Shown here one piece after another: positions 1-64,000 of a stretch of DNA of 64,000 nucleotides (positions within the stretch are counted from its first letter, which is position 1; each line of letters begins with the position of its first letter). Where the stretch lies: the NCBI GenBank assembly GCA_964247055.1, contig OZ176057.1:5828001-5892000 (forward strand). Direction: 5' to 3'. This DNA comes from Paragordius varius (Eukaryota; Animalia; Nematomorpha). Under the pieces are notes generated by a model. It did not search any database and was not told the origin of the DNA. It saw only the letters and a program-made list of their open reading frames with translations. The position numbers were made by a program, and so were the translations under genes.

Positions 1-391
1 ATAATTTGCACTTTATAATGTGTTTTTATTTAAATTAATCAAGAAGATTTATAAAGTATGGTTGTCTTTTAGAAAAAAATTTGTCTTTATATTTTTACGT
101 TTTGGACCTATATCAATTTTTACCGTAAATAAACCACTTATATGAAAGTTTAAGTTTAAATTTAGTTATCAAACCCTGTTCTCACGCTTTATAAAACACA
201 CTCATATTTTTTGCTTTTCTAACTCGGAATTGAAAAGAACAGCTCATATTATAATGAACATTGTCAAATATTTGCTGCTAAAATTTATAAGTCTTCCATA
301 TTTAAATATTTTTGTTTTTAACCATATAAATTACTTGCCTGTTGTCTTAACAATTTAACAATTAAAAAAAATGGCACTTAAAAAGTGTTAA

Positions 392-957
392 CACTTGGAT
401 ACAACACATTCATTTTGTCCTTCGATTTAAACTGGGGTAGTTGGATACCCCAGGCCTCTTTAAAGTTGAATATTTTAAAAAAATATGGAATGAATTGAGA
501 CCTTGGCAAAAATTTGCACTTTTATAACATTAATGAACCGAAATATCTAAAAATTTTCGTTCATAAATACCTGATATTAATTATTTTTGGTTAAAACCTC
601 AAGGTAAAAATTTAGTACATGACATGTGTGTATTAGCTAAAATTGAAAATAATACAAAATAAACCATGTTTTCATTTTTTTATCAATGTTAGATGAATTA
701 AATAAAAAATTAGCTTTAAAATCAAATAAACGCGATATTTTGCAAAAATGTTGTAGAATAAAAATGGCGTCGAAGTAGTTTGATATGGTTTTTTTTTCAA
801 AGCCAAATTTTATTTAGATATTTCTGTTTATTTATATAATTTTGATTAGGATAGAAGCATAAATTTAAATTAGGACCATTTCTTTCAGTAGTTTTTTTAA
901 AAATATATATTTAAATATAGTCTGGCGTATTTAGATACCGCAATTTGAATCGAAGTG
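392..957 (-). mobile_element. Non-autonomous piggyBac-like element (about 570 bp), copy 1
   Basis: Flanked by TTAA at 388-391 and 958-961. Ends CACTT...AAGTG with an asymmetric subterminal inverted repeat (cttcgattcaaattggggta). Homologous to 30458-31035 and 52106-52666 in the opposite orientation. No transposase ORF. Confidence 0.8.
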
Positions 958-1358
958 TTAAATAAGGATTTTTACAATTGTGTAAATCATACACTTAAAA
1001 AACTAAAGAATATATATATATATATAAATTTGAACCAATTTGATTTTTAATATATTTAATTTTACTTGGCGAGATGTAAAACCACCCCAAAAAGTTAATT
1101 AACTACCAAAGAATATACTGCATATTCCAAAAACACACATAAAATGTTATATCTAAAAAACACAAATTATATTACTTTTTAGAAAGTAACCACAAAAAAA
1201 TTTGTTTATTTTATTTTTTAAAAATTATATAATTTTATAAAAATATTTAGCATTTAAAGCAAATATAGAAGCCCTCTAAAATGTTATAAAGCCAAAGAAA
1301 TTCTGTTATCAATAAGCATATTAATGTTAAATATTAAAAAATGAATGCGTACGCTTAC

Positions 1359-1405
1359 ATATTTTTCACATATCATTTTTTTTAATTTATCTAAAAGTTT
1401 GCTTT

Positions 1406-1451
<46 letters not shown>

Positions 1452-4400
1452 ATAGAAACGCATGGTGAATTAAATTTGTATTAATTAATATTTTATTATT
1501 ATTCTGAAATCAAAATATTGTAATTACCACAGCTTGGAAAATCTAATATATATATATATATATGGCATTTGAAAATTTGAATTACAGTAAAAATTGAAAT
1601 TATACGGATACAAAAAACGTAAAAATAAAAATACAAATGTTATTCAAAATACAAATGTTTATTTTTTTTAAGTATTACTGATTGTTTTAAAAACTGCAAA
1701 TTATAAAATAGTGAAACAATCAATTATGCCTTAAATGATTTTTATCAATTGATTTTTATAGGATAAATTAGGGTTTAAAAAGTAGGTTGTCCCTTAAAAA
1801 AAATTTGTCTTTTTATTTTTACGTGTCTCCGTATAATTTCAATTTTTAGCGTAATTAAAAATGTTATGAAATATTTTAAGATAAACAAATTTAAGAGTGT
1901 CGGATTGAAAAAATATATAAAACTATAGACTTACAGTAACAACCTAAATGCAAAAACATTTTATTTATTATATATGCATTAAATTTCACCCTTAAACGAT
2001 TCAAATTCACCTTTGAACAATTCAAATACACCCTCAAATAAAATATATGTTTTTTAAGATTAAAAACCTATATTTTATATATTTTAAAAAATAAAAATTT
2101 TGTTTTAAATTGAAATAATACTGACAAAATAATAAACTATACCATAAACATATATTTCATATTAATAATGAGTTATATTAGTTAGAAAACACATAATTTA
2201 TTTTTAGGGTGAATGTGAATTGTTCAAAGGTAAATTTGAATTTTTCAAGGGTGAATTTGGTATATTTATAGAATTTCAAATTAAATATTGTATTTAAAAT
2301 TTACCTGTCCCGGGACCTAATAATTCAAACAAAACAAAATATATATATGTAAATTTAACTAAAAAACCAATTGTTAAAGTATCATATTTACAGTCAAAAC
2401 TGAAATTATACAAAATGACAAAACGTAAAAATAGAAAGACAAATATTTTTTTAAAAGACAACCAACCATACTTTTTAAATCTCTTGATTTATTCAATATA
2501 ACTAACTCTTTGTTTTAAATGGAAAATTGTGTAAATAGAGATATATTTTACAAACATAATCAATTCTATATTTTACAATTGTGTAACTAAATAGCTTATA
2601 TGGGAAACATTTAAATTTTAAAAGGTATGGGCTTGTCTTTTAGATAACTATATTTGTCTTTATATTTTCACGTATTTTCCATATAATTTCAATTTTTACT
2701 GTAATATTTGAATGAACTTTTCTTGTAACTTAAAAACTATGTCGCTTTGAGAAGCGATTATAATTATAATTAATAAAATTCCTCCATTCCGCAATAACTG
2801 GTGATAATCGCTATTTTTACAAAAAAACTATTTTTATATAAATTTTAAACTAACTTAAACATCATTACATTTTTAATTTATATTTTACTGAAACAAAACG
2901 TCATAAAGATAAAGTAAAATATTTTCTATTTTCTTCAAGAAACCATTGTAATTATTTGAATTTGATTTTTTGGATATAAGTCATTGTCTTAAATTTTAAA
3001 AATTAGAGTTATAAATTGATTACGATTTCATTTAAATATTTATGTAGGAAAAATAAAATTTAGAAAAAAGTATGGTTTTTATATTACATTATATCTATAT
3101 ATTTTTCCATTTTTATTGTATTTAATTTTCAATTCTATTTTACAAGTTATATAACGCCAAAATTTATTTTGACAATGTTTTCTAATTTAAAATTTTTGGA
3201 ATTTATAATTTAAGAGTTGATAAGATTTGAAAATAAAAATTTAATAAATAAAAGTAAAACTAAAAATATTTACATATGGGCTGTGAAGGCTTATCCACAG
3301 GAGGTTTACTTGGGGGAGGTGCAGGGGTCGTACTTGGTTTGGTCGTATAATATAGGTAACCTTTAAAAAAGGTAACATAAATAAGTAAAATATAGAGATA
3401 AAATGTATTCCATTTTTCAGTCAAAAACAATATTTTTCCCCAAGTAAAAAATGTTTTTACGTGTTTTAGTTTGATTAATTTTCTTGCGTTTAGTTGATAA
3501 AATGTTGCGTTTGCTTGAAAAATGTTGGTTTTGCTTAAAAATATTTAGTTTAGTTCACAATGTTGCCTTTAGTTGAATTATTTGTCTTTAGTTCAAAATG
3601 TTGTCTTAGTTGAAATAATGTTGCGTTCGGTTTAAAAAATATTCACTGTGCCTAAAAAAATGTTGAGTTTATTTCACAATGTTGCCTTTAGTTAAAATAT
3701 TTGTCTTTAGTTCAAAATGTTGTCTTTGCTTAAAAAATGGTTCTCTTTGCTTGAAAAATGTTTTCTTTGCTTAAAAAAATGTTAAGTTTTATTGAAAATG
3801 TCGCGTTGAGTTGAAAAATTTCGTATTTAGTTAAGAAAATACAGTATAAGTAAGATTGCTAGTTAATGCCAGATAACCTATAAATCAAAGGGAACAATTA
3901 TAATTTATAATCCAATTTTAGGCATTTTAACTACCATTTGCCAATAATAATTCTCTTTGCTTTATATGATTATTTGGAAATATTAAATGAAAAATTAGCA
4001 ATGTATATTAACATGCTTTTTTTTCAATGTACAATTAAAATTAAATTATATCAAAATTAACCAAAGTATTAAATAGTTATGATTTACATATTTCATGCAA
4101 AAAATGGGTTAATTTTTTTAACAAAAAAATTTTGTTTTCGGATAACTTATGACCAGCGAATTCATTTGCCGCAAAAATTATAATTTGTTGATCCCTGTAA
4201 CAAATTTGTTTTAACGCAAATCAATATTGTTAATATACGAATTTTTGGTTGATTTTCCATTTGTAAATTTTAAATAGTGTTAATTTATATACTTTATAAT
4301 TCCCGCTCATGTGAAATTTCAAAATAAAACAGTAAATTTTTTATAACTTATAAAACCAGATGATAAAAAAATAAAAAAGGTTATTTTTTAGTTTATTTTT

Positions 4401-6899
4401 TTCATATATAAGTTTTTTACTAAAAAAAGAATGTTATATAGTAGTGAGTTTAGTTGTAAATAATTAAAAAAATAAATTGTAGTTTCATAAAATTTTTGAC
4501 TTTTAAGCATGTTAAAAAACGCCATCTTTTGATGAGATTTTATGGAAATCCTAACTATATGATTTTAGGCTATTTATCGTATGTTGAAAATATCTCTAAA
4601 ATGATAATAAACCATAATATTTCATATTTTATCATTATTTTCTAAATTATCCTTGATTTTCACCCCTTTTTGCCCGATTTCAATTTTCTCTTAATATTTC
4701 AAAAACTAGGTCCTAACCAAATAAAAAATTTTACGGTAAAGAAATTCTCTGGTCATAAGCTACCTCATGAAAAATTTTTTCGTTAAAATTTTTTTTGGTG
4801 GGTATTAATTTAATATTAGGATTATAAAGTAATTTTTAATTCAATATTTGTTTTATATATATATATATATATAGTATTTATAAGTATACTTACCACCTAT
4901 ATTAATTAATAAAATAACATATTATTATAAAGTAAGTAATATCCAATTACAGTATGAGTAAGTATATATTGCTAGAAAGTTATTAATTATTGCCAAATAA
5001 TAAAAACAACAAAGGGCAATATTATTGGCTAATATAATAGTAAAAAGTGAAAAATTAACTATAAGCCAATAATACTTCCCCCTTTGTTGTATATAATCCT
5101 ATTTGGCAATAATTAATAACTTTCTAGCAATGTATTACTCAATAAAAGCTGAAATATAGAGACAAAAGGAAAATTTTAAAGAAAAGCATTATAAAAACAC
5201 AACCATAGCTTTTTTTTAAAAAAATTTGTCCAATAAACTATGGAGTTCTAAAATATATAATTGATTGTGATATTAATATACATTTCTATTTCATAATCGT
5301 AAACATTTAAAAAACATTTAAAAATTCAGCTGTTTTTGAGAAAAAATGTGTTTTTATGTTTTTAGTTTTGTCCGTATAATTTAAATTTTTATTGTATTTT
5401 ACACGTTACTGAAGATATGTATAATTGTAGGGATGCTTATTGCTTTAAAAATAATTTAGACCTTTATCTTTTGTTTTGCAACTATTTATATATAATTACA
5501 GTAAAAATTGAAATTATACGGACGAAACATAAAAATAAAAAGACAAATATTTTTTTCTAAAACACAACCATATATCCTATTAATACCATTTTATAACAAC
5601 CCTAAAATATATAATTAATTATGTTACCAATATATACATCTCTATTTTATACTTTGGAAACAATGAGATAAATTTAAATACATAAAAATTTAAAAGGTTT
5701 ATGGTTGTCTTTTAGAAAAAAAAATTTCTTCTAATTTTTTTTCTTGTCCATTTCATTTTTTACTGTAATATTATATCTATTATTTAGTAGCATAAGTTAT
5801 AAATTTTCATAGCTATAAAGTTTAAAATAAGTTATAAATGACAAAAAACCACTTTTTAACATGTAAGTTTTTTGGTTATTTTATACATGTTATGATTATT
5901 CAAATTACAGTAAAAATTAAGAGAACATTCAGTTACAAAAATTACAGTATTAGTAAGTAAGTATACATTGCTAGAAAGCTAAGAAAACTATTAATATATA
6001 CAACAAAGGGGGCAGTATTCTTGGCTTTTAGTTATTTTTTAATATTTTTCAATATTTCTCTATGTATGCTATTTAGCAAACAAATTAATAACTTTCGAGC
6101 AATGTATACTTACTCATAAAACATGGAATTTTTTAACAAGATAATTACACTTTTTGAACTAAAATCATTTAAAACTCATAATTTTGAGTTGCAAAATGAG
6201 AAGCACTGTAAGCTTTTAAGCTTGTCTTTTTAAATATCTGTCTAATGCCTGTAGATTTTCTATTTTTATTGTAAAAAAAATAAACTCAAAGTGTATACAT
6301 ATATATATATACAGTAAAAATTTAAATTATACGGACAAAACGTAAAATATAAAGATAATTTTTTTTATAAATGACAACCAACTATACTTTTTAAAGTTTT
6401 GATTTTTTTTTCAAAACTCATTAATTTATATTGCAAAGTGTGAAGAGATATATATTACTAACACAAACAATTTCATATTCATCAAACATCAAATAAAAAT
6501 TCAAAAAAAATTAAAAAAGTATGATGGTTTGTTGAAAAAAATGGTTGTCTTTTTTATATTTTTACGTTTTGTCCGTAAAAATTTCATTTTTTACCATATA
6601 TTATTATTATTATTTAAAAAGAAATAACTTACAAAAGGGCGCTATAAAAATATTTATAACAAATATATATATATATATATATATATAACTATATAAATCT
6701 TAATATAAATTACACAGGTAAGAGAGAAATTTTATTGACTATTTTGGTTTTACAGTAAAAATTGAAATTATACGGACAAAAGTTAAAAATATAAAGACAA
6801 ATATTTTTATCTAAAAGACAACTCCCCCATACTTTTTAAAACCTTAATTTTTCTCATATGAGAAGCTATTTAGTTACAATTGTAAAATCAAGAATTGAT

Positions 6900-6943
<44 letters not shown>

Positions 6944-8133
6944 ATTTCACGATTTGTCATTTAAAACAATCAGTTGGTTACATTGTAATAAATCAAAATT
7001 TAAAAAGTATGGGGTGTTGTCTTTTAGAAGCAAAAATATTTGTCCTTTAATTTTTACGTTTTGTCCATCCGTATAATTTCAGATTTTACTGTAATTGGTA
7101 GAAAGGTAATTCAATTTACTATATAATAGCCTGATCTTTTATGTTTAAACCAATTAAAATACAAAAATGTCCAACAAAAGCTCTCTTTACTGTGTATATA
7201 TATATATATATTATATATATATTATAGTAAATAAGGACTTACGATAGTCTATTGAAATATATATAAACAAACATATAATTATAATTTAAACATACAGTAA
7301 AAATTGAAATTATACTACGGACAAAACTTGAAAATATATAAAGACAATTTTTTTTAAAAAAAAGACAACCTGATAAATTTTTAATCTTATATTTTTTAAA
7401 TTTAACTCATTGTAAACTACAAAGTGTTATATAAAAATTTCAATTGGTAACACAATCAATTATGTATTTTACGATTGTAATTAAATGTTTTTTATAGGAT
7501 AAATTAGTAACAAAGTATGGTTGTCTTAAAAATTTGTCTATATATTTACATTTTGTCCGTATAATTTCAATTTTTACAGTAATATATAGATATAATATTC
7601 ATTTAAGTACAGTTAAAATTTTACGCTTAAAAACTCCAACAAAAAAGCAATTTTAAATTTCAATCGATATTGGTTTCAACAAATTATTTATTCAGCTTAA
7701 TAAAATATACCATTTAAAATTTAAATTTACCCTTGACCAAATTAATTTTACCCTCGAACAATTCAAATTCACCCTTGAACAATTCAATTTCACCCTGAAA
7801 ATAAATTATGTCTTTTCGGGTAGCTAATATAACTCATCCATTTCTAATATATATTTATGGAGCCTATTTTTCAGTAGTATCATTTTGATTTTAAACAAAT
7901 TTTTTTTGCCAAAAATATAAAAATATATAGGTAATTTTTAATGTTAAAAACCGATAATTAATTGTTTAAGGGTAATTTTGAATTATCTAAAGGTGTATGC
8001 ATATTTGAACTGTAAATGGTATATTTTTTAAGGCATAGAAAATTTTAAAGTATGCTGATAAAAACTTACTGCAAGGATAGCCTTCTACATTATAAGCCAT
8101 CATCAATAATAGCGCCAGAAAAATCCAATTCAT
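1359..8133 (-). CDS. Secreted Tyr/Cys/Pro-rich protein encoded by phase-1 micro-exons (micro-exon gene A); 3' end unresolved
   Basis: Hand-spliced exons, all AG/GT: 8133-8070 (signal peptide MNWIFLALLLMMAYNVEG-YPC, donor GTAAGT), 7248-7243 (6 nt, GTAAGT), 6641-6633 (9 nt, GTAAGT), 4896-4894 (3 nt, GTAAGT), 3360-3274 (87 nt, GTAAAT), 2316-2305 (12 nt, GTAAAT), 1943-1935 (9 nt, GTAAGT), 1542-1528 (15 nt, GTAATT), probably 1390-1359 (32 nt, GTAAGC). Joined open frame: MNWIFLALLLMMAYNVEGYPCNYPPFCGYLYYTTKPSTTPAPPPSKPPVDKPSQPICPGTGCYYFPSCDKLKKMICEKY. Candidate last exons: 1302-1276 or 277-182. No family recognised. Confidence 0.68.
3470..3835. repeat. Degenerate minisatellite, 19-21 nt units (e.g. 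ttagttcaaaatgttgtct)
   Basis: About 18 consecutive imperfect units read directly; lies in an intron of micro-exon gene A. Confidence 0.8.
4950..5144. mobile_element. MITE family C (TA-CAGTATGAGTAAGTA...), Tc1/mariner-type ends
   Basis: Long inverted arms (attgctagaaagttattaattattgccaaata / tatttggcaataattaataactttctagcaat). Related copies at about 5945-6118, 32515-33044 (with nested MITE-B) and a partial copy near 43880-43995. Confidence 0.7.
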
Positions 8134-10259
8134 AATTCCTTTTTCTTATAAGATCTCCTCTAAAGAAAATATAATAAAATGATCAAAAAATTTATACCAA
8201 CAAAATTACAGGCAGAAAAGAATATATAAGGGTAAAAGTGTGGAATATATCCAAAAAAAATTTAGATATTGCGATTTTTTACAGGGAATTTTATATGTTG
8301 TTTGTTGTTTATATAAGATTATGTTGGTTTTAATGACAATTTCAATTTATCTATAAAGGACATACCATACCCTAAAGCTTTATTCCATAGTATATATATA
8401 TGTAAAAAATTTTTTAATATACCACATATCCTATTATAATTAAATTAAGAAAGAATTTTTTTAATAAGATTGTTCAAAACAAATTTCTCAAACCAAAAAA
8501 AAGCTTAAAGCTAAATATACTTGTTTTTGTGGTTTGTGGTAAATAATATTTTATATTCTAAATACCACTGTATTTACTTAATAACAATCACATTTAGATT
8601 GAATGACACTTTTAAACGACTCATATATAATTTTTCAACAATATAAAAAGGGTGACATAAAAGTATATGCAAAAATTATATATAAAAGCAACGCAATTCC
8701 TGATAAAGTTCGATAATACAATTTATAGGAGGAACCACAGAATAAAGTATAATTGATTTAATTCCCACAGTTTTAGTTTTTTTTATTTACCCCTTTAGAT
8801 TTAGAGATTGTGGTCTATTAAATACAAGGGGCTATACTCCATATCATATTGTGGCGAATTTTTACCCCTCTTATACCTTTTGAAATTTTTTAGGTAGAAT
8901 CACTACTTGAGAATCCCGAAAAAATTAAAAATTGTTAATAATTTTATAACTAAAAAAAAATTTTTAAAAACCATTGTATAGAATTAATTAGTATCAGGAT
9001 GCCATATTTCGTAAAATCAAAAGCACGAAAAGATATTTAGACGGATACATAGACGATCGAATCACACAGACGCCATTTTTTCATCTGACAACGCCAAACA
9101 CAAAAAAGTGGAGCTTGCCATAAAAAACTACACCTTATCCTTCAAAATAATCAAAATAATTATGTATCGAAATTCGTGTGCCTTACAAAAACTTTTGAGG
9201 AGAATTTCTATTTTACTCAAAACAAAAAAACAGAACAGTGGCTGTGAAAGTCAGCGTATAGAAACAGATGGTGAATATGCGTCGAAATTAATTTAACAAG
9301 CTATGAATTCAGTAAAAGACAGTGGACGCTTTGGTTAACCAAACAACTGTGAATACGATAAAGTCCAAGAATTAACAATTATTGGCAAAAGCATTTCAAG
9401 TAAAAAGTTCCTTGAATCTGTAGGTCCCACAAAACGGAAAATTTTTGTGAAATCCTGCTTCAAAGTCTATACGTTTTTTCATCGAATTATGACGGCTAAT
9501 GAATAAAAATCAATCGCTTTATTTTGTAAATTAAAAACGGAAAAACTAGTAATTTTTACCCCTGATAATCTGGTTTATGAATTAACACCTTCCAAGTGAC
9601 AAGAAATCATGCTCTGTGAGTGATAATAAGTATACACTTTCAAAAACCCAAATTATTACACAAAGGGTAACAAATGATTATTTTAAACCTATTTGTATAA
9701 ACATTTTATGGAGATTATTTTTCGTAGCTTACCATTGCAATTTGAAGTTATAGATAGAGTACTTCCTATCAAGCAATATTATGGCTTTATGAAACTTTAG
9801 ATTTAAAGGAATGTATGTTTATTATTTACTATAAAGATGGCGTTTTCCGCCGTTAAAATTTGTTATTTTCTGAACTAAACCTATTTTTATAAATTAAAAA
9901 ACCACAGGGATGTATGAGTTAGAAAAATCTATCAAAGAGATTTTGCCACGTGACATTGGTCTCAGCAAAAGTAGTGAACGACATTTTAAAATCTCTTAAA
10001 CGTAAAAACTATTACGCACCCGCTGTAGTCTTTTGAAAACTGAGGTTACTTTGCTGCCACTGTAAAATTCCTGGTTTATGTCATAATATGTTACCGTTTC
10101 AGGACTTATTCATATGTTTTGAATGAAGAAAGCAGGATTGTGTAAATCCACCTTTGTATATCCTTGTAAAACAACGTAAAGGAATTTCAAAACCATCCGT
10201 TAAAAAAGGATTAATAAAGTTTACCGCAAATGATAATCAGTTTTTTTGGAATAACTTAT

Positions 10260-10298
<39 letters not shown>

Positions 10299-10789
10299 TA
10301 CTCTGAGAGATGGGCGCAAAATGTTTTGAATCCGATATGAAACATTTTAAATAAACCATATAAAATTGATTTCCTTTAATTTTATATTTTGATTTTTTTT
10401 AGTTTTCGTTTTTTATATTTGACAAAGATAACCAATAATTGTAATAATCAAAAAATTATATTTTAAATTAATTATTTCTGGATTATAATCACAATATATA
10501 TATTTGCATTATTTTTGTAAAAGGTCGCAAAATACAAAAAATTAAATATAAAAATTTTATTTTAGCTTTGGTAATATTATATTTTAAGATATTTTTGTAA
10601 CACAACTTGAGTTGAGTGGCATCAAAGAGCATGTTAAATTCGTCTAATTTACAGAAATTTTAGGGGTAATAATTTTCAACCAATTTAATAAATTAACTTT
10701 TTGAATTATAATATGCATTAAAATATGGGGCAATATTTGCGTTTTAACTAAAGGCTAATGTAAGTTTCTTGTAAAATATATTATATATA

Positions 10790-11072
10790 CCATTTACAGT
10801 TCAAATTCACCCTTGAACAATTCAATTTTACCCTAAAAATAAATTATATGTTTCCCAAATAATATAACTCATTATTAACATGAAATATATCTTAATGACA
10901 TAGAGTTTATTATTTTTTCAATATTATTTTAATTTAAAGCAAAATTTTATTTTTTAAAAATATATAATATAGGTAAATTTTAATTTCAATAAAACATATA
11001 ATTTATTTGAGGGTGAATTTAAATTGTAGGGTGCATTTGAATTGTTCGAGGGTGAATTTGAATCGTAAATGG
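10790..11072. mobile_element. MITE family B copy (TA-CCATTTACA...TGTAAATGG-TA)
   Basis: Terminal inverted repeats with TA flanks and subterminal 21-nt repeats (cccttgaacaattcaaattca). More than 20 copies or fragments across the window. Confidence 0.88.
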
Positions 11073-11360
11073 TATATATATAAACTGGTATTCAATATTA
11101 TGAAATCTAAATTTAACTATTTTAAATTTTATTATATTTTCACATTTTTTCATTACATATTATGATTTATTTACTTAATTATAAATAAGATAAAAATGGC
11201 ATTCAACAACCTTCAAACAACATAATTTAACATGTGGTGTTTTAATATTTTAGGGAATTTTACGAATATTTTGAATGCAATATGTCATTCACTATCTAAA
11301 ACATTTTATTAATTTTGCCTTTCGATTGCCAAAAATATGTTGTCTTTTACCAAATGCATA

Positions 11361-11367
11361 TATAAAA
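11361..11367 (+). promoter_or_regulatory. Candidate TATA box of antistasin-like gene 1
   Basis: TATAAAA about 80 nt upstream of the ATG, within a block conserved with the paralog promoter (16165-16171). The AT-rich background weakens this call. Confidence 0.4.
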
Positions 11368-11446
11368 GTCGTCGAAAAATATTTTTAGTTTAGAGATAAA
11401 TTTACATTCTTTTAAAAAATTTTGATTTGAAAACCAAAAAAAAACT

Positions 11447-11830
11447 ATGAAACATTTTAAATTCCTATGTTTGCTAAGTTTGATTTGCGCTCTTTGGGTT
11501 TCTCAAACGGTTAAAGCTGACATTGAAGAACACGAACCCGAAATCGAAGGGCAAGAGGGTCGCCATTGGGGTTACAGTAAGTGTTTTATACATAAAACTA
11601 AATTTTTTGATTTTTTTTTCCACTACTATTTTTGAGGAATATTCTAAAAATTTCTAACGCGCAGCCCTCTAATATTATATGTGCGTCCCCCTGATAAAAT
11701 TGAAAATCCATAATTTGCAAAAATTCGCTGATAAATTGGATGGAACTTGAAAAAATTATATTATTATAATGTGTTTTCATTTTACAGTCTCTTATATGTC
11801 CGAAATCTAATAATTTATTTTTGAAAGAAT

Positions 11831-11865
<35 letters not shown>

Positions 11866-12986
11866 TATATATTTTTGCGAAACCATTCATATATTTCATA
11901 CCTCTGGATTATACTATAGTACAGGGGTTTTCAAATGCGGCCCGCAAATATTACTGCAGTTCGCGTGAATTTTAAACACTAAATTATTTTACGGAATCAT
12001 CTTTGTAAAATTAATTTTCTTTAAATAAATTTTTGGAATACAAGGTAAAAATTGAAATTATACTATGGACTAAACGTGAAAATATTATGACATATATTTT
12101 TTTTGAAAAATACAACAATACTTTTTTAAACCTTAATTTATCCTAGAAAAACATTTAATTTCCACTATATATAATTGATTGTGTTACCAATTTACATTTC
12201 TATATTATACTTTGTAGATTAATCAGTTATTTTTAAAAAATATCAAGATTAAAAAAGTATGGGGTTGTCTTTTAGAACAAAATATTTGTCTTTATATTAT
12301 CACGTTTGGTCCGTATAATTTAAATTTTTACCATATATATATATTTTATAATATTGGCTTAGTGACTCTTAGCTTTTCTTATAAATAAGCGTTTTTTTCC
12401 AATTTATACGATCTTGAGACTTTCTGAATTAATGATATCAAAAAACCGGTTTTTGGGGCGGTTTCTTACCAACCCGAATGTTTTTACTAGAAAATCGGAT
12501 CTAAGAATGTGATCTAGATATTCTTAAATGCTTCTAGAACACCAAATCGTAAAACAAAAATTCTGGTTTCAGGAAGTTAAGAATATATGAATTGGATATG
12601 TTAGCTTTCCAGGAAATACCCTTATATATAAAATTAAATTATATCACATTCATTTATATTTTAAAATGGTAAGGTTATAACTGATTTAATGATATCGAAA
12701 AACCGGTTTTTGAAGAGGTCTCCAAGGTGAATGTTTTTAGGGAATCTAAAAAAGGAATATGGTCTAAATATTCTTAAATGCTTCTAGGTCCTTAGATCGT
12801 AAAACAAATGTTAGTGAATAATTTCCAGGAAATACCCTAAATATTAAATTTTATCACATTTATAGTTTAAAAATGATAATTTTATTTGTGGATCTAGGGT
12901 GTGGCCGTGTAATTTGCCTTTTGTATTGTCCGCATGGATATTGGCGAGACCACAGAGGATGTAAAATATGTCGATGTCGCTGGTAA
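11447..12986 (+). CDS. Secreted single-domain antistasin-like (I15-type) peptide precursor 1, 72 aa
   Basis: Exon 1 11447-11576 (signal peptide plus acidic propeptide DIEEHEPEIEGQEGR, donor GTAAGT, phase 1). Exon 2 12898-12986 after ctag. Mature region HWGYRCGRVICLLYCPHGYWRDHRGCKICRCRW* has the antistasin pattern C-x4-C-x3-C-P-x-G-Y-x2-D-x2-G-C-x2-C-x-C. Confidence 0.88.
12431..12880. repeat. Tandem duplication (2 x about 200-240 bp) in the intron of antistasin-like gene 1
   Basis: Shared blocks atgatatc(a/g)aaaaaccggttttt, atattcttaaatgcttctag, tttccaggaaataccct at 12431-12665 and 12687-12880. Confidence 0.8.
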
Positions 12987-13199
12987 GGAATGCAAGATCT
13001 GAGAACATCTCTTTTGAATTTCAACAAAAAATTGAAACAATTATGGAAATTTTTTACGATTTTATCAAATGTTTATATTTATATTTTCCGAAAAAATTAT
13101 GTAAATGATAGAACAATAAATATTTATTATCTTTCGATATATTGTTTGTATAACTACATAAAAAAGGTCAGGCGTTTTTTAAACAGCCGTTAATTTGGG

Positions 13200-14850
13200 A
13201 CCTTTATGCCCCTAAAAATACGCCATCATATAACGATTATTATGAGGTTTTTTTCGAATAACCCATGAGACGATGGTATCAAAGATGATTCCAAATATTT
13301 GCCCTATAAAGGCAAAGAATTTAACTCAGCGCCCTTACATATAGCTTTATGGGTAGTAGGTGTCTACCGGTTTAAAACTGAGACGCCATACAAAAATGGC
13401 GTGGTTGTGTAGTTGATTAAAAACTTAAAAATCCATACGAATTCAGTTAAACACATTTCTGGCGAATTTGGATATCATCCTTTCCTTTAAAAATGAGTTA
13501 CTTTTTATATACCTTGGTTCCCAGCTGTGTTTACGCAATTTTAAAATAAAACTTTTTACCATAATTTCGTAAAATGAAAATCTCAAATTAAATCCAATGA
13601 TATAGTTGAATATTAACTTTCATGAGGGACAGTTTAATGGTCACCTTAGAGTTTAGGCTTACGCAAAAACCCGTAAAAGATAAATTAAAGACATTTTTTT
13701 AATATTTATTATGCCATTCCAATCCAAATCTCGAAATAATCATTAATGAATGCCCCGACAATAGCTTCCCCCTTTTTTTAAATTAAATCCCCAGTTCGGG
13801 CCCACCCTGTGTAAAAAACGGGTTTTTTGAAAACACAACCACAAAAATCGTGTCTTTGAGACAATTTTCCAGAAAACGTGTTGGACAATTTGATTTCAAA
13901 TAGATTTTGTTTTACTTATTCTCGATTTCGCCAACATAGTAGGTTCGATTTTTTAAATTTAGGTCCTCTTACCCGCTCCCCCCGTAAAATGACATTTTTG
14001 TAAAAAAAATTAAGTCCACAAAATTCTTTGAATCTATTTTCGCTCAAGGTATAAGACCGTAATTCAATAAGGATTCAAGGTATTCCTAGTTAAAAGGCAA
14101 AAATTTTAGTCAAGCGTTTCTTTGATGATAGCTGCTGGGTAAGGAGATACCAGCTAAAAACTGACTCGTCATATTAAAATAGCGTGCCTTACTTCAGGGA
14201 ACCTATCAGGCCATATGAGTTTAATAGCTGCTTAAAATATTACCCGTAACAAGGCAAAAATTTAGATCGTGTGGTTTTTAATATTAGCGGTTAATTCCTT
14301 TCACGCCCTAAAAATTCTTTACCATAGAATGATTTTTCAATTTTCAAAAAAATAATGAGAGCATATGGAATCAATCATGATTTCAGGTGTTATCCGTAAA
14401 AAGGCAAAAATTTAAATCAAGCCCTTTTTTATATCAGCCTCTGGGTAAGAAGCTACCCGCCAAAAACTGCGCCACTATCTAGATATTGCGTTGTTTTGGA
14501 ATTAATTTAAAAAAACTTATGCCATATGAGCTTATTTAAAGTTCGAAATATTACCCGTAACTATGTAAAATCTCAAGTCGATCCTTTTTTTAGTCCTTAC
14601 TTTGGGTATGCCCTAAAAATACGCCATCATATAACGATTCAGTGTTGAAGTATTTTTTCGAACCCATGACACGATGGTCTCAAAGATGGTTCCAAATATT
14701 TTCCCTAAGGCAAAAAATCTAACTTAGCGCTTTTTCCATATAGGCCTATGGGTAGGGGTCTATTGGTTTAAAACTGAGACGCCATACAAAAATAGCGTCG
14801 TTTTGGAGCTAATTTTCTAAAACTTAAGAAGCCATACGAGTTCAATAAAA
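13200..14850. repeat. Composite repetitive block, probable decayed non-autonomous transposon
   Basis: Direct repeats 13205-13440 / 14608-14840 (cctaaaaatacgccatcatataacgatt...gagacgccatacaaaaat) and 14090-14260 / 14395-14570. Higher GC than flanks; no ORF. Confidence 0.6.
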
Positions 14851-16227
14851 GCTTTAATTATTACCCATAAAAAAGTAAAAATTATAGTATAGCGGTTTTT
14901 TCCGTTAGCCGTCGATTTGGGGCATTTACACCAGTAACCAATATATTAGTATTAATGCTGGAAAATCCTATAAGATTATTCGTAATTATCCACATAGGAT
15001 CATTTTATTGATTTCTTTTTTTCAAATAGCCTCCCCCCTCCCAGAATTCTGAAGGACATCCTCATTTACGCAAGTGTAACATAAAAATAAGAGTTAAGAA
15101 ATATCTTCTGTTAAATGTGTTTCTATGGTTTGATATGGTCAAACCCTATATATGAAAAGATGATTGCTGCTTTTAACTTAAAGATTTGATCAGGCTATAC
15201 CATCAATACTGAATACTTAATACTGTATTAATTTTTTACTTGAGACAACATAAATCCTTTATTGCTATTGAATCATCTTCATATCCCTTTTTTGGTTAAA
15301 TTACATATATTTTTTAAAAATAAATTTTGTTTTAAATTAAAATAATACTGAAAAAATAAATTATGCCATAAAGATATATTTCATATTAATAATATGTTAT
15401 ATTAGTTTAAATATAATTATTTTTAGGGGCGAATTTGAATTGTTTAAGGGTGAATTTGAATTGTCCAAAGGTGAATTCGAATTGTTTAAGGTGAATTTGA
15501 ACTGTAAATTTTTCATATCTTTTAAATTCTATATATTCAAAGTATACCGCATCCAATGATATTAAAAATAAAGCATATCCATGAGGTAAAATTGTTTTAT
15601 CCAAAAATTAACCGAATCGAAAAACACTTATAACTTCAAGAAAAAGTGAAAATTACAAAATAAATATAACTTATTTGACAACCAATAGTTTTAAAACACA
15701 ATTCACATTTAGTTAGGTATTTTTTAAGTTTTCAAAATTTTTTAGATTTTAATGTTTATATATATCCTTTTTCCTCCTAATATTTAAGTGACTTATTTAT
15801 ATTCAGAAAATAAAACGCGTTATTATATGATATAAATATTATAATAATAATATAACTTGAATTATAAAATTATATTTGTTTTTTGCCTATTTTGTCTTGT
15901 TTTTTGAAAATCGAAAAACCCGTAACATGTCGAAATTCTAACTCGGGTTCAATATATTTTCAAGTTTTAGAACAAAAGTTTTTATCAAAAATCGTCCTCG
16001 GTTATTTGTCGACTATAATTATCTTAATGAACTAAAAAATTGTATGGCATAAACTCACAACTTAAATTAAACATTTGGTGTTTTCTTATATTTAAGGAAA
16101 ATGAATTTACGATAAACATTTTAATATTGAACGCAATGCCAAAAATGTGTATCTTTTCAACTCATATAAAAGTTGTCAATATAAAAATGTTATAATTTTT
16201 CAAATTTTGATTTGACCTAAAAAAACT

Positions 16228-17684
16228 ATGAAGCATTTTAAATTCTTTATTGTGTTAAGTTTGATTTGTGCTCTCTGGGTATGTCAAACAGTTAAAGGCG
16301 ACATTGAACAACATGCCCCCGAAATAGAAGGACAAGAAAGTCGCCATTTGGGTTACGGTAAGCACAAATTTATTTTGTGGGCAAAAATTTTTTTTCTATT
16401 TACAGTTCAAAACCCTTGAACAATTCAAATTCACCCTTGAACAATTCAAATTCACCCTTGAACACTTCAAATTCACCCTAAAAATAAATTGTCTGCTTTC
16501 GAACTATTATAACTCAAGATTAATATGAAATCTATCTTGGTTGCATAGTTTATTATTTTTTTAGATTTTAATTTAATATAAAACAAAATTTTCATGTTTT
16601 AAAAAATATATAGAAATATAGGTAATTTTTAATTTTAAAAAACTTATATTTTAATTGAGAGTGAATTTGACTTGTTCGAGGGTGATTAATTGTTTAAGGG
16701 TGATTGTAAATGGTATATATGTATATACAGTAAAAACTGTTATGCGGACATGTTAAAAAAATGTTCAGACAAACATTTTTTTCTAAAAGACAACCTCATA
16801 CTATTTAAATCTTGGTTTATTTCAATATAGCTCAATGTTTTAAATGGCGAAATTGAAATAGAGTATATATTACTAACACAATTAATTATATTTTACAATT
16901 GTAATTATATAATTTATTATAAGAAAAATTAAAGTTTAACAATATAGGGTTGTCTTTTAAAAAAATTGTCGTTATATTTTTACGTTTTGTCCGTATAATT
17001 TCAATTATTACTGTACTATTAAGTTTAAATAATTTTGGTTATACCTTTTGAGGGACTTAAATTTTTGGTAGATTGATAATTTATTGAGTTTTAAGATTCG
17101 AAAAATAATTGGGTTCTAACGCCATACAATCAAATAAATAATATTAAAAACCTAAATATTTTGGCTAATTTATCAAGCAACAAGTTTAAAAACTTAATTT
17201 AACTATTAATTATGTTATAAAACAACAGTTTGACAACACAAAGCTTTAATTTTTTTGAAATTTATTAAGTTAACCTATTTCGTTTTACGTAGTCAGCTCT
17301 GAATAAAGATTTACTCCATAAGATTTAATTTATTATTTGGGTAAAATACATCATCTCTATTTTTTAAAGTTAAAGCTCTATGCTTTTTTGACCTAGCCGG
17401 TACCTCTAATTAATAAAACCTACACATATAATCAAATTAAATTTATAATTTATAATTTTTATTGATGCGTTTGATTTTAACATGAAATTCAAAATCCCAA
17501 AAATATAAATATAAAAAATTTACAAATTAACTATAATATAGTTTTAATAAATTTAAACGATTTACTTAACGCTTATTCCAATATATTTATATAGTTAACG
17601 AATCTAGGCTTTGGATAATTATTTTCTAAGTTGCTTTTAAAATTTCTCGTTTAAAATTTAATTTAGATTATAATTTTTATATAG

Positions 17685-17733
<49 letters not shown>

Positions 17734-18003
17734 CTACACCTATAAAATTCATGCTAATATTCGTGCACTTTTGATTTTTTTAAAAAACTGTATTTTTAAG
17801 CTAAAACCAAACTTAATATTTTATAAGCTTACAAAACCCTTATATATAAAATTAAATTTTATCATTTATATTTTAAACTAATTTTATTCAAATATCTATT
17901 TTTATTAATTTTTCTAGCATGTGGCCGTGTCATTTGTCATTTGCACTGTCCACATGGATATATGAGAGATATCAAGGGATGTAAAATTTGCCGTTGTCGT
18001 TGA
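16228..18003 (+). CDS. Secreted single-domain antistasin-like peptide precursor 2, 71 aa
   Basis: Exon 1 16228-16357 (donor GTAAGC, phase 1), exon 2 17918-18003. Mature region HLGYACGRVICHLHCPHGYMRDIKGCKICRCR*. Same exon structure and signal peptide as gene 1; 5' and 3' flanks are also homologous. Confidence 0.88.
17685..17733. repeat. (TA)n microsatellite (representative; many others, e.g. 1408-1448, 59548-59585)
   Basis: Direct reading. Confidence 0.9.
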
Positions 18004-19434
18004 TAAAAACACAATCAAAATTGGATAAAAAATTGAAATTTTTGGAATTTTTCAATTTTTTTATATTTATATGATTTTGTGAAAATTATGTAAATAAAGA
18101 ACAATACATAATTATTTTCGATACTTAGTCATCTCAGAGCATACACGATTTAGCTCTGGCAAACAAAACTGCCCCAATATGTCATCGTAGACAATAATGT
18201 AAAGAAGTCATGAAGTGTTAATATTAGCAAAAAAAATCATGGAATTATTATTTTGTATAAAATCCAATTTCAACCGTAATTTTGTTAGAATTAAATTTCT
18301 GTGATATTCTTCCGAATAAAGTTTATACAAAGCCTAAAAATTATATTTTTATGATAATAAAGATTTTTATTTATTTAATGATATTTGTGATAATTGGATA
18401 TGTGTTACTTTTTTCCCACATATCTTTTAAAATATTTTAACTTATTTTAAACATGTATACTTTAATATTTGGACTAGTAGTCAAATAATGGCGATACAAA
18501 ATATCTCATGTTCGAAAATTATAATAAATATTTGATTAGATTGGAGTTTAAAGCTAATCAAATATATGTTTTTATTATGGTTTCAATTATAAAAAATGCT
18601 ATATAATTCGATGTTTGAATTCCAGTTGAATAATTATATTAACCTCCATTACATATCACAGGGATGTAAAATTTGAATATCATAAGTATTTAAGGTATTA
18701 AGCCGAAATCAAGGTGCTTTATTTAGCCTTTTAGCCGCATTAAGAAAGTTTTTCTAGAAAATGTAAAAAATCCTCATGCCAACTTTTCCCCCATTTTTTT
18801 TTTTAATTTTTTTAGTCTCATAATTAACAAGGAAAATCTTTATGTTATGGTTATGATATAATTAACTTTAAAAAGCTTTCAGGTTGCATTTTACTTGCAA
18901 AAACTTGATATATTTGATAGTATCATATGTGTCATTCGTGATTTAGATCTGCAATTTTAGTAAAGGACAAAAATCTGTTAAAAGTATATGCTTTTTATAA
19001 AATACATTAATACAATATGTTGATTTAATTATAAATAAAATAAAACTGATGTGTTTTTCAAATTGGGCTGTGGGATATAAAACTACCCGAAAAAATTAGG
19101 AAAATTTTTTATAAAGGCTTTGGTTTTTTATATGCCCAAAACCTTTAATATTTTTGAAAGATGATGAAAATTTATGATTGAATATGTATTTTAAATGATT
19201 TTCTTTATATTTCGGTACATCTACTTTATAAAAACGCAAACTTTTGCATGCGTTAAATTTATTCTTTATTTTTAAGATTATATAATTTTAAATAGCCTGG
19301 GCTATCCAAAGAAAGACCTATTTGTGAGGACTGAATGTATATTGTATTCAAATGTGAAATAATAAAATCCAAAATTTTTACATTGTTCAGTAATATTTTC
19401 TGTTCGGTTTCACCTGTAAATTTACACGCCTTCC

Positions 19435-21413
19435 ATGGGTTTAAAAAATCAATCTTTCTTCATATCATTGAGTTTAGCCATAATTTTTATGGCTTTGTTG
19501 CAAGTGTTTAAGAGCGCATTGTTAAAAGATAAAATGGGAACGATTTTAGGCGGTTTTCTGGGTTCAAACATATTTATATTCCTTCTTACTGCCATAAATA
19601 ATGGTGAAAATATTTTGTTTGGAGATGGATTTCAATCCACTTCCACTGAAGGTTACTTTCCATATTTTTAGGTTTTCTTATTAGTTGGTTTTTGCCTATT
19701 TATATCTGCCATTTTTTCTGGTTTTATTCACCGTGTATGTTTTACAACTTGGTATTTTACAACGTTTTTTTTTATAATTCTATAGCATATTGTTTTCAGT
19801 TTTGGCCCTATATTTTGTGAACAAAATATCGTTCGAAAAATATCAATCGTATCAGATTGCCGGAATGGAAACGCACTTAAAATCAGCCCAGAAAAGTTTA
19901 TTTTTAAATTATTTTGCTTTTAATTTGAAATTTATTTTTTTTATTAATTTTGTATTATAATAAACAATTTTACATGATAATTAATTAATAAATGTTTTTT
20001 ACAAAATTTATATTACTAATATTTTTATAAGGGCCAAATATTGTTTTGGGTATGATAATTTAAATTAATTTTTTAAATTGATAAGAAAAATATTTTTACA
20101 TTTTTTGTTGCAAAGATTATTTAAATATATAATAAACTTATTAATAAATAGAATGTTGTAAAAATAAAAATTTTAAATTCATTTTTTTTTCAAATTAAAA
20201 ATTAAAATTATGCTAACAAAATGTAAAAACAAATATTTTTTTCTAAAAATTAATCGTATTCTCTCAGGATTTTAAATACCATTAACAATTCAAATTTACC
20301 CTTGAACAATTTGAATTCCTACCTAAAATAAATTGTGTTTCAGAGGTAATATAACTCATTATTAATATTAAACATATCTTTATGGCGCTTAGTTTATTAT
20401 TTTTTCAGTATTATTTTAATTTTAAAGGTATTTTATTTTTTCCAAAATATAAAAATACAAATAATTAATAATCTTTAGAAACACATAATTTATTTTTAGG
20501 GAGAATTTGAAGTGTAAATGGTATACTTAATGTTTTAAACTGCAAACTATATAATAGAGATATATATTGGTAATATTATCAATCATTTATTTTATAATTG
20601 TAATTAAATAATTTTTTATTGACTTAATTAAGCCTAAAATATATGGGGGTGTTTTTTGAAAAAAAATTTTCTTTATATTTATACGTTGTTTTGTCCGTAT
20701 AATTTCAATATTTACTATCCTACTTTTGCTGTAATAAATATACAATATAAATAAAGTTTAAGTTTAGTAAAGACAAAACGGAATTATTTAAAGACAAATA
20801 TTTTTCTTGAAAAAACGGCCATATTTTTTGATATTTGATTTTTTTAAATTAATAAACGATAAAAACTGTGAAATTCAGTAAAAATTGGAAATATACGGAC
20901 AAAACAACGTAAAAATATAAAGACATATATTTTTTCTAAAAGACAACCCCATACTTTTCAAAACCTTAATTTTTCTCATATATAAGCTATTTAGTTACAA
21001 TTGTTAAATATAGAATTGATTGTGTTAGTTATATATATATATCTATATCACACTTTGCCATTTTAAATAATGAGTTATATTGAAATAAATCAAGAGATTT
21101 AAAAAGTATGGTTGGTTGTCTTTTAGATTAAAATATTTGTCTTTATATTTTTACGTTGTTTTGTCCGTATAATTTTTATTACTTATATATATATATATAT
21201 AATTGAGTACGATATCAATTTACATCTCTATTTTCTATTTTATAATTCAAAACAATAAATTTGAAATATATTTTTTTTAAATATAATTAGTTTTTTTTAT
21301 ACAAATTATTTATATTTTTATTTACTACAGATAAATTACACGGTAATACAATGGCCAACAATGTCAAATCCCCCTACAATATTACGACTTCATCCAAGAA
21401 AAAAATGAAATAA
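19435..21413 (+). CDS. KRTCAP2: Keratinocyte-associated protein 2 (KCP2, oligosaccharyltransferase accessory subunit), about 158 aa
   Basis: Exons 19435-19651, 19685-19751, 19786-19895, 21331-21413 (477 nt, in frame). Diagnostic motifs TILGGFLGS-IFIFLLTAINNGENILFGDGFQ and SGFIHRVCFTTC. The last exon ends ...SSKKKMK*, a dilysine ER-retrieval motif. The last exon is less certain than the first three. Confidence 0.9.
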
Positions 21414-22599
21414 ATTCAAAAACTTTATTTTATTTTTAAGCTAAAATTTTAATTAAGTTTATTTTAAAAATAAATTATTATTATTATAAAATATCGTTTA
21501 TATTTTAGAAAAGGGTTATCAATCTCTACTTGAATAAATGACTTTTTATTTTATGTATTCCAAAGGAGTTTTACAATGTTTTAAAAAAATTGCTTTTTAG
21601 TTAGATAATGAATATTAATAATCATATTTTTGAAATATTTGTTAAAACTACCAGATTGCGATATTTTACTTTTTTTAACTAACCTTTATTGGAATATTTG
21701 CAAAATACAGTAAAAATTAAAATTATACAGACGAAATGTTATAATATATATAAAGACAAATATTTTTTTCAAAAGACAAATATACTTTTTAAAACATTCA
21801 TATGTAAACTTTAATTGCATTTTCTTAAATTTATATAATTAATATTCAACTATTCTTTTTTGCTTATAAGTAGAAATCATTGTATTTATATTAACAAATA
21901 AGTTTAAAATTTATAGCAATCTTTTTTCAAGAAATATTTGTCTTTATGTTTTTGACATTTTTGTTTTTATGAGCTTAATTTTTAATGTATTACAGATAGC
22001 TTTTACGAAAAATTATTCACCGAGTATTAAATAACCATATAATGTTTTCATTACACTAGTTTAGTTCCAAAAAATCATATTTTTAATTCAATGATTTCTA
22101 TAATACACTTAAGAAAGTCATTAATGTTAAAAATATGTTTTTCAAATTTTAAATGATCTAAAATTGTCCCCAATTAATATCTAACTTTTTTATATAGGAT
22201 TATCTTCAAAAGTCCTCAGAACATTCATTATTACATCTCAAACACATTTTATACGATTTCCGGAAAATTGCTAAAAATTAATAAATTCTTTTTTAAAACA
22301 ATAAAATTATTAAAATTAGGATAAAACTTTAAATTCAAAGACAAATATTTTTTTCTAGAAACTTCTATACTTTAAATTTTTGAATATAACTGATTGTTTA
22401 AAACTGTATTAACACAATCAATTATGTGTTTTACGATTGTAGTTAAATAATTTTCGTTTTTTATAGGACAAATTAAGGTTTAAATGAAAAAAATTTGTCT
22501 TTATATTTTTACTCCTTGTCCGTATAATTTCATTTTTTATTGCAATTTATAAAATCAATTAGGCTTCATTGACCAACGTGTAGGGAATATTTATAATTA

Positions 22600-22865
22600 C
22601 AGTAAAAATTGAAATTATACGGACAAAACTTAAAATATAAAGACAAATATTTTTATTCAAAAGACAACTATAAATTTTTATCTGGTTTTTTTAAAATTAA
22701 CTCATTGTTCTAAACTCTAAAGTATAATATAGAAATGTCAATTTGTAACACAATCAATTATGTATTTTACGATTGTAATTAATATTATAGGATAAATTAA
22801 GGTTTAAATGAAAAAATATTTAACTTATATTTTTATTCCTGTCCGTATAATTTCAATTTTTACTG
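22600..22865. mobile_element. MITE family A copy (TA-CAGTAAAAATTGAAATTATACGGACAAAAC...), Tc1/mariner-type
   Basis: About 70-bp TIRs, CAGT...ACTG ends, TA flanks. The most abundant repeat, roughly 40 copies or fragments (e.g. 6743-7091, 7295-7578, 27244-27540, 28267-28541, 29724-30005, 33619-33953, 43168-43472). Confidence 0.9.
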
Positions 22866-25633
22866 TATTTTTTGCGACTGACGATGGATAGAAAATTTTG
22901 GTTTTAAAATACGTATTTTCACGCCATGGGATTTATTAAGTAGAGGATCGAAATATTCCTTAAAATATGTGACTTGACTTATTTTATTTAAAATATTTTT
23001 GAATGAATTTCTATTTTATTGAATTTATAAACGCGTTTATTAAATTTTTTATATCAGGAGTTAAATAGCTCCGAGGGCCGAATTCTTGACTAAAAAAATT
23101 TGATTTGATTCCGTAAAAATATATGGAATTTTATAAATATTTTTAGGTTTTAAACATAAAACTTTGTAAAAGATCTCAAAGTACCATTTATACAAATAAT
23201 ATGTGTTTGATCATTGCCAAAATCTTTAAAAAATATTAATTTAATTTACTTATTTAGATTTAGTAAATGGCATTTTATATAATTAAAATTTTTGTATTTA
23301 GCATATTTTTAAGCTTCTCGCTAGTTGGAATATATCTGAGGGCTGCAGATCAGATATCCCTGTTTTAAAAATATTTTACATGTAGTTTTACATGCATTTA
23401 TAATATGAAATATTTCCTACATTTTTTCCAAAATTTACATAAATCCCCCAAAAAAATATAAAATAAACTCTTTGAATACTATTATATTTTAGCCATTTTT
23501 ATATGTAAGGACATCGTCCCAATTCTTCCGAAAATAATTTATCAAAATAATTTAAAATCCATTTATTATTCATAAAAAATACGTTTTTTTTTCAAATCCA
23601 ATTGGAATGAATTAGTTCCGAAAATGAGGGGGAATTAAATTTTACGACGAGATATGGTAAAACTGGGTTTTTACCTTATATGTCAACGGTTAACATGTTC
23701 GGGCCAAGTACTAACGAATATTATCACACACATTGTCTATTATTTATACAGTAAAAAGTGAAATTATACGCGGACAAAACGTAGTAAAAATAGAAAAGAC
23801 AACCATATTTTTTTCTAAAAGACAATCATATTTTTCTTGATTTATTTCAATATAAAACTCATTGTTTTAAATGGCAAAGTATATGTGTAAAATAGACATA
23901 TACACTAACACAATCAATTCTATATTTTACAATTTTAACTAAGTAGCTTATATAAGAAACAATAAGGGGTCTTTTTGGAAAAAATAGTTGACTTTATATT
24001 TTTACGTTTTGTCCTTCCATATTTCAATTTTTACTTCGGGGCTGGACATTGTGCGAATTCTGGCCCTACAAACAGTGCCCAAAGTGATTGATTATATTTT
24101 AGGCATTTGAAGTTTTTCTTGCTTCTTGCTGGAAACCGATTAGAACTGTGCTGGTAACCAGAATTATCGCATGCCTACACCTGACTGAATAATCAAACGC
24201 CAGAATCCACAGTGTTGAGACCATTTTAAAGCTTAGAAACATATGGAAACACAACGCAATCACACTACCTATTACCGGATGAAAGTACCAACCCCTAATA
24301 TAATTAGAGTTTTGTAGTTGGAAAACTCAAACGCGTTACGTAAGCGTCAACCCCACCCCGATAGGCTAAATTTAGGGGTGGGAAAATAATAATGTAAGGG
24401 ATTTTATGCATAGAAATGTTTTATAGGTTAGATTGGATATTTAATATTCACATGTTTTTCACTTGCTGTTTTTTGCCTGTCACGTGGCGTACAATACGAT
24501 GATTTCGCAATGTCTTGTTATATTTTATGTAATGTTAAAATAAATTTACTTTGATTCGTAACTTATAATTAACTTAGCTTGTCATATTTAAAGTAACTAG
24601 CGATCATATTTATAAATTAATTAGTTTTTTACCATTTGTAAAATTTGGGGGTAGAGAGTTCTACAAGCTAATTAAATTTTTTATTGCTGTTTTGTGGTTA
24701 TCGATATGAAAAAAAATTAATCTACTATTTTTTAATTGTAATTATCAAATTGTCCCACTATTTTAATAGTTCTTTAAAAATTTATTGATAGAAAAATATT
24801 AAACATTTATTTAATATTCGTTAAAATTTATTAATGCGGGAATGGTACATAATATATATATATATATATAATAAATGCGTATAAAATGGTTTTTTACGAC
24901 AGTTTAATTGAGCAAAAAAATAGTATTTATTAAAAATAATGTGAGGTAAAATTATTTGCTTATCAACTCTCTCTGTTGTAGGATTTATTTTTTCTTTCCA
25001 AGACCTAAATCAAAATCAATAGTTTAGAAAATTAAAATCGTATAATTTTCAAACACTGTCAAGAAAATTAGGAGGTATATTAGAATATTCTGTTTTATCG
25101 ATCTTTTTCGAATCAAAAATCTAACAAGTCACATTCGTGCAATATATGGGCGGCACAAAAATATACTATTTATAGTTCAAATTCACCCTTAAACATTTCA
25201 AATTCACCCTTTTAAAATTCACCTTAAACAATTCAAATTCACCTTAAAATAAATTATGTGATTTCGGGCAGCTAATATAACTCATTATTAATATGATATA
25301 TGTTTATATATTTTATTATTTTTTCAGTATTATTTTAATTTTAAACAAAATTTTTATTTTTGAAAAATATATATAGGTAATTTTCAATCTTAATTAACAT
25401 ATATTTGAGGGTGAATTTGAATTGTTTAAGGATGAATTTGAATTGTTCAAGGGTGAAATTGAATTGTAAATGGTAAATATGTTCGGCTTTAACAAATATT
25501 TTCATTAGATTTTAAACATAAGATCATAAAAATTACTATTCATAATTCATTTTTTTCTAGTGTTCATTGCCAAAATTCCGAACAATATATTCAGGAAATT
25601 TGTTTAAGATAATCAATTTTACTTAAATTTCTT

Positions 25634-25673
<40 letters not shown>

Positions 25674-26946
25674 TCTGGTGTTTTCCTTAGGATTTATTTA
25701 AAAAAGTTATTACTACTTTTTTGTTATTATTATATATGAGTATACTCTTAAATACGAAACTAAAAAACAAATTTTTTTTTTCAAAAAAGATAACCATTCC
25801 TTATATTTTCCTCAGTAAATATTGAAATTATACGCGGACAAAACGATGTAAAATATAAAGACAAATATTTTTTCTAAAAGACACAACCAACCATACTTTT
25901 TGAGTTTTAATTTTTAATGTAAATTGATATTACACAAGCAATTTATGTATTTCATCATTTTAAAATGTAATAGGATAGATTAAGGTTTAAAAAAGTATAA
26001 TGGTTATCTTTGAAATAAAAATATTTGTCTTTATATTTTTACAACGTTTTTTCCGTATAATAGCAATTTTTACTGTAAATCTTATTTTTATAAAAACCTT
26101 TTGTTTTGGGAAACAAAATAATGAATAGAGATAAGAATATAAACACTGCAACATATGTTACATAAATTAAAAGGTTTCACATAGCATATGGTAATGTTCA
26201 AAAAAATATTTAAATAATTTTTGCATTTTATTTATCTAATTTCAATGTTTATTGTAATTTTTAATTTTTACCAAAAAAATATGATTTACAGTAAAAATTT
26301 TAAATTTTACGGACCAAACGTAAAAATATGAAAACTATATTTTATTAAAAGGCAACCATACTTTTTACACCTTATTTTTTCTCTAAACTATTTAATTACT
26401 ATACCTAAAATATGAAATTGATTGTGCAAATAATTTTTATTTCATTATTGTTTCAATATTAAATAATGAGTAATTCCAAGGTTTAAAAAGTATGGTTGTC
26501 TTTAACCAATATTATATTTTTTACGTTTTCTCCGTATAATTTTAATTTTACAGTCATGTATCCTTTATTTTATAAAAAAAATTTTTTTTTTCATTATATG
26601 GGTGAGTATAAATATACCATTTCAATTCTATTTCATCCTTAAACAACTCAAATTCACCCTTAAACAATTTATATTCATCCTCAAAAAATTCAAATTCACC
26701 CTCAAATAAAATATATGTTTTTTAAAACTAAAAATTACCTATATATTATATATTTTTAAAAAATAAAAATTTTGTTTTAAATTAAAATAATACTGAAAAA
26801 TTAAATAACTATACCATAAACATTTATTTCATATTAATAATGAGTTAGATTAGTTCAAAAAGACATAATTTATTTTTAGGGTGAATTTTTGAATTGTTCG
26901 AGGGTTAATTTGAATTGTTCATGAGTGAATTTGAACTGTAAATGGT

Positions 26947-27066
26947 ATATTTGGTAAAGAATGAAAAAAACAAGAGTTCTATGGTAATTCTTATATTTTT
27001 TTGATGAATGTGATAGATATCGTTAATACCATAGAGCTCTTGTTTTTTCCATTCTTTACCAAATAT
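26947..27066. repeat. Small foldback: 40-bp arms with 2 mismatches and a 40-nt loop
   Basis: atatttggtaaagaatgaaaaaaacaagagttctatggta (26947-26986) is inverted at 27027-27066; abuts the end of a MITE-B. Confidence 0.85.
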
Positions 27067-27713
27067 TTATATACCCACCCCATTTAACGAAACACAAAAT
27101 AAATTTTTGATAAAATTAAGGATACATGAATGTACTCTAAGTAAACTATATAACAGCGGATAAATTTTCATTAATATTTTTGGAGTTTTCCCAAAAATAA
27201 ACGTAAAAATGCTGAGATGATATGATTCGAGGTTTTGATATTACAGTAAAAATTGAAATTATACGGATAAATGGTAAAAATATAAAGACAAATATTTTTA
27301 TGTAAAAGACAAATCCATACTTTTTTAATCTTGATTTTTTCATAAATACTTTTTAGCTACAATTACAAAATATAGATTTGATTGGGTTAGTAATATCTCT
27401 ATTTAATATTTTACAGTTTAAAACAATGAGTTATATTGAAATAAAGCAAGATTTAAAATGTATGGTTGGTTGTGTTAAATAAAAAAATATTTGTTTTTTA
27501 AATTTTTTTCATTTTGTCCGTATAAATTTAATTTTTACTGTAATATTAAATAGTTTACGGATATTTTGTTAAAAATAAAATTTTGTAAATAATTTAAAAT
27601 ATCCACATAAAACTTTCTATATAATTCGTTGATGCAATATCTATTAATTCAAATGTGTTGTTTGACTTTAAATTTTAGCAAATTTTTTCGTAAAAAACTT
27701 AAATTATATTTAC

Positions 27714-30700
27714 TGAAGGTGAATAAATCATTTAGTTTAGTAAAATCTGAAGTTTTAAAAATGTATTAGATTACCCAAAGATTTGTAATATAAAGCGTTT
27801 TTATATTGTTTCCAACTTGTCTAAAAACTACTATAATATACGCTTTAACACAATTTCCTACAAAAATTTCCTGTATAATAGCAAGATATGCATTTTTCTA
27901 GCATATATATCTTTTATTTTCACATGTTGGCATTGTTTTTTAAAAAAATTCTTATTTACTGAGATAAATAATTATTTGGAACTTTCAGAGCTTACTGATT
28001 CAATTTTAAATTTAATAAAAATATAATGTTGCAACTTTGAACTGGAAAATATAATTTACAGGTTAATTAAAATGTTTATGAAGATTCTATACAATTATAA
28101 TAAAGGATATAAAGAACCATTTAAAAAACATGCAATGATTTAAATATTTTTGAATAGATTAAAGTTTGTGAACATTTAAAGCAAAGCATTTTGCAAAAAA
28201 ATAGGGTATATATTTAAGAAAATTTAGTTTTATAAAATATTTTAGCCCATATATACTTCATATATCCAGTAAAAATTAAAATTATACGGACAAAATGTAA
28301 AAATATAAAGACAAATTTTTTTAAAAAGGCAACCATACTTTTTAAAACCTTAATATATTCAATAAAAAACATTCAATAACAATCTTAAAATATATAATTG
28401 ATTGTGTTACCAATTTGAATTTCTATGTTGTACTTTGTAGTTTAAAACATTATAAATTAATCATATGGTTGTTTTTTTGAAAAAAAATATTTGTCCTTAT
28501 ATTTTCATGGTGTGTCCTTGCGTACAATTTCATTTTTTCCAGTATTTAATTTAAGGTTTTCCATGTGTTTTAAAAATTTATATATATATATATATATATA
28601 TAAATATTGACATCGATTATTTTAACATGCGATAAATATTTCAAAAAGTACTTAAAACTTTTTATTTTTTTAGGAATTAATTTTTATCTAAAAATATATA
28701 CCACCAAGTATGCTTTGTAAACTTTGGGCAAGCTGGGGATCTATATTAAAAAAATATTTTATATAAAATGCTTAAATAATCAAAATAAGTTTTGTTAAAA
28801 ATATATTTATGATGGATATGAAACTAACTTTGCAACAGAGGAGAAAGTGCTGGTAGCTTAGGTCCTAAATCTAAATATAAAATTTAAATTTTAAAGATGT
28901 AAAACGAAAAAAAAAGGCAACTCTTTTTTTCAAACGACAGCCAACCATATTATACATATATATATATATATATATACCTTATATTTTGTACAGTAAAATC
29001 TGAAAATATACGGACAAAACGTCAACATATAAAGACAAATATTTTTCGAAACCTTAATAATTAATTAATTTTAATCGTAAACTATTAATTTATTGTGCTA
29101 TCATTTCTATTTTATATTTTGCAGTTTAGAGTTATATTCATAAAAATAAGATTCAAAAAATGTGGTTGTTTTTTAGAAAAATGTATATGTCTTTATATTT
29201 TTATGTTTTCCCAATTGTCTATATAATTCAATTTTAACTCTAAAATATTTTAAAGAATTTCAATAAATTTTATAAAATGTCTATGTATTGATATGTCAAC
29301 GCATCTTTTAAAATAACACCCTGTGCCTGTAAAATGCATTTTTGCAAAAAATAGGTCACTAAATATTTTTTTCAACTTTATTGCCTTTGTGATAAGTGTT
29401 TTATATACAGAAGTGATTTTAAATTCCATCTAAAAAAAGTATTTAAAGAATTTAACAAAAATACCATTTACAATGCAAATTCACCCTAAAAATAAATTAT
29501 GTGTTTTCGGGCTGCTAATATAACTCATCATTAATATGAAATATGCCTTGATGGGATAGTCAATTATTTTTTCAGTATTATTTTGATTTAAACAAAATTT
29601 TATCTTTAAAAACTATATGAAAAAAAATAAGTATTTTTAAATCTTGAAAAACACTGGATTTATTTTAGAGTGAATTTGAATTGTTCATGGGGTGAATTTG
29701 AATGGTAAATGGTATAAATGGTAGCGTTACGAAGCCTAAATACAGTAAAAATGGAAATCATACAAACGAACCGTAAAAATATAAAGACAAATATTTTTTT
29801 CTAAAGAAAACCCTCAACTTTTTTAAACCTTAATTTTTCTTTTATAAGCTATTTAGTTACAATTGAAATATATAATTGATTGTGTTTTCAATTTATATCT
29901 CTATTTCATATTAAAAATCAAGATTTAAAAATATGAGCAGTTGTCTTTTAGAAAAAAATATTTGTCTTTACATTTTTACACATTGTCCGTATAATTTCAA
30001 TTTTTCCTTCCTCTATGTCGTCTATGCCATTAAAATTATTATAAATTGGATTGGGTAGGGTTATAAAAATATAAATTATAAATTTATAGATGTAAAAATT
30101 TAAAAATATTTTGAAAAAAACTTTAAAAATTATTTTTATTTTTACAAAACAATTTTATAAATACCTTGCGGTTGATTGACCACTTGTTTTTGTTGCAAAA
30201 TGTGTTGCAAATATTGAGAAACTATAACATTAAATTATAAAATGTTTTATTTATTAACCAATATTTCTATTTAAAAAAATGTTTTATTAACCAATATATC
30301 TAATTTTTTTGAATAAAAAAAAATGTTAAATAAATTCTGCATATATTCATGACCATGAGATTGATTCAAAAATAGCCAATTTTTTGTTAATTCCAAAGAT
30401 GATCTCAAAATAAAATATACTTTTTAGCTATAATTTAGCCCTTGGAAATATATTTAACACTTCGATTCAAATTGGGGTATCTAAATACCCAGACTAAATT
30501 TAAATTATTATTTTTAAAAAACTACTGAAGGAAACGGTCCCAATTAAAATTTATGCTTCTATCCTGATAAAAATTATATAAATATGCCAAAAAATCTTGA
30601 TAAAATTTTGGTTTAAAAAAAAGTCCATCTCAAACTCCTTCGACGCCATTTTTATTTTACAAAATTTTTGTTAAATATCGTCTTTATTTAATTTTAAGGG

Positions 30701-33700
30701 TAAAACTTAAGCTAATTTTTTATATAAATTACCTCTAACATTCATAGAAATAGGAAAAGCGGTTTAGTTTGTATAATTTTTCAATTTTACAATTTGATAC
30801 ATGTCACGTTGACGAAATTTTACCTTTCGGTTTTAGCTTAAAATAAGTATTATCAAGTATTTTTGAATAAAATTTTTTATATATTTCGGTTTATTAATGT
30901 TAGATAAGTGCAAAATTTTGCCATGGTTTCGATTCCTTCTATATTTTTTAAAAAATTTAATTTTTAACAGGCCTGGGGTATCCAACTACCCCAATTTGAA
31001 TCGAAGGACTAAAATGAGTGTGTTGTATCCAAGTGTTAAACAAAAAAATAGTTAATATTTAAAGAATTTTAATATTTAAAAATAATTTAGTTTAGTAATT
31101 ATTATCAAAAATTTATATATTATTTTTTAAAAAAACAATATCTAATTACAACCATAAAATATAATAGCTCTATTAATTCTTAAATTTATTTTTATATTTA
31201 GAAAATAATATGGGTGACTTTCTTGTAAAAAAAAGTTCTGTCTTTTTCTATTTAAATTTTTGTCCGTATAAATGCAGTAAAAATTGAAATTATACAGCTG
31301 ACAAAAGGTAAAAACATAAAGACAAATATTTTTTTGTAAAAGACAACCCCATACTTTTTAATACCTTAATGTTTTCCATATAAGCTACTTAGTTACAATC
31401 GGAAAATATATAAACTATATTTCTATTCTATACTTTGGACTTTAAAACAATTTGTTATGTAATTAAAATAAAAACGATTCAAAAAGTATGGTTGGTTGTG
31501 TTTTTTAGAAAAAAGAATTTGTCTTTATTTTTTTACGTTTTGTCGGTATAATTTTAATTTTTACTGCATATATTAATTTATAAGAATTTACTAGTTTGTC
31601 CAGGGATTGGCTTGGAATCCAATGATGCTAAATTTATACATTTTTATATTATTTAGCAATTTTTCAAAAAAAAATTAAATATGGGCATAGATGAAATCTA
31701 AAGTTTTAATGTTGATAATATTTGATTCGGAAGCGTATAGTAAGATTGTTAATTATAAAAGTTATTAAATAAAAATAGTACTAAAGTTTTTATTATCCTA
31801 CATTTTATAGCACAAAAACATATTTTTATAATATCCGATAAAAATTTTTATCAGGTAACAAGGGTAATTTAAAAGTCATTCTAAAAAAAATTACATTAAT
31901 AAACCATTTACAGATCAAATTCCCCCTTGAAAATTCAAATTCCCCCTTGAACAATTCAAATTAACCCTTGGGCAATTGAAACACCCTAAAATAAATTATA
32001 CGTTTTTTAAAATTAAAAATTACTTATATATATATTTTGATATTTTTAAAAAAGGAAATTTTGTCTAAAATAATTACAATACACTGAAAAAATAAACTAT
32101 GCCATAAGAATATATTTTATATTAATGATGAGTAGTTATATTAGCTGCCCGAAAACACTTAATTTATTTTTAGGCTGAATTTAAATTGTTCAAGGGTCAA
32201 ATTTGAATTATTCAAGGGTAAATTTAAATTGTTCAAGGGTGAAATTTAAATTGTAAATGGTATATATATATATATATATATTTATATATAGATGTATTTT
32301 ACCTTGAGAATTCTGGATTTTCATCAACAATTGTTGAAGTTGATTTACTAAAAGTTTCCACAAAAAATAATTACAGGAAAAATTACTATATAACTAAACA
32401 AAGAAAAAAAACTAAAATTATTTATTTTAACTCAATGACACGATTAGATTGGAAAAAATTAAGATTTAATAATGTCGTTTTTATAAAATTGTCTTTCTTT
32501 GAGTTTCTGAATACCAGTATGAGTAAGTATATATTGCTAGAAAGTTATTAATTATTGCTAAATAACATATGCAGCAAAGAATTGTTATTGGCGAATAAAA
32601 TAGTAAAAAGTGAAAAAATAATTGTACACCCTTGAACAATTCAGATTCACCCTAAAAATAGATTGTGTGTTTTCGATATAACTCATAATTAATATATAAA
32701 TAGATCTTTTTGGCATAGTTAATTATTTTTTACATAAATTATTTTAGAATAAATTTGAGTTGTTCAGGGGTGAATTTGAATTATTCGAGGGTTAATTTGA
32801 ATTGTTTAAGGGTGAATTTGAACTATCAATGGTATGTATATAATGCTAGAAAGTTATTAATAATTGCTAAATAACATATATATATATATATATAGCAATG
32901 AGATTTATTATTGGTGCATATAGGAATAGTAAAAAGGGAAAAAAATAACTATATAAGCCAATAAAACTGCCCTTTGTTTTATATGCTCTATTTGGCAATT
33001 GGAATTAAGAATAATTTTCTAGCAATGTTGTATACTTACTCATATACCATTTACAATTCTAATTCACCCTTGAACAATTCAAATTCACCCTTGAACAATT
33101 CAAATTCACCCTTGAACAATTCAAATTAGCCCTCAAATTAAATATTTGCTTTTTAAGATTAAAAATTACCATAATTTTTATATATTTTTAAAAAGTAAAA
33201 ATTTTGTTTAAATTAAAATAATACTGAAAAATGATAAACTATAACATAAACATATATTTCATATTAATAATGAGTTATATTAGTTTGAAAATACATAAAT
33301 TTTTTTAGGTTGAATTTGAATTATTTGAATTGTTTAAAGGTGAATTTGAATTGTTCAAGGGTGAATTTGAATTGTTCAAGGGTGAATTTGAACGTAAATG
33401 GTATACTATAATTTCAATTTTTACTGTAAATGCATAATAAATTTTAGGAATTACCATTCATCTGTTCTGTCTGCGGTTTGGGTTCCATATCTAAATTTTA
33501 TTGATTATATTTATATTATTTGAACTAATAAAGTTAAATATTAATAAAATTAAATTGGATTTCCAAATCACAATACCTTGGTCCAAGTTTTGTTTAATAA
33601 TATCTAAAAAAATTTACACAGTAATATTTGAAATTATACGGGGACGGACAAAACGTAAAAAAATATATAGACAAATATTTTTATTTAAAAGACTAACAAC

Positions 33701-33782
33701 CCCATATACTTTTTAAAATCTTAATTTTTCACATTAATAGTTATTTAATTACCATTGTAAAATATAGGATTGATTGTGTTAG

Positions 33783-33821
<39 letters not shown>

Positions 33822-36713
33822 TTCATAATTTGCCATTTAAAACAATATTGAAATTAAATCTCAAGGTTTAAAAAGTATGGGGTTGTCATTTAGAAAAAAA
33901 TATTTGTCTTTATATTTTTACGTTTTTTGTCCGTATAATTTCAGTTTTTACTGTATATTATAAAATTTATAAATGATATAAACTATTTGATTTACTATAC
34001 CATTCACAATTTAAATTCATCACCTTAAAAGTTAATTATGTGTTTTCGGGCAGCTAATATAACTCACATTATTAATATAAAATATATCTTTAAGGCTTAA
34101 TTTCTTTATTATTTTAATTACAAACAAAATTTTTAGAAATATAAAAAAATTAGTTTATTTTAAGGGTGAATTAGAATTGTTCAAGGGTGTGAATTTAAAG
34201 TGTAAATGGTATATATTATATGAAAAAATTCAAAACTTTTTTTAACAAAATCTTACCCATCAGATAATTTACGAAGGCCTTCTTTTCGTCTTCTAAAACA
34301 CAAATATATGTTTCAATTGCGCAATATAAATAAATTGAATAATTTTTTACGGATAATTAAATTATACTTGTTTTAAATTTCTCCTCTAAAAAGTCATCAA
34401 ACTCTTGAAAATGTTCTAAATCATTATCGGAGATTGATTGTTGAGTTTGCATTGTTTGAGGTTCCATAGAATCCCTAGGAGCAGATGGCGCATTTTCTAT
34501 GGGGGGTGGGGGTCCTAATTTTTATGATCAAATTTTTTTTTATCCAAAATATTAGAAAAAAAAACATTTTAAAAAGCTAATTTTTTATGATCAAATTTGA
34601 CTTTTTTTTCGTTAAAATCAGTCGTAGTACTCTTTAAGGTGTATTGATCAGTATTTCACAGTAAAAATTGAAATTATATACTACGGACAAAACGTAAAAT
34701 ATAAAGACAAAAATTTTTATCTAAATTCTTAGCGATTTACTAAATTATCATTGATTGTGTTACCAATATACGTCTCTATTTTATAATTTACAGTTCAAAA
34801 CAATGAGTTATATTTAAAAATAATTGAGTCTAAAAAGTATGGTTTTAGAAAAAAAATTTGTTCTTAAATTTTTACGTTTTGTCCGTATATTTTAAGTTTT
34901 ACTGCATTATAAAATAATATTTAATTTAATAATAATTTTTTTTTATCCAAAATTAAAAAAAAACACTTTAAAAAGCTAATTTTTTAATTAGAGAGTTTTT
35001 TCGTTAAAATCATATTCTTTAAGGCGTATTTATCAGTATTTCACAGTAGAATTTGAAATTTTATAGGGACAAACAAAACTTAAAAATTTAGGGACACATA
35101 TTTTTTATTTAAAAGAAAAGCATACTTTTTTGAAACTTAAGTTTTCACTTATGAATTATTTAATTAGACGTATAATGGATTGATTCTTTTAAATAAAATA
35201 TTTGCCTTAATATTATTTTTGAGTTTTGTCCGTAAAATTTCGTTTTTTATTTTACTCTCTTGATTAACAAATACTTTTTTATACTAGCCCCTTCTTTTAT
35301 TATCAATTGTAAAAATTGAAATTATATAGTGACAAACAAAACTTAAAAATATAAAGACAAATATTTGTTTTTTTAAAAGACAACAAGCCCATACTTTTTA
35401 TAAACGTTGATTTTTTTAAATTATAACTCATGGTTTTAAACTACAAAGTTGAAATCGATATGTATATCGATAAAACAATCTCAATTATATATACCATTTA
35501 CAGTTCAAATTCACCCTTGAACAATTCAAATTCACCCTCGAACAATTCAAATTCACCCTCGAACAATTCAAATTCACCCTTGAACAATTCAAATCGACCC
35601 TATAAATAAATTATGTATTTTCGAACTAATATAACTCATTATTAATATGAAATATATGTTTATGTTATAGTTTATTATTTTTTCAGTATTATTTTAATTT
35701 AAAACAAAATTTTTATTTTTTAAAAATATAAAAAAATATTGGTAATTTTTAATCTTAAAAAGCATATATTTTATTTGAGGGTGAATTTGAATTATTCAAG
35801 GGTGAATTTGAATTGTTAAAGGGTGAATTTGAATTGTTCAATGGTGAATTTAAAATGTAAATGGTATATTTTAAAATTGTTGTAATTATATAATTTATTC
35901 TAGAAAAATTAAGGTTTATTTAAAAAAGTATGGGGTTGTCTTTTTAGTAAAAAAATATATTTGTCTTTATATTTTAACCTTTTGTCCGTATAATTTCAAT
36001 TTTTACTGTAAGATTAAGTTTAGTTTAACTTTTCTAATATCTTTTTTATTATAAATTAGAATAATTATTCTTATGGGTGAACTAATCGAAATACTTACAA
36101 AGACAAGTTGAAACAATATTTAACAAAAGATATCTGGTTCAAAACTTAAAATTTTAAATATTTTATAAAACGAAATATAAAATAAATATATACGTTCAAA
36201 TAGCTTTTTAACTGCTTCCTCAATGAATCCTGTATAAAATTAATATATAATTATAAATAATTATTTTAAATTATATATTATAATATAAATTATTTTACTA
36301 TTTTCTACAGCATCTGTATTATATAAAAAAATTAAATAATTTATATCTAAATATATACCATTCACAATTCAAATTCACCCTTGAACAATTCAAATTTACC
36401 CTTGTAAAATAAATTATGTGTTTTCGGGCTAATATAACTCATCATTAATAAGTAATTTATTCTTATGGCATAGTTTATTATATATTAATTTTAAACGTAA
36501 TTACCCTTTTGTAAAATATAAAAAAATATAGGTGATTTTCAATCTTAAAAAACAGATAAATTTTAGGATGAATTTGAATTTTTCACAAGGGAAATTTGAA
36601 TCGAGGGTGATTTGAACTGTAAATGGTATATTTGTTAATTAATAAAAAAATTATCAACATACCTTTTAAACTTGTCATCAATTTCGTTATATAGTCAAAC
36701 ACTAAATCAAATA

Positions 36714-36754
<41 letters not shown>

Positions 36755-38805
36755 AAAAATATATAATATATTTAAAAAATTAATTTAAACTTAAATATTT
36801 ACGTGTGTAAATAATTAATTTTTTAGCAAGTTAGTTTATTTCAAAAAAGATATCACGTTTTTCAAATATATGGTGGTCTCCCAAACACTTTTAATCGTTT
36901 GCTTTTTATTTTTTCTGTTTTACTCTTTACAAATTATAATTTTTACAGTGCGTTTATGTGTTTAATATTTTCTGTTTAATTAAGCTCTCTTTACTTTTTA
37001 TGTTTTTGCTCCTTATAAATTTAATTTTTACTGTATTTATACTTCAAAAAAGGGGTGTTTAATATGCGGCCTAGTAAAATAGTACTTTGGCCCACGAGAA
37101 ATTTCAATTACAAAATTACTAAGAAATGGAGGTAAAATTTTTTTGTTAAACAAATCTACCCATATTTCAGCAATGAACTAGCGAAAAAAATGTTAAAATA
37201 AACAGTATGTTTTACAATCTTACATACCATTTACAGTTCAAATTCACCCTCAAACAATTCGAATTCATCCTTGAACAATTTATATTCACCCTAAAAATAT
37301 ATTTTGTTTTCAATCTAACATAACTCATTATTAATATGAAATATCCTTTTACCACATAGTTTTTATTATTTTTTCAGCAGTATATTAGTTTTAAATATAA
37401 GTTCATATTTTAAAAATATTAAAAAATAAAGGTAATTTTTAATTATCAAAAACACATAATTTATTTTAGGGTAAATTTGAATTGTTCAAGGGGGTGAATT
37501 CGAATTGTTCAAGGGTGAATTTGAACTGTAAATGGTATATTTGGCGCCAACTGCCGTATTTTGTAGGATACCTACCCCTGCCTTAAATCATATTAAATTT
37601 TTAAAATCAAACTTTTTGTAAAAAATTCTTTTTGCTTTTTTGAATGTCCATTGGGCGGTGCGCATTCATATGAATCGCTTTCATATTCATCAACGTTGTA
37701 ATATGCTGGACTACAGCCTATACATAATAAATATCCAAAAAAATATTTAGATTAGATTATAAATTATATAAAAGTGTTGTAGAAATTTTAATAGCCGACA
37801 AGTAAAAATATAAAAAGACAAACATTTTTGCTTTTTAAAAGGAACAACTGGTGTACTTACTCTTTTTTAAAACTTGATTTTTCGATTTATGTTGGTTAAT
37901 TGGTAATACACATCAGCGTATGTTTAGAAATATACAGTTAAAATTACAATTATACGGACAAAACGTAATAAATAAAGACAAATTTTTTCTCTCAAAAGAC
38001 AACCATATTTTTTAAACCTTAATTTATTTAAAAAGGATCTCATTTAAATAAAATCGTCAAATACATAATTGATTGTGCTACCAATTTATACATGTCTATT
38101 ATATACTTTGCAGTATAAAACATTGATGAGTTCAATTTAAAAAGTATAGGGTTGTCTTTTAGAAAAAAATATTTTTACTTTTTGTCCGTATAATATAATT
38201 TTTTACTGTATTTTGCCCTTAATTAATAAAACAATTGTAATGTTATAGGGTTGGATAAAATGTTTAATTTTAGCCATTTGTTGTTTTTACCCATACCCAA
38301 CTGTATTACCAATTACTTAATTATTTATATAATAAAAATTTCAAGGTTTAAAAAGTATCTGGTTGTCTTTTGAAAATAATATTTGTCTTTATATTTTACG
38401 TTTTGTCCCACTATAATTTGAACGAATATAATATCTAGATTTTCCAGCATCATACTACACCCCTCCAGAAATAAAAGAAGCATAAAAATATCTGAAAAAT
38501 AATTTAAAAAAAAAACTAACAAAGAATTTTAAAATACTTAAAAAGTTATTTTAAAAGTAAGTGATAATTTAAATATTTTTCTTTTAAACTTAAATATTTT
38601 TATCATTTCAATTAAACTTAACTATAAATATACAATTACCTGGGCGAGATTCAACCAAATCTAATACATTAAAAATATGACATTTAAGTATAAAAAAATT
38701 AATTTTTATAAGTCAGCAATATTTTTTTAAAAAAAATTATTTACCATGTTTCGTGACAACACAAATCAAGAACAAACTCCAAAGTAGTATTGAGATTGAT
38801 TTCAT
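27714..38805 (-). CDS. Secreted Gln/Leu/acidic-rich protein encoded by phase-1 symmetric mini/micro-exons (micro-exon gene B), at least about 249 aa; 3' end unresolved
   Basis: Hand-spliced AG/GT exons: 38805-38745 (signal), 38660-38640 (21), 37717-37613 (105), 37581-37576 (6, tentative), 36701-36663 (39), 36313-36299 (15), 36229-36194 (36), 34514-34368 (147), 34292-34257 (36), 33490-33455 (36), 32347-32303 (45), 31627-31592 (36), 30221-30165 (57), 28864-28829 (36; alternative in-frame AG gives 42), 28740-28702 (39), 27746-27714 (33). Joined: MKSISILLWSLFLICVVTKHDLVESRPGCSPAYYNVDEYESDSYECAPPNGHSKKQKEFFTKSRVFDYITKLMTSLKDAVENRFIEEAVKKLFERPPPPIENAPSAPRDSMEPQTMQTQQSISDNDLEHFQEFDDFLEEKFKTKDEKKAFVNYLMDMEPKPQTEQMNVNQLQQLLMKIQNSQASLDSKPIPGQTISQYLQHILQQKQVVNQPQGPKLPALSPLLQNPQLAQSLQSILGDFTKLNDLFTF. 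The exons are GC-richer than their flanks. Confidence 0.72.
30458..31035 (+). mobile_element. Non-autonomous piggyBac-like element, copy 2
   Basis: TTAA at 30454-30457 and 31036-31039; CACTT...AAGTG ends; internal copy of the left-end motif inverted near 30986-31007. Confidence 0.82.
35309..36007. mobile_element. MITE-A with nested MITE-B (35494-35864)
   Basis: The MITE-A left and right halves are separated by a complete TA-flanked MITE-B. Confidence 0.85.
37227..37535. mobile_element. MITE family B copy in an intron of micro-exon gene B
   Basis: TA-CCATTTACAGTTC...GAACTGTAAATGG-TA. Confidence 0.88.
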
Positions 38806-41442
38806 TTTAAGGGCAATATAATTAAATTTAAAAAAATTTTTATCCGTAAAAGTATTAACCAAATTTAGATGAGAAAAATTAAATAAAAAAATGTAATATA
38901 AAAATTTTTGTATAATAAAAGACTCCTGGAAAAATTTTGGCAGAAAATAGGGTTTGAGGGCCATTTTTGTATCATTCAAACAACAGGATCTAAGACTTTT
39001 TTTTCAGATATTTTTTATGTGTTTTATGTTTTTGCATAAATTTTATGGGCAAAAATAAGGGGTTTTTCTTATGTAAAACTCAGAGCATTCTTTACTAAAA
39101 ATTAGATAACCCACATCACTAAATACGTGTCTATAAAAATGTTGCCTAAAGCAAAACTAAAGAAAGATATACAATTCCTAGTTCTTGTTAAAATAAAATA
39201 AATGTTTTAACATATTTTAGTCAATCTCTATTTTAAGATTTTACAGCTTTCGGAAATTGCAATTACATAAATTGTTTCGTGTCGCGTTTTTCAAGAGTTT
39301 TTTTCCCGAAAACTACCAAATTTAGTCAAAAATTATATTGAATGTAAAGATATTGGTTCACGCGTAATAGCTTTATAATTCAAGTTTATTTCTAACTTTA
39401 GTAGTTTAATTCAATAAAAAAGGCGACAAAAAATTTACTATGCAATTTTTTAAAGTTAGGAAGAACAAGGGTCATACATGCATAAAAACCAATAAAATCT
39501 TTATACAAGAATCAGTATCTATATAAAATTTAAAATATACTTTTTAAAGAAACTCTTCAAAGACAACCTAAAGACAACATATATGCAAAATTTAGTAGTG
39601 TTCAATTCCGTTAGGCATAATAAATATCTCGATAAAAATTTATGTAAATAGTATTTTTGATAAATAAATGTATCAGCAGGATTCTAACAAGATGGATTTG
39701 GTTTTAGCCCATATGAGTAAGTGAAAGCTTCGTTCAATAACATTAAATATATCACATTACAAATAAAAATTAAATAAATACTTTTTAAAACTCTTAAATT
39801 TTTACCCATTCAAAATGGGTTATTTTACTAAAAATAAAAGGAAATTTCTAGAAATCTTAATTCTAGTTTATAACATTGAAAAAAATATTTTTACAAAAAT
39901 GATTTAACTTAAAAATCAATGTGAGCGAATTTAATGGTATTTCGCAGTATAGTTGAATACACAACGTAAAATATAAAGACAAATATTTTGATTCAAAAGA
40001 CAACTCGACATACTTTTTTAAACCTCCTTAATTTTTCTTTATAAATTATATAATTACAATAATTGTAAAAAATATAATTGATTGTTTTACCGATATAAAT
40101 ATTAATTTCAACTTTGCAGTTTAAAACCATGAGTTATTACAGTTGAAAACTGAAATTATACGGACATGATGAAAAAATGTAAAGACAAAATTTTTTTCTA
40201 TCAGACAACTATACTTTTTAAATCTAGATTTATAACAATATAACTCATTGTTTTAAATGGCAAAGTGTGAAATAGAGATATATAATACTAACACAATCTA
40301 TTCTATATTTTACAATTGTAACTAAGTAGCTTAAAAGGAAAACATTAAGGTTTTAAAAAGTATGGTTGACTTTAAGAAAAAAATATTTGTTCTTTATATT
40401 ATTACATTTTGTCCTTATAATTTCAATTTTTATATTTTCAAGCAAGACAAGATTTATAAAATATGGGGTATTTTAAAAAAAATATTTGTCTCTATATTAT
40501 AACGTTTTGTCCGTATAATTTCAATTTTTACTAAAACTTTGAAGTATCCATAAAATTATCTCCATCACACCTTTGATTTAGTTTATATTAAAAAATTATT
40601 TTTCAAGAATCTTTATGCTATTAAAAATTTTTTTTAAAAATAGTAAAATTCATCTGATACAAAATGTGTGGTAAAAAGTTTTTAATATTTTCAATAACAC
40701 TAAACCGAAAAATTATCGGAATAGCCAAAAATTTGAGAATTTCTGAGAAAAATATTACTAAAATATTATCTAATGCGCTATTTTTGCGTTTTTTTTCAAC
40801 ATAGTATTAACAAAAAAATATTTTTATATATTTTTTAAATCACACTAAAAATTAAATATATACAAAAACTTATGTAAAAAAAGACAACGAGACTTTTTCT
40901 AACGTCGATTTCTAATATTTTAAAGTTATTTATCTTTGAATATATTAATAACAATTTACATTTCCATCTCATATCATATGTAGTTTAAAACAATGAGTTA
41001 TATTTAAAAAACCGAGTTTTGTAAAAAAATATTTGTCTATGTTTTTACGTTTTGTCCGTATAATTTTACTTTGATTTATAATCAAGATTTTAAAATACCA
41101 TAAAATCTATTTAAATAGCCTACAATAATTATTGAATCAAAAAGCCAAGTAATGGAATTATGCAAAATTTGCAGCTACATAAAATATATTTAAGGTTAAT
41201 TAATTTTAATCCATGTAATATGTGTATTTAGATTTCGATTATTATCAGAATCAAAAACAAATAAGTTCCTACCAAAAACTAGAGATAAAAATTTTTAAAA
41301 TTTTCAGCAATTATAATATAATTTTATTCAAGACAAGACCCATATAGAGATCAAATGTTGGCTATAGAAATAACCAAGTTTTTTGTGAATTAAACATTTC
41401 AAGGACATAGAAGACATGTCTAAAACGTAACAGAAATATATA

Positions 41443-42075
41443 CCATTTGAACTTCAAGAGTATCCTTGAACACTTAAAGTTGGTCCTTGAACATTTCAAG
41501 TTGGTCCTTGAACATTTCAAGTTGGTCCTTGAATACTTCAAGTTAGTTCTTGAACATTTCAAGTTGGTCCTTGAACACTTCAAGTTAGTGCTTTGAACAC
41601 TTCAAGTTGGTCCTTGAACAATTCAAGTTTGTCCTTTAGTTTTTTTGTTTTGCTTTAGATTTTCTCAATCAAATTGTAAATCATTCATCTATTTTATCGT
41701 TTTTAACCTATTTTCTATTATTTAACATAAATTTTAAATCGATATCAACTTTTAATCATTGAGAAACTGTATATCTTCCTCAAAATAATTTTGGATATTT
41801 ATAGGATTTTAACACGAAATTAAAAAATATATAAGTGTTCTGGGTTATTAATTGCAATTTTTCATTTAAAAAACAATAAGTTCATAATTTTGTTGAATTG
41901 AAAAATAGTTTGAAACAAAAAAGTGGTTTTTGAATAAAATTTTTTATGTTTAAATGAATAATTATATAATAAATAAAGAAAATTAGGCTAAAAAATAATA
42001 AAATAAAAAAATGCTTCCAAAAATTTAAAGGACCAACTTGAAGTGTTCACGGACACTCTCTAAGTGCAAATGGTA
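41443..42075. mobile_element. MITE-B-related subfamily with variant 21-nt repeat (cttgaacatttcaagttggtc)
   Basis: TA-CCATTTG...CAAATGG-TA ends; about 8 variant units at the left end and an inverted unit near 42028-42050. Confidence 0.75.
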
Positions 42076-45000
42076 TACTAAAAAGAACAATTTTTTAAAG
42101 ACATCACTGGACATAATCAAATTTTAGACCTTTTTAAACTCCATAGAAACTTTTCACATTTACACGTCATAATTTATTACTCTACATTATTTTCATTAGA
42201 TCATTTTTTGTAGTTTAACACATGACTTTTTCCTGGAAATATCCATCATATAGTGTTAAATTTAAAATTTTAGCTTTTTTTTTAAAAAAATTTAAGATAA
42301 TTTTATAATACACTAAATCAGATTTTACCAGTATTTCTAGAATTTTATTTTAAATCATTAAAACAACTGACATATTAACTTACTTACATTAATTTTTTTA
42401 TAAATTAGTGATTCTTAGGAAAAAGTTTTAAATTTTTAATATCATAGAACTATGTTAAAAAACATAACATATTTTAGGCACCTCTTATATTAGATTTTTT
42501 CATTGCGATTTTGTTTCTAGAGTTTAAAATTTAAATGGCATTCGACAAGAATAAAGAAATAACTAATATTTAAAACTACAGTAAAATTCAAGAACAAATT
42601 AAACGGACAAACAAACATAAAAATATCAAGACATATGTTTTCAAAATACAACCATACTAATTTTTATAACCTAAATTTTAAAAAAAATTACAATGGTAAA
42701 ATAAATAATAACTAATTTACATTTCCATTTTTTACATTTTGCAGTTTAAAACAATAAAGAGTTATAAAATAAAGAAACGGTTATCTTTTAGAAAAAATAT
42801 TTGTCCTTATATTTTTACGTTTTGACCGTCCGTATAATTTCAATGTTGAATAAATTGCATTATTTATTATATATGCCTCATTAAAATTTTAGATTTTTTT
42901 ACATAAAATTTTTTTCAATATGAATTAGCGAATATATGAAAAAAAGTAAATAGATGAGTATTTTTGCAAATTTTTGAAATGGCTAAAATGATCTATATAT
43001 TAATTAAAAATGTGGATTAGTTATTAAGTTTTAATACCTGTAAATACTAATGAGTTATATTTATGTTGCACGGTTTATAACTGTTTATAAATCATAAAAA
43101 TCATTCAATAGCTAAATAATGTTCTTTTAAAAAATGAGTATTGTAAATGATAAATACGGTGAAATTACAGTAAAAACTGAAATTATACGGACAAAATATA
43201 AAAATATTAAGACAAATATTTTAGTCTAATTTCTAAAAGACAACCATACTTTAAATCTTGATATATTTCAATATAACTCTCATTGTTTTTAATGGAAAAA
43301 TGTGAAATACAGATATATATTACTAACACCATCAATTCTATATTTTACAATTGTAACTAAGTAGCCTATATAAAAAATTAAGGTTTTAAAAAGTATGGGG
43401 TTGTCTTTTAGATAAAAATAACTTTCTTTATATTTTTACTTTTTGTCCGTAGTATAATTTCAATCTTTACTGTACTTTGAAATAAAAACAGTGATTTTTT
43501 ATGTTTTTTACCATTTGTAAAATTTCATAAAATCGCATTTTTATGGCGCTTTGTCAAATAAAAGCAAATGACAATGGAAAACGTGTCACCTTAATTTTAT
43601 TTTGTAATATATATCATAAAAAAATTCTAAAATCAAATTATTATCGATAAAAATTTTTATATTTTTCTAGAAGTTCGAGGATTAAAGCTAAAAATGGCAT
43701 TTTATTGATCTTTCAGATTAAAAATCTGAACAATGAAATTTATACTTTTTTATTACTTTTTTTATTAGTAATCACATATATATTACTATATCGCTTTCAA
43801 AAAATGATTTACTCGAAAAAAAATTAGTTAAATCATTTGCATTAAAGGTGAGGTATCGTATAATTTGTTATATAATTGCTATAGAAAGTTATTAATTATT
43901 GCCAAATAGCTTACAAAGAGAATTATTATTGGTTAATAATAGAAAAAATGTGAAAAAAATAACTATAAGCCAATAATACTGCCCCCTTTGTTATATAATA
44001 TGAATATTGAAATAATATATGGAAGGTTAAAACGTAATATAAAGAAACATTTTTTAATAGAAAACCATATTTTTTAAATCTTAATTAATTCCCTATATAA
44101 ATCATTTAATTACTATGGAATATTTAACAGTGTTACCAATTTACATCTATCTTTATTTCATACTTTGCAGTTAAAATAATCAGTTAAATTTCCAAGATTA
44201 AAAAAGTTTATTGTCTTTTAAGAAATGATTGCCTTTATATTTTTAAACGTTTTGTCCGTATAATTTTAATTTTTACTGTAATTTTCTAATTTATACTTTG
44301 CAGTTAAAATCGAAATTATACGGACAAAACGTTATATAAAGACATATATTTCTTTCAAAACCCATACTTTTTAAAACCTAAATCTCTATATGATTCATTT
44401 TCGTTTAAAATATTGAGTTATATTTAAAAAATCAATATTTAATAAGTATGGTCTTTAAAAAAATGATTGCCTTTATATTTTTACGTTTTGTCCGTATAAT
44501 TTCATTTTTACTGTAATTTTATAATTTATACTTTGCAGTTAAAACAATGAGTTTTATCAAAAAAAATCAAGATTTGAAAAGTATGGTTGACTTATAAAAA
44601 TGATTGTCTTTATATTTTTACGTTTTTTGCCTGATAAATTTTTATTGTATTATGAATACTTTTTCTATGAAATTCGACACTGAAAAAAACTTATATTGAC
44701 TTAGTTTTAAGTTCATAAGTTCTTAAACATATTTAATCAAAATTTTTAAACCATTAAAATAAGTAGACTGATATATTTTCTGCATTACATTGAATTATAT
44801 AAAAATAGTTAATATATATATATATAGTTAAAATTCACCTTTGAACAATTCAAATTCACCCTTGAATAATCGAAATTTACCCAAAAAATATATGTGTTTT
44901 CGATCTTATATAACTCATTATTAATATAAAATATATTAAATCACAATTTATGAACCATTAAAATAAATAGAGTGATATTTTTCTGCATTGCATTGAGTTG

Positions 45001-46132
45001 CATAGAAATAGTTAAGAAGGTATATATATATATAAATTCACCTTTGAATAATTCAAATTCCTTAAATAATTAAAATTCACCCTGAAAATAAATTATGTGT
45101 TTTCGATTCATTATTAAAATAAAATATTATGGCAAGTTTATTATTTTTTCAAGTATTATTTTAATTTGAAACAAAATTTCATAGTTTAAAAATATATAAT
45201 ATTATAAAACATATAATTTATTTGAGGGTGTATTTAATTGTTTAAGAGTGAATTTGAATTGTTTAAGGGATAATTTGAATTGTTCAAGAGTAGATTTAAA
45301 TTATTCAAAAGAGAATTTGAATTGTAAAGGGTAAATTTGAATTTTCAAGGGCGAAATTGAAGTGTTTGAGGGTTGAATTTTTTAAGAGTAAATTTGAATT
45401 GTTAAAGGGAGAATTTGTTTTAAAAGTTATTAAAATTATTTAAAAAATTATTTTTTTTACACGCTTAACTAACTTTAAATGTCCATTTTTTAAAATCAAT
45501 AGTAACATTTTTTCCATGCAAAGTCAACTGATAAAATGTTGAGTTTTAACTTAAAAATGGTTTAGTAAATTTATTTTAGTCAATATAAAAATAAACTCTT
45601 CAAAATTTTCGATTTACATTTTACGTTAAAATGCGATTTTTTAGTTTTATTCTTAAATCTTTCCAGGATCTTAAAGAATGTAAGTAAAATCTTAATAAAT
45701 CACATTTTGCGTTTTGGGTATATAAATTAATATATAATTTTAGTTGAATTTTGCTATATTTGATTTAATTTTTATTCGAGACCTAATGTAATTTTTATAT
45801 TGGCTTAAGACCAGTAAAAATAAAATTTTTTTTCTAGTTTTTAACCCTATTTACAGTAAACATTCACATTTTACGGGCGGACAAAACGTAAAAATATAAA
45901 GACAAATATTTTTTTCTAAAAGACAACCCCATACTTTTTAAAATTTTTAATATGTAAGTCATTGTTTTAACTACAAAATAGAAATATATAGAATTAGTAA
46001 AATCAATTATATATGTTTTCAAATTGAAATTAATAATCTATAAAGAAAAATTTGATATATAAAAAAATATAGGATTGTCTTTTGAACAATTTGTTTGTTT
46101 TAAAAACTTTTACATCATTCTAATAAATTTCA

Positions 46133-46165
<33 letters not shown>

Positions 46166-46794
46166 CAATTTATTTAGAGAGAAGGCGATCAATTCATAAA
46201 TAAGCATATATAAAAACCATTAATATATATATATATATATATAAAATCATTTGACTTTGCGCAAATTATTACATAATAATAAAAAATATATTTTAAAGAA
46301 AATAAAATGTTTGACTATATTTTAGTTTTTGGAATATTTAAACAATTTTTAGTATCAGTATATTAGTTAGATTCTTTATAACCACATAAATTGTGAATAA
46401 ATAAAATGTATATCGATTAAAATGTTTTAAAAAAACCCCAATTTTAACATAACAGTAAAAATTAAAGTTGCTATACAGATGAAAACGTAAAAAACATTAG
46501 GACAAATATTTTTTTTTTAAAGATACCGCTTCATTAAACTTTTTTTTATTAAACTCATTATTTTAAATTGCAAAGTATCGAAATAGATATGTGAATTGGT
46601 AATACAATCGATTATTTTACAATCAATTGTAATAATTAAATAAGTTTTATAGAGGAAAAATCAAGGTTTTTCAAAAAAAGTATGGGCTTCTTGTCTTTTG
46701 AAAAAAATAGATATATTTGTCTTTATTATGTTAACACGTTTTGTTTCAGTATAATTTCAATTTGTAAAAGATATTTTTTCCTTATCTCTAAGAA

Positions 46795-46985
46795 TCAGTA
46801 AAAAACGTATTTTTATAAAAAAAACTTTTAAAAACTCCTAATATCTATTAAAAAGATTCATTTTTTGTCCCTTAAAATTCCAAAAAATCAGTAAAAAACG
46901 TATTTTTATAAAAAAAGCTTTTAAAAAACCTCTAAAATCTTTGAAAAATTCATTTTTAGTCCCTTAAAAACTTCAAATATCAGAA
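46795..46985. repeat. Tandem duplication (2 x about 95 bp) just downstream of the TMEM11 stop
   Basis: aatcagtaaaaaacgtatttttataaaaaaa...ttttt(g/a)gtcccttaaaa occurs twice. Confidence 0.8.
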
Positions 46986-47013
46986 AAAATTAAATTTTTA
47001 TAAAAAATTTTTT

Positions 47014-50000
47014 TTAAACATAATGCAAAGTTGCAAATGCGATTGATAAAAGTGAAATTGTATTGTGTAAATATTTCCTTCGACCATCATCTTTATATAT
47101 GAGAATACAGGGAGGAGCTGTATGGGTTTTGATTGGGCTATCGCCACCAATGGAAAGCGGGTCACGAGGTCCGCGAGCACGTGCCTCCGTTGCCATGGTG
47201 ATTCTTCCAACGGGAGTAGGAATGACAGAAGCAGTATTTAAATGAGCAATAATGGTGGAACGCATAAGGGGTGTTAGGGTGGGATCACCCAAAGATCGCA
47301 AAATCTATTTGATGAAAAAAAGCGAACGAATTATATCAAAGGCGAAACATAAAGACATTCTTTTTTTTCAAAGGAACACTTTTTGAATATTTTTTTATAT
47401 AAAAAATTGATGATTGTTTAAAATGGCAAAGTGAGGTATAATGCTAACACAATCAATTGTATATATATTTTAAAATTATAATTAAATAATTTATAGTGGA
47501 AAAATTAAGGGTTAAGTATGGGGTTGTTTTTTAAAAATAATATTAAAGTTAAACAAAACGTAAAGACAGATCTTATTTTTGATTCCAAAAGAATACTTTT
47601 TTTTTCTAGGATTAATTTTATAATTCCAATTGTAAAATATATATAACAATTGATTGTGTATGTTAAATTTGGTCCGTATAATTTCGAATGTTTGTCATAA
47701 TAAAAAAATATATGTCGGGACAAAGTTTATTATCATTAATAAAATAACTATTTCTGCCAAAAAATTTAATATTTCACCCTTAAATACTGTATTATTTTGA
47801 TTCTACATATAAATATAAGTTTTTTAAAAATATAAATAAATACGATTTTTTAAATATTTTTTTTAGAAAATATGAAAATTTTATTGTTTGTAATTAATCA
47901 AACAGAATACAGAAAAAATAATAAACTACTATGCCAAAATAAGAAGGAAATTATTATTTAAAAATAATTTAATTTTATAGGTAAATTTGAAGTGAAGAAA
48001 TATATATATATATATATAATATACCATTTACAATTCAAATTCCCCCTCGAACAATTCAAACTGAAAAATAAATTTTATCGAGCTAATATAATTCATTATT
48101 AATATGAAATATATCTTTATGGCGCGCATAGTTTTATTCATTTTTCAGTAAAAAATTTTTATTTTAAATAAAATTTTCATTTTTTTAAAAATATATAAAA
48201 AATAAAAGTAATTTTTACCCTTAAAAACACAAATTTTATTTTTAGGGTGAATTTGGATTGTTCATTCAAGGGTGAATTTAAAGTGATGATAATATATATA
48301 TAGTTTTATTTTGTTGACATTCCTAGTAATATATTTAAATTTATTTAAATAATTCTTAAATTTTTATTGAATTAGCTCTATAAATCTTATATATAACTAA
48401 TTCCTAATCTAATTCCTAACCTAAATCCCCTATATATACCCTATTTTTTTATGTCATTTGTCCAATAATAATTGTTTTACGCTTTAATAATGTAATATGA
48501 TAGATATAATAAAATAAATTTTAACTAAAATTATAATTTGAAAAATACAGACATACATACTTTATTCTTTAAATGGAATTTAGCATACTTTTTATATGGT
48601 TACAATTTCAATAATTGGCTTTATATGCCATTGTATAAATCTTGAGAACAAAAAACGAAAAAAATCATTTTAATTTAATTTTATTATGATTTAAATTTTC
48701 AAACTTTGTTATTAATAATATACCATTTACAATTTAAATTCACCCTTAAACAATTCAAATTCACCCTTAAACAATTCAAATTCACCCCTAACTAAAATAT
48801 ATATTTTTTAAGATTAAAAATTACCAATATTTTTATATAGCGTTATAAGAAATAAAAATTTTGTATAAAATTAAAATTATATTGAAAAAAATAATAAACT
48901 AAGCCATAAAGATGTATTTCATACTAATAATGAGTTATATTAGTTGCCCGAAAACACATAATAAATTTTTCAGGGGTGAATTTGAATTGTTCAAGGGTGA
49001 ATTTGAATTGTTTAAGTGTGAATTTATTTTCAAAATTGAAAATATACCATTTACAGTTCAAATTCACCCTTGAACAATTCAAATTCACCCTCGAACAATT
49101 CAAATTCACCCTAATAATAAATTATGTGTTTTCACTAATATAACTCATTATTAATATAAAATATATCTTTATGGCATAATTAATTATTTTTTTCAGTATT
49201 ATTCTAATTTAAAACAAAATTTATTTTTTATAAATATATTAAAATATAGGTAATTTTTAATCTTAAAAAACATGTTATTTATTTGAGGGTGAATTTGAAT
49301 TCTTCAAGGGTAAAATTGAATTGTTTAAAAGTGAATTTGAATTGTTCAAGGGTAATTTTTTTTCAAATTTAAAACCATACCATACCTGATACTTACAACA
49401 CGGATCCCAACTCCAAAAAACCGTGTATAAAAGAGTGAAAAAAGCCGAAGTTCCGGCCCCGACTAACGTTGCAATGGTTAACCAATCTTTAGGAGAATTA
49501 AAGAAACTTCTGGAAGGAATAACATCTCTGGAATAATTGTAGGATTGATAATTATAGGATTGATAATAATTGTCACCAAAATATGGTGACATAGGACCGG
49601 CTGATTGTCGCGTCCGACGGGACGAGATGAGCAGATGATTACCCAAGTATGTCATAAGCGTTTGGGCCAAGGCACCGGCCCGCCTCAAGTGTCGCAATGT
49701 TATACATTGTAGCGCTAACGTCGCTAAACCCGATAAAACAGCTGATTTATGGAGAAAATTTCCAACTGTGATCCACTTGACTGTGTATTCACTCAAGACT
49801 CGATCGTAAATTAGGATGATGGGTTTACGGGCTTCAATAGCATTTTCAAAATCTATCGTTGCACTTAAGAGTGGTTGAGATGAAATCAGCTGTTTCCGGT
49901 CGTGGTGAGGGTTCAATAGCTCTTCAGGAATAAGCAAAGGTTGTTGTTTGCTATTTGTTGTAAGGTTATAAAAACTTTGCGATTCATCATAATACGATTG

Positions 50001-50699
50001 GGGGTATATGACCTTGAGCAAATCATTTGTTTTATCATCGCAAACTTCAAGAGGCAGGACGCCATCTCGACTTTGCGTCTCATATGGTGGAATAATGAAA
50101 TCATCCATAGAAGCAGTTTCGACCTCTTCTTCGTCATGATTGGTGTTGCTATGACAACCGTCAGATTCGGTCATGTGAGCATAAGCATCCAATGAAGGTT
50201 CATCTTTGGATAGATGATGATGTTCGTCTGCTCCATTCTTTTTATTATTCGTCATCAGCAGCTGTTTTTGCTGTAAAAGTGATTGTTGTTGAACTTTTTT
50301 TCCTTTATCTACTAAGGCCGCAGATTTTGTTTTAGGTTTGTTTGACTTTAAAGAGGAAGTAGTTGGAAACTCATCAGGGTTTTTAGGTGAATCCGAAAGT
50401 GTGGAAACTGAGGTGATAGATTGAAGTCCATCCTCCTGGCTGTGTGCTTCGGACAAATTTGGAGCGACAAATTCGTCTGATTCTAGAAATTGTTTAACAC
50501 AGCTCAAAATTAGAGAAAGCGTAAAATTTTTTAAATAAAAATGAGTTATTTAATTATATGAAACACTGTTCATTAAATTTGGAATATATTATAAAATTTA
50601 AATTCATCTCGATATAATATATATCTATGGAATTTAGTATTCAATAATATCAAAACGTGTATATATTAAAAATTTATTAAAAATGTTACCTGAAATCAT
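47014..50699 (-). CDS. TMEM11: Mitochondrial transmembrane protein 11 (PMI homolog) with long extensions, about 465 aa
   Basis: Conserved motifs WITVGNFLHKSAVLSG, LYTVFWSWDPCCKYQ (donor CAG|GTATGG at 49386/49385) and, in the last exon 47304-47014, PCILIYKDDGRRKYLHNTISL. The track ORF starts at TTG; inferred first exon 50699-50690 (ATGATTTCAG|GTAACA) spliced to 50482 restores an ATG in frame. The exon 1 call is inference. Confidence 0.9.
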
Positions 50700-50801
50700 G
50701 AATAAAGTTTTAAACCGTTTTAAATCAGATGGATTTTTTTGAACCATATGAAATACTTTTAAATCCCACACACATTCATTAAATCATAGCTTTAAGCGCA
50801 C
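50700..50801. promoter_or_regulatory. Putative compact bidirectional promoter between TMEM11 and ERp29
   Basis: The divergent start codons are about 102 bp apart if the inferred TMEM11 exon 1 is right, and under 300 bp from the TMEM11 ORF otherwise. Confidence 0.55.
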
Positions 50802-53800
50802 ATGCTATTTTACATAGTAATTTTACAAGTTGTTTTAGTTAAAATATATTCTGCCACCCGAGGATCTATAAGTTTAGATGAGTTAACATTCGAAAAAGTT
50901 AGTATATTTTATAGTTACATTTTCAAATATTATGCAAAAAATCATATATTTTATCGCACTTTTATTACTTGCACTTATTATATTGTTCTCTCAAAATATC
51001 ATTTTAATGATCAGATTTTATTAGAAAGTGATATAATATTTATAATCTTTCAAATATTAGTTATAGTAGTAAAAAAATTTTGTTGTAAACTTTCTAAATC
51101 TTTATATTATAATTTTGTATCGATAGGATGTTTTCTCTTAATTGGGTTTCATATTTTATGATAAAACCTTTAAAGTTAATTTTATGTCTAAAATTTGCAC
51201 ATATCCAATTATCTATTTTAAAAATCCGTAAAACGCATATACTCTGAAGATACAGTATTAGTTAAAATTATAAAGGCAAAACGTAAAAATTAAAAATTGT
51301 TTTCATTAAGACCATAATATTTTATTGAACTTATTTATATTATAAAAATCGTTTGGTTTGGCGAAATAAGAAAAATAAAAGCGTATATTGTTCAATTTTA
51401 AATATTACCATTGTAAAAACTACTTATAATATCTATTTTTAATTACCGTTTCTCCTCTCCACACATTAAAACAAATTTTTTTTTGTTCAGCGATTATTGC
51501 AATCGTTTGTAATTTTGATTGTTTCGATTTATATCTATAATCCTTATTTTGCTAAAATAAGTCATACATATTTAAGCGATTAATTAAAATAAAAAAATTT
51601 TATACATTAACGTTTTACAATCTTACTAAATTTAAGAAATATTTTTACTCAAACACTAGGTTTTACAATTTTTTTGGTCATTTATTGCAATTGTTTGTAT
51701 ATATTTGATTGTTTCGATTCGTAAATATATATATCTTTATCCTTTACTAAAATAAGTCATACATATTTAAGAGATTAATTAAAATGTAACAACTTTGTAC
51801 ATTAACGTTTTATAATCTTAAGAAATTTAAGAAATATTTTTCACTCACACACCATAGGTTTTACTCAAATTTCCTAATGCCCTGGTAAAATTTGATACGG
51901 CTTACCCGTACGGGGAAAAGGAGGATGAATTCACGCAATTAGCCCAAGCTTGCGCCCCAACCAAAAATTTAATTGTGGCTCATGTCGGAATTACCGGTCT
52001 TTTAAAAAAATTTTTTTGAATATTTGATTTGAGTTGAGTTTTTGAAAGTTTTTAAAAAAATTTACAAAAATTTATTTTTGCAATAACTTTATCATACTTT
52101 TTTGACACTTCGATTAAAATTGGGGTATCTAAATAGCTCAGACTTAATTAAAAACTACTGAAGGAAACGGTACCAATTTAAACTTATGATTCTATCCTAA
52201 TGAAAACTATATAGATACGTCAAAATATCTAAATAAATTTTTTTTTGCCATAAGAAAGTTCCATATCAAACTACTTTGACGCCACATTTTATTTTGCAAA
52301 ATATCGTCTTCATGTAATTGCAAAGGTAAAAAATTAAAGCTAATTTTTTACCTTTAAAATTACATCTATAACATTGATAAAAATTAAAAAAATGGTTTAT
52401 TTTGTGTTATATTTTGCAATTTTATTATTGCGCAGGCATTTCACGTTGACTAAATTTTCATTTTAGCTTAAAATAAGGAATATCAAGTATTTTTGATAAA
52501 ATTTTTTATATATTTCGGTTTATTAATGTTAGATAAGTGCAAAATTTTGCCATGGTTTCGATTCTTTCCATATTTTTTAAAGAATTGGATTTTAACAGGC
52601 CTGGGGTATTCAAATACCCCAATTGTAATCAAAGAACTACTAAAATGAATGTGTTGTATCCAAGTGTTAATGTAACTTTTTTTGCGGGTTTAAATGGCTT
52701 AAAAAGTTTTTATTTCCTAAAACAATGTTTTAATTTGTCAAAATTTGGAAAAATTTAACTAAGTGTTGATTGATTAGAAAAGTCTATATATTTAAAATAT
52801 GTTAAATTTAATTGGAAAAATGTTTGTTGAACAAAATGAAAAACTCTGTTTGAACGGAAAGTCTTGAATATACAGTAGCGTATGGCATAAAACATTATTA
52901 GTCCATAAAAGGATAAAAAAATACTTTTTTAAAAAAACAAGACTACTTATATAAACACATATCCATAATATCCCTTGTTTTTTTTAAAAAAGCATTTTTT
53001 TATTCTATTAGGGACTAATATGGTTTTATGCCATACGCTACTGTATGTCAAAGCTAAGTTTGCAATTCGATTAAACCATAAATAGTTTTAATTAATGCAA
53101 AAAATTGCAAATCATAAATTTTGATCAAAAAAAATGTTGAATTTAATCATTAAAGTATTGAATATATAATTGAAAAGAAATTCGGATTTAAATTAAACAA
53201 AAGAGTTAAATATAACTTTAGTATTGATAGGTTTGGGAAAATGTTGATTAAATATTTCTATACATAGTTTTTGGGAAAAATATTGAATTTTAGATTTTGA
53301 ATTTAATTGAAAATCTTTGCTAAAAAATGTCACGTTTGATTGGAAAAATGTGAATTTACCATTTAAAAATGTTGGATTTTCAAATTTAATGATTAACTTG
53401 ACACTTTTTAAATCGATAATCTAGGAAAAAAAATACTTTTTTATAATTTTTTTACCCTTTACATAACAATTTAAAAGACTCAAATTACTTCTATTTAAGG
53501 TATTAGAAATTTCTAGATATTGTCTGTAGCTAAAAAAATGTTTGAATAATTAAATAAATAATTTTTATTATAACCCCCGTGAGAATGCCTGATCTATATC
53601 AGAAAATGCAATCATTTTATGAAATACCATTTACAATTCAAATTCACCCTTAAATTTAAAATCACCCTCGAACAATTTAAATTTACCCTTGAACAATTTA
53701 AATTCATCCTAAAAATAAATTATATGTTTTCAATCTAATAATATAACTCATTATTAGTATAAAATATATCTTTATGGCACATAGTTTATTATTTTTTCAG

Positions 53801-56800
53801 TATTATTTTAATTTAAAACAAAATTTTATTTTATATATATAAAATAAGGTAATTTTTTAATCTTAAAAAACACGTTATTTATTTGAGGGTGAATTTGAAT
53901 TGTAAATGGTATAACATTAAATAAAACTAACCTTTGAATTAAAAGACAAATATGGGTGAAAAATTAGAAAAAAAAATTTTCGTTTGAAATTAAAAATTAA
54001 GTTATCCTATAAAAATTTACTGTTTCTTGCATATTTTATTAATATTATTAATCTTTCAAAATCATTTTAACTAACCACTTTATAAATTAGTTTAAGTTTT
54101 TTTTATTTTAAACTTTAAAAAAAAGTTTTTTATTTAAAACTTTTAAAAATTCATAGATTATGGAAAAAAAGAAAATCAAATCTTAGCCAACAAATATAAG
54201 ATAAGTAAGGATGATTTTCCAACCTACATACTATTCAAAGATTACATGAAATATCAATTCAAATGTTCTAACGGAACTTTTAAAGCTGATGAATTGAAAG
54301 AATTTATCTTGAAACATATAAGTAAGATTATTTTATAATAAAATTTTATTAAGTTTTGAAACTTTAGAATTTATATTTATTAAGGATTTTGGATTTTGGG
54401 TTTTGCGAGGTAATTTGGATTATTTAAGATTTTCAAATTTTTCGAGATTTTTGAAATTTTATTCTTAAACTTATAAGTATATTTTTATAATATTTCACAG
54501 TTTTAGTTTTTATCCTGAAACATATAAGTAAAAAGTTTAAATTAATATATATTTTCACAGTTTTAGTTTTTTAAAACAAATCTAAATTTATATTTAGTTT
54601 GGATTTTTCGAGGTAATTTGGATTATTGAAGATTTTCAAATTTTTCGAGATTTTTGAAATTTTAGTATCCTTAAACTTATAAGTAAATTTTTATGATATT
54701 TCACAGTTTTAGTTTTTATCCTGAAATATATAAGTAAGATTATTTTAATTAAATTTCACAGTTTAGTTTTAGTTTTAAACTAATCTAAATTTATATTTAT
54801 TTGGATTTTTTGAGATATTTGAAAGTTTTGAGATAATAAATCCTTTGAATATTTTAAGTTTTAAAACTAATATATATTTATTTTGGATTTTGGGTTTTTC
54901 TAGATTTTTTGTAATATTAAGTTTTCGAGATTTTTGAAATTTTAGATAATAAATCCTTTGAATATTTTCTTAAACATATAAGTAAGATTATTTTATAAAA
55001 TTTTAGTTCAGTTTTAGTTTTAAAACTAATCTTAATTTATATCTATTTTGGATTTTGGGTTTTTCTAGATTTTTTGGATTTTTTGAGGTAATTTGGATTA
55101 TTTAAGATTTTCAAATTTTTCGAGATTTTTGAAATTTTAGTATCCTTAAACTTATAAGTATATTTTTATGATATTTCACAGTTTTAGTTTTTATCCTGAA
55201 ACATATAAGTAAAAATTGTTTAAATTAATATTAAATTTTAGTTCAGTTTTAGTTTTGAAAAACTAATCTAAATTTATATAGGATTTTGGAAATTTGAAGT
55301 AATTGGATTATTTAGGAATTTCAAATTTTTAAAGATTTTTGAAATTTTAGTTAATAAATCCCTTTATATTCTTAAAGATATAAATAAAAGGTTTAAATTA
55401 ATATAAAATTTTACAGTTTTAGTTTTACAAAACTAATCTAAATTTTTATTTATTTTGGATTTTGGGTTTTTTAGATTTTTCAAGATATTTTTAAATTTTA
55501 GATAATAAATCCTTCGAATATATTCTTAAGTCGCCAATGGAGGCTTATTTTAATATTTCAGTTTCAGTTTTAAAACTAATCTAAATTTATATTTATTTGG
55601 GTTTTTCAAGATTTTTGCAGATATTTTAAATTTTAGATTAAGATTTTCAAATTTTTCGAGATTTTTGAAATTTTAGATAATCCTTTAAATATATTGTTAA
55701 GTCGCCGATAAAGGCTTATTTTATAAAATTTTAGTTCAGTTTTTTTAAATTAATCTAAATTTAAATTTATTGAATATTTCTTGATTTCTTCAAGATACTT
55801 TGAAAGTTTTGAAGTATTGAGATATAGTTTTAGAAATATATCCTTTAAATATTTTAATAAAATTTTACAGTTTTAGTTTTTTGAAACTAATCTAAATTAT
55901 TGGATTTTTCGAGATTTTTGAAATTTTAGATAATAAATTTTTTGAATATATCCTGAAACATATAAGTAAAAAGTTTAAATTAATATAGAATTTTATAGTT
56001 TTAGTTTTAAAACTAATCTGAATTTATATTTATTTGGATTTTGGGTTTTCGAGATATTTTTACAGATAGTTTGAAAGTTTTGAAGTATTTAGATAATAAA
56101 GGTTTTAAATTTATAATCGCCAAAGTAAGCTTATTTGAAACATATAAGTAAAAACTTTTGAATTTATATAAAATTTTAGTTCAGTTTTAGTTTTTTGAAA
56201 CTAATCTAAATTTATATTGGATTTTGGAATTTGGGTTTTTCGAGATTTTTTCAAAATAGTTTAAAAGTTTTTAGATATAGTTTTAGATAAAAAAGCTTTA
56301 AATTTATTCTTAAGTCGCCAATAGAGGCTTATTTTAATAAAATTTCAGTTTAGTTTAAAACTCTAGAAAATATACTTTAGATTGGATTTTGGATTTTAGG
56401 TTTTTGCAAATATTTTGAAATTTTTAGACATTTTTGAAATTTTAGATAATAAATCCTTTGAATATATTCTTAAGTCGCCAATAAAGGCTTATTTATAATA
56501 AAATTTTAGTTCAGTTTTAGTTTTTTGAAACTAATCTAAATTTATATTTATTTTGAATTCTAGATTTTTCGATTTTTTAAGATTTTTTGAGGTAATTTGG
56601 ATTATTTAAGATTTTCAAATTTTTCGAGATTTTTGAAATTTTAGTTATTAAATCCTTTAAATATATCTATAAACTTATAAATATATTTTTATAATTCACA
56701 GTTTTAGTTTTTATCCTTAAACATATAAGTAGGCTTATTTTAATAAAATTTCACACTTTTAGTTTTTTAAACTAATCTAAATTTATATTTATTTTGGATT

Positions 56801-57767
56801 TTGGGTTTTTCTAGATTTTTGAAATTTTAGATAATAAATCCTTTGAATATATTCTTAAGTCGCCAATAGAGGCTTATTTTAATAAAATTTCACAGTTTTA
56901 GTTTTAAAATACTAATCTAAATTTATATTTATTTCGGATTTTTTCGAGATTTTTAAATTTTTATGAATAGATACTTAAGTCTTCAATGAATGCTTATTTT
57001 ATAAAATTTCACAGTTTTAGTTTTAAAAAACTAATCTAAATTTATATTTATTTTGGATTTTTCGAGATTTTTGAAATTTTAGATAATAAATCCTTTGAAT
57101 ATATTCTTAAGTCGCCAATAGAGGGTTATTTTAATAAAATTTCACAGTTTTAGTTTTATAAAACTAATCTAAATTTATATTTATTGGATTTGGGATTTTG
57201 CGGGTTTTTGAAATTTTAGATAATAAATATTCCTTTAAATAGATACTTAAGTCGCCAATAGAGGCTTATTTTAATAAAATTTCACAGTTTTAGTTTTAAA
57301 ACTAATCTAAATTTATATTGGATTTTTTGATATTTTATGAGATAATTTTAGATAATCTGGATTTTTAGGATATTTTGATTTTTTTCTGATAATTTTAGAT
57401 ATAAAGCTTGAAATTTATATTTAAGTCGCCAATAAAGGCTTATTTTAAAAAAATTTGAGTTTAGTTTTAAAATCTCTAAAAAATATATATTATTCTATCA
57501 AAGTTTTGAATATTTTAATACATATTTTTGAGATAATTTTAGATATTAAATCCATTAAATTTAAGCTTTAGTCGGCAATTGATGCTTATTTTAATAAAAT
57601 TTCAGTTTCCAAAAAATATAATTTTATATAAATATTTCTATTTTTTGCATTTTTTGAAATAATATTAAATATATTTCATATTTTTAATATTTTTAAATAT
57701 ATCCTTAACTGGATGAATAATTTAATCTTTTTATTTTTTGAATTTTATTTTTATAAAAACAATTGGT

Positions 57768-57799
<32 letters not shown>

Positions 57800-59541
57800 T
57801 CTATTTTAACATTTCAAAATTAAAGTTTTTATTTGTTACTGTAAAAATTTTCAGTTTATTTTTTAAAAAACTACTTTATATTTTTGAGAAATTAATTAAT
57901 TGTATATTATAAAATCCAATCATTTAAAAGAAAATCAAGGTTGTCCTTATTTTTAAAAATTTAGATTTTTTACTTTTTATTTTTTACTATTTTTTTTATA
58001 TAATGTCCTTATTTTTAAAAATATTTAAACATAACTTTTTTTAATTTTTTTGCATTTATAAAATGTCCTTATTTTAAAAATACTTTTTTACTCATTTTTA
58101 TAATTTAAAATTTTATATATATATTATATTTTAAAACCTTCTTAAATTAAAAAATTAAGGTTGTCTAAATTTTTTTTAATATTCATATTTTACTCATTTT
58201 TATATAATTTCAAAATATTTTATTTACATTTTATAATTTTATATTTTTTTACATTTATATATAAAAAAAATATTTTTTTTTACATAAAAAAATTAATTCA
58301 GATGTGTGGATTGGTCTTTCAGGGTGCATTCAAGAATTTAAATACTTTTTTTTCCTCATTTTATATAATATCAAAATATTTTTTTTATAATTTAAAATTT
58401 ATATTTTTATGAAAAAAATATTCATATTTTACATTTTTTATTATTTAAAATATTCACTATTTAAATACTTAAGTTATATAATTTGCATTTATGAAAAAAA
58501 TATTTTTAAAAAATATTCAGATTTTTTACTTTTTTTACTCATTTTATTTTATATAATATATATTTTTTTTCAATTTAAAATTTATATTTTTATGAAAAAA
58601 AAATTATTTATATTTTATATTTTTAAAATTTTACTTATTTTATATTATTTATAAAATATTTTTATTTTACATAAAAAAATTAACCTAGATGTGTGGATTG
58701 GTCTTTCAGGGTGCATTCAAGAATTCAAATACTTTTTTTACTCATTTTTATATAATTTCAAAAAAAAATTTTTATAAATTAAAATTTTTTACATTTATAT
58801 ATAAAAAAATTATTTATATTTTACATATTTTTATAAAAAAATTATTCATATTTTAAATACTTAAGTTATATATTTTGCATTTATGAAAAAAAATATTTTT
58901 AAAAAATATTCAGATTTTTTGCTTTTTTTTATAATTTAAAATTTTATATATATATATTACATTTTATAATTTAAAATATTTTTTTAAATAATTTAAAATT
59001 TTTTACATTTATATAAAAAAAAATTATTTTTATTTTACATTTTTTATAATTTAAAATTTTGAATTTTAATAAAAAAAATTAAAAATTAACCCAGATGTGT
59101 GGATTGGCCTTTCAGGGTGCCTTGAAGAATTCGAATACTTGTTTTTACTAATTTTATTAATAATATCAAAATATTTTTTTATAATTTAAAATTATTTATA
59201 TATATATATAAAAAAAATTTTTTTTATAATTTAAATTTTTTATATTTATAATATTCACTATTTAAATACTTAAATTATATATTTTGCATTTATGAAAAAA
59301 AATTTTTTTAAAAAATATTCAGATTTTTTACTTTTTTTTATAATTTTATTTTATATAATTTCAAAATATTTTTTTTTATAATTTAAAATTTTTTACATTT
59401 ATATATAAAAAAAATATTCATATAATACATTTTATAATTTAAAATAATCACTATTTAAATACTTAAATTATATATTTTGCATTTATGAAAAAAAATATTT
59501 TTAAAAAATATTCAGATTTTTTACTTTTTTTTATAATTTAA

Positions 59542-59591
<50 letters not shown>

Positions 59592-59739
59592 TTTTTTTTA
59601 TAATTTAAAATAACATTTATTTATAAAAAAATTAAAAATTAACCCAGATGTATGGACTGGTCTTTCAGGGTGCATTCAAAAATTCGAATACTTTTTTTAC
59701 TTATTTTATATATTTTAAAAATTTTTTTTATAATTTTAT

Positions 59740-59770
<31 letters not shown>

Positions 59771-61050
59771 AAATATTTATAATTTACATATTTTTTTTAC
59801 ATTTTATAATTTAAAATTTTTTACATATTTTTATTTTTAAAAATATTCAGATTTTTTACTTTTTTTACATTTTATTTTATATAATATATATTATATTTTA
59901 AAACCTTCTGAAATTTAATATTCATATTTTCATTTTATTTAATTTCAAAATTTTTTTTTTTTAAATTTATATTTTTATGAAAAATTTTTCATATTTAATT
60001 TATTTAAAATTTTGAAATTTTTTTAAAAAAAAATTAATTAACCTAGATGTGTGGATTGGTCTTTCAGGGTGCCTTAAAGAATTTGATAAATTTTTTTACT
60101 CATTTTTATATAATTTAAAAATCATTTTTTTATTTTATATGTTATAATATAAAATAAATTATTTATACTTATTTATAAAAAAATTATTCATATAATTTAT
60201 ATTATTTTTTATAATTTAAAAATATTCAGATTTTTTACTTTTTTTAACATTATATATTATATTTTGAAACCTTCTTAAATTTAATATTCATATTTTATTT
60301 TATTAATAAAAAAAATATTTTTTTACATTTATATATAAAAAAATTATTTATATTTTACATTTTTTAAATTTTATTTATTTTATAAAAAAAAATATTTTTT
60401 TTTTAAAAAAATTAATTCAGATGTGTGGATTGGTCTTTCAGGGTGCATTCAAGAATTCGAATATTTTTTTTACTCATTTTTATATTATTTCAAAATTTTC
60501 TATATTATTTAAATTTTTTTTTATAATTTAAATGATTAAAATTTAATTTTTTTATATTTTTATTAAAAAATTATCCATATTTTACAAAAATATTAACTTG
60601 GCGGCCTGTGCATTCAAGAATTCAAATACTTTTTTTTTACTCAATTTTATAATTTCAAAATATTTTTTATATTTTATATATTATATATATATAAAAAAAA
60701 TTATTTAAATTTTACATTTTTTATAATTAAAAATATTCACTATTTTAATACTTAAATTATATATTTTTATTGTTAAAAATATTAAGATTTTTTACTACAT
60801 TTTATTTTAAATTTTTTATATTGAAATTTTTATAAAAAAAATTTAATTCATATTTTAAATTTTTTTTATAATTTAAAAATATTTTTTTTATAAAAAAAAT
60901 TAAAAATTAACCCAGACGTGTGGATTGGTCTTTCAGGGTGCATTCAAGAATTTGATAAATTAGCTCAAACATTTGCACTTGAAACAAGTGTGGAAAAACG
61001 GAAAGAAATTATTACATTAGCTCAGAACAGAAAATCTAAATTTCAAAATG
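50802..61050 (+). CDS. ERP29: Endoplasmic reticulum resident protein 29 (windbeutel homolog), exons 1-4; remainder lies beyond the window
   Basis: Exons 50802-50897 (signal peptide, GSISLDELTFEK), 51858-51996 (VKFDTAYPYGEKEDEF...VAHVGIT), 54157-54321 (DYGKKENQILANKYKISKDDFPTYILF...FILKHI), 60916-61050 (NVWIGLSGCIQEFDKLAQTF...). Phases 0/1/1/1 are consistent. No stop or ER-retention signal was found before 64000. Confidence 0.93.
51490..51866 (+). repeat. Tandem duplication of the ERp29 intron-1 3' end including the acceptor
   Basis: Two units of about 180 bp. The first ends aaacactag|gttttac (AG 51658-51659), mirroring the real accatag|gttttac (AG 51856-51857). Confidence 0.8.
52106..52666 (+). 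mobile_element. Non-autonomous piggyBac-like element, copy 3 (ERp29 intron 2)
   Basis: Homologous to 30458-31035; right flank TTAA, left flank mutated to TTGA. Confidence 0.78.
52873..53043. mobile_element. Short foldback MITE (TA-CAGTAGCGTATGGCATAAAAC...), Tc1/mariner-type ends
   Basis: Near-complete palindrome with CAGT...ACTG ends and TA flanks; single copy in the window. Confidence 0.8.
54322..57620 (+). repeat. Degenerate tandem array (units of about 150-210 bp) derived from the ERp29 exon-3 end and intron-3 start
   Basis: Recurrent aaacatataa|gtaa (copy of the real donor at 54321/54322) with donors at 54528, 54734, 54982, 55209, 55966, 56148, 56729. Other units carry cttaagtcgccaatagaggcttatttt at the homologous position. 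Confidence 0.88.
57900..60915 (+). repeat. Degenerate tandem array (about 390-bp period) derived from the ERp29 intron-3 end and exon-4 start
   Basis: ag|atgtgtggattggtctttcagggtgcattcaagaatt copies start at 58302, 58689, 59095, 59648, 60047, 60421, with a partial copy near 60608; the real exon starts at 60916. Confidence 0.92.
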
Positions 61051-61071
61051 GTAGATTTTATTTCTAAAAAA

Positions 61072-62150
61072 ATAAAATTATACGGACAAAACGATGATAA
61101 AAATATAAAGACAAATATCTTTTTTTGGTGTTTCTTAAAGTCTAACCTTTTGTTTAAAAATTTAATTTTTCCTTTGAACTGGTCAAATTCGCCCTTCAAT
61201 AATTCAAATTTACCCTTGAACAATTTAAATTTATTCTTAAACAATCTAAATTCACCCTTTAATAATTCAAATTTACCCTTGAACTATTCAAATTTACCCT
61301 TGGAAAATTCAAATTCACCCTTGAACATTTGAACAATTCAAATTCATTCTTAAACAATTCAAATTCACCCTTGATTTCAAATTCACCCTTGAACAATTTA
61401 AATTTACCCTTGAACAATTTATAACCCTTAAACTATTGATCACCCTTGAACAATTCAAATTCACCCTTGAACAATTCAAATCGCCCTTGAACAATTTAAA
61501 TTTACCCTTAAACAAATTAAATTCGCCTTTGAAAAATTTAAATTTATTCTTAAACAATTCAAATTCACCCTTAAACAATTTAATTTACCCTTGAACAATT
61601 CAAATTCACCCCCTTGAACAATTCAAATTCACCCTTGAATAATTCAAATTTACCCTTGAAAGGTTTAAATTCACCCTAAAATAAATTATGTGAGCTAATA
61701 TAACTCATTGATGATATAAATTATATTTTTATGGCATAGTTTATTATTTGTTTCAGTATTATATTAATATTAAACATTTTATTTTTTAAAAATATAAAAA
61801 TATAGGTATATTTTAAGATTAAAAAACACATAATTTATTTTTAGGGTGAATTTGAATCGTTCAAGGATGAATTTGAATTGTTTAAGGGTAAATTTATAAA
61901 TGATATATATATATATATATATATATATTATTTAAATTAAAATTGTTTTAAAATGTATAATTGATTGAATTATCTATACATTTCTCTACTTTGGAATTTC
62001 AAATAATAAGTAAGTTTTATGATTTAAATAAATCCCTAGAATTTGAAAAATAATATATGGGGTTGGTTGTCTTTTTTATAAAAAATATATTTGTCTTTAT
62101 AATTTTACGTCGTTTTGTCTGTAGTTAGTATAATTTTAATTTTTACTGTA
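61072..62150. mobile_element. MITE-A with nested MITE-B whose 21-nt repeat is expanded to about 25 units (about 61150-61680)
   Basis: MITE-A left end (attatacggacaaaacg) at about 61075 and right end at about 62090-62150, with the array and MITE-B body between. Confidence 0.8.
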
Positions 62151-64000
62151 AATATTTTAAGATAAAAACTAGGCATAAAAATTTGATTTACAAAAAAAAG
62201 TTTTTAGAAATAATTATTTTTTTCAGCTATATTTTTAGGGTAAAAAATTTATAAAATTAAATTGGATATATTTTATGTGGAGATTACTGGAAAAATCTTA
62301 TAAAATTGTCCTTTAAAAGCTTTTAAATTTATTTAAAACGCATTTTTTGCAAAAATTATTTATAATTATGATTAAAATTTAATGAAAATATGTTTTTTTG
62401 CTTAAATTTACTTAATTATATATATATATATATATATATTTAATGTCACCTAAAAACAATAAAATATTTCAAAACTATAAATAAAAAAATATGGTATATG
62501 GAATATGTCCTCAATATAAAAGTTTTATATATATATAAAAATTTTCCTTAAAGATATCAATTTACCTGTTTTTGACATAATTTTTTTTATAAAAAATATT
62601 ATTATTAATTTATTGTTAAATTTTCAAAAATATTTAAAAATAAATATTTATTTATACCGTGATGGAAAAATATTTTTTTCATGTTAAATTATGCGTAAAA
62701 TTCAAAAGCAAACAAAAAAATATTTAAAATATATAATTTACATAATTTTGTAATAATAAATACTTTTAAAATAATTTTTTATGCAATTAATGTGTTTAAT
62801 ATTCCAAAAAAATATATTTTTTATACACCTAATTAAATTTAATCAATATTGATTTATCTTTTAAGTAAAATTTTAGATAAAAAACTAAAAACTGTATAGC
62901 TTTAAGAAAAATATATAAAAATCTCTGATAAAAAATAAAATTATAGAGGGACAAAACGTATGAAAATATAAAGACAAATTTTCTTTTCAAAAGACAACCC
63001 CATAATTTTTTAAACCTTAATATTTCCTATAATAATCAGTTAATTACAATTAAAAAGTATATATATAATTATGTTTTTAATTTACATCTCTATTTTATAC
63101 TTTGAAGTTTAAAACAATAAGTTATATTAAGAAAAAATCAAAATTTACCTAGTATGGGGTTTGTTTTTTTCAAAAAAAAATTTTGTCTTTATATTTTTAA
63201 GTTTTGTCCATAGTATAATTTCAATATTTTATTGTAATTAATTAGATTTCAAACATAAAACTTGTTAAAGCAAAACACAATGCAACAATTTTTTGTAGTT
63301 CATTGTGAATTAGATTGACTTATGTCTTAGAAAATAAAAAATAAGTTTTAATTTAATTTTAAGATTTTCTCTTGAGGATATTTTTGGAAACTATGGATTT
63401 CAAAATTTTTCGCGGGATGTATTAAATAAACGGCAGACTCTTCTAAAATGTAAAGTCAAAATTGAAATTATAACGGAACGTTGAAATATAAAGACAAAAT
63501 TTTTTTTCAAAAGACAACCCCATACTTTTTTAAGCTTCATTTTTGTAAATATATCATTGTTTCGAATTACATATTATAGATTTGATATTTATATTGGTGA
63601 CACAATTAATTGAATATTTTAAAAAATTATATAATTAAATAGTTTATAGAGCCAAAATTAAGATTTTTACAAAAGTATGGTTGGTTGTCTTTTTAGGAAT
63701 AAATATTTGTCTTTTTATTTTTTCGTTTTGTCCGAATAATTTTAGTTTTTACTGTAAAATGGTTACATAATCAAATTATATATTTTTAATTAGATGTTTA
63801 TAAAGCCAATATTAAGATTTTATAAAGTATGGGGGTTGTCTTTTGAAAAAAATATTTGTCTTTATATTTTTACGTTTTGTCCATAGTATAATTTTAATTT
63901 TTTTTCAATTTTTACTGTAAAATTAACACAATAAATCAAATTATATATTTTTAATATATAATTATATGAGAAAAATTAAGATTTTTTTTACAAAAGTAAG

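Follow-up and report, generated by a model that had tools for sequence, protein, structure and literature searches.

A predicted micro-exon gene for a small secreted protein in a hairworm genome

Background

The building of secreted proteins from runs of micro-exons is among the oddest gene structures known and has been linked, in gall aphids and in blood flukes, to the interface between parasite and host. The micro-exon genes (MEGs) of schistosomes begin with a signal-peptide exon followed by small symmetric exons, and very small symmetric exons make up most of their coding region (PMC4350168); the exons measure 3-81 bp and the introns reach 5 kb (PMC10526429). The bicycle genes of aphids encode secreted proteins from numerous internal exons of unusually small size, which start in nearly every case at codon position 2, and the proteins carry paired Cys/Tyr-containing motifs (CYC, usually two) and have no homologues by sequence (PMC9168663). 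Ultra-short exons are also found in ordinary genes, including the 3-bp exon of Drosophila homothorax and plant micro-exons of at most 15 nt (PMC7392893, PMC8831610).

Here we describe a minus-strand locus, from approximately position 8165 to 1470 of a 64-kb stretch of hairworm DNA (the window), that very probably represents a genuine but unannotated gene encoding a small secreted protein. The locus resembles the MEGs in that the signal peptide comes from a longer first exon, the tiny exons are symmetric and of a single phase, the introns measure 361-1736 nt (hundreds to thousands of bases in MEGs), and the product is small, lacks known domains and is missed by ORF finders. Its micro-exons (3-15 nt) lie at the smallest end of the MEG range. 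However, the six micro-exons account for 54 of the 210 coding nucleotides (26%), or 141 of 210 (67%) when a symmetric 87-nt exon is included; the larger part is contributed by this exon and one of 64 nt. Neither a protein word search nor Pfam revealed sequence similarity to MEGs, the likeness is one of architecture only, and the animal is a hairworm, not a flatworm. An earlier note on this DNA had equated its architecture with the one that defines MEGs; the signal-peptide exon, the symmetric phase-1 micro-exons and the long introns agree with that view, but the coding share, 26% or 67% according to the count, leaves it in doubt.

All seven internal exons begin at codon position 2, as in the bicycle genes, and their total of 8-9 exons exceeds the minimum of five in that family. 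However, the bicycle genes have approximately 17 exons on average; their motif is C-Y-C rather than C-x-Y-x-P-x-C; and their families in Hemiptera number hundreds, against one gene here with no paralogue in the window and no homologue in a protein word search (PMC9168663). The homothorax and plant cases indicate that exons of 3-15 nt, like those described here, are truly spliced and routinely overlooked by annotation (PMC7392893, PMC8831610). Those are single micro-exons in conserved, domain-coding genes, whereas six consecutive ones occur here in an orphan gene for a secreted peptide.

According to Patthy's exon-shuffling rule, extracellular proteins have a phase-1 intron behind the signal peptide and are built of phase 1-1 modules. 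The present gene follows it, with a signal-peptide exon that closes in phase 1 and internal exons that are 1-1 throughout. A classical 1-1 module, however, comprises an entire domain of at least 100 nt, whereas those found here are motif fragments of 3-15 nt. The signal exon of a neighbouring antistasin-like gene likewise ends in phase 1 with GTAAGT.

Results

Gene model

We re-read all coordinates of the chain, which consists of a 64-nt exon, an 87-nt exon and six micro-exons of 3-15 nt on the minus strand. The features of the locus are as follows.

8191-8196, minus strand: TATAAA box, a possible core promoter, 58-63 nt upstream of the ATG
8160-8175, minus strand: strong acceptor-like site ATTATATTTTCTTTAG, read from the sequence, 27 nt before the ATG
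8070-8133, minus strand: exon 1, 64 nt, in unique DNA; ATG, signal peptide MNWIFLALLLMMAYNVEG (predicted), YPC plus one base, phase 1; GCA, then donor gtaagt
7243-7248, minus strand: micro-exon 2, 6 nt, ACTATC; completes Asn and encodes Tyr; acceptor caatag, donor GTAAGT
6633-6641, minus strand: micro-exon 3, 9 nt, CGCCCTTTT; Pro Pro Phe; acceptor ttttatag, donor GTAAGT; a local GC spike
4894-4896, minus strand: candidate 3-nt exon (micro-exon 4), GTG; completes Cys and begins Gly; acceptor aatatag, donor GTAAGT
3274-3360, minus strand: exon 5, 87 nt, 48% GC, GYLYYTTKPSTTPAPPPSKPPVDKPSQPI, in unique DNA; Pro/Thr/Ser stalk; acceptor ttttttaaag, donor GTAAAT
2305-2316, minus strand: micro-exon 6, 12 nt, GTCCCGGGACAG, 75% GC; completes Cys, then Pro Gly Thr; acceptor attattag, donor GTAAAT
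1935-1943, minus strand: micro-exon 7, 9 nt, GTTGTTACT, in a unique island (1876-1945); completes Gly, then Cys Tyr; acceptor gcatttag, donor GTAAGT
1528-1542, minus strand: micro-exon 8, 15 nt, ATTTTCCAAGCTGTG; completes Tyr, then Phe Pro Ser Cys; acceptor tatattag, donor GTAATT
1543-8069, minus strand: seven phase-1 introns of 821, 601, 1736, 1533, 957, 361 and 392 nt
1504-1527, minus strand: in-frame GT..AG segment of 24 nt, GTAATTACAATATTTTGATTTCAG, a candidate micro-intron
1492-1503, minus strand: coding end, with AA plus the TAA stop (1501-1499), and AATAAA poly(A) signal (1497-1492)

The eight exon segments that the earlier note had listed, with their lengths, phases and splice hexamers, are all present. 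All seven internal pieces have a T-rich acceptor tract that closes with AG (TAG in six, AAG in one), and the donors are GTAAGT at exon 1 and four micro-exons, GTAAAT at two exons and GTAATT at one. The internal pieces (6, 9, 3, 87, 12, 9 and 15 nt) all have lengths divisible by three and are all in phase 1. Joined, the eight segments encode 68 residues with no stop, including the 50-residue string proposed earlier. As none of the three frames contains a stop in the micro-exons, the phase is defined solely by exon 1; exon 5 is open in two of the three. All micro-exons are frame-neutral, and the reading frame requires none of the six. Exon 5 contains an alternative in-frame donor, GTAAAC, after position 3310.

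At the 5' end, the TATAAA box is weak evidence alone because this hexamer is frequent at 21% GC. The acceptor-like site ATTATATTTTCTTTAG could mark a 5'-UTR intron or serve as a trans-splice acceptor, judging from its sequence. An in-frame TAA lies upstream at 8148-8146, and the ATG is therefore the start with or without a 5'-UTR intron or trans-splicing.

At the 3' end, which the earlier note had left undefined and which is supplied here, splicing of GTAATTACAATATTTTGATTTCAG yields a protein ending in FPSCE, whereas its retention yields one ending in FPSCGNYNILISE; the stop codon is identical in both cases. Micro-exon 8 may alternatively be the start of the terminal exon. The coding length including the stop is 210 nt rather than the approximately 240 nt given before. 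A last exon at 1390-1359, implied by the earlier end of the gene at 1359, was rejected: it is 32 nt long, has 12% GC and breaks the symmetry, and termination at 1501-1499 is simpler.

Predicted protein

The predicted precursor has 69 amino acids, or 77 if the 24-nt segment is retained. Its predicted signal peptide of 18 residues was judged by rule and by eye: eleven residues form the hydrophobic core, and positions -3 and -1 are occupied by V and G. The predicted mature peptide of approximately 51 amino acids consists of a Pro/Thr/Ser-rich stalk flanked by two short Cys/Tyr-rich caps, in agreement with the earlier description. The caps, CNYPPFC and CYYFPSC, are encoded by different exons and share the pattern C-x-Y-x-P-x-C; C-Y-C does not occur. 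From its composition the stalk is probably O-glycosylated. The five Cys and seven Tyr of the predicted secreted peptide fit a small, cross-linkable extracellular or surface component, as far as composition only can indicate; on the same basis, the product is possibly the host-interface, adhesive or cuticle/cyst protein that had been suggested. Each contiguous coding piece spans fewer than 30 amino acids.

Introns and repeats

The introns consist mostly of MITE copies (for example, at 1576-1860, 2417-2679, 5352-5741, 6310-7117 and 7278-7596) and also carry 21-nt repeat blocks and a 19/119-nt tandem array (3484-3832). No MITE is inserted in any exon or splice site, and the letters of the micro-exons are unique DNA flanked by MITE copies. 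Micro-exon 2 lies within a 21-nt unique island (7235-7255) with repeats on both sides, and micro-exon 6, the top GC spike of the locus, lies in a unique island at 2302-2338. The micro-exons were also considered as parts of repeats; however, the BLAST overlaps at exons 3, 4 and 8 proved to be over-extended MITE or (TA)n alignments that lack the exon letters. An introner-like origin, in which MITE insertion creates introns, was rejected as a simple explanation, as the MITEs are internal to the introns, whose splice sites lie, flanks included, in unique DNA.

Chance expectation

The minus strand of the 64-kb window carries 12 copies of the hexamer GTAAGT. Six of these fall inside these 6.6 kb, and five of the six are donors of the chain; the sixth (6113) is part of a repeat. 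Two other copies in the window are donors of ORF-supported exons (antistasin-like at 11577 and MTFR-like at 49396), and several others share a recurring ATGAGTAAGTAT context and are read as repeat-derived. Strong micro-exon candidates were defined by an AG, a length of 3-15 nt in threes, an open frame, a pyrimidine-rich acceptor and one of the three donor hexamers. There are six such candidates here but no more than two in any other 5.8-kb stretch of the window, on either strand and in any phase. Markov shuffles of the region (2000 trials each) reached at least six candidates in 0% (order 1), 0.3% (order 3) and 0.35% (order 5) of trials. Chains of this kind are thus not common in shuffled DNA, a point on which the earlier note had made its proposal depend, and the micro-exon chain is far above chance. 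The GC content of the micro-exons is 50% (27 of 54 nt) against a background of 21%. The approximately 19 residues that they encode include about four Cys and about four Pro; the codon shares estimated from base composition are approximately 2% for Cys and 1% for Pro. Further exon candidates with relaxed donors in the introns were rejected as AT-rich MITE fragments or for phase-1 stops (a 45-nt piece ending at 6114).

The 3-nt GTG exon is the weakest link of the chain and is not inferable from frame or cysteines; its skipping would remove one residue, Gly28. Five 3-nt AG-NNN-donor candidates occur in 128 kb (both strands), and approximately 0.1 is expected by chance in the intron concerned. Considered alone, this exon has a chance explanation of approximately 10%. 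These values bear on the possibility that the gene is only partly real, with exon 1, the 87-nt exon and the last exon in use and one or more of the shortest pieces (chiefly GTG and the 6-nt ACTATC) being decoys, so that the protein would be shorter. Exon 1 joined straight to exon 5 stays in frame, which makes the micro-exons dispensable for the frame, and unused GTAAGT copies do exist within repeats of the window. However, the six-candidate cluster far exceeds the background, GC-rich pieces such as CGCCCTTTT and GTCCCGGGACAG flanked by perfect sites are very improbable by chance, and removal of micro-exons 2-4 and 6-8 would abolish the Cys/Tyr caps together with their common motif. We regard the presence of decoys in the chain as unlikely.

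RNA, homologue and paralogue searches

In the RNA-labelled runs X3 and X4, which carry the same species label, a comparison of 6000 letters (2250-8249, which spans exons 1 to 6) gave three spurious 34-nt matches, none of them on an exon, and left exons 1 and 5 uncovered. Four sampled words of exon 5 were not found in the RNA runs X3-X7. Exon 5 was found in the DNA runs X1, X2 and X8; X1 and X8 are identified as DNA by contigs that continue from exon into intron and by massive repeat matches. With the 68-residue protein as query, none of 5.8 billion proteins of 37-119 amino acids had three 5-residue words in common with it, and no Pfam family was detected at E values up to 1. Searches for paralogues by tblastn within the 64-kb window, using exon 1, exon 5 and the full protein, returned self-matches only. 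Another locus of the window (27714-38805) was rejected as a family member by sequence, its candidate exons encoding unrelated peptides.

The lack of a transcript in runs X3-X7, the lack of a homologue by word search or Pfam and the transposon copies that swamp the locus would all suit a reading in which there is no working gene, either because the chain arose by chance or because it is a decaying relic without expression. This reading is improbable: chance was rejected by both the shuffles and the real-DNA controls, and the splice sites, ATG, frame, stop and poly(A) signal are all intact in exons free of MITEs. Moreover, the RNA sets are small, with 1-30 million letters of contigs.

Exon skipping

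The earlier note had pointed out that the micro-exons can be skipped without a frameshift and with altered residues, and all 64 skipping combinations of the six are indeed in frame and give 64 distinct proteins, each splice junction lying within a codon. By a reading of the junctions, the ORF ends one codon earlier in 24 of the 64 forms. The locus might thus be a variation system of the MEG kind, in which symmetric phase-1 cassettes are skipped in combinations to give a pool of secreted peptides that vary at a few positions, with Cys among the affected residues, at an interface with the host or environment; published MEGs have this design, and their exons of this type are documented to be differentially spliced (PMC4350168). 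However, the RNA runs searched (X3-X7) contain no RNA of the present locus and hence no isoform. Consensus-strong donors favour constitutive inclusion over regulated skipping, and five of the donors here are the consensus-strong GTAAGT. Micro-exons make up only the minor share of the coding sequence given above (26%), and skipping would break the shared C-x-Y-x-P-x-C caps, which are apparently the constrained part. Exon skipping is also unmentioned in the cited portion of the account of the aphid bicycle genes, which are of like design (PMC9168663). On balance, it is distinctly unlikely that this gene serves as such a system.

Discussion

We favour the reading of the locus as an unannotated gene as modelled, that is, a constitutively designed micro-exon gene with a small secreted product and MITE-inflated introns that is silent or low in the sampled RNA, and we give it a probability of roughly 0.58. 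A pre-mRNA of approximately 6.7 kb would be processed to an mRNA of approximately 270 nt and translated into a precursor of 69 or 77 amino acids, from which the 18-residue signal peptide would be cleaved off. Very short exons have no room for the 3' and 5' splice-site complexes simultaneously, and splicing would therefore be stepwise. General splicing knowledge suggests that one flanking intron would be removed first, after which the micro-exon would form the margin of a longer exon and be recognised as such; donors with near-perfect complementarity to U1 and T-rich TAG acceptors would aid this process. The MITE insertions would have enlarged the introns afterwards. The fragmentation itself would most simply be a constitutive gene design that is common to many secreted-protein genes of this genome. 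In the RNA sampled, the gene appears to be silent or expressed at a very low level, and its expression is presumably confined to certain stages or tissues.

A bolder, speculative proposal, which we consider unlikely, is that hairworm-like animals have evolved a class of secreted-protein genes from phase-1 micro-exon chains, independently of flatworms and aphids. The gene described here would be its extreme member, a single transcript in which successive exons of 3-15 nt and a 24-nt intron are spliced constitutively, and some other members would skip cassettes to vary their Cys/Tyr-rich caps at the parasite-host interface. Such a class would represent a third origin of the MEG/bicycle design and would provide a natural test bed for the splicing of successive exons whose size precludes exon definition. 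The row of six micro-exons (3-15 nt, the shortest possibly 3 nt) beside a possible 24-nt intron would itself be a demanding natural substrate for the study of splice-site pairing.

If RNA confirms the gene, the micro-exon design for secreted proteins extends beyond flatworms and sap-sucking insects to a third lineage of parasites, which would point to convergent pressures acting on genes of this type. These 6.7 kb are invisible to standard gene finders and to scans for ORFs, and the secretome of such genomes may therefore be badly under-counted.

Exon chain of gene A

Gene A, the proposed micro-exon gene, consists of eight pieces, six of which are micro-exons of 3-15 nt. Exons 2-8 are each directly preceded by a T-rich tract ending in AG and directly followed by GTAAGT, GTAAAT or GTAATT. 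Their lengths are all multiples of three, every junction is in phase 1, and the pieces in series give 68 residues free of stops. The exon coordinates, lengths, phase, splice sites and stop-free join proposed in an earlier note, made from the sequence by a model, proved exact to the base on the minus strand.

Features of gene A; exons 2-8 each have an AG acceptor and a donor hexamer
8196-8191, minus: TATAAA at the start of the gene
8160-8175, minus: strong acceptor-like tract (ATTATATTTTCTTTAG), 27 nt 5' of the ATG
8148-8146, minus: in-frame TAA ahead of the ATG
8133 (ATG) onward, minus: exon 1, 64 nt, encoding MNWIFLALLLMMAYNVEG-YPC plus one base
7248-7243, minus: exon 2, 6 nt
6641-6633, minus: exon 3, 9 nt
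4896-4894, minus: exon 4, 3 nt
3360-3274, minus: exon 5, 87 nt
2316-2305, minus: exon 6, 12 nt
1943-1935, minus: exon 7, 9 nt
1542-1528, minus: exon 8, 15 nt
1501-1499, minus: stop TAA
1497-1492, minus: AATAAA

The acceptor-like tract at 8160-8175 may mark a 5'-UTR intron or be a trans-splice acceptor. At the 3' end, the terminal ...TGTG is directly followed by GTAATTACAATATTTTGATTTCAG (1527-1504), a 24-nt GT..AG segment that is in frame and stop-free, and then by AA, which gives Glu with the carried G. Splicing out this candidate segment yields a 69-aa precursor with the C-terminus ...YYFPSCE, and retaining it yields one of 77 aa with the C-terminus ...FPSCGNYNILISE; both terminate at the same stop. 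A last exon ending at 1359 was unconvincing (32 nt, 12% GC, non-symmetric). Exon 5 contains an in-frame internal donor look-alike, CCAA/GTAAAC (3304-3310, minus), the use of which would produce a symmetric 51-nt form lacking 12 stalk codons.

The chain compared with chance

Because the GC content of the locus is only 21%, donor-like hexamers built of A and T are frequent in the region; GTAAGT is not. On the minus strand GTAAGT occurs 12 times in the whole 64-kb window, six of them in the 6.6 kb of gene A, where five of the six are donors of the chain. The remaining one (6113) and several elsewhere have a recurring ATGAGTAAGTAT context and look repeat-derived, and two further GTAAGT are donors of ORF-supported exons, the signal exon of an antistasin-like gene (11577) and an MTFR-like exon (49396). 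GTAAGT in the window is mostly either a true donor or a transposon fragment.

Using the earlier note's own criteria, we scanned both strands in three phases over 5.8-kb stretches and found six micro-exon candidates in the gene A stretch and at most two in any other. A shuffle test, named in that note as a possible refutation, favoured the chain: six candidates were reached in 0%, 0.3% and 0.35% of Markov shuffles of the locus at orders 1, 3 and 5, respectively (2000 trials each), the last two figures being conservative because higher orders retain part of the real sites. The six micro-exons together have a GC content of 50%, and the locus has few GC spikes, which include CGCCCTTTT and GTCCCGGGACAG.

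All micro-exons are open in all three frames and frame-neutral, so the reading frame demands none of them; for exon 5, two of the three frames are open. For the 3-nt exon 4 (GTG), a chance explanation stands at about one in ten. Since exon 5 also starts with GT, omitting exon 4 retains the Cys and loses just Gly28.

The neighbouring antistasin-like peptide gene has a signal-peptide exon at 11447-11577 (plus) whose phase-1 end carries a GTAAGT donor, as that of exon 1 of gene A does; a near-copy of its first exon begins at 16228. The long open exon at 49275-50507 (minus) matches Pfam Mito_morph_reg (mitochondrial morphogenesis regulator; E 1.4e-21); the true exon is shorter than its ORF, because the phase-1 GTAAGT donor at 49396 falls inside it.

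Predicted product

The predicted signal peptide has a hydrophobic core of 11 residues, with V at -3 and G at -1, and the predicted mature peptide of approximately 51 aa contains 14 Pro, 7 Tyr, 5 Cys, 5 Thr and 4 Ser. Its central part, TTKPSTTPAPPPSKPPVDKPSQP, has the appearance of an O-glycosylated stalk. The two caps, C-N-Y-P-P-F-C and C-Y-Y-F-P-S-C, have the common pattern C-x-Y-x-P-x-C and come from different sets of micro-exons with differing intron positions. The recurrence of a motif is unexpected in a chance chain and is thus a point in favour of a real coding sequence. Judged by composition only, the peptide may be covalently cross-linked into an extracellular matrix or a surface, since its Cys count is odd and Tyr is abundant.

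Introns and repeats

The introns of gene A are mostly repeats. Most are occupied by roughly 300-bp copies of one MITE family, whose terminal inverted repeats measure approximately 50-60 nt and are of the type TACAGTAAAAATTGAAATTATACGGACAAAACGTAAAAAT / TACAGTAAAAATTGAAATTATACGGACAAAACGTAAAAATATAAAGACAA; the family has up to 126 BLAST matches over the window.

Repeats in the introns of gene A
1576-1860, 2417-2679, 5352-5741, 6310-7117, 7278-7596: MITE copies (BLAST)
7699-7807, 1978-2038, 2208-2259, both orientations: blocks of 21-nt tandem units (GGTGAATTTGAATTGTTCAAG-like)
3484-3832: tandem array in intron 4, nested periods of 19, 38 and 119 nt
4946-5135 and 5937-6133: inverted-repeat element, arms with ATGAGTAAGTATACATTGCTAGAAAG

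Read depth in the DNA runs bore out the very high copy numbers of these repeats. Among the 200-nt bins of the examined stretch, the one with 7699-7807 had the greatest summed contig depth in both DNA runs, which makes the 21-nt unit a very high-copy element. The inverted-repeat element holds perfect GTAAGT look-alikes (e.g., minus 6113, plus 4958 and plus 5957), and these decoy donors are located inside introns; more copies with the ATGAGTAAGTAT context lie at plus 32523 and minus 33039.

Micro-exons occupy small unique islands amid the repeats (7235-7255, 2302-2338 and 1876-1945), and where BLAST alignments cross exons 3, 4 and 8, the exon letters differ from the repeat copies. The exons and splice sites are free of any repeat insertion, MITE copies included. 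Since the splice sites are unique DNA, the MITEs enlarged already existing introns rather than creating them.

RNA, DNA and homology searches

The RNA-labelled runs of the same species (X3-X7) are small and date from 2015 and 2017. None of the five contained the sampled words of exon 5, and X3 and X4 gave no read matches on exons 1-6. Three runs (X1, X2 and X8) consist of DNA. In X8, a 244-nt contig was identical to the window over the exon 5/intron boundary (3305-3548), and a second, covering the promoter and exon 1 (8083-8249), differed by four mismatches and four gaps; X8, which bears another organism label, represents the same species or a very close one, sequenced as DNA at low depth.

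Among the 37-119 aa entries of a 5.8-billion protein collection, none shared even three 5-residue words with the product, and a Pfam search returned no family. The window contains no paralogue, and the peptides encoded by gene B of the window (27714-38805) are unrelated. With no RNA match, homologue, Pfam family or paralogue, the model is one of internal evidence only. We estimate a probability of approximately 0.75 that some version of gene A is a real gene; the full model is somewhat better than an even bet.

Splicing and relation to known systems

A 3-15-nt exon would be too short for complexes at its 3' and 5' splice sites at once, so one adjoining intron would be removed first. Such stepwise splicing would need strong sites, which U1-perfect GTAAGT donors and TAG acceptors after T tracts would suit. 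All 64 micro-exon skipping combinations keep the frame. Both the consensus strength of the sites and the conserved cap pattern are more in keeping with constitutive inclusion than with the diversification by skipping proposed in the earlier note.

Single 3-nt and sub-15-nt exons are known in other genes (PMC7392893, PMC8831610); our literature search found no paper connecting Nematomorpha with micro-exons. Schistosome micro-exon genes (MEGs), said to be confined to platyhelminths, are defined by a signal peptide, a coding region mostly in very small symmetrical exons, long introns and differential splicing (PMC4350168), with exons of 3-81 bp (PMC10526429). The earlier comparison of gene A with MEGs held for the signal peptide, exon symmetry and long introns; however, there is no homology, and micro-exons make up only 26% of its coding sequence. 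Aphid bicycle genes encode secreted proteins with paired Cys/Tyr motifs and have small internal exons, nearly all beginning at codon position 2 (PMC9168663). Gene A resembles them in its small internal exons of the same phase, predicted secretion and paired Cys/Tyr motifs, although the bicycle motif is CYC rather than C-x-Y-x-P-x-C, and there is no homology. Gene A belongs to neither family; it is probably a real gene of MEG/bicycle-like design, which would extend that design to a third lineage.

Follow-up and report, generated by a model that had tools for sequence, protein, structure and literature searches.

A probable 12-exon gene with all-phase-1 mini-exons and a predicted secreted orphan product

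The minus strand from 38805 to 28688 of the window (the whole 64,000-nucleotide stretch of DNA analysed here) probably carries a real, intact and lineage-restricted protein-coding gene, referred to as gene B, whose 12 exons would encode a 222-residue secreted precursor. The model spans 10.1 kb, from an ATG at 38805 to a TAG at 28690-28688 (minus strand), in surrounding DNA that is 78% AT and filled with MITEs (Table 1). Its ten internal exons measure 21, 105, 36, 147, 36, 36, 45, 36, 57, and 36 nt (median 36 nt, mean 55, five of exactly 36 nt), and all of them are multiples of three and phase 1-1. Intron phase is 1 in 11/11 introns, with all 11 exons after exon 1 beginning at codon position 2. 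The locus had initially been described as a chain of mini- and micro-exons; the former term suits gene B but the latter does not, since exons of 36 nt or less carry only 201 of the 669 nt (30%) of the coding sequence.

Exon structure and coding evidence

An initial annotation had proposed a multi-exon gene on this strand, and sequence statistics support the proposal. Every exon size that it listed is present on the minus strand as an AG...GT-bounded, stop-free phase 1-1 segment, five of them exactly 36 nt long, and the ORF track indeed sees the signal exon alone (ORF 38737..38979). Its total of 16 exons stands in part, with 12 of the 16 performing better than chance and the 6-, 39- (36701-36663), 15- and 33-nt exons being chance-like, and its open frame of about 249 codons is reduced to a supported frame of 222 codons.

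Table 1. Predicted exons of gene B, its long introns, and candidate exons left out of the model (log-odds are codon-position log-odds)
Feature	Position	Strand	Description
Exon 1	38745..38805	-	ATG at 38805; 20-codon predicted signal peptide plus 1 nt; ends in phase 1; donor GTAAAT; on a GC island
Exon 2	38640..38660	-	21 nt, phase 1-1; GC island 38627-38669; single AG within -30/+12; log-odds +5.6 in frame
Exon 3	37613..37717	-	105 nt, phase 1-1; log-odds +10.8; both mature-protein Cys and an acidic Tyr cluster
Exon 4	36194..36229	-	36 nt, phase 1-1; core of predicted amphipathic helix 60-75; log-odds only +1.9, moderate support
Exon 5	34368..34514	-	147 nt, phase 1-1; PPPP start, acidic region, predicted amphipathic segment 108-119; single AG
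Exon 6	34257..34292	-	36 nt, phase 1-1; log-odds +4.6; 75-nt intron upstream
Exon 7	33455..33490	-	36 nt; Pro-containing linker; log-odds +7.8
Exon 8	32303..32347	-	45 nt; predicted Gln/Leu amphipathic helix 148-161; one AG and one GT nearby; log-odds about 0, moderate support
Exon 9	31592..31627	-	36 nt; Pro-containing linker; log-odds +7.4
Exon 10	30165..30221	-	57 nt; predicted Gln-rich amphipathic helix 172-185; log-odds +5.8
Exon 11	28829..28864	-	36 nt; Pro/Leu linker; log-odds +8.5
Exon 12, probable terminal	28688..28740	-	39-nt exon of the initial annotation (28740-28702) read past its GT to the TAG at 28690-28688
Long introns	within 28865..38639		0.65-1.7 kb, filled with two MITE families
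Unsupported 6-nt candidate	37576..37581	-	GCAGGG, donor GTAGGT; unsupported; needs a 31-nt intron from exon 3; too short to score
Rejected 39-nt exon	36663..36701	-	Chance-like; log-odds -4.1; GC 26%
Rejected 15-nt exon	36299..36313	-	Chance-like; log-odds +1.4; 69-nt intron to exon 4; such candidates recur about every 120 nt
Unsupported 27-nt candidate	33577..33603	-	Phase 1-1; absent from the initial annotation; unsupported; log-odds -0.2; 86-nt intron to exon 7
Rejected 33-nt exon	27714..27746	-	Chance-like; GC 24%, log-odds -2.9

The chance background against which these exons were judged amounts to roughly 200 candidate exons in the region. All 12 supported exons coincide with non-repeat GC islands, and GC-rich, non-repeat, open phase 1-1 AG..GT segments occur at 12 loci on the minus strand vs. 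1 on the plus strand. The nearest AG and the first GT are nearly unique for each exon (minus strand only), yet 10/10 internal lengths are multiples of three, an outcome with a probability of (1/3)^10 = 2e-5 if the lengths are independent. With two further genes of the window (Pfam-confirmed ORFs) as training set for a codon-position model, the log-odds reach 82 bits in the proposed frame vs. 28 and 48 in the other frames, and the share of AT-codon residues (F/I/K/N/Y/L) is 0.35 in the supported exons vs. 0.64 in chance candidates. The frame is anchored by exon 5, which is stop-free from end to end in no phase but 1-1 and scores +24.5 there vs. +10 in the other frames; that exon 1 ends in phase 1 is an independent fact, and the two agree. 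Coding log-odds are close to zero for exons 4 and 8 (36229-36194 and 32347-32303).

The splicing of these exons is predicted from acceptors that read YAG in 11/11 cases and donors that read GTA in 10/12. Position weight matrices (PWMs) built from the proposed sites did not separate real from chance sites, these motifs being information-poor in AT-rich DNA. The donor of exon 6 (GTAAGA) is the sole one in the gene with a G at +5, and that of exon 3 (GTTTGA) is weak and lies ahead of a 1.3-kb intron, where the unspliced frame would stop 6 codons on.

Three introns are short (84, 75, and 88 nt, the first of these separating exons 1 and 2) and are free of MITEs. No MITE overlaps any of the 12 supported exons, and the D1 register (36311-36402) only touches the edge of the unsupported 15-nt candidate. 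The introns of gene B were probably short at first (about 70-90 nt), most of them being inflated later by MITE insertions. A same-phase design of this kind usually results when modules are added behind a phase-1 signal-peptide exon, and under it the loss or gain of an exon stays in frame. Some dozen GC islands within the introns match no exon of the model, and an unexplained island at 37552-37590, just after exon 3, coincides with the 6-nt candidate.

The predicted protein and homology searches

Behind its signal peptide, the 222-residue product is acidic (pI 4.9) and rich in Gln, Pro, Leu, Glu, and Lys. Its N-terminus reads as a classical signal peptide, with the n-region MKS and a 14-residue hydrophobic core, and exon 1 ends just after this peptide; residues 4-18 average 2.61 in hydropathy, and the product contains no further hydrophobic segment (a heuristic rather than SignalP). 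This sole hydrophobic segment bears out the signal exon of the initial annotation, and the amphipathic-helix, Pro-linker and Gln-rich segments that it described are all present. Four amphipathic-helix segments and the Pro-rich linker exons were computed from the sequence, with 16 amphipathic windows in the product vs. 2.9 +/- 3.2 in shuffles. Cys occurs twice in the mature protein, at residues 29 and 46, in both cases outside any CYC motif.

Taken together, these features suggest that exon 1 would supply a cleavable signal peptide, leaving a mature protein of around 200 residues that is acidic and probably largely non-globular. Near its N-terminus there may be one disulfide along with the acidic Tyr cluster, followed by short putative amphipathic helices, each roughly one exon, that would alternate with the Pro-containing linker exons. 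As for a role, our guess would be a secreted matrix, coat or gland protein working via short linear or helical modules. Repetition among the modules was sought and found to be insignificant: exon 7 bears a weak resemblance to a portion of exon 5 (the best of 66 exon pairs, with z 4.5 and an uncorrected p about 0.01), which gives no significant exon duplication within the gene after 66 comparisons, and the three C-terminal linker-plus-helix units are not significantly alike (p 0.066).

The initial annotation had recognised no homolog, and the searches returned the same answer. With the 147-nt exon as query, phmmer (HMMER) gave no matches among 1.84 billion protein representatives; the two largest exons had no match in Pfam, the best ESM Atlas score was a meaningless 0.77, and no metagenome locus matched. 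The joined protein has no paralog in the rest of the window (tblastn, best E 2.8), and Rfam has nothing in the window (up to 38480 and from 38530). Evidence of conservation was likewise not obtained from these searches, in which homologs were sought with single exons and paralogs within the window.

Gene ends and rival readings

An in-frame ATG lies upstream of the proposed start, at 38964, and the intervening 159 nt are mostly 3-30% GC. A start at 38964, if transcribed and used, would bury the signal peptide. At the other end, gene B would most simply terminate by read-through of exon 12 to the TAG at 28690-28688, not at 27714. An AATAAA follows this TAG at 28666-28661, although one such hexamer is expected by chance about every 300 nt here. 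The initial annotation had placed the 3' end at 27714 or in terminal exons further downstream, a proposal that we do not retain: the 33-nt exon is chance-like, none of the terminal candidates downstream of exon 12 is coding-like (all 0.04 bits/nt or less), and there are no non-repeat GC islands between 28699 and 25166.

We consider it unlikely that the locus holds a real gene whose model differs materially from ours. In such a model the transcript could end after exon 3, giving a secreted two-Cys peptide of around 69 residues and leaving the downstream exons to another transcript; alternatively, extra micro-exons (6, 15, 27, or 39 nt) could be included or the 3' end could lie further downstream. 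The weak donor of exon 3, the in-frame stop 6 codons past it and the unexplained GC island right after that exon would all suit an early end, and the 15- and 27-nt candidates precede solid exons by 69 and 86 nt, distances that match the short introns in size. However, neither a start codon nor a signal peptide is present among the downstream exons, which agree with exons 1-3 in strand, phase, and composition, and the optional exons and downstream terminal candidates score like chance. Still less likely is the notion that there is no functional gene at all, with GC islands that are relics of a decayed gene or old mobile-element fragments keeping their AG/GT edges at a silent or non-coding locus. 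It would account for the lack of a homolog (in single-exon searches) or of a paralog in the window, and for GC islands that are as numerous in the region outside the model as inside it. Decay, however, would not leave 222 codons open across 11 junctions with internal exons that are all multiples of three and a frame-specific codon-position signal, nor does any of the 12 supported exons lie on a MITE copy.

If the 12-exon model of gene B is accepted, the question becomes how its exons are used. As the initial annotation held, the internal exons are symmetric in phase 1 and any subset can be removed without creating a stop; none of the exons has a final T, so an exon-exon junction can never generate one. 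This symmetry, together with weak splice sites, would favor a MEG-like variation device in which phase 1-1 cassette exons are skipped in many combinations to yield variant secreted proteins, as a genome-wide parasite strategy, and the variable MEG products of schistosomes are built on the same architecture (PMC10526429). Nonetheless, the exons of gene B are larger than MEG exons, with 30% of coding sequence in those of 36 nt or less, and they do not form a tandem array of near-identical exons. Extracellular or disordered proteins that are spliced constitutively also typically have symmetric phase 1-1 exons. Overall, we regard such a device as unlikely, and the thousands of isoforms that gene B could in principle produce are a formal possibility only.

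Comparison with known secreted-protein genes

Several groups of genes share parts of this architecture. In phase 1-1 extracellular or disordered proteins (e.g., elastin-like or linker-rich), the signal-peptide exon ends in phase 1 and precedes 1-1 modules that encode non-globular segments, the modules usually being recognisable domains or clear repeats. Gene B is alike in its phase-1 signal-peptide exon and the 1-1 modules behind it but has no known domain (Pfam, two largest exons) or significant internal repeat. The vertebrate SCPP/casein genes encode secreted, acidic, Pro/Gln-rich disordered proteins from many short in-frame exons behind a signal-peptide exon and tolerate exon skipping. The gene B product is similarly acidic, Pro/Gln-rich and, as predicted, secreted and disordered, with short in-frame exons behind its signal-peptide exon. 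However, SCPP genes have phase-0 introns and are recognised as a family by synteny and SxE phosphorylation motifs, whereas the introns of gene B are phase 1 in 11/11 cases, with no relation by sequence or phase.

The closest parallels are seen in genes of blood flukes and aphids. Schistosome MEGs have a signal-peptide exon followed by short internal exons in multiples of three, with introns of 0.1-5 kb, and give small secreted proteins without homologs outside the lineage (PMC10526429). Most of their exons measure close to 15 nt, within a range of 6-81, and their products reach 189 residues (PMC10526429). The parallel that the initial annotation drew with MEGs extends to the signal peptide in the first coding exon and to 10/10 symmetric internal exons with lengths in multiples of three; it does not extend to a coding sequence made mostly of micro-exons or to sequence similarity. 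Gene B, by contrast, has a median internal exon of 36 nt, two exons of 105 and 147 nt, and 30% of its coding sequence in exons of 36 nt or less; it has no sequence similarity to MEGs (largest exon searched). Aphid bicycle genes encode fast-evolving, orphan, effector-like proteins of a parasite; behind the signal peptide come numerous internal exons of unusually small size, almost all of which start from codon position 2 (PMC9168663). Gene B shares with them the signal peptide, the small internal exons, the phase 1 of all introns, and an orphan product that is putatively fast-evolving and effector-like. However, paired CYC motifs are the defining feature of bicycle proteins, which have around 17 exons on average (PMC9168663), whereas gene B has no CYC motif and two Cys in the mature protein and is not, as far as can be told, an insect gene.

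ORF-based annotation misses gene B, and standard annotation probably would as well, since all of its internal exons but two are 57 nt or less and lie within 78% AT, MITE-filled DNA. If many such genes are present in the genome, its secretome is badly under-annotated. It would be a bolder, and in our estimate decidedly improbable, step to propose that gene B belongs to a large class of unannotated phase-1 micro/mini-exon genes for secreted orphans in a parasite-like AT-rich genome, a third independent invention of the MEG/bicycle type in which differential exon combination, stage-dependent or stochastic, would diversify the secreted proteins acting on the host. Taken alone, the locus is one more orphan secreted-protein gene. 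As read from its predicted exons, its design matches that of the schistosome MEGs and the aphid bicycle genes, and it is a member of neither family. Should many such genes be present in the genome, the pairing of a signal peptide with same-phase mini-exons, until now associated with blood flukes and aphids, would recur in another parasite lineage, and one could then ask whether such an architecture generally leads to secreted proteins that evolve fast or are variable.

Exon candidates against chance

Gene B is a proposed minus-strand gene beginning with a signal-peptide exon, to which the initial annotation had added about 15 small exons joining into some 249 codons. Each of the exon sizes it listed does occur on the minus strand, in a segment that is flanked by AG and GT and reads open in phase 1-1 (both flanking introns in phase 1). 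However, such segments are common here (206 candidates of at least 6 nt in 11.9 kb), so that openness alone is no proof for short exons, and candidates were therefore judged against chance by criteria outside the original set. Between 26 and 40 kb, 10 of the 22 GC islands (36-nt windows with a GC content of 39% or more) lay on proposed gene B exons, and those elsewhere were for the most part MITE arms. GC-rich, non-repeat, open AG..GT loci in phase 1-1 numbered 12 on the minus strand vs. one on the plus strand, where every phase class held at most two. Most gene B exons have a single AG within -30/+12 nt, and for most the GT proposed as donor is the first to occur at the edge of the island; despite these near-unique boundaries, all ten internal exon lengths are divisible by 3 [(1/3)^10 ~2e-5].

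Exon 1 measures 61 nt from the ATG and thus ends in phase 1, and the 147-nt exon is free of stops from end to end in phase 1-1 only. A nucleotide model by codon position, with the two Pfam-confirmed ORFs of the window as its training set, gave the proposed frame 82 bits compared with 28 and 48 for the remaining frames, and 8 of 11 exons exceeded the 95th percentile of chance candidates. The residues F, I, K, N, Y, and L make up 35% of the mature protein, against a chance-candidate mean of 64%. Acceptors read YAG in 11/11 cases and donors GTA in 10/12, with G at +5 in one donor only and 4/11 exons ending in A; a PWM built from these sites did not separate them from background, and splice motifs therefore add little. 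Judged from its sequence, gene B is a probable real gene with an architecture of a known kind.

Revised gene model and its setting

Twelve exons passed these tests, giving a CDS of 669 nt (222 codons), whereas the 6-, 15-, 39- (36701-36663), and 33-nt exons of the earlier model score like chance. A 27-nt candidate absent from that model (33603-33577) also scored at chance level. The 6-nt exon would require a 31-nt intron after exon 3; if used, it would replace the weak GTTTGA with a consensus GTAGGT as donor of the 1.3-kb intron. The unique stretch past exon 3 is coding-neutral in every frame and may represent an exon of 6 or 30 nt after a tiny intron, or something else.

Downstream terminal exons had also been suggested, but none is coding-like (at most 0.04 bits/nt), and no non-repeat GC island was found between 28699 and 25166. 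The simplest 3' end would be a read-through of the last exon's GT, after which four more codons lead to a TAG at 28690-28688, followed by AATAAA at 28666-28661. At the other end, the island that precedes the signal exon is a probable promoter or 5'-UTR element, and is relevant to where translation of gene B starts. The isolated 39-nt segment further upstream may belong to the end of another gene built in the same way.

Three gene B introns are short (84, 75, and 88 nt), and the long ones (0.65-1.7 kb) are dense with two MITE families. Arms of the first are built of 21-nt tandem subrepeats (GGGTGAATTTGAATTGTTCAA-like); its inverted pairs occur in nearly all long gene B introns and elsewhere in the window, and yield recurrent “NSNSPLNNSN” pseudo-ORFs on translation. 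The second, with TACAGTAAAAATTGAAATTATACGGACAAAACGTAAAAATATAAAGACAAAT... ends, contributes about ten full or half copies to the introns. GC content is 18-29% across the entire window, 41% of which is repeat-masked (13-mer multiplicity within the window); these values are compatible with the published genome of the horsehair worm Gordionus, which has 26.9% GC and 64% repeats, for the most part DNA transposons. The 0.5-kb non-repeat island has neither a long ORF on either strand nor an Rfam match; candidate explanations are a decayed element, a UTR, and an unknown non-coding RNA. The GC peak of the window likewise has no match in Rfam.

Features in and around gene B (forward-strand numbering)
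Feature	Positions	Strand	Description
Exon 3	37717-37613	-	105 nt
Exon 5	34514-34368	-	147 nt
GGGTGAATTTGAATTGTTCAA-like MITE family	e.g., 33042-33133, 35489-35622, 35821-35871, 37492-37542		within 27000-38480
TACAGTAAAAATTGAAATTATACGGACAAAACGTAAAAATATAAAGACAAAT MITE family	27239-27339, 28262-28362, 29738-29838, 31276-31373, 35941-36015, 38169-38210		
Element in exon 9-10 intron	30450-31020		~0.55 kb; terminal inverted repeats (…CGATTCAAATTGGGGTA…) at both ends
Unique stretch	37552-37590	-	~45% GC; begins 31 nt past exon 3
GC island directly upstream of signal exon	38923-38987		in-frame ATG (38964) and polypyrimidine-CAG
Isolated 39-nt segment	39689-39727	-	AG..GT, phase 1-1, on GC island; 0.9 kb upstream of gene B start
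Non-repeat island	24013-24517		0.5 kb, 40-45% GC
GC peak of window	47020-47304		48-60% GC; several frames open, both strands
Keratinocyte-associated protein 2 ORF	19435-19671	+	Pfam match, animal family
Mitochondrial morphogenesis regulator ORF	49275-50507	-	Pfam match, animal family

Predicted product and known systems

The predicted signal peptide (hydropathy 2.61 over residues 4-18) is the only hydrophobic segment of the joined protein, with no second one found. The mature protein would comprise ~200 residues (pI 4.9, GRAVY -0.9; Q 13%, P 10%, L 9%, E 8%, K 8%) with two Cys, at residues 29 and 46, and it has four dibasic sites and no N-glycosylation sequon. Four amphipathic-helix segments are predicted (60-75, 108-119, 148-161, and 172-185), each roughly confined to one exon, and amphipathic windows number 16 vs. 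2.9 +/- 3.2 in shuffles. The N-terminal half is acidic (D+E 24 vs. K+R 15), and the acidic Tyr cluster of exon 3 may provide a context for tyrosine sulfation. The C-terminal half is rich in Gln/Leu, and in it 36-nt Pro-linker exons alternate three times with helix exons; similarity among these three units is not significant (p 0.066), and comparison of exon pairs revealed none that is clearly duplicated.

Gene B is inferred to be spliced, expressed, and secreted, and its exons may be skipped. In-frame skipping of any exon subset is formally possible, since no junction creates a stop, and this is a property of the design rather than evidence of use.

No homologs of gene B were found by a HMMER protein search with the 147-nt exon, a Pfam search with the two largest exons, or ESM Atlas and metagenome searches, nor paralogs in the rest of the window by tblastn with the joined protein, and the literature searched contained no report of micro-exon genes in nematomorphs. 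Gene B is a member of neither the schistosome micro-exon genes (MEGs) nor the aphid bicycle genes: its exons exceed the size that the MEG criterion allows, these searches showed no MEG similarity, and the CYC motifs of bicycle genes are absent. Nonetheless, its design, in which a signal-peptide exon heads a series of small exons that all have the same phase, introns are long, and the orphan product is predicted to be secreted, is shared with both MEGs (PMC10526429) and bicycle genes (PMC9168663), and internal exons of the latter likewise begin at codon position 2. This design is also predicted by the general rule of phase 1-1 exons in extracellular and disordered modules (PMC3632108).
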